From Pseudidiomarina andamanensis (GTDB lineage: Bacteria; Pseudomonadota; Gammaproteobacteria; Enterobacterales; Alteromonadaceae), in the NCBI RefSeq assembly GCF_009734345.1, contig NZ_CP032551.1:60001-92000 (forward strand): a stretch of DNA of 32,000 nt. Reading direction: 5' to 3'. How positions within the stretch are numbered: the first letter of the stretch is position 1; every line of letters starts with the position of its first letter. A program made the translations under genes and the position numbers. Positions 1 through 32,000 of this stretch are shown piece by piece. The notes under the pieces were generated by a model. The model worked only from the letters and a program-made list of their open reading frames with translations, was not told the DNA's origin and ran no database searches.

Positions 1-1488
1 GTGACAGAAAAGTCGCCGGGCTACGACACCCTCGAGCTTACCATTGCGGAAGTGATTAGCCGCGAGCCGGTGACGGTATCCAGCACAGCCTCTATCCGCG
101 AGGCCGCCGAGCTGATGCGCGACGAAAAAGTCTCATCGGTGATGGTTACAGGTGCAGTCCAAGGTCTGACCCCCAAGGAGGGGGCAGACCTTGGACTGCA
201 CCCCACCTCCTCCAAACTCTTCGGCATTCTCACCGACCGCGATTTAAGAAACCGCGTCATCGCTCAAGGCCTAAGCTACGACATTCAAGTGAATGCGGTG
301 ATGACCCAAGCACCGGCAACGGTCTACGGGCGGCAAACGCTGATGGATGCGCTGACGTTAATGACCCAGCATAATATTCACCATCTGCCTGTGCTAAACG
401 ATGACGACCAGCCAATCGGCATGATCACCAATACCGATTTGATGCGCCAACAGCGCAGCGAACCGGTGATGTTGATTAGTGCTATCAATAAGGCTGAAAC
501 ACGCGAGCAACTAGTCGCAGAAGCTCAGCATATTCCGGCTTATATGCAGACGTTTGCGGCGCGCGTTCATGACACCACTATGGTGGGGCGTCTGTTAGCG
601 TCGTTAACCGATAGTATGACCCGTAAGTTGATTAGCCTCTTTGAACAAGACCATGGCGTTGCGCCAAGTGCGTACTGTTGGATAGCGTTCGGCTCACAAG
701 GCCGTGAAGACCAAGTGCTCAGCTCGGATCAAGACAATGGATTGTTGCTAGGCAATGGCTTGAACGAGCAACAACGTGAATGGTTTAAGGGGCTTGGCGA
801 ATATGTCTGCACCGGCTTAAATGAATGCGGTATTCCGCTGTGCCCTGGCGATATCATGGCGTCGAACCCTGATTGCCGACGCACGCTAGACGGCTGGCTT
901 GACCGCTTCCATACCTGGACCGAGAGCCCAACACCGAAAGCCCTCATGTACTGTCAGATATTCTTCGATTCACGCATGGTGCACGGCAATAAGCGTTTGT
1001 ATCAGCGCTATCGTGACGAAGTTGCCAAACTTGGCAAGAACGAGTTTTTCTTGGGCAATTTGGCACGCTTACAAGTGAGCGTTCAAGTGCCATTGGGATT
1101 ATTCAATCGCTTCCGTGGCACAGAATCTGGGAAAGATAGCGATTTGATTAACATAAAGCGCTACGGCATTGCGCTGATTAATGACATTGTGCGCATCTAT
1201 TCGTTGCAAGCAGGGCTTACGGTACCGCAAACATTAATGCGACTTGAGCAGCTGCGTGGCAGTAATCTATTGAACCGTAAGGATAACCAATCGTTGGGAG
1301 AAGCATGGCAGTTTTTAACCCAACTGCGGCTGCAGCATCAATTAAATATTTGGGGTACCGATAAATCGAAGAACGCTTTAGACCCTGATGAACTCAGTAC
1401 CTTGACCCGCCGACAATTAAAAACTGCATTTCGAATTATTAAAGATTGCCAGCAAGGCGTTGGTTTGAAGTTCGGGCGTATTGGCTAA
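1..1488 (+). CDS. CBS-pair / DUF294-type nucleotidyltransferase signal-transduction protein. It is 5'-truncated by the window edge; the usual N-terminal cNMP-binding domain would lie upstream.
   Basis: The ORF is open from base 1. It has CBS-like segments (ILTDRDLRNRV, MITNTDLMRQ), the NTase motif FGSQGREDQVLSSDQDNGLL (G-S-x-G-R-x-E...D-x-D), and a C-terminal DUF294_C-like helical region. It is coupled to a downstream exonuclease gene, as is typical for this pair. Confidence 0.8.
   Translation: MTEKSPGYDTLELTIAEVISREPVTVSSTASIREAAELMRDEKVSSVMVTGAVQGLTPKEGADLGLHPTSSKLFGILTDRDLRNRVIAQGLSYDIQVNAVMTQAPATVYGRQTLMDALTLMTQHNIHHLPVLNDDDQPIGMITNTDLMRQQRSEPVMLISAINKAETREQLVAEAQHIPAYMQTFAARVHDTTMVGRLLASLTDSMTRKLISLFEQDHGVAPSAYCWIAFGSQGREDQVLSSDQDNGLLLGNGLNEQQREWFKGLGEYVCTGLNECGIPLCPGDIMASNPDCRRTLDGWLDRFHTWTESPTPKALMYCQIFFDSRMVHGNKRLYQRYRDEVAKLGKNEFFLGNLARLQVSVQVPLGLFNRFRGTESGKDSDLINIKRYGIALINDIVRIYSLQAGLTVPQTLMRLEQLRGSNLLNRKDNQSLGEAWQFLTQLRLQHQLNIWGTDKSKNALDPDELSTLTRRQLKTAFRIIKDCQQGVGLKFGRIG
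151..201. repeat. A 51-bp near-perfect palindrome lying in frame inside the CBS-domain CDS.
   Basis: Bases 151-168 (ggtgcagtccaaggtctg) are the exact reverse complement of 184-201 (cagaccttggactgcacc). An inner cccc(170-173)/gggg(180-183) pairing follows one bulged A. 51 nt = 17 codons, translated as GAVQGLTPKEGADLGLH. Confidence 0.9.
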
Positions 1489-2102
1489 TGTGGGATTTAG
1501 TCAAACGCTGGTGGCGGACGCATCAAGCTCGAAAAAAGGCGTGGACGGAACATCGCTATATTGCACTTGATATTGAAACCAGCGGGTTAGATCCTGCAAC
1601 CGATCAGATATTGGCGATTGCGTGGGTTGAGGTAGCACCGCCAGTGATTCATTATACAACCGGGCGCTACTATCTTATTGACCACGATGAGACTGATTTG
1701 AAGCAGTCTCCGGTTATTCACGGACTCGTCAAGAAGGACTTCATTGAGACCTCACAACTGTGTGATGTGATGGCACAACTTTCTGAACAGTTGAATAACA
1801 AAATATTAATTTGTCATCATATACAACTTGATTGGCGGTTTCTTAAACAGGCAGCCAAGCGGTGTGATATTGAACTTTCTCCTCTCGCGTTATTTGATAC
1901 GTTGGCATTTGAGGCTAGCCGATTAAAGCGTCAACAACATCATATTCAACGTGGCTCTTTAACCCTCACAGCCTGCCGCTCAAGGTATGGTCTCCCCGAA
2001 TACGACGCGCATCATGCGTTTAGCGATGCCATTGGATGCGCCGAATTAATGCTCGCTCAAGGCTACAAATATGCGGGCAGTTCAAAAAGTTCATTGTTTT
2101 AA
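1488..2102 (+). CDS. DEDDh 3'-5' exonuclease (DNA polymerase III epsilon-like domain protein).
   Basis: Exo I motif ALDIETSGLD, Exo II HHIQLDWRFL, Exo III HHAFSDAIGCAEL. ATG 1488 overlaps the upstream TAA (TAATG). The longer ORF from 1446 would overlap the upstream gene by 43 nt. Confidence 0.8.
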   Translation: MWDLVKRWWRTHQARKKAWTEHRYIALDIETSGLDPATDQILAIAWVEVAPPVIHYTTGRYYLIDHDETDLKQSPVIHGLVKKDFIETSQLCDVMAQLSEQLNNKILICHHIQLDWRFLKQAAKRCDIELSPLALFDTLAFEASRLKRQQHHIQRGSLTLTACRSRYGLPEYDAHHAFSDAIGCAELMLAQGYKYAGSSKSSLF

Positions 2103-2302
2103 CGATATTTTTATACAACTTTGAACGTTTTTCGACGAATGACGTTTTATTTATGTTGAAAATCCATTGAAAAGACCAAAGGACTGTGGTTATCTAAGCG
2201 AGATTCTATGTCAACTGACTATTGTGGCAATAGAACGCTTAGACTTCAGCGTGGACGACTAAAAATGCCGTGCTGAAAATATAATAATAATGGGAGTAAG
2301 AC

Positions 2303-5182
2303 ATGGCTAAGAAATCATTTTTAGCGAACTCGATTCAAGCAATTCTTATTGCAGGGTTTAGTTCTGCGGTATTGGTCGGTGCACCGGTATACGCGCAGGA
2401 TCAAACTGAGCAAGAAGAAAATGCAAAAGAGGTCGAGGAGCGCATTCAGGTTACTGGTTCGCGGATCGCTCGTCCGGAGTTGTCACAAGCGGCACCGGTC
2501 ATTTCGATTGATAGCGAAGACATTAGTGAGTTTGGTACACCGGATCTAGGTCAGATTCTTGCTGAATTACCAGCGGTTGGTGCTACAAACACCCTAATCG
2601 GAAACCGTAATAGTAACGCTTCTGGTGGCGTGAGCTCAGCTGACTTACGTCGTTTAGGTGCAGGTCGTACACTTGTTCTTGTAAACGGTAAGCGCCACGT
2701 AGCAGGTTCACCAGGTTCAGCGTCAGTTGACCTTTCTACTATTCCATCGTCAATGATTGAACGCGTTGAAGTTATGACTGGTGGTGCATCGGCAATCTAC
2801 GGTTCTGACGCCGTATCGGGTGTAATCAACGTTATTACGCGTACCAACTATGAAGGTCTAGAGTTCAACGCCCGCGGCACCAGCTCTACTGAAGGTGTTG
2901 GCGCGCGTACCCATGAATTCGGTATCTTAGGTGGTGGCGACTTTATGAATGGTCGTGGTAATGCGACATTCCATATCGGCGTCAACCGTATTCAAGAAAC
3001 AATGGAAGATGATATTCGCCAGTTCCAAAGCTGGGGTACTATTTTGAATCCTGAAGATACTGGCCGACTAGACGGTATTCCAGATCGAATTTTCGTTCCA
3101 AATGTTGGTTCTGAGTATATCTCGGGCAACGGTGTTCTTTTATGGGATAATTTCTACGGTTTATTACCAGACGGCTCATACGTTGTTCAGCCGCCTCGTC
3201 AAGGAACTAACTCTGCATTGTTTGGTTATTTTCCAGATGGTTGTGACACCTGCGCATTTACGCAGAAATACGTGAACTTGCAGCCAGAAGTAAATCGTGT
3301 GAACTTGGCATCTACTATTGATTTCGAACTAAGCGACTCAGCGCGTTTCTATTCTGATTTCAAAGTTACTCGTGCCGATATTCAACAACAGTTCCAGCCG
3401 GCGTTTACGACTTCTACCCGCATTAATGTTAACGACAACCCTTATTTAAACGAAGAGTTACGTCAACGTCTTCTTGATGCTGGTGCAAGCCAAGTTACCA
3501 TGTTCAAATTCTTCGAAGATTGGGGTAACCGCTCAGCTCAAAACCGTCGTGAATTATTCCGTTATATTGGCGGTGTTGATGGTGTAGTTAACCTAGATCA
3601 AAGCTTCCTTCAGTACGACTTCTACTATGGCTATGGTGAAACGCGTAACCGTCGTATCACGGAGAATGAATCAATCCCAGGCAACATTGCTGCCGCGGTA
3701 GATACTATTCGTGATGGCGAAGGTAACATTGTTTGTCGCGACCCTGATGCTGGTTTAGTAAATACTGGCGGCGAATGTGTGCCTTACAACCCGTTCGGTC
3801 AGAATGCGACTGCTGAAGCTATTGCCTTTATGAGCGCTGATGTTGTTCGTGACGACAAAATCACTCAGGAGTATGTGGGTGCGACATTCGTTACTGATAG
3901 CCAAAACCTTTTCGCATTACCAGGTGGTGCAGTTGATTTAGCATTTGGTTTCGAGTGGCGTGAAGAAACATCTGAAACTCTAACAGATGAATTTACTCGT
4001 CGTGGTTTAACTAACAATGCGGCAACACCGAATCAATATGGTGAGTATGACGTTACCGAATATTTCGTTGAGGTTAACTTACCTATTCTTGACGGCTCTT
4101 TCTTGGCTGAAGAGTTAAGCATCGATATGGCTTATCGTGGTGCTGATTACTCGCATGCTGGTAAAGCTGATTCTTGGAAAGTTGGTTTCATGTGGGCACC
4201 GATTGAAGATGCACGCTTACGCGGTACTTTCGGTCGTGCGGTACGTGCACCGAATATTTCAGAAGCGTTTAGCCCACGTTCGCCAGGTTTTGTAAACATT
4301 ACTGACCCTTGTGATGCGACTCGAGTTAATCAAAACCCAAATCGTGCAGCAAACTGTGCCGCCTTGGGTGTTCCTGAGAACTTCCAGTCAAATACAAACG
4401 TAAGTATCAACTTGATCTCTGGTGGTAACCCGAATCTTGACGTAGAAACTTCAGACTCATGGACATTAGGTGTTGTCTGGACTCCTTCTTCAATCGAAGG
4501 TTTCACTGCGACATTAGATATGTATAACATTGAGATTGAAGATGCGATTACTTTCATCGCTCCGCAATCAGTTATCAATAACTGTGTTGATTCAGAAGGT
4601 GCGCCATCTGCTACTTACTGTGCGCAGGTAACTCGTGATCCAGAAACCAACCAGCTTACTGCTGTAGAATCTGGTTACTTGAACGCAGCGGCTCTAGAGA
4701 CTCGTGGTATCGAACTTGATCTCCGCTATCGTACAGATCTACAAGCGTTCGATTTACCTGGTGAGTTATCAAGCTCATTGTTTATCAACCACCTTGATTC
4801 ATTTGTTTTCTACTCGTTCCAAGATCAACCAGATCTTGATGACCGTGAAGAAGGCGAAGTGGGTGATCCGCAATGGCAGTTCCGTTTCACTAATACTTAT
4901 CGTTTAGACAACACGAGCTTTAGCTGGAACGTGCGCTACATTGACCGTTCTGCTTTATATGACGTGACTCCGCGTTTAGAAGCTTATGAGAACGTATCTC
5001 CAAACGAAGTTGGTTCAATTTTAACGCATGACCTTTCTGCGCGTTATTTTGTAAACGACAACTTCACTGTTGATTTCGGTGTACGTAACGTCTTCGATAA
5101 GACTCCTCCAGGATATGTGGGCAATGCTTTGTATGACCTAGTTGGTCGTCGTGCATACGCTGGATTGAACTATCGTTTCTAA
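2303..5182 (+). CDS. TonB-dependent outer-membrane receptor (959 aa).
   Basis: Signal peptide ending VYA/QD. TonB-box/plug region ERIQVTGSRI ... RVEVMTGGASAIYGSDAVSGVINVIT. Long beta-barrel with RAVRAPNISEAF and a C-terminal aromatic terminus ...GLNYRF. GGGAG Shine-Dalgarno upstream. Confidence 0.9.
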   Translation: MAKKSFLANSIQAILIAGFSSAVLVGAPVYAQDQTEQEENAKEVEERIQVTGSRIARPELSQAAPVISIDSEDISEFGTPDLGQILAELPAVGATNTLIGNRNSNASGGVSSADLRRLGAGRTLVLVNGKRHVAGSPGSASVDLSTIPSSMIERVEVMTGGASAIYGSDAVSGVINVITRTNYEGLEFNARGTSSTEGVGARTHEFGILGGGDFMNGRGNATFHIGVNRIQETMEDDIRQFQSWGTILNPEDTGRLDGIPDRIFVPNVGSEYISGNGVLLWDNFYGLLPDGSYVVQPPRQGTNSALFGYFPDGCDTCAFTQKYVNLQPEVNRVNLASTIDFELSDSARFYSDFKVTRADIQQQFQPAFTTSTRINVNDNPYLNEELRQRLLDAGASQVTMFKFFEDWGNRSAQNRRELFRYIGGVDGVVNLDQSFLQYDFYYGYGETRNRRITENESIPGNIAAAVDTIRDGEGNIVCRDPDAGLVNTGGECVPYNPFGQNATAEAIAFMSADVVRDDKITQEYVGATFVTDSQNLFALPGGAVDLAFGFEWREETSETLTDEFTRRGLTNNAATPNQYGEYDVTEYFVEVNLPILDGSFLAEELSIDMAYRGADYSHAGKADSWKVGFMWAPIEDARLRGTFGRAVRAPNISEAFSPRSPGFVNITDPCDATRVNQNPNRAANCAALGVPENFQSNTNVSINLISGGNPNLDVETSDSWTLGVVWTPSSIEGFTATLDMYNIEIEDAITFIAPQSVINNCVDSEGAPSATYCAQVTRDPETNQLTAVESGYLNAAALETRGIELDLRYRTDLQAFDLPGELSSSLFINHLDSFVFYSFQDQPDLDDREEGEVGDPQWQFRFTNTYRLDNTSFSWNVRYIDRSALYDVTPRLEAYENVSPNEVGSILTHDLSARYFVNDNFTVDFGVRNVFDKTPPGYVGNALYDLVGRRAYAGLNYRF

Positions 5183-5213
5183 GTAGACGAAAAACTACTT
5201 AAGTAATGAGTTG

Positions 5214-5247
5214 AAAGCCCTGCCGCACAATGGCAGGGCTTTTTTAT
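5214..5247 (+). terminator. Rho-independent terminator of the first TBDR gene.
   Basis: Stem aaagccctgcc / ggcagggcttt with a 7-nt loop, followed by a T-run (tttttattt). Confidence 0.8.
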
Positions 5248-5331
5248 TTATGGCTTAACCAATTGACCAAAAAAAGTTCCCTAAATGTGCAAAAAAAAAT
5301 CATATTTAACAACTTTTGTTCGTTAAGTAGG

Positions 5332-5360
5332 TTGCCGATATAGAATTTTTTGATTAGTAT
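5332..5360 (+). promoter_or_regulatory. Candidate sigma70 promoter for the second TBDR gene.
   Basis: TTGCCG (5332-5337), 17-nt spacer, TAGTAT (5355-5360), about 120 nt upstream of ATG 5481. By-eye match only. Confidence 0.3.
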
Positions 5361-5480
5361 CGAGTACTGAGCGGTCAAGGTTTACGCTTTGTAAGCCGTG
5401 ACCGTCGACGCACGAGGGCGTTCACGTGCCGACTTTAAACCTAGTAAATCACGTATAAAGTGATCCAGGGAGAACACAGT

Positions 5481-8306
5481 ATGTATACTAATAATAAATT
5501 AGCTAAGTCTATCCGCTTAGCACTTATGTTCGGTGGCGCTTCACTTGCGTTGTCAGGCACTGCGGCAGCGCAGGACCAGTCTGGTGACGAAGCAGAAGTA
5601 GAAGCCCAAGAACGTATTACCGTAACAGGTTCACGTATCAAACGTACTGACTATGAATCATCTAGCCCAGTACAAATTACTTCTTCTGAAGAAATCAAAA
5701 ACTCTGGTTTTACCCGTATTGAAGATTTGATGAACAGCTTGCCACAGGTAGAAGCTGCTCAAACTTCATTCATCGCGAACGGTGCATCAGGTGTTGCAAC
5801 ACTTGACCTTCGTGGTATCGGTACAAACCGTACGTTGGTATTGATGAATGGTCGCCGTTTACAATCTGGTGGCGTATATTCACAAGCACCTGACGTTAAC
5901 CAAATTCCAGCCGCGCTTGTTGAGCGTGTTGAAGTTCTTACCGGTGGTGGTTCTGCAACCTACGGTGCGGATGCGGTAGCTGGTGTTGTTAACTTTGTAA
6001 TGAAAGACGACTTTGAAGGTCTAGAAGTTAACGTTGGTGCTTCTGGTTATCAGCACAGCAACGGCAACGATTACATGCAAGGCCTGATGGATGAAGCCAA
6101 CTTCGGTTATCCAACTGGCGGCAGCGGCATCGACGGTAAGTCATACAACATCGACGTAACCATGGGTAGCAGCTTCGCTGACGGTAAAGGTCACGCAACT
6201 GCATACGCTACATGGCGTCAAATCAACGAAATGCGTCAAGAAACGCGTGATTATTCATCATGTGCACTTAACGCAGCTGGTACTGCTTGTGGTGGTTCAT
6301 CTACTGCACCATTACCGAATACCTTCTTCGCTCCAATTGTTGATGGTGAATATGATCTAGACCAAGAAGTTTGGTGGTCATTGAACCAAGACGGTAGCTT
6401 CTCTCCATATGATGGTACTAACGTGTATAACTACGCGCCAGTTAACCACTTCATGCGTCCTGATACCCGTTACACCATGGGTGCGTTCGTTAACTATGAA
6501 GTAAACGACTCGTTCCGTCCGTACATGGAAATCAGCTACATGCATGACCGTACTATTGCTCAGATCGCTGAGTCAGGTACTTTCTATGCATTCCGTCAAG
6601 ACATCGACATCAACAGCCCATTGTTCACTGATGCACAACGTGCTCAGTTCCGTAGCCAATTCGGTCCGGACGTAGAAACTATCGGTGCTTATATCGGTAA
6701 GCGTAACGTTGAAGGTGGCCCACGTATGAACAACCTGGAACACAGTGCGTTCCGTATGGTGTTCGGTGCTGAAGGTTACTTGAACTCAAACTGGTCATAT
6801 GACGCGTCATTCCAGTATGGTTCAACTTCTTCAAATACTGCGTATATCAACGACTTCTACATCAAGTATGTTCAAGATGCGTTAGCTAACGCAGAATACG
6901 ATGTATTCACTCCAGGTGGTGTTACTGCTGAGTCTGCTGATGCATTAGGTGGTGTTGCAATCATGACCGGTATCACTTCACAGCGTATCGTGAACGCTTA
7001 TGTGACCGGTGAATTGGGCGCAAGCTTACCATCTTCTGATTTGCCAATGGCTGCGGTATTTGGTTTCGAAAACCGCGAAGTAGACTTCGAACGTACTGCT
7101 GACACTATCTATCAAGAAGGTGCGTTGGCTGGTCAAGGTGGTCCAACTAACAGCCTAGTTGGTGGTTATAACGTTAAAGAATTGTTCGGTGAGTTGAGCG
7201 TTCCAATTGCTGAAGGCCGTGACGGCATCGACAGCATGACCTTAGATTTAGGTGTACGTTTCTCTGACTACAGCACTTCTGGAAACGAAACAACCTACAA
7301 AGCGGCGTTGGACTACAACGTAACTGCTGATTGGAAAGTTCGTGCGAGCTACAACCGTGCGGTACGTGCTCCGAACGTTGGTGAATTGTTCGCTGCAACT
7401 TCAATCGGTTTGTGGGGTGGTACTGACCCGTGTGCGGGCGATACTCCTGAGTTCACTGCGGCACAGTGTGCGAACACTGGTGTAAGTGCATCTCAATACG
7501 GTAACATCGATGCGAACCCAGCGTCTCAGTACAACGGTTTGTTCGGTGGTAACACTGAATTGCAACCAGAAGTAGCTGATACCTACACGTTCGGTATCGT
7601 TGCGAACCCAATGGATAACTTCAACTTCACTGCCGACTACTGGATCATTGAAATTGAAGAAGTTATCGGTACTTTGGGTGCGTCTAACACCTTACGTCTT
7701 TGTGGTTTGACTGGTGATGCAGTTTACTGTAACAACGTAAACCGTGCGCCTTCAGGCAGCTTGTGGCGTGGTAACGACGGCTTCGTTCGTGCAACTAACA
7801 TCAACGTTGGTTCTGAAGAGTACAGCGGTGTTGATATCAACGCTAACTACACTCTTGAAGACGTGTTAGGCGGTACTATTACTGCTCGTATGAACGGTTC
7901 ATACTACCTTGAGAAGTACGCAGATAGCGTAGGTGAAGATTGTGCTGGCCAAATCAACTCAAACTGCTTCCCGCAGCCAGATTGGCGCCACTCTTTAACT
8001 ATGACCTATACTCCGGATGATATCTGGACTGCACAGTTGAAATGGCGTTACTTCGGTGGCGTTGACTACAACGAAACAGTTGACCAATTATTACTTGGTA
8101 AAGGTATTGGTTCACAGAGCTACTTAGACGTAGTAGGTACTTTTGAAGTGAACGAAAATACTTCTGTTCTTGTTGGTATCAACAACATCCTAGATAAAGA
8201 GCCACCATTGGTAGGCGGTTCAATCTCTACTAACGCAAACACTGTTGCTGGTTTCTACGACACATTAGGTCGTTATGTCCACGCAAGCGTAACTTTCCGC
8301 TTCTAA
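5481..8306 (+). CDS. TonB-dependent outer-membrane receptor, a paralogue of the upstream one (941 aa from ATG 5481).
   Basis: AGGGAGA Shine-Dalgarno 7 nt before ATG 5481; the GTG 5460 extension is less likely. Signal peptide ...GTAAA/QD. ERITVTGSRI, RVEVLTGGGSATYGADAVAGVVNFV, RAVRAPNVGELF, C-terminus ...SVTFRF. Confidence 0.9.
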   Translation: MYTNNKLAKSIRLALMFGGASLALSGTAAAQDQSGDEAEVEAQERITVTGSRIKRTDYESSSPVQITSSEEIKNSGFTRIEDLMNSLPQVEAAQTSFIANGASGVATLDLRGIGTNRTLVLMNGRRLQSGGVYSQAPDVNQIPAALVERVEVLTGGGSATYGADAVAGVVNFVMKDDFEGLEVNVGASGYQHSNGNDYMQGLMDEANFGYPTGGSGIDGKSYNIDVTMGSSFADGKGHATAYATWRQINEMRQETRDYSSCALNAAGTACGGSSTAPLPNTFFAPIVDGEYDLDQEVWWSLNQDGSFSPYDGTNVYNYAPVNHFMRPDTRYTMGAFVNYEVNDSFRPYMEISYMHDRTIAQIAESGTFYAFRQDIDINSPLFTDAQRAQFRSQFGPDVETIGAYIGKRNVEGGPRMNNLEHSAFRMVFGAEGYLNSNWSYDASFQYGSTSSNTAYINDFYIKYVQDALANAEYDVFTPGGVTAESADALGGVAIMTGITSQRIVNAYVTGELGASLPSSDLPMAAVFGFENREVDFERTADTIYQEGALAGQGGPTNSLVGGYNVKELFGELSVPIAEGRDGIDSMTLDLGVRFSDYSTSGNETTYKAALDYNVTADWKVRASYNRAVRAPNVGELFAATSIGLWGGTDPCAGDTPEFTAAQCANTGVSASQYGNIDANPASQYNGLFGGNTELQPEVADTYTFGIVANPMDNFNFTADYWIIEIEEVIGTLGASNTLRLCGLTGDAVYCNNVNRAPSGSLWRGNDGFVRATNINVGSEEYSGVDINANYTLEDVLGGTITARMNGSYYLEKYADSVGEDCAGQINSNCFPQPDWRHSLTMTYTPDDIWTAQLKWRYFGGVDYNETVDQLLLGKGIGSQSYLDVVGTFEVNENTSVLVGINNILDKEPPLVGGSISTNANTVAGFYDTLGRYVHASVTFRF

Positions 8307-8329
8307 TAGCGAAAGAAATAGCGTTTAAT

Positions 8330-8360
8330 AAAACGGCGACTTTTAGTCGCCGTTTTTTAT
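8330..8360 (+). terminator. Rho-independent terminator of the second TBDR gene.
   Basis: aaaacggcgac / gtcgccgtttt stem, 5-nt loop, T-run. Confidence 0.8.
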
Positions 8361-8400
8361 TTCCCGCTATAAAAAATAACAGAACTCCAAGGGTTGTATC

Positions 8401-9963
8401 ATGAGCGAGCAGTCACAGGTCACGAATATTCAAACAATAATTAATCATGTCACCAAGCTTTTGAAAGACGGCCAACCAGCTGAAGCATTAGCTTTTCTCG
8501 AGTCTTCACTAAAAAGCGAACCTCAGTCTGCGCCTTTGCTGCATTTGATTGCACAAGTGAAAAATAAACTGGGCGACATTTCCGGGGCGCTCGATTATTT
8601 GAACAAAGCAATTGAAATTCTTCCTGAGCACCTTGTGCTGCAAATTGATCGTTTGTATGTGCTTGAGCGGTTGCGACAGCGCGAAGCGCTCCACAAGGCA
8701 TTGGAGCAGGCTGAGCAGTTAGAACCTAGTAATCAAAAGTATCAACAACAGCTTGCACGTTTTTATACGCAACTTGATAAGCCAGAACGCGCGTTATCGA
8801 TCATCAAACGCCTACGTAAGCAACATGCCGACGATACCGTATTGATGTTCGATGAAGCGTTAAATACATGGTTTAGCGGTGAAGTTAAAGCGGCTGAAAA
8901 AATTACAGAGTCGGTATGCGCAAGTGAGCAGGCGCCATCGATGGCATTCTATGTACGCTCATTACTACGCAAACAAACCAAAGCACGCAACCATGTTGAC
9001 GATATGGCAGCACGCGCACGCAAAACAGAGGTGGCTGATACACCATTATGGTTTGCTTTAGCGAAAGAATATGATGATTTAGGCTTACATGAGTTGGCCG
9101 TTAATGCTGCCGAGGTTGGTAATGCATTACAAAAGAAGGTCACACCTTACAACGAAGCCGCAGAACTTGAAGCGCTGAAGCAGATACGCTTGGTAGCGAA
9201 TTCTTGGAAAGGCCAGGGGCGCGGCAACAAGAAAACTGATGTTACACCGGTGTTCATTGTCGGTATGCCAAATACCGGAGCTACCCTAGTAGAGCGTATG
9301 TTGTCGGTAAGCCCACAGGTGAAATCACTCGGCGAATTCGCTGATTTTCCGTTGTTGTTAAACCAAGCCATTGAGCGCTACGTAGCTGAAAACAGCACCG
9401 CAACGCGTGAGCAAGCCATCACCGAGTTGAATTACACTGAGCTCGGTAAAGCTTATTTAGCACAAATTTCCGAGGTAGCTGACGGCCATTCGTTTGTCAT
9501 CGATAAGCTGCCTTTCAACTTCTTATATTGTGGCATCATTCAGAAGGCACTACCGACTGCGAAGATTATTCATGTTTCTCGTGATTCTCTCGATACCTGT
9601 TGGTCAATTTATCGCTCGTTATATGCTGGTCGCTACGCTTATGCGTACAATCAAGCTGAACTGGGCCGTTACTATCGGCACTATCAAGACATTATGGAAG
9701 CTTGGCATCACGCGCTTGGTGAGCAGTTACTGAATGTGTCCTATGAACAGCTGGTTGCCAATACCGAAGCAACTCAAGCACAACTGTCGAGTTTCTGTGG
9801 TTTGCCGATTGAGAGCGACGAGAAGGTGATGGTTAATCAGGTGCCTAGCGTTTCAACTGCGCGTGGCGAGCCGATGATTACGAAGGTATATAAGCACGCA
9901 GTAGGACGTGCCAAACCTTATGCGGATTATCTGCAGGACCTTGTACAAGCTTTGAATGACTGA
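8401..9963 (+). CDS. TPR-repeat protein with a C-terminal PAPS-type sulfotransferase domain.
   Basis: The N-terminal ~270 aa are helical TPR-like. Then a 5'-PSB-like loop VFIVGMPNTGATLVERML and a 3'-PB-like HVSRDSLDTCWSIY. No signal peptide. Confidence 0.75.
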   Translation: MSEQSQVTNIQTIINHVTKLLKDGQPAEALAFLESSLKSEPQSAPLLHLIAQVKNKLGDISGALDYLNKAIEILPEHLVLQIDRLYVLERLRQREALHKALEQAEQLEPSNQKYQQQLARFYTQLDKPERALSIIKRLRKQHADDTVLMFDEALNTWFSGEVKAAEKITESVCASEQAPSMAFYVRSLLRKQTKARNHVDDMAARARKTEVADTPLWFALAKEYDDLGLHELAVNAAEVGNALQKKVTPYNEAAELEALKQIRLVANSWKGQGRGNKKTDVTPVFIVGMPNTGATLVERMLSVSPQVKSLGEFADFPLLLNQAIERYVAENSTATREQAITELNYTELGKAYLAQISEVADGHSFVIDKLPFNFLYCGIIQKALPTAKIIHVSRDSLDTCWSIYRSLYAGRYAYAYNQAELGRYYRHYQDIMEAWHHALGEQLLNVSYEQLVANTEATQAQLSSFCGLPIESDEKVMVNQVPSVSTARGEPMITKVYKHAVGRAKPYADYLQDLVQALND

Positions 9964-11441
9964 TGCACGTGCAAAACCAGCAACTCATGTATCTCACTGA
10001 ACAATTGGCTAAGCAGCCTCACAATTTGGGGCTGCTTGATCAATTGGCCGCACTTTATCTTCAGCTAAAGCAACCAGAGCAAGCGTCTGATATCTATCTT
10101 CGCTATATTGCAGAACATAAAACGCATGCCGGCGCACAATTTAATTGTGCTTATTATGCGCGTTTGGCTGGACGCTATGAGCAGGCTATTGATTATTATC
10201 GACGGGCGTTGGCTTTAGGTATTGATGGTGCTGAAGAGGTGTACGCCAATATCGGTGTTATTTATAACGAGGGATTGTTGGATAATGACCATGCGCAAGA
10301 GGCCTTTAAACAAGCATTAACCATTAATCCGAACTATGTTCCGGCGCTTTATAATTTAGCGAATAGCTACGAGCAAGACGGCGATAAGGCAAATGCAGCA
10401 CACTATTTTAATCGTGTCATTGAGCAGGAGCCGAATTTCGTCATGGCTTATGTGCGGCTAGCTGATGTGTACACGGCTGACACGGCTGACGATGCACTCA
10501 TTCTCAAGCTTATGGCTTTCTTTAAAGCCGCTGCATGCTCCCTTGATGAACAAATCGACATTGCCTATGCGTTGGGAAAATTATTCGATGACTGCGGCAG
10601 TTACGACCAAGCCTGGCATTATTATTGTGAAGCCAATAACTTAAACGCGCGGACCATGCCGGCATGGTCGCGGAACGAACAATTGCGGTTGTTGAACGAA
10701 ATAAAACAGACATTTTCAGCAGAATCATTCACCGCTGCGGAATCAGGCAACCTGCAACCAGTGTTTATTTGCGGCATGTATCGCTCCGGTTCAACGTTAC
10801 TTGAGCAAATGCTTGGCGCACATGATGCGATAACCAATGGCGGTGAGCTCGAATACTTCCCGCGCTTATGGCAAAGCGTTGAGCGCGAGGGTTTAAGTGC
10901 ATATTGTTCAAAGATGTCTGAAGAGGATTTTAAGACGCTAGGTGAAGACTATACGCGTTTTGTTGAAACGCGATTTGAGAACGGCGGTATCGTCACCGAT
11001 AAACGTCCCGACAATATTTGGCGTTTAGGGCTGATTAAACGTGCTGTTCCGAATGCCAAGTTTATTGTGACGCAGCGCCAGTTATTGGATAACTGTTTAT
11101 CGGTTTACTTTACTCGTTTGAATGCATCGATGAATTATGCGAATTCAATTCAAGATATTTTGGATTTTCTCGAATTGGAACAGCAGCTGTTGGCGCATTG
11201 GCAATCGATATTTGGCGATGACTTGATTGTTGTTGATTACGATAAACTCGTGCGCGATCCAGAAGCCACGTTGCGTCCGGTTTTTGAATGGCTTGGGCTG
11301 CCTTGGCAAAGTGACTGCTTGACGTTTCATCAACGCCACAATAGTGTGCGCACCGCCAGTGTCTGGCAAGTGCGACAACCGCTGTATCAACGTTCTTCTG
11401 GACGATTCAAAAACTACGAGCGGTTTCTATCAAGCCGGTGA
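9963..11441 (+). CDS. TPR-repeat protein with a C-terminal PAPS-type sulfotransferase domain (second copy).
   Basis: TGATG overlap with the upstream gene. TPR motifs (e.g. AIDYYRRALALG, AFKQALTINPNYVPALYNLANSY). 5'-PSB-like VFICGMYRSGSTLLEQML and 3'-PB-like VTQRQLLDNCLSVYF. Confidence 0.8.
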   Translation: MHVQNQQLMYLTEQLAKQPHNLGLLDQLAALYLQLKQPEQASDIYLRYIAEHKTHAGAQFNCAYYARLAGRYEQAIDYYRRALALGIDGAEEVYANIGVIYNEGLLDNDHAQEAFKQALTINPNYVPALYNLANSYEQDGDKANAAHYFNRVIEQEPNFVMAYVRLADVYTADTADDALILKLMAFFKAAACSLDEQIDIAYALGKLFDDCGSYDQAWHYYCEANNLNARTMPAWSRNEQLRLLNEIKQTFSAESFTAAESGNLQPVFICGMYRSGSTLLEQMLGAHDAITNGGELEYFPRLWQSVEREGLSAYCSKMSEEDFKTLGEDYTRFVETRFENGGIVTDKRPDNIWRLGLIKRAVPNAKFIVTQRQLLDNCLSVYFTRLNASMNYANSIQDILDFLELEQQLLAHWQSIFGDDLIVVDYDKLVRDPEATLRPVFEWLGLPWQSDCLTFHQRHNSVRTASVWQVRQPLYQRSSGRFKNYERFLSSR

Positions 11442-13040
11442 TATGTCGCATGGCGCCGTCATGCGTATGCCATCACCATGAAATGGAACGGTGCCGTGGA
11501 AGAAATAACTCGGAAAGAATACACAATAGCCAACTTGAGGGCATACCGCATAGGTACGCTCCTCAACACCAGGTAATTCGAGCCCCGACTCACCAAATTT
11601 AATCCAGCCCGCGTGAGTCGGGTCATCCTCTTTGACTTGCTTGGGCAACTGAATGTAAGTGCAGCATGAAATCCAGCCTTCGGGGTGAACATGATTCGAA
11701 TGAAAGCCGTTTTCAGTCAAACGCACCGACCATGCACCGGTGAAGCGAACGCCATCGGTTTTCCGAGATAACAATGGATGCTTCGGATCATTCGGTAATT
11801 GCGCAACATAGCTCTCGGCTGCTGTTGCAATCATTTGCTTGAAGGTTTGCAATATCGGTTGGTTTTGCGCGAACAAGTTACCGACGGTTTGGGTACCATG
11901 GCGGACACTCTGATCGAGTGGTTGCTGATGCGTTTTGTGCAGCTCTTGTAATGTTTCTGCGAGCTCAGACATAAAATGTTCCGTTGACGCATAGTCAGAA
12001 GGCGCCTGTAACGGAATGATCTTCACAAAATTAGAGTAGTCATTTAGACGTTCAGCCTGAGGGTTTTCCAGCGCATGGAGGCAAAGTGCTTTGTAAGCTA
12101 TTACCTCTTGGCTGTGTGGGTGTAATTTCTCAGCCGCCTTCAAGTGCTCAAGCGCTGATTCAAACTGGCCTTTGCGCATGAGTGTTGTGGCGATATCAAT
12201 GCGGTGGCGGATCACATTTGGCTGCAATTGAAGCGCCTTATCAAAGCTTTCGAGTGCTTCATCAATGCGGTCAAAGCGGCTCAAAGCTGAACCTTTCAGG
12301 TGATGAAACTCCGCCCAGTCAGGAAATTTAGACAATACGTCAGTACAAGTCTGAATACAGTTATCGTAACGCCCAGCCATTAGTTGATGCGCGGCAAGAC
12401 TATATTTTAATGCTCTGGATTGCGGTAAGCGTTGCAGCGCCGCGTCAATAGATGTCAAGAACTTCTCTTGTGGACCATGCTCCCAATAGAGTTTATTCAG
12501 CGCCACATGAGCATCAATGTATTCAGGTAATTGTTTGACGAGATTCAGTAATACCGCTTCAGTATCTTGGTAACGCTCTAAATCGTAATCAATACACGCT
12601 AGCAAATAATCAACCAGTGGCGAGGGTTGCGATAACTGTTGTTTCGCCTTTGCGATAGCTTGCAACGCTTGCTCGGGTAGTCCCATGCTGCGAAATAGTT
12701 GAGCATGAAGCAGATAAGGTTCGAATTGATTAGGTAACTGGCGTTGTAACTCGTGAATATGTTCTTCAGCCAAGTTGAAAAAGCCGTGCTTGATGTACAA
12801 ATTAATGAGGGTTTTACGAGACGGCGTATGTTCAGGGTGATGCTTTAGAGCGACTTTCAAGTTTTCGGCGGCGGCTTTGGGCTGATACTGATGTTGTAAA
12901 CTCAATGCGAGAATATGAAGGACATCGGGGTGCTTGGCATCGAAGCGAAGCAGATGCCGACATTGATGCTCCGCCTCTTTATACTGTTCTGCCCGAAAGG
13001 CACTGACAGCTTGTTTGAACAATTTTTGTACATCGGTCAT
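11430..13040 (-). CDS. TPR-repeat protein with a C-terminal putative 2OG-Fe(II) oxygenase domain (PF13759/TIGR02466-like).
   Basis: About 330 aa of TPR-like helices. The C-terminal ~200 aa carry WSVRLTENGFHSNHVHPEGWISCCTYIQLP ... GWIKFGE ... VFFPSYFFHGTVPF (His-x-His ... His arrangement). The family assignment is from memory of these motifs. Confidence 0.65.
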   Translation of the reverse strand: MTDVQKLFKQAVSAFRAEQYKEAEHQCRHLLRFDAKHPDVLHILALSLQHQYQPKAAAENLKVALKHHPEHTPSRKTLINLYIKHGFFNLAEEHIHELQRQLPNQFEPYLLHAQLFRSMGLPEQALQAIAKAKQQLSQPSPLVDYLLACIDYDLERYQDTEAVLLNLVKQLPEYIDAHVALNKLYWEHGPQEKFLTSIDAALQRLPQSRALKYSLAAHQLMAGRYDNCIQTCTDVLSKFPDWAEFHHLKGSALSRFDRIDEALESFDKALQLQPNVIRHRIDIATTLMRKGQFESALEHLKAAEKLHPHSQEVIAYKALCLHALENPQAERLNDYSNFVKIIPLQAPSDYASTEHFMSELAETLQELHKTHQQPLDQSVRHGTQTVGNLFAQNQPILQTFKQMIATAAESYVAQLPNDPKHPLLSRKTDGVRFTGAWSVRLTENGFHSNHVHPEGWISCCTYIQLPKQVKEDDPTHAGWIKFGESGLELPGVEERTYAVCPQVGYCVFFPSYFFHGTVPFHGDGIRMTAPCDISPA

Positions 13041-13126
13041 GGTTACTACACTTTTTATTATTATTGTTGTGTAGATTTTGTACCATTGAGCGACGAATGG
13101 ATCAAGTTTTGCGATGAGTTACATGC

Positions 13127-13203
13127 TGGCGTCTCCGGCAGGAGTCGAACCTGCGACCTGCCCCTTAGGAGGGGGCTGCTCTATCCAGCTGAGCTACGGA
13201 GAC
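13127..13203 (-). tRNA. tRNA-Arg (anticodon CCT).
   Basis: The reverse complement folds as a 77-nt cloverleaf: acceptor GTCTCCG/CGGAGAC, D arm GCTC..GAGC, anticodon stem GCCCC/GGGGC with loop CTCCTAA, T arm GCAGG TTCGACT CCTGC, encoded CCA. Confidence 0.95.
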
Positions 13204-13223
13204 ATACACTTTATACTAGACAT

Positions 13224-13249
13224 AAAAAAACCAGCCGCAGCTGGTTTTT
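13224..13249 (-). terminator. Candidate rpsT terminator; the hairpin is symmetrical, so it could act in both directions.
   Basis: aaaaaaa-ccagc-cgca-gctgg-ttttt. The GC stem is short (5 bp) and is extended by A/T pairing. Confidence 0.5.
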
Positions 13250-13285
13250 CTAAATCGTACGTCGGTAACGCAACCGAACAGCGTC

Positions 13286-13546
13286 TTACAGAGCGCTGAT
13301 TTTCGCGTTCAAACGACTCTTATGACGAGACGCTTTGTTTTTACCGATGAGACCTTTAGTCGCGTAACGGTCAAGTACCGGTTGAAGGCTAGTAAATGCC
13401 TGCTGTGCAGTCGCTTTATCGCCTGCTTCAATTGCAGCAGTTACTTTCTTCATCAAGGTACGCATCATTGAGCGACGGCTCGCGTTGTGGCGACGGTTCT
13501 TTTCCGCTTGTACCGCACGCTTTTTAGCAGACTTAATGTTAGCCAA
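13286..13546 (-). CDS. rpsT: 30S ribosomal protein S20.
   Basis: [30 protein letters not shown]... is near-identical in pattern to enterobacterial S20. AGGAG Shine-Dalgarno. Confidence 0.97.
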
Positions 13547-13597
13547 GGTGAACTCCTAAAATTCGTTATCTATGTGCAATGGTTTTGTAGGGCGGGG

Positions 13598-13626
13598 AAT
13601 ATGCCTGTTTTCGAGCCTAAAGTCAA
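13598..13626 (-). promoter_or_regulatory. Candidate rpsT sigma70 promoter.
   Basis: On the minus strand: TTGACT (13621-13626), 17-nt spacer, CATATT (13598-13603). Confidence 0.4.
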
Positions 13627-13636
13627 GAGCGAAGTT

Positions 13637-13678
13637 CGTTATTGGTTATTAGTTATTCGTTATTAGTTATTGGTTGGT
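13637..13678. repeat. Heptamer array, left arm of pair A: 6 units of NGTTATT.
   Basis: cgttatt ggttatt agttatt cgttatt agttatt ggttggt, read directly. Confidence 0.9.
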
Positions 13679-13778
13679 GTATTGTAATTGATTGATTGAA
13701 TTCAACATGGAGGTTGATATGAAAGCTCGTTTAATCGTCAAAGAAATTGCTATTGAATTGTGAGTTTATGTCTATGAA

Positions 13779-14072
13779 TTGACTAAAGCGTTTCCATATG
13801 AAGAACGTTACGGTTTGAGTAGTCAAATTAGGCGGTGTGCTGTTAGCGTTCCGAGTAATATTGCTGAGGGAGCGAATAGGCATTCGATTAAGGATTTTCT
13901 TCGATTCTTGTACATAGCTAAAGGCTCGCTTTCAGAGCTTGAAACACAACTTACAATTGCTGTTCGCTTAGGTTATATCTCTGACTTTGCAAATGATTTA
14001 TTATCTCGTACGCTCATGCTTATAAATGCGCTGATAAAATCGCTCAAACTACGAGTAACGAATAACCAATAA
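13779..14072 (+). CDS. Four-helix-bundle protein of the '23S rRNA intervening-sequence protein' family (PF05635/TIGR02436-like). Probably N-terminally damaged, possibly a pseudogene.
   Basis: ERYGLSSQIRRCAVSVPSNIAEGANRHSIKDFLRFLYIAKGSLSELETQLTIAVRLGYI matches the family signature. The only in-frame start left is TTG 13779. An upstream in-frame ATG (13719) is cut off by TGA at 13761-13763. Confidence 0.6.
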   Translation: MTKAFPYEERYGLSSQIRRCAVSVPSNIAEGANRHSIKDFLRFLYIAKGSLSELETQLTIAVRLGYISDFANDLLSRTLMLINALIKSLKLRVTNNQ

Positions 14073-14088
14073 CGAATAACGAACAACG
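14054..14088. repeat. Heptamer array, right arm of pair A: 5 units of AATAACN.
   Basis: agtaacg aataacc aataacg aataacg aacaacg. This array encodes the last residues (RVTNNQ) and the stop of the four-helix-bundle ORF. Confidence 0.9.
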
Positions 14089-14096
14089 GGGTTCTC

Positions 14097-15638
14097 TTGT
14101 CAAAGTCCTTAACTAAATCCGGCATCATTGTCAGCTTCATGACACTCATCTCGCGTGTGCTTGGGCTTGTGCGCGATGTGGTGATTGCGAACTTGATGGG
14201 GGCTGGGGCGGCGGCCGATGTGTTCTTCTTTGCGAACAAGATACCGAACTTTCTGCGTCGATTGTTTGCGGAAGGGGCGTTTGCGCAGGCGTTTGTGCCG
14301 GTACTGACTGAGTATAAGCAAGGTAAGACGCTGGATGAGCAGCGTTTGTTGATTGCTCGGGTGGCGGGTACGTTGGGTACGTTGGTGACGGTTGTGACAC
14401 TGGTGGGAGTGGTTGCCTCGCCGGTGGTGGCGGCGATGTTTGGTACGGGTTGGTTTCTTGATTGGTATCACGATGGTCCGCAAGGGCATAAGTTTGTTTT
14501 GGCGGCCGACTTGCTGCGTATTACGTTTCCGTATTTGTGGTTTATTACCTTTACCGCCTTAGCCGGCGCGATTTTAAATACGATTGGTAAGTTCGCGGTG
14601 GCGGCGTTTACGCCGGTATTTTTGAATATTGCGATTATTGTTTTCGCGATATGGCTTGGGCCGCAACTTGATCAACCCGAATATGCGCTAGCATGGGGTG
14701 TGTTTGTTGGTGGTGCCGTACAGTTCTTATTTCAAATTCCGTTTTTGAAGCGGGCAGGGTTATTGGTTCGTCCGCGATGGGGATGGCGAGACCCTGGCGT
14801 CACTAAAATCCGCACGTTAATGATTCCTGCCTTATTTGGGGTGTCGGTTAGTCAGATTAACCTACTATTGGATACGTTTATTGCATCGTTTTTAATGAGT
14901 GGTTCAATTAGCTGGTTATATTACTCCGACCGGTTATTGGAATTTCCGTTGGGATTATTTGGCATTGCGATTGCGACCGTTATTTTGCCAGCGTTAAGCT
15001 CACGTCATGTGGACAAGTCAGCCGAAGAGTTCAGCCGTACGTTGGATTGGGGTATTCGTACGGTTGTATTGCTTGGATTACCAGCCATGTGCGGTTTGAT
15101 TGTGCTTGCGGAGCCGATGCTGATGGTGTTGTTCATGCGCGGTGAATTCACGCCTGAAGATGCGCGCTTGGCCTCTTATAGTTTGTTTGCGTATGGCTCG
15201 GGCTTACTGAGTTTCATGTTGGTGAAGGTATTGGCGACTGGATTCTATTCACGCCAAGATACCAAGCGACCCGTGAAGTACGGCATTATCGCCATGATTT
15301 CAAACATGGTGTTCAATATCATTTTCGCGATTCCTTATGGTTATGTCGGTTTAGCCATTGCAACGTCTCTTTCTGCCGCTGTTAACGCCGGTTTGTTGGG
15401 CTATAACCTGTGGCGCGACGGTGTGCTCAAACGTTATCCCGGGACACTAACTTATCTCACCAAAGTAGCGCTATCTGTGGCCGCGATGGTTGCGGTGGTG
15501 TTCTATCTTGTACCTGCTCGATCGTGGTGGCTTGCGGCTGAATTTGTTGATCGAGCGTGCCAGTTGGCGTTGCTAATTGGCGCTGGGGCGGGAACGTATT
15601 TGCTGTCCCTCCTCCTTCTTCGCGTGAAAGTTCGTTAA
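14097..15638 (+). CDS. murJ: Lipid II flippase MurJ (MviN).
   Basis: SGIIVSFMTLISRVLGLVRDVVIANLMGAGAAADVFFFANKIPNFLRRLFAEGAFAQAFVPVL is the conserved MurJ N-terminus. Polytopic membrane protein, 513 aa, TTG start. Confidence 0.93.
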   Translation: MSKSLTKSGIIVSFMTLISRVLGLVRDVVIANLMGAGAAADVFFFANKIPNFLRRLFAEGAFAQAFVPVLTEYKQGKTLDEQRLLIARVAGTLGTLVTVVTLVGVVASPVVAAMFGTGWFLDWYHDGPQGHKFVLAADLLRITFPYLWFITFTALAGAILNTIGKFAVAAFTPVFLNIAIIVFAIWLGPQLDQPEYALAWGVFVGGAVQFLFQIPFLKRAGLLVRPRWGWRDPGVTKIRTLMIPALFGVSVSQINLLLDTFIASFLMSGSISWLYYSDRLLEFPLGLFGIAIATVILPALSSRHVDKSAEEFSRTLDWGIRTVVLLGLPAMCGLIVLAEPMLMVLFMRGEFTPEDARLASYSLFAYGSGLLSFMLVKVLATGFYSRQDTKRPVKYGIIAMISNMVFNIIFAIPYGYVGLAIATSLSAAVNAGLLGYNLWRDGVLKRYPGTLTYLTKVALSVAAMVAVVFYLVPARSWWLAAEFVDRACQLALLIGAGAGTYLLSLLLLRVKVR

Positions 15639-15684
15639 TCGTTAATCGTTAATCGTTATTCGTTATTGGTTATTGGTTGTTCGT
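15633..15684. repeat. Heptamer array, left arm of pair B: about 7.5 units.
   Basis: cgttaat x3, cgttatt x2, ggttatt, ggttgtt, cgt. The murJ last codon and its TAA stop (15636-15638) lie inside the first unit. Confidence 0.9.
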
Positions 15685-15739
15685 AAAAGCAAAAACGGTA
15701 CTTGTTGTTAAGGCTTGGGTTGAGGGAGAGGGGGCTGGC

Positions 15740-16828
15740 ATGGGGCGGATCATAAATATATTTGTGGCATTTATGTTGGTGCTTGGGCTGCTTAGTTGTC
15801 AGGTACCGGATAGTGAGACTAAGGCGTCGGTAATTGATGAAAGCAGCCAAGAGATTCCTCATTCCTTTGTAATGGCTGAGCAATCTGAGTTACCAGAGCA
15901 TTCGCGTTTGGTCGAAACTTCCGCAGGACAATTTCATGTTCGTGCGATGGGGCTCAATAATCCCGGTCCAGCAGTGATTTTGCTAGCAGGGCCTAATTAC
16001 AATTACCACAGTGATAGCGCTTGGTTTGCTGCGCTCCAACCGCTATTGGCAGAGCAATATCGGGTGTACAGTGTTGATCGCCTTGGTAATGCGTTCAGCA
16101 GTAGTAGTGATGATTTGTCTTACCGTCGTTTTGCTGACGATTTGGCATTAGTGATGCAGCAGCTGGATGAGCCTAATTTGACTGTGGTGGCCTTTGCTAG
16201 CGCGAGTATTAGTGCACGTTGGTTCTATGAGCTGCATGGCGAGCAGTTTGATATTCAAGCCATGCTGTATATTGATCCGGATATTCCATTGGCGCATTCA
16301 TTGAGCTTGTATCAGGGCTATCCAGCTAACTGGTATCGAGATAATTTAGCGACGTTATTGCCGCATTTGGCTGCTGGCAATTGGACCGAACGAACCAAAG
16401 ACAAACTCGATGCGGAATATCAACAGATCAGACAATGGGCTGGTGAATATGGTACCGCCGTCGACTGGCGTTACTTGGAGCAAATCATGCAACAACGTTT
16501 GTTGATTTCGCATCAGCAAGCCAGAGCTCTTGAAATTGCTGCATATATTGCTGATTTAGACGGCTACGCGACGTTGCCCATGATAACCGCAATACCCGTC
16601 AGTGTGATTGACAGCGATTTTGAGCAGCAGGATATCGCCGCTGCGGCTGATGATGCTGAGCTATTAGCTGCGTTGCAAAAATGGCAGCAGGAAGGGAGTA
16701 CTTGGAGTGTCAATCAGGCTGCAGTGTCTAATGGCCAATATATTCCTCTAACTGGAAGCGACCACATGGTTCCATTACAACAACCACAAATCATCCAACA
16801 TGCTTTAGAGTGGCTCCTCAACCAATAG
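15740..16828 (+). CDS. Predicted lipoprotein with an alpha/beta-hydrolase-like fold.
   Basis: GGAGAGGGGG Shine-Dalgarno before ATG 15740. Signal peptide with lipobox VLGLLS-C. Fold hallmarks: AVILLAGPN, RVYSVDRLGNAFSS, variant nucleophile elbow VVAFASASIS (S-x-S-x-S rather than G-x-S-x-G), and C-terminal GSDHMVPLQQP. The longer ORF from 15677 reads through the repeat array and is less likely. Confidence 0.6.
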   Translation: MGRIINIFVAFMLVLGLLSCQVPDSETKASVIDESSQEIPHSFVMAEQSELPEHSRLVETSAGQFHVRAMGLNNPGPAVILLAGPNYNYHSDSAWFAALQPLLAEQYRVYSVDRLGNAFSSSSDDLSYRRFADDLALVMQQLDEPNLTVVAFASASISARWFYELHGEQFDIQAMLYIDPDIPLAHSLSLYQGYPANWYRDNLATLLPHLAAGNWTERTKDKLDAEYQQIRQWAGEYGTAVDWRYLEQIMQQRLLISHQQARALEIAAYIADLDGYATLPMITAIPVSVIDSDFEQQDIAAAADDAELLAALQKWQQEGSTWSVNQAAVSNGQYIPLTGSDHMVPLQQPQIIQHALEWLLNQ

Positions 16829-16850
16829 CTCTCTCGCTCGCGCTTTTTCG

Positions 16851-16878
16851 AATAACGAATAACCAATAACCAATAACG
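16851..16878. repeat. Heptamer array, right arm of pair B: 4 units.
   Basis: aataacg aataacc aataacc aataacg, followed by ctttt. Confidence 0.9.
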
Positions 16879-16981
16879 CTTTTCGCGCAGGTCTATATTT
16901 GGTCTTTATTTGGGCTTTACCGCCATTCTCGTCTAATCTTACTCCTGAAATCACCAACAAGGAGTAATAGCCATTTATACC

Positions 16982-17251
16982 GTGAAACGACCGCGCGTGA
17001 CCACTGTGTCAGGGTTTAAGAAAGAAATTGCCACCATGGATGTGAATGAACCGGTTTTGGTGACCCAGAACGGTGAACCGCTGTATGTGGTGCAAGACCC
17101 TGCCCAATACGAAGCCATGCAAGAGCAGATGGCGATGTTGAAAATGATTGCACTGGCTGAAAAGGATGTTCGGGCTGGTCGTGTTGTGAGCCGAGAAGAG
17201 CTCTTCAAAGGATTGGCAGAGGAGCTCGGCGCAGATGACGATCTCAATTGA
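16982..17251 (+). CDS. Phd/YefM-like type II antitoxin.
   Basis: 89 aa. VSGFKKEIATMDVNEPVLVTQNGEPLYVVQDPAQYEAM fits the Phd/YefM N-terminal pattern, and the tail is acidic. It overlaps the downstream toxin-like ORF by 17 nt. The GTG start is uncertain. Confidence 0.6.
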   Translation: MKRPRVTTVSGFKKEIATMDVNEPVLVTQNGEPLYVVQDPAQYEAMQEQMAMLKMIALAEKDVRAGRVVSREELFKGLAEELGADDDLN

Positions 17252-17582
17252 TTATACGAGCCATTTCAAATCCCAAGCTCGTAACCAAGTAAGGTTTCTT
17301 ATAAAAAAAGTGGGGTATCGATTAGCACAACAATTCGTTGATAGCGTACTTGACCAATTTGAACAAAAAGTTTTGATGTTTCCCCAACGATGCGCTCGAT
17401 GTTCAGAAAGTGCAGAAGTAGGTTTTGGACAATATTACGAATTTATTGATACAAAGACGCAGGTTCGGATTATTTATCGGCTTGCCGAGGGAGATGATTC
17501 GCATATATCGGCCCTGTTATTTGTGCGAACAAGACAAGATTTGCGTGATCAGCTTTTTCAGCTGGTATTAATGAGCCCTTAG
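17235..17582 (+). CDS. RelE/ParE-superfamily toxin (ParE-like).
   Basis: 115 aa, small and basic, translationally coupled to the antitoxin. ...YYEFIDTKTQVRIIYRLAEGDDSHISALLFVRTRQD resembles the ParE C-terminal pattern. Weak motif-level call. Confidence 0.55.
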   Translation: MTISIDYTSHFKSQARNQVRFLIKKVGYRLAQQFVDSVLDQFEQKVLMFPQRCARCSESAEVGFGQYYEFIDTKTQVRIIYRLAEGDDSHISALLFVRTRQDLRDQLFQLVLMSP

Positions 17583-17606
17583 TGTCTGGTTAGCGTTTGG
17601 CGAGCC

Positions 17607-17615
17607 TGCTATAAT
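17607..17615 (+). promoter_or_regulatory. Candidate extended -10 promoter for ribF.
   Basis: TGCTATAAT (TGnTATAAT) about 50 nt upstream of ATG 17664. No good -35. Confidence 0.3.
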
Positions 17616-17663
17616 CGCCGCTTTGTTAATCACCTGAAATAACGACAGGCTTGCTACGCACTG

Positions 17664-18596
17664 ATGCAGTTAATTCGCGGAATCCATAATATTCGACCTA
17701 AGCACCGTGGGTGTGTCCTTACTATTGGCAACTTTGATGGTGTTCATTTGGGCCATCAAGCGGTGTTGGCGCAAGTAAAAGCACAGGCACTTGCTCGTAG
17801 TGTTCCAGCGACGGTGATGACCTTTGAGCCGCAACCGCAAGAGCTGTTTCAGCCTGATAAAGCACCGGCGCGATTAACGAATTTTCGTGAAAAGCACATG
17901 GCGCTGCGCGAGCAGGGTATCGACCGCCATATTGTCATTGAGTTTAATCGCAAATTTTCTAATTTGCCGGCGCGCGAGTTTATCGAGCGAGTGCTGGTTG
18001 AGATGCTCGGTGTGCAATTTTTGGTGGTCGGCGATGATTTTCGTTTCGGCCACGGTCGCGAAGGTGATTTCGCGATGTTGCAACGCGCTGGCGCAGAGCT
18101 GGGCTTCGAGGTGGTTGATACGCAGAGTTACCGTCAACAACAGCAACGTGTTAGCAGTACTGCGATACGTCAGTGCTTAAGTGATGGCGATTTTACCCAA
18201 GCAGCAGCTATGCTTGGTCGGCCGTATGCATTTCAAGGGCGCGTGGTGCATGGTGAGAAAAAAGGCCGTACTATCGGTTTTCCAACCGCAAATATTCAGT
18301 TAAAACGGTTGCATTCGCCGCTTCAGGGCGTATTTGCTGTGCAGGTACAATGCAATGATGGCAAAATGCATGCAGGCGTTGCTAATATTGGCAGACGGCC
18401 AACATTGAATGGTGAGCGAGTGCAGCTAGAGGTGCATTTGTTCGATTTTGCGGGCGATTTATATGGGCAGCAGTTGCGGGTGGTGCCAACGCACTTTATT
18501 CGCGCGGAGCAGAAGTTTGCTGATTTTGCGCAGCTGCAGCAACAAATCGCCGCCGACGCTGAAAAGGCAAAGGCGTTACTCGTTATTGGTTATTAG
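17664..18596 (+). CDS. ribF: Bifunctional riboflavin kinase / FMN adenylyltransferase.
   Basis: MQLIRGIHNIRPKHRGCVLTIGNFDGVHLGHQAVL and GRTIGFPTANI motifs. 310 aa. Confidence 0.96.
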   Translation: MQLIRGIHNIRPKHRGCVLTIGNFDGVHLGHQAVLAQVKAQALARSVPATVMTFEPQPQELFQPDKAPARLTNFREKHMALREQGIDRHIVIEFNRKFSNLPAREFIERVLVEMLGVQFLVVGDDFRFGHGREGDFAMLQRAGAELGFEVVDTQSYRQQQQRVSSTAIRQCLSDGDFTQAAAMLGRPYAFQGRVVHGEKKGRTIGFPTANIQLKRLHSPLQGVFAVQVQCNDGKMHAGVANIGRRPTLNGERVQLEVHLFDFAGDLYGQQLRVVPTHFIRAEQKFADFAQLQQQIAADAEKAKALLVIGY

Positions 18597-18645
18597 TTAA
18601 TCGTTAAAACCAAACATGAACGACGAATAACGAATAACGCTTTTT
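18574..18645. repeat. Heptamer-array pair C: left 18574-18605, 13-nt loop, right 18619-18639, then a T-run. Likely an imperfect hairpin/terminator-like element between ribF and ileS.
   Basis: cgttact cgttatt ggttatt agttaat cgtt / aacgacg aataacg aataacg + cttttt. The last 7 codons of ribF and its TAG stop are inside the left arm. Confidence 0.85.
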
Positions 18646-18706
18646 AAATTCAAAAATTGAAATAAGTTATGGGGCAGATAACACCCCCGAAAAAGGAACC
18701 GAAATA

Positions 18707-21559
18707 ATGACCGACTACAAACACACACTGAATCTGCCGGAAACTGAGTTTCCGATGCGCGGTAATTTGGCGCAGCGTGAGCCGCAGATGTTGCAACAGT
18801 GGTACACAGATGACGTGTACGGCCTTATTCGCCAAGCGAAGGCGGGTCAGCCGGTGTTTATTTTGCATGATGGCCCTCCTTATGCGAACGGTGATATTCA
18901 CATTGGTCACGCAGTGAATAAGATTTTGAAAGACATGATTGTGAAAGCGAAAACGCTGAGCGATTTTGATGCGCCTTATGTGCCTGGTTGGGATTGTCAT
19001 GGCTTGCCAATTGAGCTGCAAGTTGAGAAGAAACATGGCAAGCCAGGTAAGAAACTCAGTGTGGCTGAGTTCCGTCAAAAATGCCGTGAGTATGCACTCA
19101 CTCAGGTAGACGGTCAGCGTGAAGACTTTAAACGTTTGGGTGTGTTTGGTGATTGGGATAACCCTTATTTGACCATGAACCCGAAACAAGAAGCTGACAG
19201 TATTCGCGCGCTTGCAAAAATCATTGCCAATGGTCACATGCAACAAGGCTTTAAGCCGGTGCATTGGTGTACCGATTGTGGTTCTGCTCTAGCTGAAGCG
19301 GAAGTTGAGTATCAAGATAAGCGTTCACCAGCTATCGATGTTGGCTTTACGCCAGTGAACGAAAGTGAGTTGGTGGGTAAGTTTGATCACCCAGCAGGTC
19401 ATACTGGCGAAGGCGAGGTGATGGTTGTGATTTGGACCACCACGCCGTGGACTATTCCAGCAAACCGTGCCATTTCGTTGCATCCGAGCCTTGATTATAC
19501 GTTGGTTCAGGTTGAGGCGACGGATGAGCGCCCTGCCATGCGTTTGGTACTTGCTGATGAATTAGTGAAATCAGCCATGGAACGCTGGGGTATTGATGCT
19601 TATCACAAGCTTGGCTTCGCAAAAGGTGAAGCGCTTGAAAATGTGAAAGTGAATCATCCGTTATTTGCGGATGTTCAGGTGCCACTTATTCTTGGTGAGC
19701 ACGTAACCACTGATTCTGGTACGGGCTGTGTGCACACGGCACCAGGCCACGGTGTCGATGACTTTATTGTTGGTCAGCGTTACGGCATTGAAGTGTATAA
19801 CCCAGTTGGCGATAACGGTGTGTATAAAGACGATACGCCGATGTTTGCTGGTCAGCACGTGATGAAGGCGAACCCGAATATTGTTGATGCGCTGCAAGAA
19901 GCTGGGCGATTGATCCATCACGAAGCGTATAACCACTCGTACCCACATTGCTGGCGCCACAAAACGCCAATTATTTTCCGTGCCACTCCGCAGTGGTTTA
20001 TCAGTATGGATAAGCAAGGTTTGCGCGCCAAAGCATTAGAGCAAATTAAACAAGTGCGTTGGGTGCCAGAGTGGGGGCAAAGCCGCATCGAAAGCATGGT
20101 TGATGGTCGTCCTGACTGGTGTATTTCACGTCAACGCACGTGGGGTAACCCGATTGCCGTGTTTGTGCGTCGTGACACGGACGAATTGCATCCACGCACG
20201 CTGGAACTGATGGAAGAAGTCGCAAAACGTGTTGAAAAAGATGGCATTCAGGCGTGGTTCGATTTAGAACCAGAAGAGTTATTAGGCGATGAAGCCGTTG
20301 ATTACCGTAAAGTGACTGACACCTTAGACGTGTGGTTCGATTCAGGTGTGACACACGAAGCCGTTTTGAATAAAACGCCAGGCTTGCAGTGGCCAGCAGA
20401 TTTGTATCTTGAAGGTTCTGACCAACACCGTGGTTGGTTCCAATCATCTTTGTTGACTGGTGTGGCGATGTATCAACAAGCACCATATAAGCAAGTGCTA
20501 ACGCATGGTTTCACGGTTGATGGGCAAGGCCGCAAAATGTCGAAATCAATCGGCAACGTCATTGCGCCGCTTGAGGTAATGAACAAGTTAGGCGGTGATA
20601 TCTTACGTTTGTGGGTTGCGGCAACGGATTATTCGGGCGAAATGACGGTTTCTGATGAAATCTTGAAGCGTTCCGCTGATAGCTACCGTCGTATTCGTAA
20701 TACCTCACGTTTCTTGTTAGCGAACATTAACGAGTTTGAGCCAAGCAAACACGCTGTTGCTGCCGACGATATGGTTGCGATTGATAAGTGGATTGTTGCG
20801 CGTGCTGTTAGTTTACAAGAAGAGATTCTAAAAGCGTTAGACGGCTACCAATTCCACGGCGTGGTGCAAAAAATTATGCACTTCTGCTCAATTGAGTTAG
20901 GTAGCTTCTACTTAGACGTGATTAAAGACCGTCAGTACACGGCAAAACGTGACAGTGTCGCGCGTCGTTCATGTCAGACTGCGTTGTATCACATTGCTGA
21001 AATGTTGGTACGCTGGTTGGCGCCTATTTGTAGTTTTACCGCACAAGAAATCTGGGATGCATTGCCGAAGCAGCTCGCCAATGGTGAAGCGCGTTCGCGT
21101 TATGTGTTTACCGAGAGTTGGTATCGCGAAGCGGCGCAAATTAGCGTGAGTCCAGCCGATAACGCCTTGTGGCAAACGGTGCTTGAGGTACGTGATGAAG
21201 TGAATCGTACGCTTGAGCAAGCGCGCCGTGATGATGTAATTGGCGGCAGCTTACAAGCCGAAGTGACTGTTTATGCGGTGGCCGACATTGCCGCACAACT
21301 ATCTAGTCTTGAGGACGAGTTGCGTTTTGCCTTTATTACGTCTGCTGTTGCCGTTGAAACGGTTGAGACGGCACCTGCAGGGGCTGTTGCAACAGAACTT
21401 GACGGCGTTTGGGTAAAAGTAGCGAAATCGGCCTACGAAAAATGCGAGCGCTGTTGGCATCACCGTGCAGAGGTTGGCACCATTGCGAGCCACCCGACGC
21501 TATGCCAACGCTGTGTAACAAACGTTGATGGAGCCGGAGAGGAGCGCCATTTTGCTTAA
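18707..21559 (+). CDS. ileS: Isoleucine--tRNA ligase.
   Basis: HIGH motif ([14 protein letters not shown]), KMSKS motif, C-terminal zinc-finger cysteines (CERCWHH ... CQRC). 950 aa. Confidence 0.98.
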
Positions 21560-22061
21560 GCCAACTGATTTACAAAAGCGCGCCAGTGGGTTGCGCTTTT
21601 TGTGGTTAACCTTGCTGCTTATTGTTCTGGATCAATTTACCAAGCAATGGGTGATTCGTGTTTTCGATTTATACGAAAGCATTGAGGTGATGCCCTATTT
21701 AAATTTGACCTACGTGCGTAACATGGGCGCCGCCTTCAGCTTCTTGAGCGATCAAGGCGGCTGGCAGCGCTGGTTATTCACGTTTTTAGCGATAGCCGTT
21801 AGTGTGGTTCTGCTAATTTGGCTGCGCCGTAACCCGGCCAATATGTGGCGTCAAAATCTTGCCTTTGCGCTGATTCTGGCGGGTGCGATTGGTAATGTTA
21901 TCGACCGTATAATATATGGTTACGTTATTGATTTTATTGATGTATATGTGAATGAGTGGCACTGGCCGGCATTTAATGTTGCCGATATGGCTATAACTAT
22001 CGGTGCAGTTCTTATGCTATTAGAGGCGTTTTTTGAACAACGCCAGGAGCCACAGTCATGA
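21525..22061 (+). CDS. lspA: Lipoprotein signal peptidase (signal peptidase II).
   Basis: [34 protein letters not shown] and [12 protein letters not shown] motifs. The start is uncertain: ATG 21525 gives the longest ORF, but TTG 21552 sits 7 nt after a GGAGAGGAG Shine-Dalgarno. Confidence 0.9.
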
Positions 22062-22498
22062 TCAGTCGTCTCCCGATCGAGCACGGTCGCGAAGTGATTT
22101 TGCATTTCACCATCAAGTTAACCGATGATTCGGTTGCTGACAGTACTAAAATGTCAGGTAAACCAGCAAAGTTCCGTATGGGCGATGGCTCCTTAACGGA
22201 GAACTTTGAGTCGTGTTTGGTTGGTTTAAAAGCTGGCGATGCCCGCGAGTTTGAACTGGCACCAGAAGACGCTTTTGGTATGCCGAATAAAGATAACTAT
22301 TATCAGGTAGATACCACCAAGTTCGGTGCAGATCGCCCTGAAGTTGGCCAAATTTTTACGTTTCCACAGCCTGATGGCACGGAGTTACCCGGTATTGTGC
22401 GGGCAATTAATGATCAGTTTGTGACGATTGATTTTAATCATCCGTTGGCTGGCCAGCGGGTGCGATTTGCCGTCGAAATTATTGAGGTAAATCCTTAA
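22058..22498 (+). CDS. fkpB: FKBP-type peptidyl-prolyl cis-trans isomerase (FkpB/SlpA-like).
   Basis: ATGA overlap with lspA. VILHFTIKLTDDSVADST ... GKPAKFRMGDGSL ... PGIVRAINDQFVTIDFNHPLAGQRVRFAVEIIEV parallels E. coli FkpB. Confidence 0.88.
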   Translation: MISRLPIEHGREVILHFTIKLTDDSVADSTKMSGKPAKFRMGDGSLTENFESCLVGLKAGDAREFELAPEDAFGMPNKDNYYQVDTTKFGADRPEVGQIFTFPQPDGTELPGIVRAINDQFVTIDFNHPLAGQRVRFAVEIIEVNP

Positions 22499-22501
22499 AA
22501 A

Positions 22502-22573
22502 CGTTACTCGTTAGTCGTTACTCGTTATTCGAAAAGGACAACACGAATAACTAATAACGAACAACGAACAACG
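22502..22573. repeat. Heptamer-array pair D: left 22502-22531, 12-nt loop, right 22544-22573, between fkpB and ispH.
   Basis: cgttact cgttagt cgttact cgttatt cg / cg aataact aataacg aacaacg aacaacg. It ends 14 nt before the ispH ATG. Confidence 0.9.
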
Positions 22574-22587
22574 AAGTTGGAGTTTTT

Positions 22588-23529
22588 ATGAATATTGTTT
22601 TGGCGAATCCGCGTGGTTTTTGTGCCGGTGTTGACCGAGCGATTACTATAGTCGAGCGCGCATTAGAAATTTTTGAACCACCTATTTATGTGCGCCATGA
22701 AGTAGTACATAACAAATACGTGGTGGATTCGTTGCGCGCGCGCGGTGCTGTGTTTGTTGATGAGCTGCATGAAGTGCCTGACGATAGCATTGTGATTTTT
22801 TCTGCGCACGGGGTGTCGCAAGCGGTTCGCCAAGAGGCAAAAGACCGTGGTTTGCGAGTATTTGACGCAACCTGCCCGCTGGTGACCAAGGTGCATATGG
22901 AAGTGACGCGTGCAAGTCGCAAGGGGCATGAGTGTGTGCTGATTGGTCATGCGGGGCACCCGGAAGTAGAAGGCACCATGGGGCAGTACAATAACCCGAA
23001 AGGTGGAATCTACCTGGTGGAATCGGTTGACGATGTCGCAAAACTTGAGGTGAAAGATCCGAAACAATTGCACTACATGAGCCAAACCACGTTGTCGGTT
23101 GATGATACGGCTGACGTGATTGATGCGTTGCGTGACAAATTCCCAGAAGTGCAGGGGCCGCGCAAAGATGATATCTGTTATGCCACGCAAAACCGTCAAG
23201 ACGCCGTACGCGAGCTCGCTGCTGAAGTGGATGTGCTGCTGGTTGTTGGCGCGCGTAATAGCTCGAATTCAAATCGCTTACGTGAATTAGCTGAAAAAAT
23301 GGGTACGCCTGCGTACTTGATTGATGATGCTTCTTGCATTGATCAAGCGTGGCTCGATGGCAAAGAAAATGTCGGTGTGACTGCGGGGGCGTCAGCGCCG
23401 GAAGTTCTGGTTCGTGATGTGGTGAAAAAGCTGCAATCGTGGGGTGGAGAGACGGTTCAAGAGCGCAGCGGGCGCGAAGAAAATATCACTTTTTCTATCC
23501 CCCCAGAACTCCGCGTCGTTGAACTGTAA
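22588..23529 (+). CDS. ispH: 4-hydroxy-3-methylbut-2-enyl diphosphate reductase.
   Basis: [37 protein letters not shown], and SSNSNRL motifs. 313 aa. Confidence 0.97.
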
Positions 23530-23532
23530 AAC

Positions 23533-23682
23533 CGTTGTTCGTTATTCGTTATTTGTTATTCGTTAAATATCAAAAAATCTCCGTGTGCATAGGTTATATG
23601 TACAACGGAGATTTTCAGTTTTTAGTGCTTCGTGTTTTGCTTTTTCGAATAACGAATAACTAATAACGAATAACCAATAACG
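23533..23682. repeat. Heptamer-array pair E: left 23533-23564, right 23646-23682, enclosing an 81-nt loop that itself contains a terminator hairpin.
   Basis: cgttgtt cgttatt cgttatt tgttatt cgtt ... cg aataacg aataact aataacg aataacc aataacg. Confidence 0.9.
23574..23625. terminator. Bidirectional rho-independent terminator between the convergent ispH and pilE genes.
   Basis: aaaatctccgt (23574-23584) pairs with acggagatttt (23605-23615). T-runs follow on both strands (ttttcagttttt on plus, ttttttgat on minus). Confidence 0.7.
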
Positions 23683-23685
23683 GTT

Positions 23686-24069
23686 TTACTGCCAACAGGT
23701 GGTGGGGGTTTTTTGGTCGTTCTGATTAATGCTCATTGTGGCACATTCTGTATCAGAAACCTGCGCACCTTTCGCTGTAGCCGTTAATGTATAGGTCTCG
23801 GCGCCAAGGTTCGACACACTAAAAGTGTAAAATTCGCTTGACGATGTAAAGCCAAGATCAGCTATTGTGGCATAGCTGGTATTGCGTAATCGATACTCTT
23901 CTTGGGCCATCTGTAATTTCATCAATTCGCCCATGGCGTCTGCTCTGCGGCTCTGTTTGACGTAGTCAGTAAAGTTCGGATATGCAATGGCTGCAATGAT
24001 GCCGATAATTGCTACGACAATCATCAATTCAATCAGGGTCATGCCGGATAACTTTTTTTCAACTTGCAT
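23686..24069 (-). CDS. pilE: Type IV pilin, PilE-like.
   Basis: Prepilin leader MQVEKKLSG / [37 protein letters not shown]-terminal Cys pair (C..TTC). +1 is Met rather than Phe. Confidence 0.8.
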
Positions 24070-24137
24070 TTATTCCACCTGTTTATACTATGCTTAGTGC
24101 ATGTGTTCATTAGTACGACAATTTTGGAACAAACGCA

Positions 24138-24665
24138 ATGCGTCAAGGATTCACTTTACTAGAGCTTATCATCACGTTGTTAATTCTCAGCATTGTGCTG
24201 GGATGGGGTGTGCCTGCGACAATCGAAATGGCGCGAACTATGCGCCTACAGGGCGCTGCGCAAGATACCTACGCATTGCTGCAATACGCTCGCTCTGATG
24301 CGTTAAGTAGCGGCGAGAACCGTTTTGTGGTCTGGGATGATGAAAACGGTGATTGGTGTGCTGCGGTTGCCGTATCGAGTGACTGTGATTGCCTTACCGA
24401 AGATTGTTCAATTAACGGCGTGTTACGGCAAATTAATGGTACCGAGTATTCTGGCGTAACCATGGCGTCTGCTGCATTCTCTGCTGGTGACCATACCCGA
24501 TTTGATGCGTTACGTGGTTTGGCTGAAGGGAACGCCGGTACGGTTAGTTATCAACTGCGTGACAGCAGTAACGCTGTAGAGCGAGAAGTGCGTGTGGTGG
24601 TCAGTACACTTGGCCGCTTGCGTTATTGCCAAGTTGGTGGTGTGGGGAGTTATCCAGCATGTTAA
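24138..24665 (+). CDS. fimT: Type IV minor pilin, FimT/FimU (GspH-like) family.
   Basis: MRQG/FTLLELIITLLILSIVLGWGVPA prepilin motif with the GspH-like arrangement. 175 aa. Confidence 0.7.
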   Translation: MRQGFTLLELIITLLILSIVLGWGVPATIEMARTMRLQGAAQDTYALLQYARSDALSSGENRFVVWDDENGDWCAAVAVSSDCDCLTEDCSINGVLRQINGTEYSGVTMASAAFSAGDHTRFDALRGLAEGNAGTVSYQLRDSSNAVEREVRVVVSTLGRLRYCQVGGVGSYPAC

Positions 24666-25270
24666 AGCAGCGCGGTTTATCGCTTGTTGAATTAATGATC
24701 ACCATTACGCTTGGCTTAATTCTGATGGCGGCGTTAACGTCGGTGTTTTCTGCAACACTTGGCACCAATTCGCGCAGTTTACAGTTGAGCCAACTCCAAG
24801 AAGAATCTACGGCAGTGATGGATTTGCTGATGGGCGATTTACGTCGCGCCGGATATCGCGGTAACGCTCATTTATTGGTTGTGGACCCCGATAATGCGGT
24901 GACGGCCTTCAATAATAAAGTCACCGTGTCACAGCATCCAAGTGAAGTGGCGGCAAGTTGTTTGCTTTTCGAATATGACGCCGATAATGATGCGGTGCAT
25001 GACGGTGCAGTTGAACAATTTGGCTATCGTCTGCGCAATGGCCAAGTGCAACGCCGACAAGCCGCAGCAACGTGTGATCAAGATGGTTGGGAAGGTTTAA
25101 CCAGCCCTGATTTAATTCAAGTCGATGTGCTGGAGTTTATTCTCACCGAGCGCATGCTAGACGATGTCAATGAACAAGTTGTTGAAGTGTTGATGGTGGT
25201 ATCACTACCAAGTGATGCCCAAGTATCACGAGAGTTTGCAACAGAGGTGGTGCTGCGCAATGCGTTTTAA
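24659..25270 (+). CDS. pilW: Type IV minor pilin, PilW-like (GspJ-like), short form (203 aa).
   Basis: ATG 24659 overlaps the fimT stop. MLKQRG/LSLVELMITITLGLILMAALTSVF prepilin motif with Glu5. Confidence 0.6.
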   Translation: MLKQRGLSLVELMITITLGLILMAALTSVFSATLGTNSRSLQLSQLQEESTAVMDLLMGDLRRAGYRGNAHLLVVDPDNAVTAFNNKVTVSQHPSEVAASCLLFEYDADNDAVHDGAVEQFGYRLRNGQVQRRQAAATCDQDGWEGLTSPDLIQVDVLEFILTERMLDDVNEQVVEVLMVVSLPSDAQVSREFATEVVLRNAF

Positions 25271-26357
25271 ACAATCGGGCTTTGCCACAATTACAATCAC
25301 AGTCTTACTCCTTTCTATCATCATTTTGGTGACCCTCTATACTGCGCGATTTAAGGTGCAGGAGCAGCGAATAACGCGCAACCACGCCAGCATGCAGGAA
25401 GCAACGATGGTGGCAGATGCGGCTATTGAGCAAATTGTGATGGAAGTGAACGCTGAAAAATCGAATCTAAATAGAACGATCGATGGCGTGATTGGCGGTG
25501 CTCAATACAACGCAACGCTTTCCAGTACGCGCTTTGACGATACCATTCGTGGCGATGTTGATATTGTCGACGTGGTATTAACGGCGACGTCTGCAGATAC
25601 CCGAGCCACGCGCACCTTACGTCAGCAAGTGGCGGTGTTGCCGATGATTCGCTCGGCGCCAGACACGCCGGTTGCCATTAAAGGCAGTATGAATGTATCC
25701 GGTAACTTCGAAGTGGTTGCGAATCCGAATGGCGGCGGCGATGGGGTACCACTGTCAATTTGGACCGAGGGTGATGTTGATGTGAATGGCAGCGGAACCA
25801 CCTGTGGTCAGCAGGAGTTTAGCGAAGGTGCGTGTTCGTCACGCCCGTTCAGTGAACGTGGCGACCATGGCGTTGATATTCTAGATAATGACCCGAATTT
25901 TCCGCCTGATCTGCTTGAATATTTGTTCGGTGTACCGGAATCGAAGTGGCAAGAATTACGCGATTCAGCGAATGTTATTGTGAACGGCTGTGATTCCATT
26001 GGGCCAGCGTCGACAGGCTTAATCTGGGTAATTGGTAACTGTGCGCCAACCGTTGATATCGGTTCTTTAGCCAATCCGGTTGCGTTAGTTATTCAGGATG
26101 GAAGCTTGTCGATTAACGGTAGTACTGTTGTCAATGGCATGGTTTTCGCATTCCGGACGCCAGGTAACTTAACGAACTACGAATTAAAATTAAATGGTGG
26201 TGCCACCATCAATGGGGCGGTAATGGCAAATTATGATCCCACGTTATCCAATGGCACCTTAAAAGTACGCTATCACGAAGAAGTATTAACGAATTTGGTA
26301 AGTAATGACGCATTTAAGCGCGTGTTACGGGTAGGGGGAAGCTGGCGTGATTTCTAA
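25260..26357 (+). CDS. pilX: PilX-like (GspK-like) minor pilin with an enlarged C-terminal domain (365 aa).
   Basis: ATG 25260 overlaps the pilW-like stop. MRFKQSG/FATITITVLLLSIIILVTLY lacks Glu5, as in PilX/GspK. The C-terminal part has Gly/Asn-rich repetitive beta-like segments (SINGSTVVNGMVFA, KLNGGATINGAVMA). Confidence 0.55.
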   Translation: MRFKQSGFATITITVLLLSIIILVTLYTARFKVQEQRITRNHASMQEATMVADAAIEQIVMEVNAEKSNLNRTIDGVIGGAQYNATLSSTRFDDTIRGDVDIVDVVLTATSADTRATRTLRQQVAVLPMIRSAPDTPVAIKGSMNVSGNFEVVANPNGGGDGVPLSIWTEGDVDVNGSGTTCGQQEFSEGACSSRPFSERGDHGVDILDNDPNFPPDLLEYLFGVPESKWQELRDSANVIVNGCDSIGPASTGLIWVIGNCAPTVDIGSLANPVALVIQDGSLSINGSTVVNGMVFAFRTPGNLTNYELKLNGGATINGAVMANYDPTLSNGTLKVRYHEEVLTNLVSNDAFKRVLRVGGSWRDF

Positions 26358-28275
26358 TCGAACTTATTTAACGCGTGGGCGCGGATTTACCTTTGTTGAG
26401 GTGTTAGTGGCATTAGTAATTATTGCCATTGGCGTTACGGGACTCGTTAGCTTACAACGTACGTTCATGCAAAGCTCGGTGCGAGCGGCAGAACATGCCA
26501 CCGCACTGAAAATTGCGCAGCAACGTCTTGAGGAATTGCGTTTTCAAATTTATACCGACATTGCTTCAGGCACCGATACCGTCATGCTAGACGATAAAAA
26601 TTATGCGGTAGCTTGGACCGTCGCGCCGCAATATTTTAATGGAGCGTGGGTAACAACTGGCGATGCGAATCTGCCAGACCCACTCCCACCAAATCCAGAT
26701 GCGAAATCGGTTGATATATCAGTAGATTGGCAAACGCGCGGTGGTGATAACCTCACGCTGACTATGGAAGCATGGATTGGCCGTATTGCCATGCGTGATG
26801 GTGGGCTGGCGGTAACGACACCACCACCACGAAACGAACCGAGTGTGACCTACAATCCTGGTGCGGCCCCGGAGGTTATTGCGGTTAAGTTGACCGAAGA
26901 TGACTCTGCAACGCAATACCAAGTGAAGGAAACGACGCGCCCCACACCAACGGTGATGCAACGTGGCGACCGACTGACCGTTCGATTCGATACGGTAACT
27001 TACGATGAAGCCACACAAACACAACGCGTTGAAGATTTTATTACGCTCAACTGCTCGTGCATGTTCACCGGTTTTGAAGATACGGCAACTACGCCGCATC
27101 GCCTGATGTTAAAAGATGGTCGACTTGTGCTTGATCCTAATGGTGGCGCTGATACCAAGAAAATGACTGGGGTCATTAACCCAGCGGTTAGTGATCAGCC
27201 ATCGTTGTGTAATCAGTGTTGTCGAGATCATCATGACAACAATACGATGGTTGCCGAGCAAACGGTGTTTAAGCATGACACAGTGCGTAAACAAAACGGC
27301 AATCATCGACACTTCTATCGCGATGCCAGCGGCAACTTAGTTGAAGCGAACCAAGGTGCAAACAACGTCTATGAAGAATCTTGTCGTATGCGCCGTATTG
27401 ATGGCTGGTACGCAATGTATCCTGACTGGCAATTTCATGCAGCAACGGTAACGTCGGCGGGCTATTTGATTGATCCAAATGGCGCAGCGACTTACACGCA
27501 ATATGTTCGCGATGTTGTAAAAGCTTTGGTATTAGGTAACGCATTACCGAGTCAACCAACTGGTCGTGATATTACCGTGACACCGGGTTCTCATCAGTTG
27601 ATTGGTCGTGGTGTTTACCTTGATGATATGACTGATGCCCATTTAGAAGCGGTGCGTGCCGCAATTTTAAACAACGAGGCAGACTGGATATCTAAAGTAC
27701 CGTTTTATGAGGTGAACCTCACATTGTTAGGGCTATGGGAAACGACAAATGCTCCTGTAGCCGATGTCACCAATGAGCCGATTCAAACAATTGTTGATCC
27801 TACTCAGAATTATTACGGAACATACAGTCGGGGTCGTGTTAGTGCGCGCGACGGTGGTTTAGCGACAGTAACTATGAATGCAAATATGGGCAATGCCAGC
27901 GTTCTCGGCAGTTTGCCAGTGCATCCGTTAGAGGCAACGCAGCAAAGCAGCAGTGTGAACGTCACGGTTACGGATAGCTCCGGAGTTGTGCCACTGTATT
28001 CGGTTACAGGTGAAATTTATTGTTTACAATATACCGGTGCGGCCTGTAAAAACTCGCATTACCGCGGTGTCACGGTAGAGGGAACCGGTGTGACTTGTAC
28101 TTTCTCGAAACAAGGCGACGCCGATACTGGAGCCTATGCATGTAACGGTATTCCAGCTGGAACCTCGACTGTGTTGAGTTTCAGCAAAGCAGGATTTACC
28201 TTCACACCTTCAACCATTACGATTCTTAACTTGAGTTCGAACGAAGTTCACAATGTACGAATGGACGAAAATTGA
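26347..28275 (+). CDS. pilV: PilV-like minor pilin N-terminus fused to a ~560-aa C-terminal extension (642 aa).
   Basis: GTG 26347 overlaps the pilX-like stop. GRG/FTFVEVLVALVIIAIGVTGLVSLQRTFMQSS ... ALKIAQQRLEELR matches the PilV N-terminal signature. The long Cys-containing extension includes CNQCCRDHHDNN and a C-terminal beta-sandwich-like segment. Confidence 0.6.
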   Translation: MISNRTYLTRGRGFTFVEVLVALVIIAIGVTGLVSLQRTFMQSSVRAAEHATALKIAQQRLEELRFQIYTDIASGTDTVMLDDKNYAVAWTVAPQYFNGAWVTTGDANLPDPLPPNPDAKSVDISVDWQTRGGDNLTLTMEAWIGRIAMRDGGLAVTTPPPRNEPSVTYNPGAAPEVIAVKLTEDDSATQYQVKETTRPTPTVMQRGDRLTVRFDTVTYDEATQTQRVEDFITLNCSCMFTGFEDTATTPHRLMLKDGRLVLDPNGGADTKKMTGVINPAVSDQPSLCNQCCRDHHDNNTMVAEQTVFKHDTVRKQNGNHRHFYRDASGNLVEANQGANNVYEESCRMRRIDGWYAMYPDWQFHAATVTSAGYLIDPNGAATYTQYVRDVVKALVLGNALPSQPTGRDITVTPGSHQLIGRGVYLDDMTDAHLEAVRAAILNNEADWISKVPFYEVNLTLLGLWETTNAPVADVTNEPIQTIVDPTQNYYGTYSRGRVSARDGGLATVTMNANMGNASVLGSLPVHPLEATQQSSSVNVTVTDSSGVVPLYSVTGEIYCLQYTGAACKNSHYRGVTVEGTGVTCTFSKQGDADTGAYACNGIPAGTSTVLSFSKAGFTFTPSTITILNLSSNEVHNVRMDEN

Positions 28276-28311
28276 TGGGTAAGGCTTATATGGCCTACTA
28301 AACCTGTGGTA

Positions 28312-28340
28312 CTATCGGGTCACTTTTGTTGACCCGATAG
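28312..28340. repeat. Isolated perfect 11-bp-stem hairpin between the pilin operon and ccmA.
   Basis: ctatcgggtca (28312-28322) / tgacccgatag (28330-28340), 7-nt loop cttttgt. No flanking T-run on either strand. Confidence 0.7.
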
Positions 28341-28355
28341 GTTGCCTCAACTCCA

Positions 28356-29000
28356 ATGTCTGTTGTTATCGAAGCTAAACAACTCACGTCGGTGCGTGCA
28401 GGACGCACGTTATTCTCAGCTCTCTCGCTGCAACTTGGCGCCGGTGAAATTCTTCATGTTGAGGGGCCGAACGGCGCGGGCAAGTCCACCTTACTTCGAA
28501 TCATCGCCGGATTATTACAGCCAATAGAAGGCGAAGTGTGGTTATTTGGAGAGCCACAACATCGAGACCCTGAACTTTGGCAACGTCAAACCCTATTCAT
28601 TGGGCACAAACCGGCTGTAAAATCCGAACTCACCGCGTTAGAAAACCTTCATTTTCAAACCCAACTTGATGGCGCCACTGATGTCGATGCCTGGCAGTTG
28701 CTCGAAACAGTCGGTTTATTGGGCTTAGAAGATATTCCTGCACAACAACTCTCGGCTGGCCAACAACGACGTATTGCGCTTGCTCGGCTCTGGTATAGCC
28801 AAGCCAAGCTATGGATTCTTGATGAGCCTTTTACCGCGCTAGACACCAACGGAATTGAATTGCTGCACCAACGCTTTCAACAGCACCTTGAATATGGCGG
28901 CTCACTATTGCTGACCTCACATCAGCCACTGACATGGCCGGGTGAACGATTGCAAAAAATTCGCATCGAACATAACGATGAGGAGCTCGTGTATGAATAA
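28356..29000 (+). CDS. ccmA: Cytochrome c biogenesis heme exporter, ATP-binding subunit CcmA.
   Basis: Walker A GPNGAGKST, ABC signature LSAGQQRR, Walker B LWILDEP. It is followed by ccmBCDEF. Confidence 0.9.
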   Translation: MSVVIEAKQLTSVRAGRTLFSALSLQLGAGEILHVEGPNGAGKSTLLRIIAGLLQPIEGEVWLFGEPQHRDPELWQRQTLFIGHKPAVKSELTALENLHFQTQLDGATDVDAWQLLETVGLLGLEDIPAQQLSAGQQRRIALARLWYSQAKLWILDEPFTALDTNGIELLHQRFQQHLEYGGSLLLTSHQPLTWPGERLQKIRIEHNDEELVYE

Positions 29001-29676
29001 GGCGAGCTCATGGCAATTACTGTCGGCAATTATGCGACGCGATTTAGCCGTGGCACTGCGGCGACGTAGCGATGTTATCAATCCATTGTTGTTTGTGATT
29101 ATCGTGGTCACGCTATTCCCTTTGGCGGTAGGGCCCGGCCCCGATGTTCTTGGACGGATTGCGACCGGAGTTATTTGGGTAGCTGCGTTACTATCATCGT
29201 TACTCGGCTCTGAGCGTTTATTTAGAGATGACTTTTTAGATGGCAACTTGGAACAATTGGTATTGTCACCGGCACCACTGCCATTCTTAGCGCTCGGGAA
29301 AATAATTGTGCATTGGTTGTTAAGTGGATTGCCGCTGGTGATCCTCGCACCGCTTTGTGCATTATTACTTAAACTACCGTTTGAGGCGTGGGGCACGTTG
29401 ATGCTCACTCTCTTAGTGGGTACCCCAATGTTGAGTGCGATGACCGCCGTTGGTGCCGCATTAACCGTGAGTTTAGGGCGCGGTGGGGCGTTGTTAAGTT
29501 TGTTATTGTTGCCACTGTTTATCCCTTTGTTGATATTTGCAGCGGCAGCGGTTGAGAGTACGCTGGTAGGTACATCTGCTTATGGGCAAGTGTTATTATT
29601 AGCCGGACTGATGTTATTGACGTTAACCTTGGCGCCTTTGGCCGTCGCAGCAGCAATTCGAGTGAGCATAAATTAA
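28993..29676 (+). CDS. ccmB: Heme exporter permease CcmB.
   Basis: ATG 28993 overlaps the ccmA stop. Polytopic membrane protein with RRDLAVALRRRSDVINPLLFVIIVVTLFPLAVGP, typical of CcmB. Confidence 0.9.
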   Translation: MNKASSWQLLSAIMRRDLAVALRRRSDVINPLLFVIIVVTLFPLAVGPGPDVLGRIATGVIWVAALLSSLLGSERLFRDDFLDGNLEQLVLSPAPLPFLALGKIIVHWLLSGLPLVILAPLCALLLKLPFEAWGTLMLTLLVGTPMLSAMTAVGAALTVSLGRGGALLSLLLLPLFIPLLIFAAAAVESTLVGTSAYGQVLLLAGLMLLTLTLAPLAVAAAIRVSIN

Positions 29677-29677
29677 T

Positions 29678-30430
29678 ATGTGGAAATGGTTACATCCGTA
29701 CGCAAAAGGCGAAGCAACCTATCGATTATTAGGCTTATGGCAGCCGTGGCTAAGCGGTTTTGCACTAATTTTCGTCACTATTGGATTAGTTTGGGGCTTG
29801 TTCTATGCGCCACCTGATTATCAGCAAGGCGATAGTTACCGTATTATTTTTATTCATGTACCGAGTGCCATGTTCTCAATGGGCGCTTACACCGGTATGG
29901 CAATTGCCGCATTAATAGCGTTGGTTTGGCAAATTCGTACGGCCGAATGGGCCATTGCTGCCATTGCGCCAGTGGGTGCGACGCTCACGTTTGTTGCTTT
30001 GTTCACTGGTGCCGTATGGGGCAAACCAATGTGGGGCACTTGGTGGGAATGGGATGCGCGTTTAACATCACAACTTATTTTGTTGTTTTTATACATTGGT
30101 GTGCTGGCGCTCTACTATGCGTTTAATGACGCACGCACTGGTGCTAAAGCGGCGGCAATCTTGGCTTTAGTTGGCGTAATTAACGTCCCGATTATTCACT
30201 TCTCGGTGTATTGGTGGAATTCATTGCACCAAGGTGCCACCATTACGAAATTTGAGAAACCGTCGATGCCACCTGAAATGCTGATACCGTTGTTGATTAG
30301 TATCGCTGGGTTTTTATTCTTAACCGCTGCGCTTATTACGCAACGGTTGCGTAATGAAATATTAAAGCAAGAGCTTCACCGCCCATGGGCTATGGAAAAG
30401 TTAGGTGTGGAGGCCAACCATGGCGTTTGA
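29678..30430 (+). CDS. ccmC: Heme exporter/lyase subunit CcmC.
   Basis: WWD motif WGKPMWGTWWEWDARLTS. 250 aa membrane protein. Confidence 0.94.
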   Translation: MWKWLHPYAKGEATYRLLGLWQPWLSGFALIFVTIGLVWGLFYAPPDYQQGDSYRIIFIHVPSAMFSMGAYTGMAIAALIALVWQIRTAEWAIAAIAPVGATLTFVALFTGAVWGKPMWGTWWEWDARLTSQLILLFLYIGVLALYYAFNDARTGAKAAAILALVGVINVPIIHFSVYWWNSLHQGATITKFEKPSMPPEMLIPLLISIAGFLFLTAALITQRLRNEILKQELHRPWAMEKLGVEANHGV

Positions 30431-30653
30431 TAGTTGGCAAGAAGTGATTTGGATGGGCGGCTATGGTTTTTATGTATGGCTTGCTTTCGGGGTATCAATT
30501 TTAGCTATCGCAATATTAGTGGTGCACGGCTTGCTGACGCGCAAAAAATTAGCGCAAATGGCTGTCAAGAAGCAGCAACAACAGCAACGTATCGCGCGTC
30601 GTAAACAGCAAGAGCGTCATAGGAGTATGGTGACCAATGATTCCACGTCGTAA
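30420..30653 (+). CDS. ccmD: Heme exporter protein CcmD.
   Basis: ATG 30420 overlaps the end of ccmC. It has a single TM helix ([21 protein letters not shown]) and a basic Gln-rich tail. Assignment rests on its position between ccmC and ccmE. Confidence 0.8.
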
Positions 30654-31161
30654 AAAACGCCTCGCTTGGGTTTTGTCTTTGGTGGTTGGTGTTGCTGCCG
30701 CAATCAGCCTGATATTGTATGCGTTAACGCAGAACATCGATTTGTTTTATACCCCTTCAGAAATGATTGAGGGTAAGGGCACGGATAAAGTTCGCCCAGA
30801 AGTAGGGCAGCGTATTCGTGTTGGCGGTATGGTTGTTGAAGGCTCGGTAAAGCGCGATCCGAAAACGCTTGAAGTCAGTTTCCAGGTTACCGATACCGGC
30901 CCTGAAGTGACGGTACTTTACACTGGTATTTTGCCGGACTTGTTCCGCGAGGGGCAGGGTATTGTGGCGCAGGGTGTGTTGGTTGAGCCAACGGTGCTTA
31001 AAGCCACCGAAGTATTAGCGAAACACGACGAAGAATATATGCCTCCAGAGTTGGCGGAGGCCATGAAGGGCATCAAACACGTCAACCCGAATCAGCCTGA
31101 TTACACCGGCTCAAAAGCAGAAGATTCTGACCCACAAGACAGCTCTGGAAATAACCAATGA
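30637..31161 (+). CDS. ccmE: Cytochrome c-type biogenesis heme chaperone CcmE.
   Basis: N-terminal TM anchor. [14 protein letters not shown]-fold region. Heme-binding His in [12 protein letters not shown]. Confidence 0.94.
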
Positions 31162-32000
31162 TTGCTGAATTTGGACAATTAACGCTGGCGCTTGCGCTAG
31201 CGTTCTCCGTTTTACTCGCTATTTATCCATTGTGGGGCGCCTGGCGAGGCCATAGTGGCGCAATGTTGTTGGCGCGGCCACTTGCCTATGGGCAGTTTTT
31301 ATTTACGGCCCTAGCTTACGCAGCGCTTACCTATGGTTTCATCGTAAACGACTTTAGTATTTCTTACGTTGCACACAACTCCAATACGGCGTTGCCACTG
31401 GTGTATCGAATTACGGCCGTGTGGGGCTCACATGAAGGCTCATTCTTGCTGTGGATGTTGATGCAGGCGGGTTGGATTGCCGCTGTCGCGATGTTTTCAC
31501 GACGCATGCCATTAACCATGATGGCGCGTGTACTGGCAGTGCTAGGACTTATTAGTATCGGCTTCTACTTGTTCATGCTCAGCGTATCGAATCCGTTTGA
31601 TCGTGCGCTACCGTTAATTCCCGTGGATGGGCGTGATTTAAATCCGCTGCTGCAAGACCCTGGCATGATCTTCCACCCGCCATTGTTATACATGGGCTAC
31701 GTTGGTTTTTCGGTTGCTTTCGCTTTTGCTATCGCAGCGCTTGTAAGCGGTAAGCTTGATGCGTCATGGGCGCGCTGGTCACGGCCTTGGGCGACTGCTG
31801 CATGGTGCTTCTTAACACTAGGTATTGCACTTGGTAGCTGGTGGGCATACTACGAATTAGGCTGGGGCGGCTGGTGGTTCTGGGACCCGGTTGAAAATGC
31901 GAGTTTTATGCCGTGGTTGGTTGGTACCGCATTGATTCACTCCTTAGCTGTTACGGAAAAACGTGGTGCGTTTAAATCGTGGACCGTGTTGTTAGCCATT
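31158..32000 (+). CDS. ccmF: Cytochrome c heme lyase subunit CcmF (3'-truncated by the window edge).
   Basis: ATG 31158 overlaps the ccmE TGA (ATGA). My translation reads [27 protein letters not shown] ... [37 protein letters not shown] ... [16 protein letters not shown] (WWD motif). The frame is open to base 32000. It is not in the supplied ORF track because it has no stop in the window. Confidence 0.9.

Follow-up and report, generated by a model that had tools for sequence, protein, structure and literature searches.

Several described bacterial systems resemble the repeats analyzed here, each in part. Intervening sequences (IVSs) of 23S rRNA, known from Leptospira and Coxiella burnetii, carry an S23p (PF05635) ORF in a loop closed by a long stem of terminal inverted repeats, and in the Coxiella IVS the tandem GACAGAT heptamers at the 5′ end are the site cut by RNase III (PMC4990558). 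REP and REPIN sequences with their RAYT genes are multicopy short extragenic palindromes right behind genes; their doublets fold into hairpins, and a single protein gene lies between inverted repeat copies. MITEs are non-coding elements of 80–160 bp with terminal inverted repeats, nested insertions, and presence/absence polymorphism.

Short tandem units have also been reported. The G-rich GGGAATC unit of Xanthomonas, which has been studied as a G-quadruplex former, occurs in about 186 intergenic arrays of about four heptamers, including 70–75 convergent pairs per genome (Rehm et al. 2015, PMC4692102). Whether a repeat is a single array or an inverted pair is, as a rule, conserved among species, while array length varies; no S23p or mobile-element reading was made (PMC4692102). 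Geobacter metallireducens carries tens of species-specific opposite-strand site pairs, of 3–5 tandem 7- to 9-nt units at variable distance, between operon genes such as proBA (Aklujkar et al. 2009, PMC2700814). The STRR and TAACTGA repeats of Cyanobacteria and Bacteroidota are intergenic tandem heptamers (MacGregor 2015, PMC4679880), but they are direct repeats lying mostly right upstream of start codons, and only one inverted case has been reported, in BOGUAY (PMC4679880).

The window (the whole 32-kb stretch of DNA analyzed here) holds five inverted pairs of GTTATT-type heptamer arrays, elements 1 to 5. Element 1 has exactly the anatomy of the Coxiella rRNA IVS but is placed in an mRNA leader, between rpsT and murJ rather than in helix 25/45 of 23S rRNA, and its family, unlike the IVS, has ORF-less copies at mRNA intergenic junctions. 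The family shares the REP/REPIN traits given above, and in sister strains GTAG-type REPs occupy the same junctions; however, its arms are AT-rich tandem heptamers starting with CG, not GTAG, and its gene encodes a four-helix-bundle Avd homologue instead of an HUH tyrosine transposase such as RAYT. It also has the listed features of MITEs, but lacks a target-site duplication, parent IS, or transposase, and its terminal inverted repeats are internally repetitive. As in G. metallireducens, opposite-strand pairs of short tandem units lie between operon genes, although the Geobacter units are partly 8–9 nt and have been interpreted as IHF/HU or regulator sites. The Xanthomonas arrays are likewise gammaproteobacterial, form inverted pairs, and include one at an S23p gene, XCC0516 (PMC4692102). 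The initial annotation knew of no description of paired inverted heptamer arrays of this sequence in a gammaproteobacterium. Taken as a statement on the class, this is wrong; for the GTTATT-type unit and its genus, no description was found in the literature searched.

Results

All ten arrays of the five (NGTTATT)n…(AATAACN)n pairs in the initial annotation were recovered at the same positions, and a scan of the whole window found none beyond them, as it had claimed. The two-unit pattern GTTATTNGTTATT (at most 1 mismatch) matched 29 times in 32 kb, every time within the ten arrays, against 0.27 ± 0.57 matches in 100 dinucleotide-preserving shuffles. Tandem heptamers make up the arms, which sets them apart from classical REP/BIME sequences, and the arms pair on folding, both as described before; the folding z-scores were −4.1 for element 3, −2.8 (+ strand) and −5.3 (− strand) for element 4, and −11.6 for element 5. 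Pfam supported S20, MurJ, RibF, FKBP, and LytB/IspH, while the presumed pilE encodes a ComP_DUS-type pilin. Arrays had been placed at nearly every junction; they occur at several, but ileS/lspA, lspA/fkpB, and toxin/ribF have none. The argument that the T-rich arm comes first in the sense of the transcripts is uninformative, because the architecture is strand-symmetric and (NGTTATT)n…(AATAACN)n reads identically on either strand. A genuine preference does exist, in that this arm order is favored and (AATAACN)n…(NGTTATT)n is not.

Two of the five loops carry genes, as noted earlier. The 5′ arm of element 1 (13637–13678; CGTTATT, GGTTATT, AGTTATT, CGTTATT, AGTTATT, GGTTGG) is partnered by a 3′ arm at 14054–14088 (AGTAACG, AATAACC, AATAACG, AATAACG, AACAACG), with the murJ start 8 nt downstream of its end; the S23p pseudogene (13719–14072, + strand) lies in its loop. 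The murJ stop codon TAA falls within the first unit of the element 2 5′ arm (15633–15684; three CGTTAAT, two CGTTATT, GGTTATT, GGTTGTT). The cargo of this element is a 362-aa alpha/beta hydrolase (15741–16828, + strand; Pfam Abhydrolase_6/1), followed by the 3′ arm at 16851–16878 (AATAACG, AATAACC, AATAACC, AATAACG). The RibF coding sequence, like that of MurJ, terminates within an array: its C-terminus …ALLVIGY* is encoded at 18574–18596, the ORF end, in the element 3 5′ arm (18574–18605). The 3′ arm of element 3 (18619–18639) is followed by GCTTTTT. Element 4 begins 3 nt past the fkpB stop (5′ arm, 22502–22531), and the ispH start lies 14 nt beyond the end of its 3′ arm (22544–22573). The element 5 5′ arm (23533–23564) begins 3 nt past the ispH stop, and the palindrome reaches through this stop codon (TAAAAC/CG...); its 3′ arm (23646–23682) ends 3 nt short of the stop codon of the convergent pilin gene. 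A separate near-perfect hairpin flanked by A and T runs (23572–23615) lies in the element 5 loop and belongs to the insertion, since empty orthologous sites have no more than 5–6 nt from one stop codon to the other.

The main lead had been overlooked: the gene in the first loop encodes S23p, the IVS protein, also known as a four-helix-bundle, 23S_rRNA_IVP, or Avd-like protein (PF05635, E = 6e-30; TIGR02436). It matches PDB 2GSC (XCC0516) with an E value of 3e-27 and, in PHROG, "Avd protein of DGR". The window allele is inactivated by a premature TGA at codon 15 (TGT to TGA, 13761–13763); the allele of the relative L167 differs from it by codon 15 and is intact, with 117 aa. The last S23p codons (..RVTNNQ*) are encoded by the element 1 3′ arm. 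The other window copies have the same arms and are ORF-less or carry other cargo.

The arrays are a REP/MITE-like family of extragenic palindromes of Pseudidiomarina/Idiomarina clade II, and the earlier view of a true repeat family whose inverted architecture is constant is borne out. In order, an element comprises a short outer flank rich in A, about 4–8 tandem heptamers that form the 5′ arm, the loop, and a second arm that is the reverse complement of the first. Copies are dispersed and nested and all are intergenic, with the array starting 9–12 nt past the upstream stop codon in 20 of 31. Exact arms number about 670 per Mb in the block versus no more than 8 per Mb on large contigs, so that copies are about 80-fold denser beside the S23p gene. 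A sister type with GATATT arms was found at 40 metagenome loci, where nearly all of about 100 arms are in the 5′-arm…3′-arm arrangement; the arm is a nearly identical 28- to 31-nt sequence over dozens of loci, and the outer flanks and the loops (20–60 nt, motif GATGTWTCGGG) are conserved. The 5′ arm has more G than C in 25 of 28 lineages. GTTATT arrays were also detected by scanning in Cyanobacteria and Bacteroidota, and the GTTATT hairpins of other phyla are 5′-arm first in 28 cases versus 2 opposite. No target-site duplication was seen at GATATT loci or at the filled and empty ispH/pilin sites, and no transposase or other enzyme was linked to the elements. We know of no catalytic activity of S23p.

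At the rpsT/murJ site there are three S23p alleles, and every allele has a distinct arm type: GTTATT in the window, L164, and L167; GATATT in L001, L163, and L166; and a third type in L168 and L209. Their S23p proteins are about 50% identical and the flanks 94–99% identical. Within the genomes of the window, P. atlantica, L001, P. salilacus, and AZIJ01, one arm type is common to the S23p copy and the ORF-less hairpins. A comparison of orthologous junctions, proposed earlier as a check, revealed presence/absence polymorphism at ispH/pilin, which is empty in L176, L206, and P. atlantica and filled by the GTTATT type in the window, the GATATT type in L208, and a GTAG-REP in L001. GTAG-type REPs also replace arrays at further junctions in close relatives. 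The hydrolase of element 2 is absent from L001, P. atlantica, and P. salilacus, and in L002 it is flanked by GATATT-type arms. Hairpins are present at murJ/ribF, ribF/ileS, and fkpB/ispH in all Pseudidiomarina examined, but these fixed junctions change between the GTTATT, GATATT, and third types. Element 4 (fkpB/ispH), for instance, is identical in the same-species contigs L003/4/7/8, and other arm types occupy its site in L010, L001, and L002/5/6/9. The murJ-to-ribF gap of a more distant relative is 61 bp and has no hairpin. Unit number differs among strains (4 versus 2 AATAACG in L209/L210; 11 units in P. atlantica), and unbalanced copies (three 5′ arms and one 3′ arm) are kept between strains.

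The initial annotation had also offered a role as intra-operon RNA hairpins, but no signal of selection on the RNA stem was found by folding bias or compensatory pairing. Sense and antisense folding did not differ (n = 19; 12 versus 7, means −36.56 versus −36.57 kcal/mol, p = 0.71), and arms were complementary to their own partner at 25.3 of 28 positions versus 25.1 for the partner of another copy. Within the stem, mismatches are frequent at the first base of each unit, which varies, and a simple terminator scan did not call the hairpins.

Inverted period-7 flanks were found at 59–72% of 32 unrelated S23p loci from IMG/VR versus 2–4% of 137 control ORFs. The heptamer is lineage-specific, with about 15 different units among the 32 loci. 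Additional isolates agree with this pattern, and arrays of the same unit were also found near S23p loci. XCC0516, the Xanthomonas S23p with a solved crystal structure, has a GGGAATC array overlapping its start. This case and the published Coxiella IVS, with its S23p gene, inverted-repeat stem, and RNase III-cut heptamers (PMC4990558), fit the pattern; the link between S23p and heptamer arrays was not found in the literature searched.

Discussion

We suggest, with a probability of roughly 0.6, that the arrays are a palindrome family in the niche of REPs and MITEs, in which one copy encloses S23p and ORF-less or other-cargo copies share its arms. Among the roles offered by the initial annotation, the best fit is a non-autonomous mobile element of which the arrays are remnants or landing pads, because the copies are dispersed and nested, orthologous sites are empty or filled, and loops hold cargo. 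S23p might recognize its cognate arms, and by analogy with RAYT/REPIN the gene and the hairpins might form a system of master copy and derivatives. The 80-fold density beside the S23p gene suggests that spread would be mostly local. When transcribed, the 25- to 40-bp stems may act as RNase III substrates, by analogy with the Coxiella S23p IVS, or as 3′-end barriers, which would allow an element to reside in an operon or rRNA without destroying the host sequence. Some observations speak against mobility, including the absence of a linked transposase or other enzyme and of target-site duplications. Arm type does not always agree with S23p type: L163 combines a GATATT S23p with a GTTATT arm at the hydrolase, and L216 a GTTATT S23p with GATATT arms after murJ. 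The conservation of unbalanced copies between strains is a poor fit to a simple model in which the whole hairpin moves, and turnover among close strains could reflect homologous recombination of the flanks after DNA uptake instead of transposition.

The presence of hairpins at murJ/ribF, ribF/ileS, and fkpB/ispH in every Pseudidiomarina examined could mean host function and not selfish spread. The hairpins would then be host-selected intercistronic structures that process, stabilize, or terminate the murJ-ribF-ileS-lspA-fkpB-ispH transcripts, the sequence drifting or homogenizing as long as the stem stays. Conserved position with sequence turnover, long stable stems, and A-rich and T-rich outer flanks that look like bidirectional terminators agree with this, and REPs stabilize upstream mRNA. 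We nevertheless consider this explanation unlikely, since the sense strand has no folding advantage (p = 0.71), compensatory pairing is absent within elements (25.3 versus 25.1 of 28), the first base of the unit varies and is often mismatched, and the terminator scan did not call the hairpins. Moreover, ispH/pilin is empty in three relatives, the 61-bp murJ-to-ribF gap of the distant relative lacks a hairpin, unrelated GTAG-REPs stand in at the same sites, and the S23p link would be left unexplained. Iteron-like arrays, serving as inverted double-stranded DNA sites for a nucleoid-associated or global regulator other than S23p, have a precedent in the heptad iterons bound by the pSM19035 omega repressor. 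Each arm looks like an independent draw from a consensus and not like half of a co-evolving stem, hybrid and unbalanced arm combinations occur, and the Geobacter pairs, similar in build and variable spacing, have been interpreted as sites of IHF/HU or a global regulator (PMC2700814). However, the copies follow stop codons instead of lying at promoters, the same sites are occupied interchangeably by three unrelated element families, and units that differ at the same junction in close strains would be incompatible with a conserved host regulator, which makes this improbable.

A function as uptake sequences for natural transformation, in strain-specific dialects, is brought to mind by the ComP_DUS-type pilin gene adjoining element 5, by inverted pairs right downstream of genes as in Neisseria and Haemophilus, and by the strain-specific sequence types. 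DUS and USS occur roughly once per kb, and the density outside the block (8 exact arms per Mb or fewer) is far too low. Because PF16732 also matches many ordinary minor pilins, and the S23p association across phyla and the tandem-heptamer build would stay unexplained, we give this idea very little weight. Replication slippage, producing unrelated arrays that pair by chance, has still less: heptamers are the commonest class of long simple sequence repeats in bacteria (PMC4692102, PMC4679880) and unit number does vary among strains (L209/L210, P. atlantica), but unpaired, randomly oriented noise is already refuted by 29 matches versus 0.27 expected, by the single arrangement of all five window pairs, and by the conserved flanks and loops and nearly identical arms of the GATATT sister type.

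The pairing of S23p with heptamer arrays is recurrent across many phyla, and it may explain both the S23p family and the heptamer repeats of bacteria.

Results

Ten heptamer arrays were found in the window exactly where the initial annotation had placed them, forming five inverted pairs with arms of the form (NGTTATT)n and (AATAACN)n: element 1 (13637-13678/14054-14088), element 2 (15633-15684/16851-16878), element 3 (18574-18605/18619-18639), element 4 (22502-22531/22544-22573), and element 5 (23533-23564/23646-23682). The two-unit pattern GTTATTNGTTATT, with at most one mismatch, matches 29 times in the window, and all 29 matches lie inside arrays, compared with 0.27 ± 0.57 expected from dinucleotide-preserving shuffles. 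This excludes chance simple-sequence noise; the paired arrays are real and far above chance. Runs of three or more units are absent from the remainder of the 32 kb, as had been claimed, and the pairing of the arms is borne out by folding z-scores of −4.1 for element 3, −2.8 on the plus and −5.3 on the minus strand for element 4, and −11.6 for element 5. The elements have terminal inverted repeats that give a long, AT-rich stem of 25 to 40 bp, with loops of 12 to 1166 nt. All five are located between protein-coding genes, in a block that encodes, according to Pfam, S20, MurJ (then the hydrolase, a Phd/YefM antitoxin, and a toxin-like ORF), RibF, IleS, LspA, an FKBP, IspH, and a ComP_DUS-type pilin, and the reading frames of RibF and MurJ terminate within arrays. 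The statement that nearly every junction of the block carries an array goes too far, as several have none. Nor does the T-rich-first order reflect the sense of transcription: (NGTTATT)n...(AATAACN)n reads identically on either strand, so the arrangement is uninformative on that point. An Rfam gathering scan of the window returned one tRNA and nothing else, with no rRNA, so the arrays match no catalogued RNA family. The tRNA gene (13130-13203, minus strand, 66.6 bits) lies between a TPR/2OG-oxygenase gene and rpsT. A consensus terminator and promoter scan called none of the five elements; some have a T-rich 3′ flank.

Loop 1 contains a gene for S23p, the Avd-like "23S rRNA intervening-sequence protein" (PF05635, E 6e-30; TIGR02436 "four helix bundle protein"). 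Its product has matches to the crystal structure of the Xanthomonas protein XCC0516 (2GSC, E 3e-27) and, in PHROG, to the family "Avd protein of DGR." In the window, codon 15 (13761-13763) has changed from TGT to TGA, whereas the gene is intact (117 amino acids) in L167, a contig with 99.6% identity. Because the L167 allele is intact, this "master" S23p gene is, judged from its sequence, dead in the present strain, where the four hairpins of elements 2 to 5, which have no S23p ORF, persist. Loop 2 encodes an alpha/beta hydrolase of 362 amino acids, and loop 5 contains a further, independent hairpin that is almost perfect and has runs of A and T. The stretch 15685-17582, comprising the hydrolase in its hairpin loop and a Phd/YefM antitoxin gene (16982-17251), is a gain of this lineage; P. 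atlantica, P. salilacus, and contig L165 lack it, with ribF directly following murJ. The antitoxin gene is overlapped by a 115-amino-acid ORF with no family match (17235-17582). In a more distant relative, ribF starts 61 bp after murJ, and the hairpin, the hydrolase, and the toxin-antitoxin pair are all missing. The 3′ end of the hydrolase gene retains ..CCAATAGCT, a fragment of a GATATT-type arm, while its present arms are of the GTTATT type. In a PADLOC search, neither S23p nor the hydrolase nor the toxin-like ORF matched a defence system. The pilin gene adjoining element 5 (23686-24069, minus strand) matches PF16732 (ComP, the DNA-uptake-sequence receptor; E 4e-23), which is suggestive of natural competence; competence could drive exchange of cassettes between strains.

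The contigs with an identical FkpB or S20 protein belong to Idiomarina clade II (Pseudidiomarina); one of them, L163, is I. tainanensis PIN1 (PMC6193092), and the named S23p homologues are from Pseudidiomarina species. At the equivalent junctions in L001, a sister species with 83 to 90% nucleotide identity, the inverted arms read CGATATT AGCTATT GGATATT AGATATT, in some cases with one pair nested inside another. In P. atlantica the hairpins at rpsT|murJ, murJ|ribF, ribF|ileS, and fkpB|ispH are of the GTTATT type, and a third arm type is found in P. salilacus. The GTTATT type was seen at four to five junctions in two species, that of the window and P. atlantica. Arm type varies even within the species, as at fkpB|ispH and rpsT|murJ. 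At fkpB|ispH, where the flanking gene is 99% identical, the hairpin of the window is present in L003, L004, L007, and L008 and the GATATT type in L010; the third type is found in L002, L005, L006, and L009, and the flank of L005 is 98.3% identical to that of L010 and about 93% to that of the window. Three alternative S23p cassettes, each with an arm type of its own, occur at rpsT|murJ; their S23p proteins are only about 50% identical, compared with 94 to 99% for the flanks. Two genomes, L163 and L216, carry mixed types. Unit number differs between P. salilacus contigs at about 2860-2925, where the 3′ arm of the S23p cassette has four AATAACG units in L209 versus two in L210, and reaches 11 in P. 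atlantica (L218:10348-10424). The 5′ arms of the P. salilacus and P. atlantica cassettes are mosaic, with CGATATT CGCTATT... at their left side and AATAACG at their right.

Presence/absence polymorphism between relatives, which the initial annotation had proposed to look for, was seen at the convergent ispH|pilin junction. This junction is empty in L176, L206, and P. atlantica (TAA, 5 to 6 nt, TTA), filled by a GTTATT element in the window and a GATATT element in L208, and occupied in L001 by a GTAG-type REP with four 40-bp repeats. In one strain, GTAG-type palindromes (GTAGCCCGGCG...CGCCGGGCTAC) stand precisely at the sites of GATATT hairpins in two relatives. These ends define a second palindromic family of classical GTAG-type REP appearance, located at the same post-stop-codon junctions in sister strains. 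Its copies include L001:11570-11800, enclosing the four tandem 40-bp repeats, and three on the reverse strand of L202 (about 3780-3925, 4944-5015, and 9006-9174); one 72-nt copy in L202, a multiple of three, lies within sequence that is coding in L177.

One scan of metagenome contigs with the GATATT arm as the query yielded 40 loci with about 100 arms, almost all in 5′-arm...3′-arm pairs with loops of 20 to 60 nt, some nested or unbalanced. The copies share an A-rich outer flank of about 12 nt (..AAAAnCAAnnG) and a loop motif, GATGTWTCGGG, in either orientation. They are intergenic without exception; 20 of 31 arrays begin 9 to 12 nt after the upstream stop codon, which is often supplied by the element itself. 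Exact arms reach at most 8 per Mb in large contigs versus about 670 per Mb in the block adjoining S23p. Neither the GATATT copies nor the comparison of empty and filled ispH|pilin sites revealed a target-site duplication, and the element flanks are inverted complements (CAAnnG/CnnTTG), not direct repeats. Three tandem 5′ arms with a period of about 41 nt precede a single 3′ arm at L177:384-547 and L183:5311-5473, an unbalanced arrangement kept between strains about 81% identical at the locus and also seen after murJ in L216 (7510-7673). L173:836-899 is a hybrid of a GATATT 5′ arm and a CGTTAAT-type 3′ arm, and in L203 (1561-1642) a GATATT hairpin adjoins what appears by eye to be the 3′ end of a tRNA.

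At three operon junctions the position of the hairpin is conserved across the genus, which keeps a function for the host alive as a rival explanation. For 19 copies between co-directional genes, folding was no stronger in sense than in antisense, with mean energies of −36.56 and −36.57 kcal/mol (12 versus 7 copies; p = 0.71). Arms matched their own partner at 25.3 of 28 positions and the partner of another copy at 25.1, a comparison of limited power, given how nearly perfect the stems are; 244 of 2000 shuffles reached the observed own-partner complementarity, and mismatches frequently fall on the first base of each unit. As there is no excess complementarity to the own partner, the stem looks like a by-product of two inverted consensus arrays and not a structure maintained by compensatory change.

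The association of S23p with inverted heptamer arrays extends across phyla, and the sequence of the unit is lineage specific. An IMG/VR scan with an S23p alignment gave 32 loci, at which inverted repeats of 7-nt period occurred within about 100 bp of 59 to 72% of S23p genes versus 2 to 4% of control ORFs (137 ORFs of the same loci). About 15 units were recognized, including AGGGTGT, AGAAGGC, AGTGGAG, ACGTTCA, CAGTTGC, and GGTAAGA; the exceptions were one lineage with a period of 8 and one family with direct arrays. Direct AATTGGG arrays (2431-2454 and 3536-3558; L139-L141, L162) lie 1.1 kb apart and enclose S23p and about 700 bp. Arrays of the S23p-flanking unit often recur a few kilobases away. 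In 25 of 28 lineages, G outnumbers C in the 5′ arm (mean skew +0.60). A Vreelandella isolate has GGTGAGT arms and two S23p cassettes in one polysaccharide operon; in Vreelandella sp. GE22 these (L212:2501-2851 and 5051-5351) carry different S23p genes 2.2 kb apart in a polysaccharide-biosynthesis operon. Degenerate heptamers adjoin S23p in a Carboxylicivirga isolate. S23p genes lie within sugar-nucleotide operons in Carboxylicivirga and Alkalimonas, the latter (L214:2370-2500 and 2840-2990) flanked on both sides by arrays of CTAG mini-hairpins of about 23 nt that have GGT(A/C)ACTAG in common, with no heptamers. A GTTATTNGTTATTNGTTATT scan of genome contigs found at least 120 loci, with the source genus not among the matches listed. 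Among those listed, GTTATT arrays are widespread (Cyanobacteria, Bacteroidota, Desulfobacterales, CPR, and others), and pairs with loops of up to 110 nt are 5′-arm-first in 28 cases versus 2 in the opposite order. S23p lay near only 2 of the 120 listed loci (inside the pair in L071, adjacent in L027). The link is therefore one-directional: S23p points to arrays, but an array does not always point to S23p.

Discussion

The elements constitute a family of palindromes whose arms are built of heptamers and whose copies are dispersed, nested, and polymorphic for insertion; the family fills the REP niche behind stop codons. Like REPs and REPINs, they are short dispersed extragenic palindromes in many copies. 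However, REPs have a conserved GTAG 5′ end, whereas the arms of the window and its sisters begin with CGTTATT or CGATATT, and REPINs flank a RAYT (HUH Y1 transposase) gene, whereas the gene flanked here is S23p and the window contains no RAYT gene. Terminal inverted repeats and a small non-coding size recall MITEs, but the target-site duplication of MITEs is absent from this family, and no insertion sequence with these ends was present among the loci retrieved. The elements do not fit an intrinsic terminator, with its short G+C-rich stem, loop of 3 to 8 nt, and U tract directly after. DNA uptake sequences are single short motifs, favored in uptake, that occur about once per kb throughout a genome, far more densely than the at most 8 exact sister-type arms per Mb of large contigs, a density that speaks against this reading. 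Integron attC-type cassettes were rejected because there is no integrase and the arms flank the cargo instead of following it, and CRISPR-like arrays because there are no spacers.

Paired inverted heptamer arrays are known as a class, as are extragenic palindromes and IVSs. Xanthomonas campestris has about 186 GGGAATC arrays, 70 of them convergent pairs (PMC4692102), and Geobacter metallireducens has tens of paired sites of tandem 7- to 9-mers, read as regulator sites (PMC2700814). The Xanthomonas pattern of intergenic convergent pairs of about four heptamers, many per genome, is shared by the present arrays, but its unit is G-rich and G-quadruplex capable, whereas NGTTATT has no G runs. In the authors' table, GGGAATC array #15 covers the start of XCC0516, the S23p of the solved structure (PMC4692102). 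The S23p-type IVS resembles element 1 in its S23p ORF and terminal-inverted-repeat stem, but such an IVS interrupts 23S rRNA at helix 25 or 45, whereas the elements of the window lie elsewhere. [quoted passage not shown] Earlier papers noted S23p genes lying between cas genes and within insertions in CPR rRNA. The literature searched contained nothing direct on this unit, on Idiomarina repeats, or on S23p tied to heptamer palindromes; the apparent novelty lies in the unit, in the genus, and most of all in the tie to S23p.

To our knowledge, S23p has a crystal structure but no known function. By analogy with RAYT and REPIN, S23p/four-helix-bundle (Avd-like) proteins and tandem-heptamer palindromes could be one widespread two-part system, a tentative reading to which we assign a probability of about 0.3. 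S23p would recognize its own arms, a RAYT/REPIN-like relationship in which the pentamer might bind about four to six cognate heptamers of its flanking arms. The elements would spread mainly locally, the arms multiplying as ORF-less hairpins behind stop codons and also entering rRNA helices, there to appear as IVSs. Once transcribed, the stems may serve as RNase III substrates or as barriers to exonucleases, and this would account for their being tolerated inside operons and rRNA. A simple S23p-arm model is opposed by the lack of a linked enzyme and of a target-site duplication, by the mixed types of L163 and L216, and by the unbalanced arm sets conserved between strains. If the link reflects only cargo capture, this is an ordinary REP-like family of unusual build.

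A caution for annotation is that the elements can supply the C-termini and stop codons of essential genes (RibF, MurJ) and that, in small marine genomes, turnover is concentrated at operon junctions. Tandem heptamers are the commonest long simple repeats in bacteria and have been reported piecemeal from cyanobacteria, Xanthomonas, Geobacter, and Beggiatoaceae. The two-part system, if true, would account for such repeats (STRR, GGGAATC, and TAACTGA-like arrays) and give a first function to the S23p family, of which over 7,800 homologues can be detected. From the S23p link one would expect a recognition code between protein and nucleic acid that is sequence specific, uses one heptamer per lineage, and is readable from genomes. 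If it holds, the S23p family, the heptamer repeats, and the origin of rRNA IVSs become one testable problem.

Follow-up and report, generated by a model that had tools for sequence, protein, structure and literature searches.

An intervening-sequence-type cassette, a four-helix-bundle protein gene within inverted heptamer arrays, lies ahead of murJ in Pseudidiomarina andamanensis

RESULTS

Layout of the rpsT-murJ interval

The window analyzed here is a 32,000-nucleotide stretch of the Pseudidiomarina andamanensis genome. Between rpsT and murJ it contains a gene for a four-helix-bundle (4HB) protein, set in the loop of an inverted pair of tandem-heptamer arrays that we refer to as pair A. A sequence-only reading had described this arrangement ahead of murJ, and its core observation was confirmed. 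Numbered from the first nucleotide of the window, the features are as follows.

13598 to 13626, minus strand: rpsT promoter-like site (TTGACT, 17-nt spacer, CATATT)
13634 to 13675, plus strand: left (5') arm of pair A, about 5.4 tandem copies of the heptamer GTTATTN, G/T-rich (TRF)
13709 to 13713, plus strand: Shine-Dalgarno-like GGAGG, 5 nt ahead of the 4HB ATG, read from the sequence
13719 to 14072, plus strand: 4HB gene (PF05635/TIGR02436, the S23p/intervening sequence [IVS] protein family), 117 codons, interrupted at codon 15
13761 to 13763, plus strand: in-frame TGA; Cys (TGT) in a near-identical allele and Cys in all orthologues
14051 to 14088, plus strand: right (3') arm of pair A, about 5.4 copies of the heptamer ACGAATA; encodes RVTNNQ and the stop
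14097 to 15638, plus strand: murJ (lipid II flippase), the first host gene 3' of the cassette; product 97% identical to P. marina MurJ

The positions first read for the TGA, the ATG at 13719, the RVTNNQ codons and stop in the right arm, the rpsT -35 hexamer, and the murJ TTG were all correct. Genes orthologous to the window murJ were assigned to the Pfam MurJ family. The arms of pair A are 34 nt long and 88% complementary, and the 375-nt loop between them holds the only 4HB ORF of the window. TRF reported a period of 7 and 5.4 copies for each arm, and GTTATTNGTTATT occurs 29 times in the window versus 0.27 expected. The 4HB ATG is 43 nt from the left arm. At its other end, the ORF runs into the right arm, and the C-terminal tails of its orthologues (RITNNE, RITNND, and RTANSE) are likewise read out of their arms. 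Both MFE and centroid folds of the pair A RNA paired the arms with each other (38 long-range pairs). The ORF and murJ share a strand, and the ORF is therefore sense to the host transcript.

The right arm ends 9 nt ahead of the murJ TTG (14097), and the rpsT -35 hexamer (TTGACT, 13626 to 13621) is 8 nt off the left arm. The rpsT site was the only sigma-70-like site when both strands of 13200 to 14300 were scanned, and the consensus scan of this interval found no promoter on the plus strand for either the 4HB gene or murJ. Since the stretch from the arm to the start codon is too short for a promoter, the cassette is probably cotranscribed with murJ. With no promoter room outside the cassette and no consensus promoter on the plus strand, murJ may have to be transcribed through the element or from within it. 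This had been proposed from the sequence, and the geometry of the locus supports it. There is no terminator-like site at pair A, which does not have the G+C-rich short stem and U-run of an intrinsic (Rho-independent) terminator; GGGGTTCTCTTG comes after the right arm. An Rfam scan of the whole window matched a tRNA-Arg only and no rRNA, and no Rfam family matched the heptamer hairpins. The ORF at 13719 to 14072 and its flanking inverted arrays are an IVS-type cassette outside rRNA.

The 4HB protein and its in-frame stop codon

The family assignment made in the sequence-only reading was upheld by profile searches. The 97-amino-acid fragment matched PF05635 with an E value of 6e-30 (104 bits; curated cutoff, 33.8 bits). 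With the TGA masked, the match covered profile positions 3 to 102 of 106 with an E value of 1.3e-34 (119 bits), and TIGR02436 matched with an E value of 1.7e-33 (115 bits; cutoff, 24). The nearest solved structure was 2GSC (XCC0516; E = 3e-27) and the next was 2RLD (E = 7e-7). By this sequence match, the protein has a relative with a solved homopentameric four-helix-bundle structure.

An allele of the gene, L001, encodes an intact protein (P0001) that is 99% identical, and the only coding difference between L001 and the window ORF is a T-to-A nonsense change of TGT to TGA. The left arm differs from that of L001 at three of the N positions and is otherwise identical. With its TGA at codon 15, the window copy is not an intact full-length ORF (about 110 to 125 amino acids, four helices). 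Because the TGA is in the window whereas L001 is intact and otherwise identical, the window copy is a pseudogene or contains a sequencing error, and the knockout of the ORF by the TGT-to-TGA change could be very recent. The earlier description of the ORF as decayed was therefore overstated. The nonsense change stands, but there is no broad decay, because the ORF is otherwise identical to the intact allele. The N-terminal helix, which had been thought missing, is present upstream of the TGA, where the profile match begins at position 3. The near-duplication said to flank the TGA does exist, but it is uninformative, being ordinary coding sequence (IEL and YEL) that is also found in L001. Among 4HB orthologues, dN/dS values of 0.04 to 0.26 indicate that the protein is under purifying selection among Pseudidiomarina species.

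It is very improbable that the gene is functional in the window strain, with the TGA at 13761 to 13763 being a sequencing or assembly error or being recoded by selenocysteine insertion or read-through. The TGA is the sole coding difference from L001 and stands where every orthologue has Cys, and TGA at a Cys position is the classic signature of selenocysteine. However, no SECIS-like hairpin follows the TGA (fold z, -0.6), the TGT allele has the identical downstream sequence, and the family is not known to be a selenoprotein family. Without a SECIS-like fold, selenocysteine at this position was rejected.

Conservation of the cassette in Pseudidiomarina

The cassette is syntenic between rpsT and murJ in seven Pseudidiomarina genomes (the rpsT-murJ cassette loci were L002, L004, L006-8, L009-11, L212, and L216). 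The IVS-like stem/ORF/stem layout outside rRNA, as first read from the window, was thus borne out, and it extends to the wider family (see below). These loci show that the cassette was already in place between rpsT and murJ when the sampled Pseudidiomarina species split and has remained there. The rpsT promoter region was kept at all Pseudidiomarina loci, including that of P. salinarum, in which the cassette is absent. The Shine-Dalgarno-like GGAGG was kept in L002 and L212. MFE folds of all seven cassettes had closing stems of 35 to 57 bp around the ORF, and the heptamer sequences of the arms vary from species to species. In P. taiwanensis, and also in Pseudanabaena, the ORF is between two complete hairpins and not inside one loop, which counts against the RNase III hairpin model favored below.

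The window and P. marina sequences are only about 83 to 91% identical overall. Alignment is lost precisely at the outer arm ends, and the two 4HB proteins are only 47% identical. In this comparison, the ORF and its two arms act together as one discrete block that has been swapped whole. We rejected the swap as proof of element mobility, because homologous recombination through the flanks fits equally well.

ORF-less heptamer hairpins in the murJ-ispH operon

Pair A is one of five convergent heptamer-array pairs (A to E) between 13.6 and 23.7 kb of the window, all of which are intergenic or overlap ORF ends. Each has at least three tandem 7-nt units and a complementary array on the other strand. 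The other four are as follows.

15631 to 15684, plus strand: pair B, 5' arm, about 7.7 heptamers; loop with a gene for a 383-amino-acid alpha/beta-hydrolase
16849 to 16878, plus strand: pair B, 3' arm
18574 to 18639, plus strand: pair C, ORF-less heptamer hairpin in the ribF-ileS gap (fold, -21.7 kcal/mol; z, -4.2)
22502 to 22575, plus strand: pair D, ORF-less heptamer hairpin in the fkpB-ispH gap (fold z, -3.4)
23533 to 23682, plus strand: pair E, heptamer hairpin 3' of ispH with an 80-nt loop (fold, -56.9 kcal/mol; z, -10)

The P. marina counterpart of pair B has a 60-nt loop and no gene. The gaps that hold pairs C and D are also filled with arrays in L004, L009, L006, and L212. Pair E is the only pair with a terminator-like hairpin in its loop. 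ORF-less heptamer hairpins were present in the murJ-ispH operon at 7/7 cassette loci versus 0/4 cassette-free loci, although the seven positive loci form one clade and this difference may reflect a single gain. The heptamer types within one genome are often concordant (all GTTATTN in the window and all GATATTA in P. marina), but in L002, L006, and L009 the type in the hairpins differs from that in the 4HB arms. The short-loop hairpins had been suggested to be ORF-less derivatives of the cassette. The co-occurrence behind this idea holds, but we found no 4HB remnants in the short hairpin loops, and one of the hairpin loops contains the hydrolase gene instead.

Bracketing of 4HB genes outside Pseudidiomarina

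Inverted arrays with a period of 7 or 8 bracketed 48 of 78 unrelated metagenomic 4HB genes versus 1 of 124 control ORFs, which were other ORFs at the same loci (bracket threshold, a score of at least 14). All 100 shuffles were outscored by 55 of the 78 genes. The arm period was 7 in 43 cases and 8 in 11, and at many of these loci the ORF end falls inside the arm. On finished cyanobacterial plasmids, 8 of 9 4HB genes were bracketed, and the sites on these plasmids were between cas6 and cas4, cmr2 and cmr3, nrdB and nrdA, and parA and parB. None of 80 metagenomic 4HB loci was in rRNA. These surveys support the stem/ORF/stem layout as the norm for the PF05635 family elsewhere. The arms of 41 unrelated loci have a common nAGTGrn core (z = 11.5) with a fixed 7-nt period, and array density is 0.31 per kb near 4HB genes but drops to 0.13 per kb farther away. 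Our full-text literature searches found no paper describing this family-wide link between 4HB genes and heptamer arrays, although one may still have been published.

We also scanned genome contigs for (GTTATTN)3, which gave at least 120 loci outside the Idiomarinaceae, in cyanobacteria, Bacteroidota, CPR, and other groups. A 4HB gene was within 8 kb at only one of the loci listed, and that gene was bracketed too. The other 119 of the at least 120 listed loci had no 4HB gene within this distance, and (GTTATTN)n arrays were therefore rejected as a 4HB marker. Among the loci listed, arrays thus do not predict the gene; the reverse, gene-first test showed that a 4HB gene does predict arrays.

A link to phages was rejected after a tblastn search of a phage collection gave no match. 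Between codirectional neighbors, 4HB genes were in the sense orientation in 37 cases versus antisense in 3. This was rejected as a special feature because any gene in an operon would show the same bias. The C-poor 5' arm (C, 8%) was rejected as an orientation signal because an inverted repeat reads G/T-rich arm first on both strands.

DISCUSSION

We favor the view, with a probability of roughly 60%, that this cassette (5' G/T-rich heptamer array, 4HB ORF, complementary 3' array) is the local, resident representative of a small element that occurs widely, and that it acts as an RNase III-processed RNA hairpin. Cleavage of the hairpin by RNase III is the most likely mechanism, for which the Coxiella IVS and the H. 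influenzae hmw hairpin described below are experimental precedents. The 4HB ORF and murJ would be on one RNA, on which the arms would pair to form a stem of at least 30 bp enclosing the entire ORF. This stem would then be cut by host RNase III, which would part the 4HB and murJ messages and set the murJ 5' end just upstream of the murJ ribosome-binding site. The repeat nature of the arms would allow the pairing to tolerate slippage. In the gaps of murJ-ribF-ileS-lspA-fkpB-ispH, ORF-less hairpins with heptamers of this type could have the same role, as punctuation for processing or stability.

The arm-arm mismatches comprised 38 sense G-U wobbles, 57 antisense wobbles, and 81 transversions. RNA-level selection through sense-strand wobble was rejected because there was no excess (38 versus 57, G-U versus A-C). 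Without such enrichment, RNA-level pairing is not specifically favored over DNA-level pairing. An apparent wobble in L006 and L009 did not generalize.

A plain stem needs neither a conserved heptamer core nor a fixed period of 7, and these features hint at a sequence-specific factor outside the RNase III model. The arrays might be DNA or RNA binding sites, with the hairpin a by-product of two convergent arrays and not primarily an RNase III substrate, although we think this rather unlikely. The most economical candidate factor would be the Avd-like 4HB pentamer itself. In diversity-generating retroelements (DGRs), Avd binds both reverse transcriptase and nucleic acid. The 4HB gene might autoregulate via the arms that flank it, with a further action on the ORF-less hairpins, or the protein might help to generate, homogenize, or mobilize the arrays. 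In favor of binding sites are the nAGTGrn core and its 7-nt period across the 41 unrelated loci, the restriction of arrays to Pseudidiomarina loci with a 4HB gene (7/7 versus 0/4), the single heptamer type for arms and hairpins in genomes such as the window and P. marina, and the fall in array density away from 4HB genes. In Xanthomonas, a GGGAATC array overlaps the start of XCC0516, which encodes a crystallized 4HB protein; this array is in the supplementary table of a paper on heptamer arrays (PMC4692102, PMC4679880). However, the hairpins of L002, L006, and L009 do not share the heptamer type of the 4HB arms, and nearly all of the listed (GTTATTN)3 loci are without a 4HB gene nearby. The positive loci being one clade, a single gain might explain the co-occurrence, and the window arrays persist despite a broken ORF, though that break could be very recent.

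It is quite unlikely, in our judgment, that the hairpins are generic intergenic repeats (REP/BIME, MITE, or simple sequence) with permissive loops in which the 4HB gene is passive cargo. Such repeats would fit with ORF-less hairpins far outnumbering ORF-bearing ones, with the unrelated hydrolase gene in the pair B loop that is absent from the P. marina hairpin, and with the terminator-like hairpin in the pair E loop. They would also fit with the heptamer arrays, abundant between genes but without an assigned role, that are known from Xanthomonas, Nostoc, and Beggiatoaceae (PMC4692102, PMC4679880). However, passive cargo would not be expected to be bracketed so specifically relative to other ORFs at the same loci (48/78 versus 1/124), to end within an arm at many loci, to be replaced together with its arms as one block between the window and P. 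marina, or to encode a protein under purifying selection.

The very large PF05635/TIGR02436 family has no known function and takes its name from the 23S rRNA IVS, where its genes are rarely located. From our analysis, the basic unit seems to be a cassette of heptamer array, ORF, and complementary array that occurs in murJ, cas, cmr, nrd, and par operons as well as in rRNA, and that it is accompanied by ORF-less hairpins of the same design. If this is confirmed, ORF-bearing IVSs would be the smaller share of a general element's copies that happens to reside in rRNA, and the cassette would be a testable handle on the over-representation of tandem heptamers in many bacterial genomes. In Pseudidiomarina, the expression of murJ, and probably of ribF-ileS-lspA-fkpB-ispH, would then pass through long double-stranded RNA structures, and RNase III processing would be part of how these essential genes are normally expressed. 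A bolder and decidedly tentative idea is that the 4HB pentamer and the nAGTGrn arrays are one system. The protein would recognize the arrays, as RNA or DNA, and either regulate all hairpin-punctuated transcripts or drive the creation, homogenization, and spread of arrays and cassettes, possibly via an RNase III-released RNA intermediate. If true, this would explain the origin of ORF-bearing rRNA IVSs and the function of a very large "hypothetical" family. It would also explain the long-recognized excess of intergenic heptamers in cyanobacteria (STRR), Xanthomonas, Bacteroidota, and Beggiatoaceae.

The closest known relatives of the cassette are the 23S rRNA IVSs of Coxiella burnetii, Leptospira, Xanthomonas, and Brucella, which also contain a PF05635 (S23p) gene. 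Their terminal inverted repeats form a long stem around an ORF that is sense to the host transcript, and both the enclosing stem and the sense S23p ORF are found in the window. The difference is one of location, because the window cassette is in an operon leader between rpsT and murJ and not inserted in a 23S or 16S rRNA gene (typically at helix 25 or 45). The Coxiella 23S IVS has a 28-bp stem with 3 to 4 tandem heptamers (GACAGAT) ahead of the S23p ORF; RNase III cuts at the first heptamer repeat, and copy number varies between strains (PMC4990558). Coxiella S23p is thought to be untranslated and decaying, whereas the protein of the window cassette is clearly under purifying selection among species.

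An RNase III-processed hairpin with a heptamer simple sequence repeat, (ATCTTTC)n, is also found in the 5' UTR of Haemophilus influenzae hmw1A (PMC12721329). There, in another gammaproteobacterium, a transcribed tandem-heptamer array is one arm of a long 5'-UTR hairpin, repeat number is variable, and RNase III processing modulates the downstream gene (PMC12721329). The hmw1A hairpin differs from the window cassette in that its loop is ORF-free and a 4HB gene is absent, a G-rich region takes the place of a complementary heptamer array as the right arm, and the hairpin serves adhesin phase variation.

The cyanobacterial STRR are a further class of abundant intergenic heptamer arrays. Others are the GGGAATC arrays of Xanthomonas, the GGGGA(C/T)T arrays of Nostoc, and the TAACTGA arrays of Beggiatoaceae and cyanobacteria (PMC4692102, PMC4679880). 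Such arrays are often convergent, with 70 inverted pairs in X. campestris, and relatives share their positions but differ in array length and sequence (PMC4692102, PMC4679880). Read as its reverse complement, TAACTGA becomes CAGTTAT, which is near both the window NGTTATT and the nAGTGrn core. These papers draw no link to 4HB genes (PMC4692102, PMC4679880).

The DGR accessory protein Avd has a homologous four-helix-bundle fold. Avd profiles matched the window protein poorly (bAvd PF22296, E = 1e-3; DivGenRetAVD [NF033474], 22 bits versus a cutoff of 80), and the gene tables of the window and orthologous loci contained no reverse transcriptase or template/variable repeat. By these measures, the window protein is not a DGR Avd component. 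Finally, REP/BIME and MITEs are short palindromic intergenic elements that are repeated in genomes and can punctuate operons, as the heptamer hairpins may do here. No transposase or target-site duplication was seen at the cassette. Unlike REP/BIME and MITEs, its arms are not unique palindromes or transposon terminal repeats but tandem 7-nt repeats with a core that is common across phyla, and it has a specific tie to one small protein family.

A four-helix-bundle gene lies between complementary heptamer arrays

The cassette between rpsT and murJ (pair A) consists of an ORF of the four-helix-bundle (4HB) family flanked by two complementary heptamer arrays. The sequence-only reading had described this stretch (13634-14088) accurately in its arrays, loop ORF, and coordinates. 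Its elements and the neighboring promoter-like site are as follows.

13634-13675: left arm, about 5.4 tandem heptamers GTTATTN
14051-14088: right arm, about 5.4 tandem heptamers ACGAATA, complement of the left array
13626-13598, minus strand: rpsT promoter-like site (TTGACT, 17 nt, CATATT)

The arms form a 34-nt inverted repeat, 88% complementary, with an arm-to-arm distance of about 375 to 383 nt. The window contains 29 occurrences of the two-unit pattern GTTATTNGTTATT (0.27 expected from shuffles), and all copies fall into five convergent pairs (A to E) at 13.6 to 23.7 kb. The TTG start of murJ is 9 nt past the right arm. The rpsT promoter-like site, which ends 8 nt from the left arm, was the sole sigma-70-type match in 13200-14300, and no plus-strand promoter was identified there by this search. 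A tRNA-Arg (CCT) is encoded immediately downstream of rpsT (13127-13203, minus strand). Two Logan contigs, L001 and L003, start within it and terminate within the right arm.

The loop ORF is the only 4HB-family member in the window, and profile searches confirmed the family assignment made from the sequence alone. The 97-aa ORF matched PF05635 (E=6e-30), and the frame from ATG 13719, with the TGA at 13761-13763 masked, matched PF05635 with E=1.3e-34. The TIGR02436 score was 1.7e-33. Among solved structures, XCC0516 of Xanthomonas campestris (2GSC, E=3e-27) is the nearest. The masked translation covers Pfam profile positions 3-102 of 106. Therefore, the N-terminal helix, which had been reported missing, is present upstream of the TGA.

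The ORF had also been considered decayed. The nonsense change stood, but broad decay did not. L001 encodes an intact 117-aa protein (P0001) and differs from the window at only four positions over about 920 aligned bases, one of which is TGT (Cys) in place of the TGA. This codon is Cys in all orthologues. Therefore, the gene is not broadly decayed, and the window allele carries either a single nonsense change of very recent origin or an error of sequencing. Recoding, or an erroneous TGA, is a minor alternative; no SECIS-like element was found downstream of the codon. The near-duplication described around the TGA exists, but it is coding sequence common to the intact allele. The remaining three differences are all at the "N" positions of left-arm heptamers (window 13634-13675, L001 476-517). 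Two of the three leave the window strain with a weaker stem (30/34 matches vs 32/34 with the L001 left arm, read from the alignment). Either the heptamer arrays mutate much faster than their surroundings or they are error-prone in assembly.

The cassette behaves as a block at the rpsT-murJ locus

We retrieved Pseudidiomarina loci by way of homologues of 4HB or MurJ. A 4HB gene with inverted period-7 arrays on either side lies between rpsT and murJ in L002, L004 (P. atlantica), L006-8 (P. halophila), L009-11, L212 (P. marina), and L216 (P. taiwanensis). The heptamers vary by species (GTACGCT/TCGCTGT in P. halophila, TTTGCTA/TTCGCTG in L009, and GATATTA in P. marina). Minimum-free-energy folding of the plus-strand RNA predicted that a stem of 35-57 bp closes around the ORF in 7/7 loci. 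The right arm encodes the C-terminal end of the protein, orthologues included (RVTNNQ, RITNNE, RITNND, and RTANSE). Pairwise dN/dS for the 4HB gene was 0.04-0.26, with dS saturated, which indicates that the protein is under selection.

MurJ of the window is 97% identical to that of P. marina. The flanks of the cassette are 83-91% identical between the two, the alignment breaks off precisely at the outer boundary of each arm, and the 4HB proteins share only 47% identity. Therefore, arm, ORF, and arm behave as one replaceable block, exchanged by either element mobility or homologous recombination through the flanks.

In P. taiwanensis (L216 9180-9993), the 4HB gene has a complete hairpin on either side, each a G/T array and then an A/C array, in an arrangement that includes a 16-nt-period array. 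A similar double hairpin occurs on a Pseudanabaena plasmid (L222). After murJ, P. taiwanensis has a 216-nt array of about 31 AACCAAT units (11548-11810). A DUF885 gene replaces the cassette in P. salinarum (L215 8183-9994) and, in the opposite orientation, in an Idiomarina MAG (L217 8092-9912). Insertions seem to recur in the rpsT-murJ gap.

Tandem-heptamer hairpins bracket the 4HB family generally

The bracket is general across, and specific to, the 4HB family. Scanning metagenome contigs with conserved 4HB peptide patterns yielded 80 loci, and 78 4HB genes had enough flank to be scored by the best ungapped inverted repeat between 300 nt upstream and 250 nt downstream. The score was above all 100 shuffles for 55/78 genes. 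It was at least 14 for 48/78, vs 1/124 other ORFs of the same loci. On finished cyanobacterial plasmids, 8/9 4HB genes were bracketed likewise. Period-7/8 arrays were densest close to 4HB genes (2.6 per kb at up to 300 nt) and thinned to 0.31, 0.28, 0.15, and 0.13 per kb farther out. Neither the 80 metagenomic loci nor the window contained rRNA.

The arms also share sequence. Their period was 7 for 43 of the metagenomic genes and 8 for 11, and after rotation, 41 unrelated loci had a common core, nAGTGrn (A 73%, G 95%, T 72%; z=11.5 against a position-permuted null, reached by 0/200 permutations). The window NGTTATT is compatible with the GT of this core. The 5' arm is poor in C (G 39%, T 28%, A 25%, C 8%). 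In a Bacteroidales MAG (L072 1090-1590), a 4HB gene is enclosed by inverted arrays of GGTTATT, a heptamer shared with the window despite the distant phylum; a stop codon breaks this gene in the region of the conserved GSL.EL motif.

The cyanobacterial plasmid sites are cas6/cas4, cmr2/cmr3, nrdB/nrdA (antisense), parA/parB, or after integrase genes. The cas6-cas4 examples are from Anabaena sp. 90 and Pseudanabaena (plasmid set L218, L222, L224, L219), the cmr2-cmr3 gene is from Picosynechococcus, and the antisense nrdB-nrdA gene is from Nostoc edaphicum. At one further locus, L166, the opposite strand carries a group II intron domain (1560-1638; Rfam RF00029, 50.5 bits) some 240 nt downstream from the 4HB gene. 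This could indicate a link to an element with a reverse transcriptase.

Other heptamer hairpins of the murJ-ispH operon

All seven cassette-bearing loci carry additional period-7 arrays in gaps between the genes of murJ-ribF-ileS-lspA-fkpB-ispH and none in the roughly 10 kb upstream. At the four 4HB-negative loci, about 21 kb each contained no period-7 array, and the intergenic gaps are short (Idiomarina loihiensis L213, Aliidiomarina maris L214, P. salinarum L215, and Idiomarina MAG L217). The positive loci form one clade, so this co-occurrence may represent a single evolutionary event. The suggestion that ORF-less hairpins, such as pairs C and D, derive from the cassette gains partial support from the co-occurrence and from the heptamer type, which all hairpins share with the 4HB arms in the window and P. 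marina. In L002, L006, and L009, the type differs.

The pair B loop (15631-16878) contains an alpha/beta-hydrolase gene (383 aa; Abhydrolase_6, E=9e-9) whose product has a lipoprotein-like signal. The gene is absent in P. atlantica and from the P. marina counterpart after murJ (L212 11546-11705), which has a 60-nt loop. Thus, a heptamer-hairpin loop accepted an unrelated gene. Between pair B and ribF (16982-17582), a PhdYeFM-type antitoxin gene (89 aa) overlaps a 115-aa ORF that lacks a Pfam match, and the two look like a toxin-antitoxin pair; this couple is present in P. marina and L009 and absent in P. atlantica and P. halophila. In pair E (23533-23682), after ispH, the outer heptamer stem encloses a classical terminator-like hairpin with a U-run (whole-structure fold, -56.9 kcal/mol, z -10).

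Interpretation and comparison with known systems

The structural evidence supports reading the cassette as an intervening sequence (IVS)-type element. The pair A arms would pair within a transcript that also carries murJ, and the stem would be a candidate substrate for RNase III cleavage. Such an element would be suited to transcribed spacers without breaking the host RNA. Co-transcription and cleavage are suggested by the tight geometry, the lack of promoter room outside the cassette, and two experimental precedents. The missing plus-strand promoter match and the absence of wobble bias in arm-arm mismatches are against this or neutral, and so is the conserved heptamer core, which a simple stem does not need.

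The main competing explanation sees the arrays as protein-binding sites that form one system with the 4HB protein. The conserved core hints at a sequence-specific factor, which could be the 4HB protein. A minor rival has the 4HB gene as passive cargo in generic repeat hairpins. When genomes were scanned for (GTTATTN)3, only 1 of the 120 matches listed had a 4HB gene (the bracketed one of the Bacteroidales MAG), so the arrays do not predict the gene, and many others listed were short-loop convergent pairs. Specificity of the bracket for the family is the observation on the other side.

The Coxiella 23S IVS has a 28-bp terminal stem and 3-4 tandem heptamers (GACAGAT) ahead of its S23p ORF, the copy number varies by strain, and RNase III cuts at the first repeat (Warrier et al. 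2016, PMC4990558). In the Haemophilus influenzae hmw 5'-UTR, an (ATCTTTC)n array forms a long hairpin that is processed by RNase III (Rapun-Araiz et al. 2025, PMC12721329). Abundant intergenic heptamer arrays of unassigned function have been described (Rehm et al. 2015, PMC4692102; MacGregor 2015, PMC4679880), with 70 convergent pairs among those of Xanthomonas. Both papers leave 4HB genes unmentioned, and a supplementary table of PMC4692102 lists a GGGAATC array covering the start codon of the crystallised 4HB protein, XCC0516. The cyanobacterial genes in cas loci agree with the report of 23S_rRNA_IVP genes within cas operons (Zhang and Ye 2013, PMC3936711). Full-text literature searches found no statement of a family-wide bracket. 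The wider result, a tandem-heptamer hairpin as the normal packaging of the 4HB family, appears undescribed in the literature searched. The window gene does not qualify as an Avd of diversity-generating retroelements, and the cassette differs from an IVS proper in lacking the defining rRNA location. The finding holds up, and the most fitting label for the cassette is a non-rRNA variant of the IVS/S23p element.
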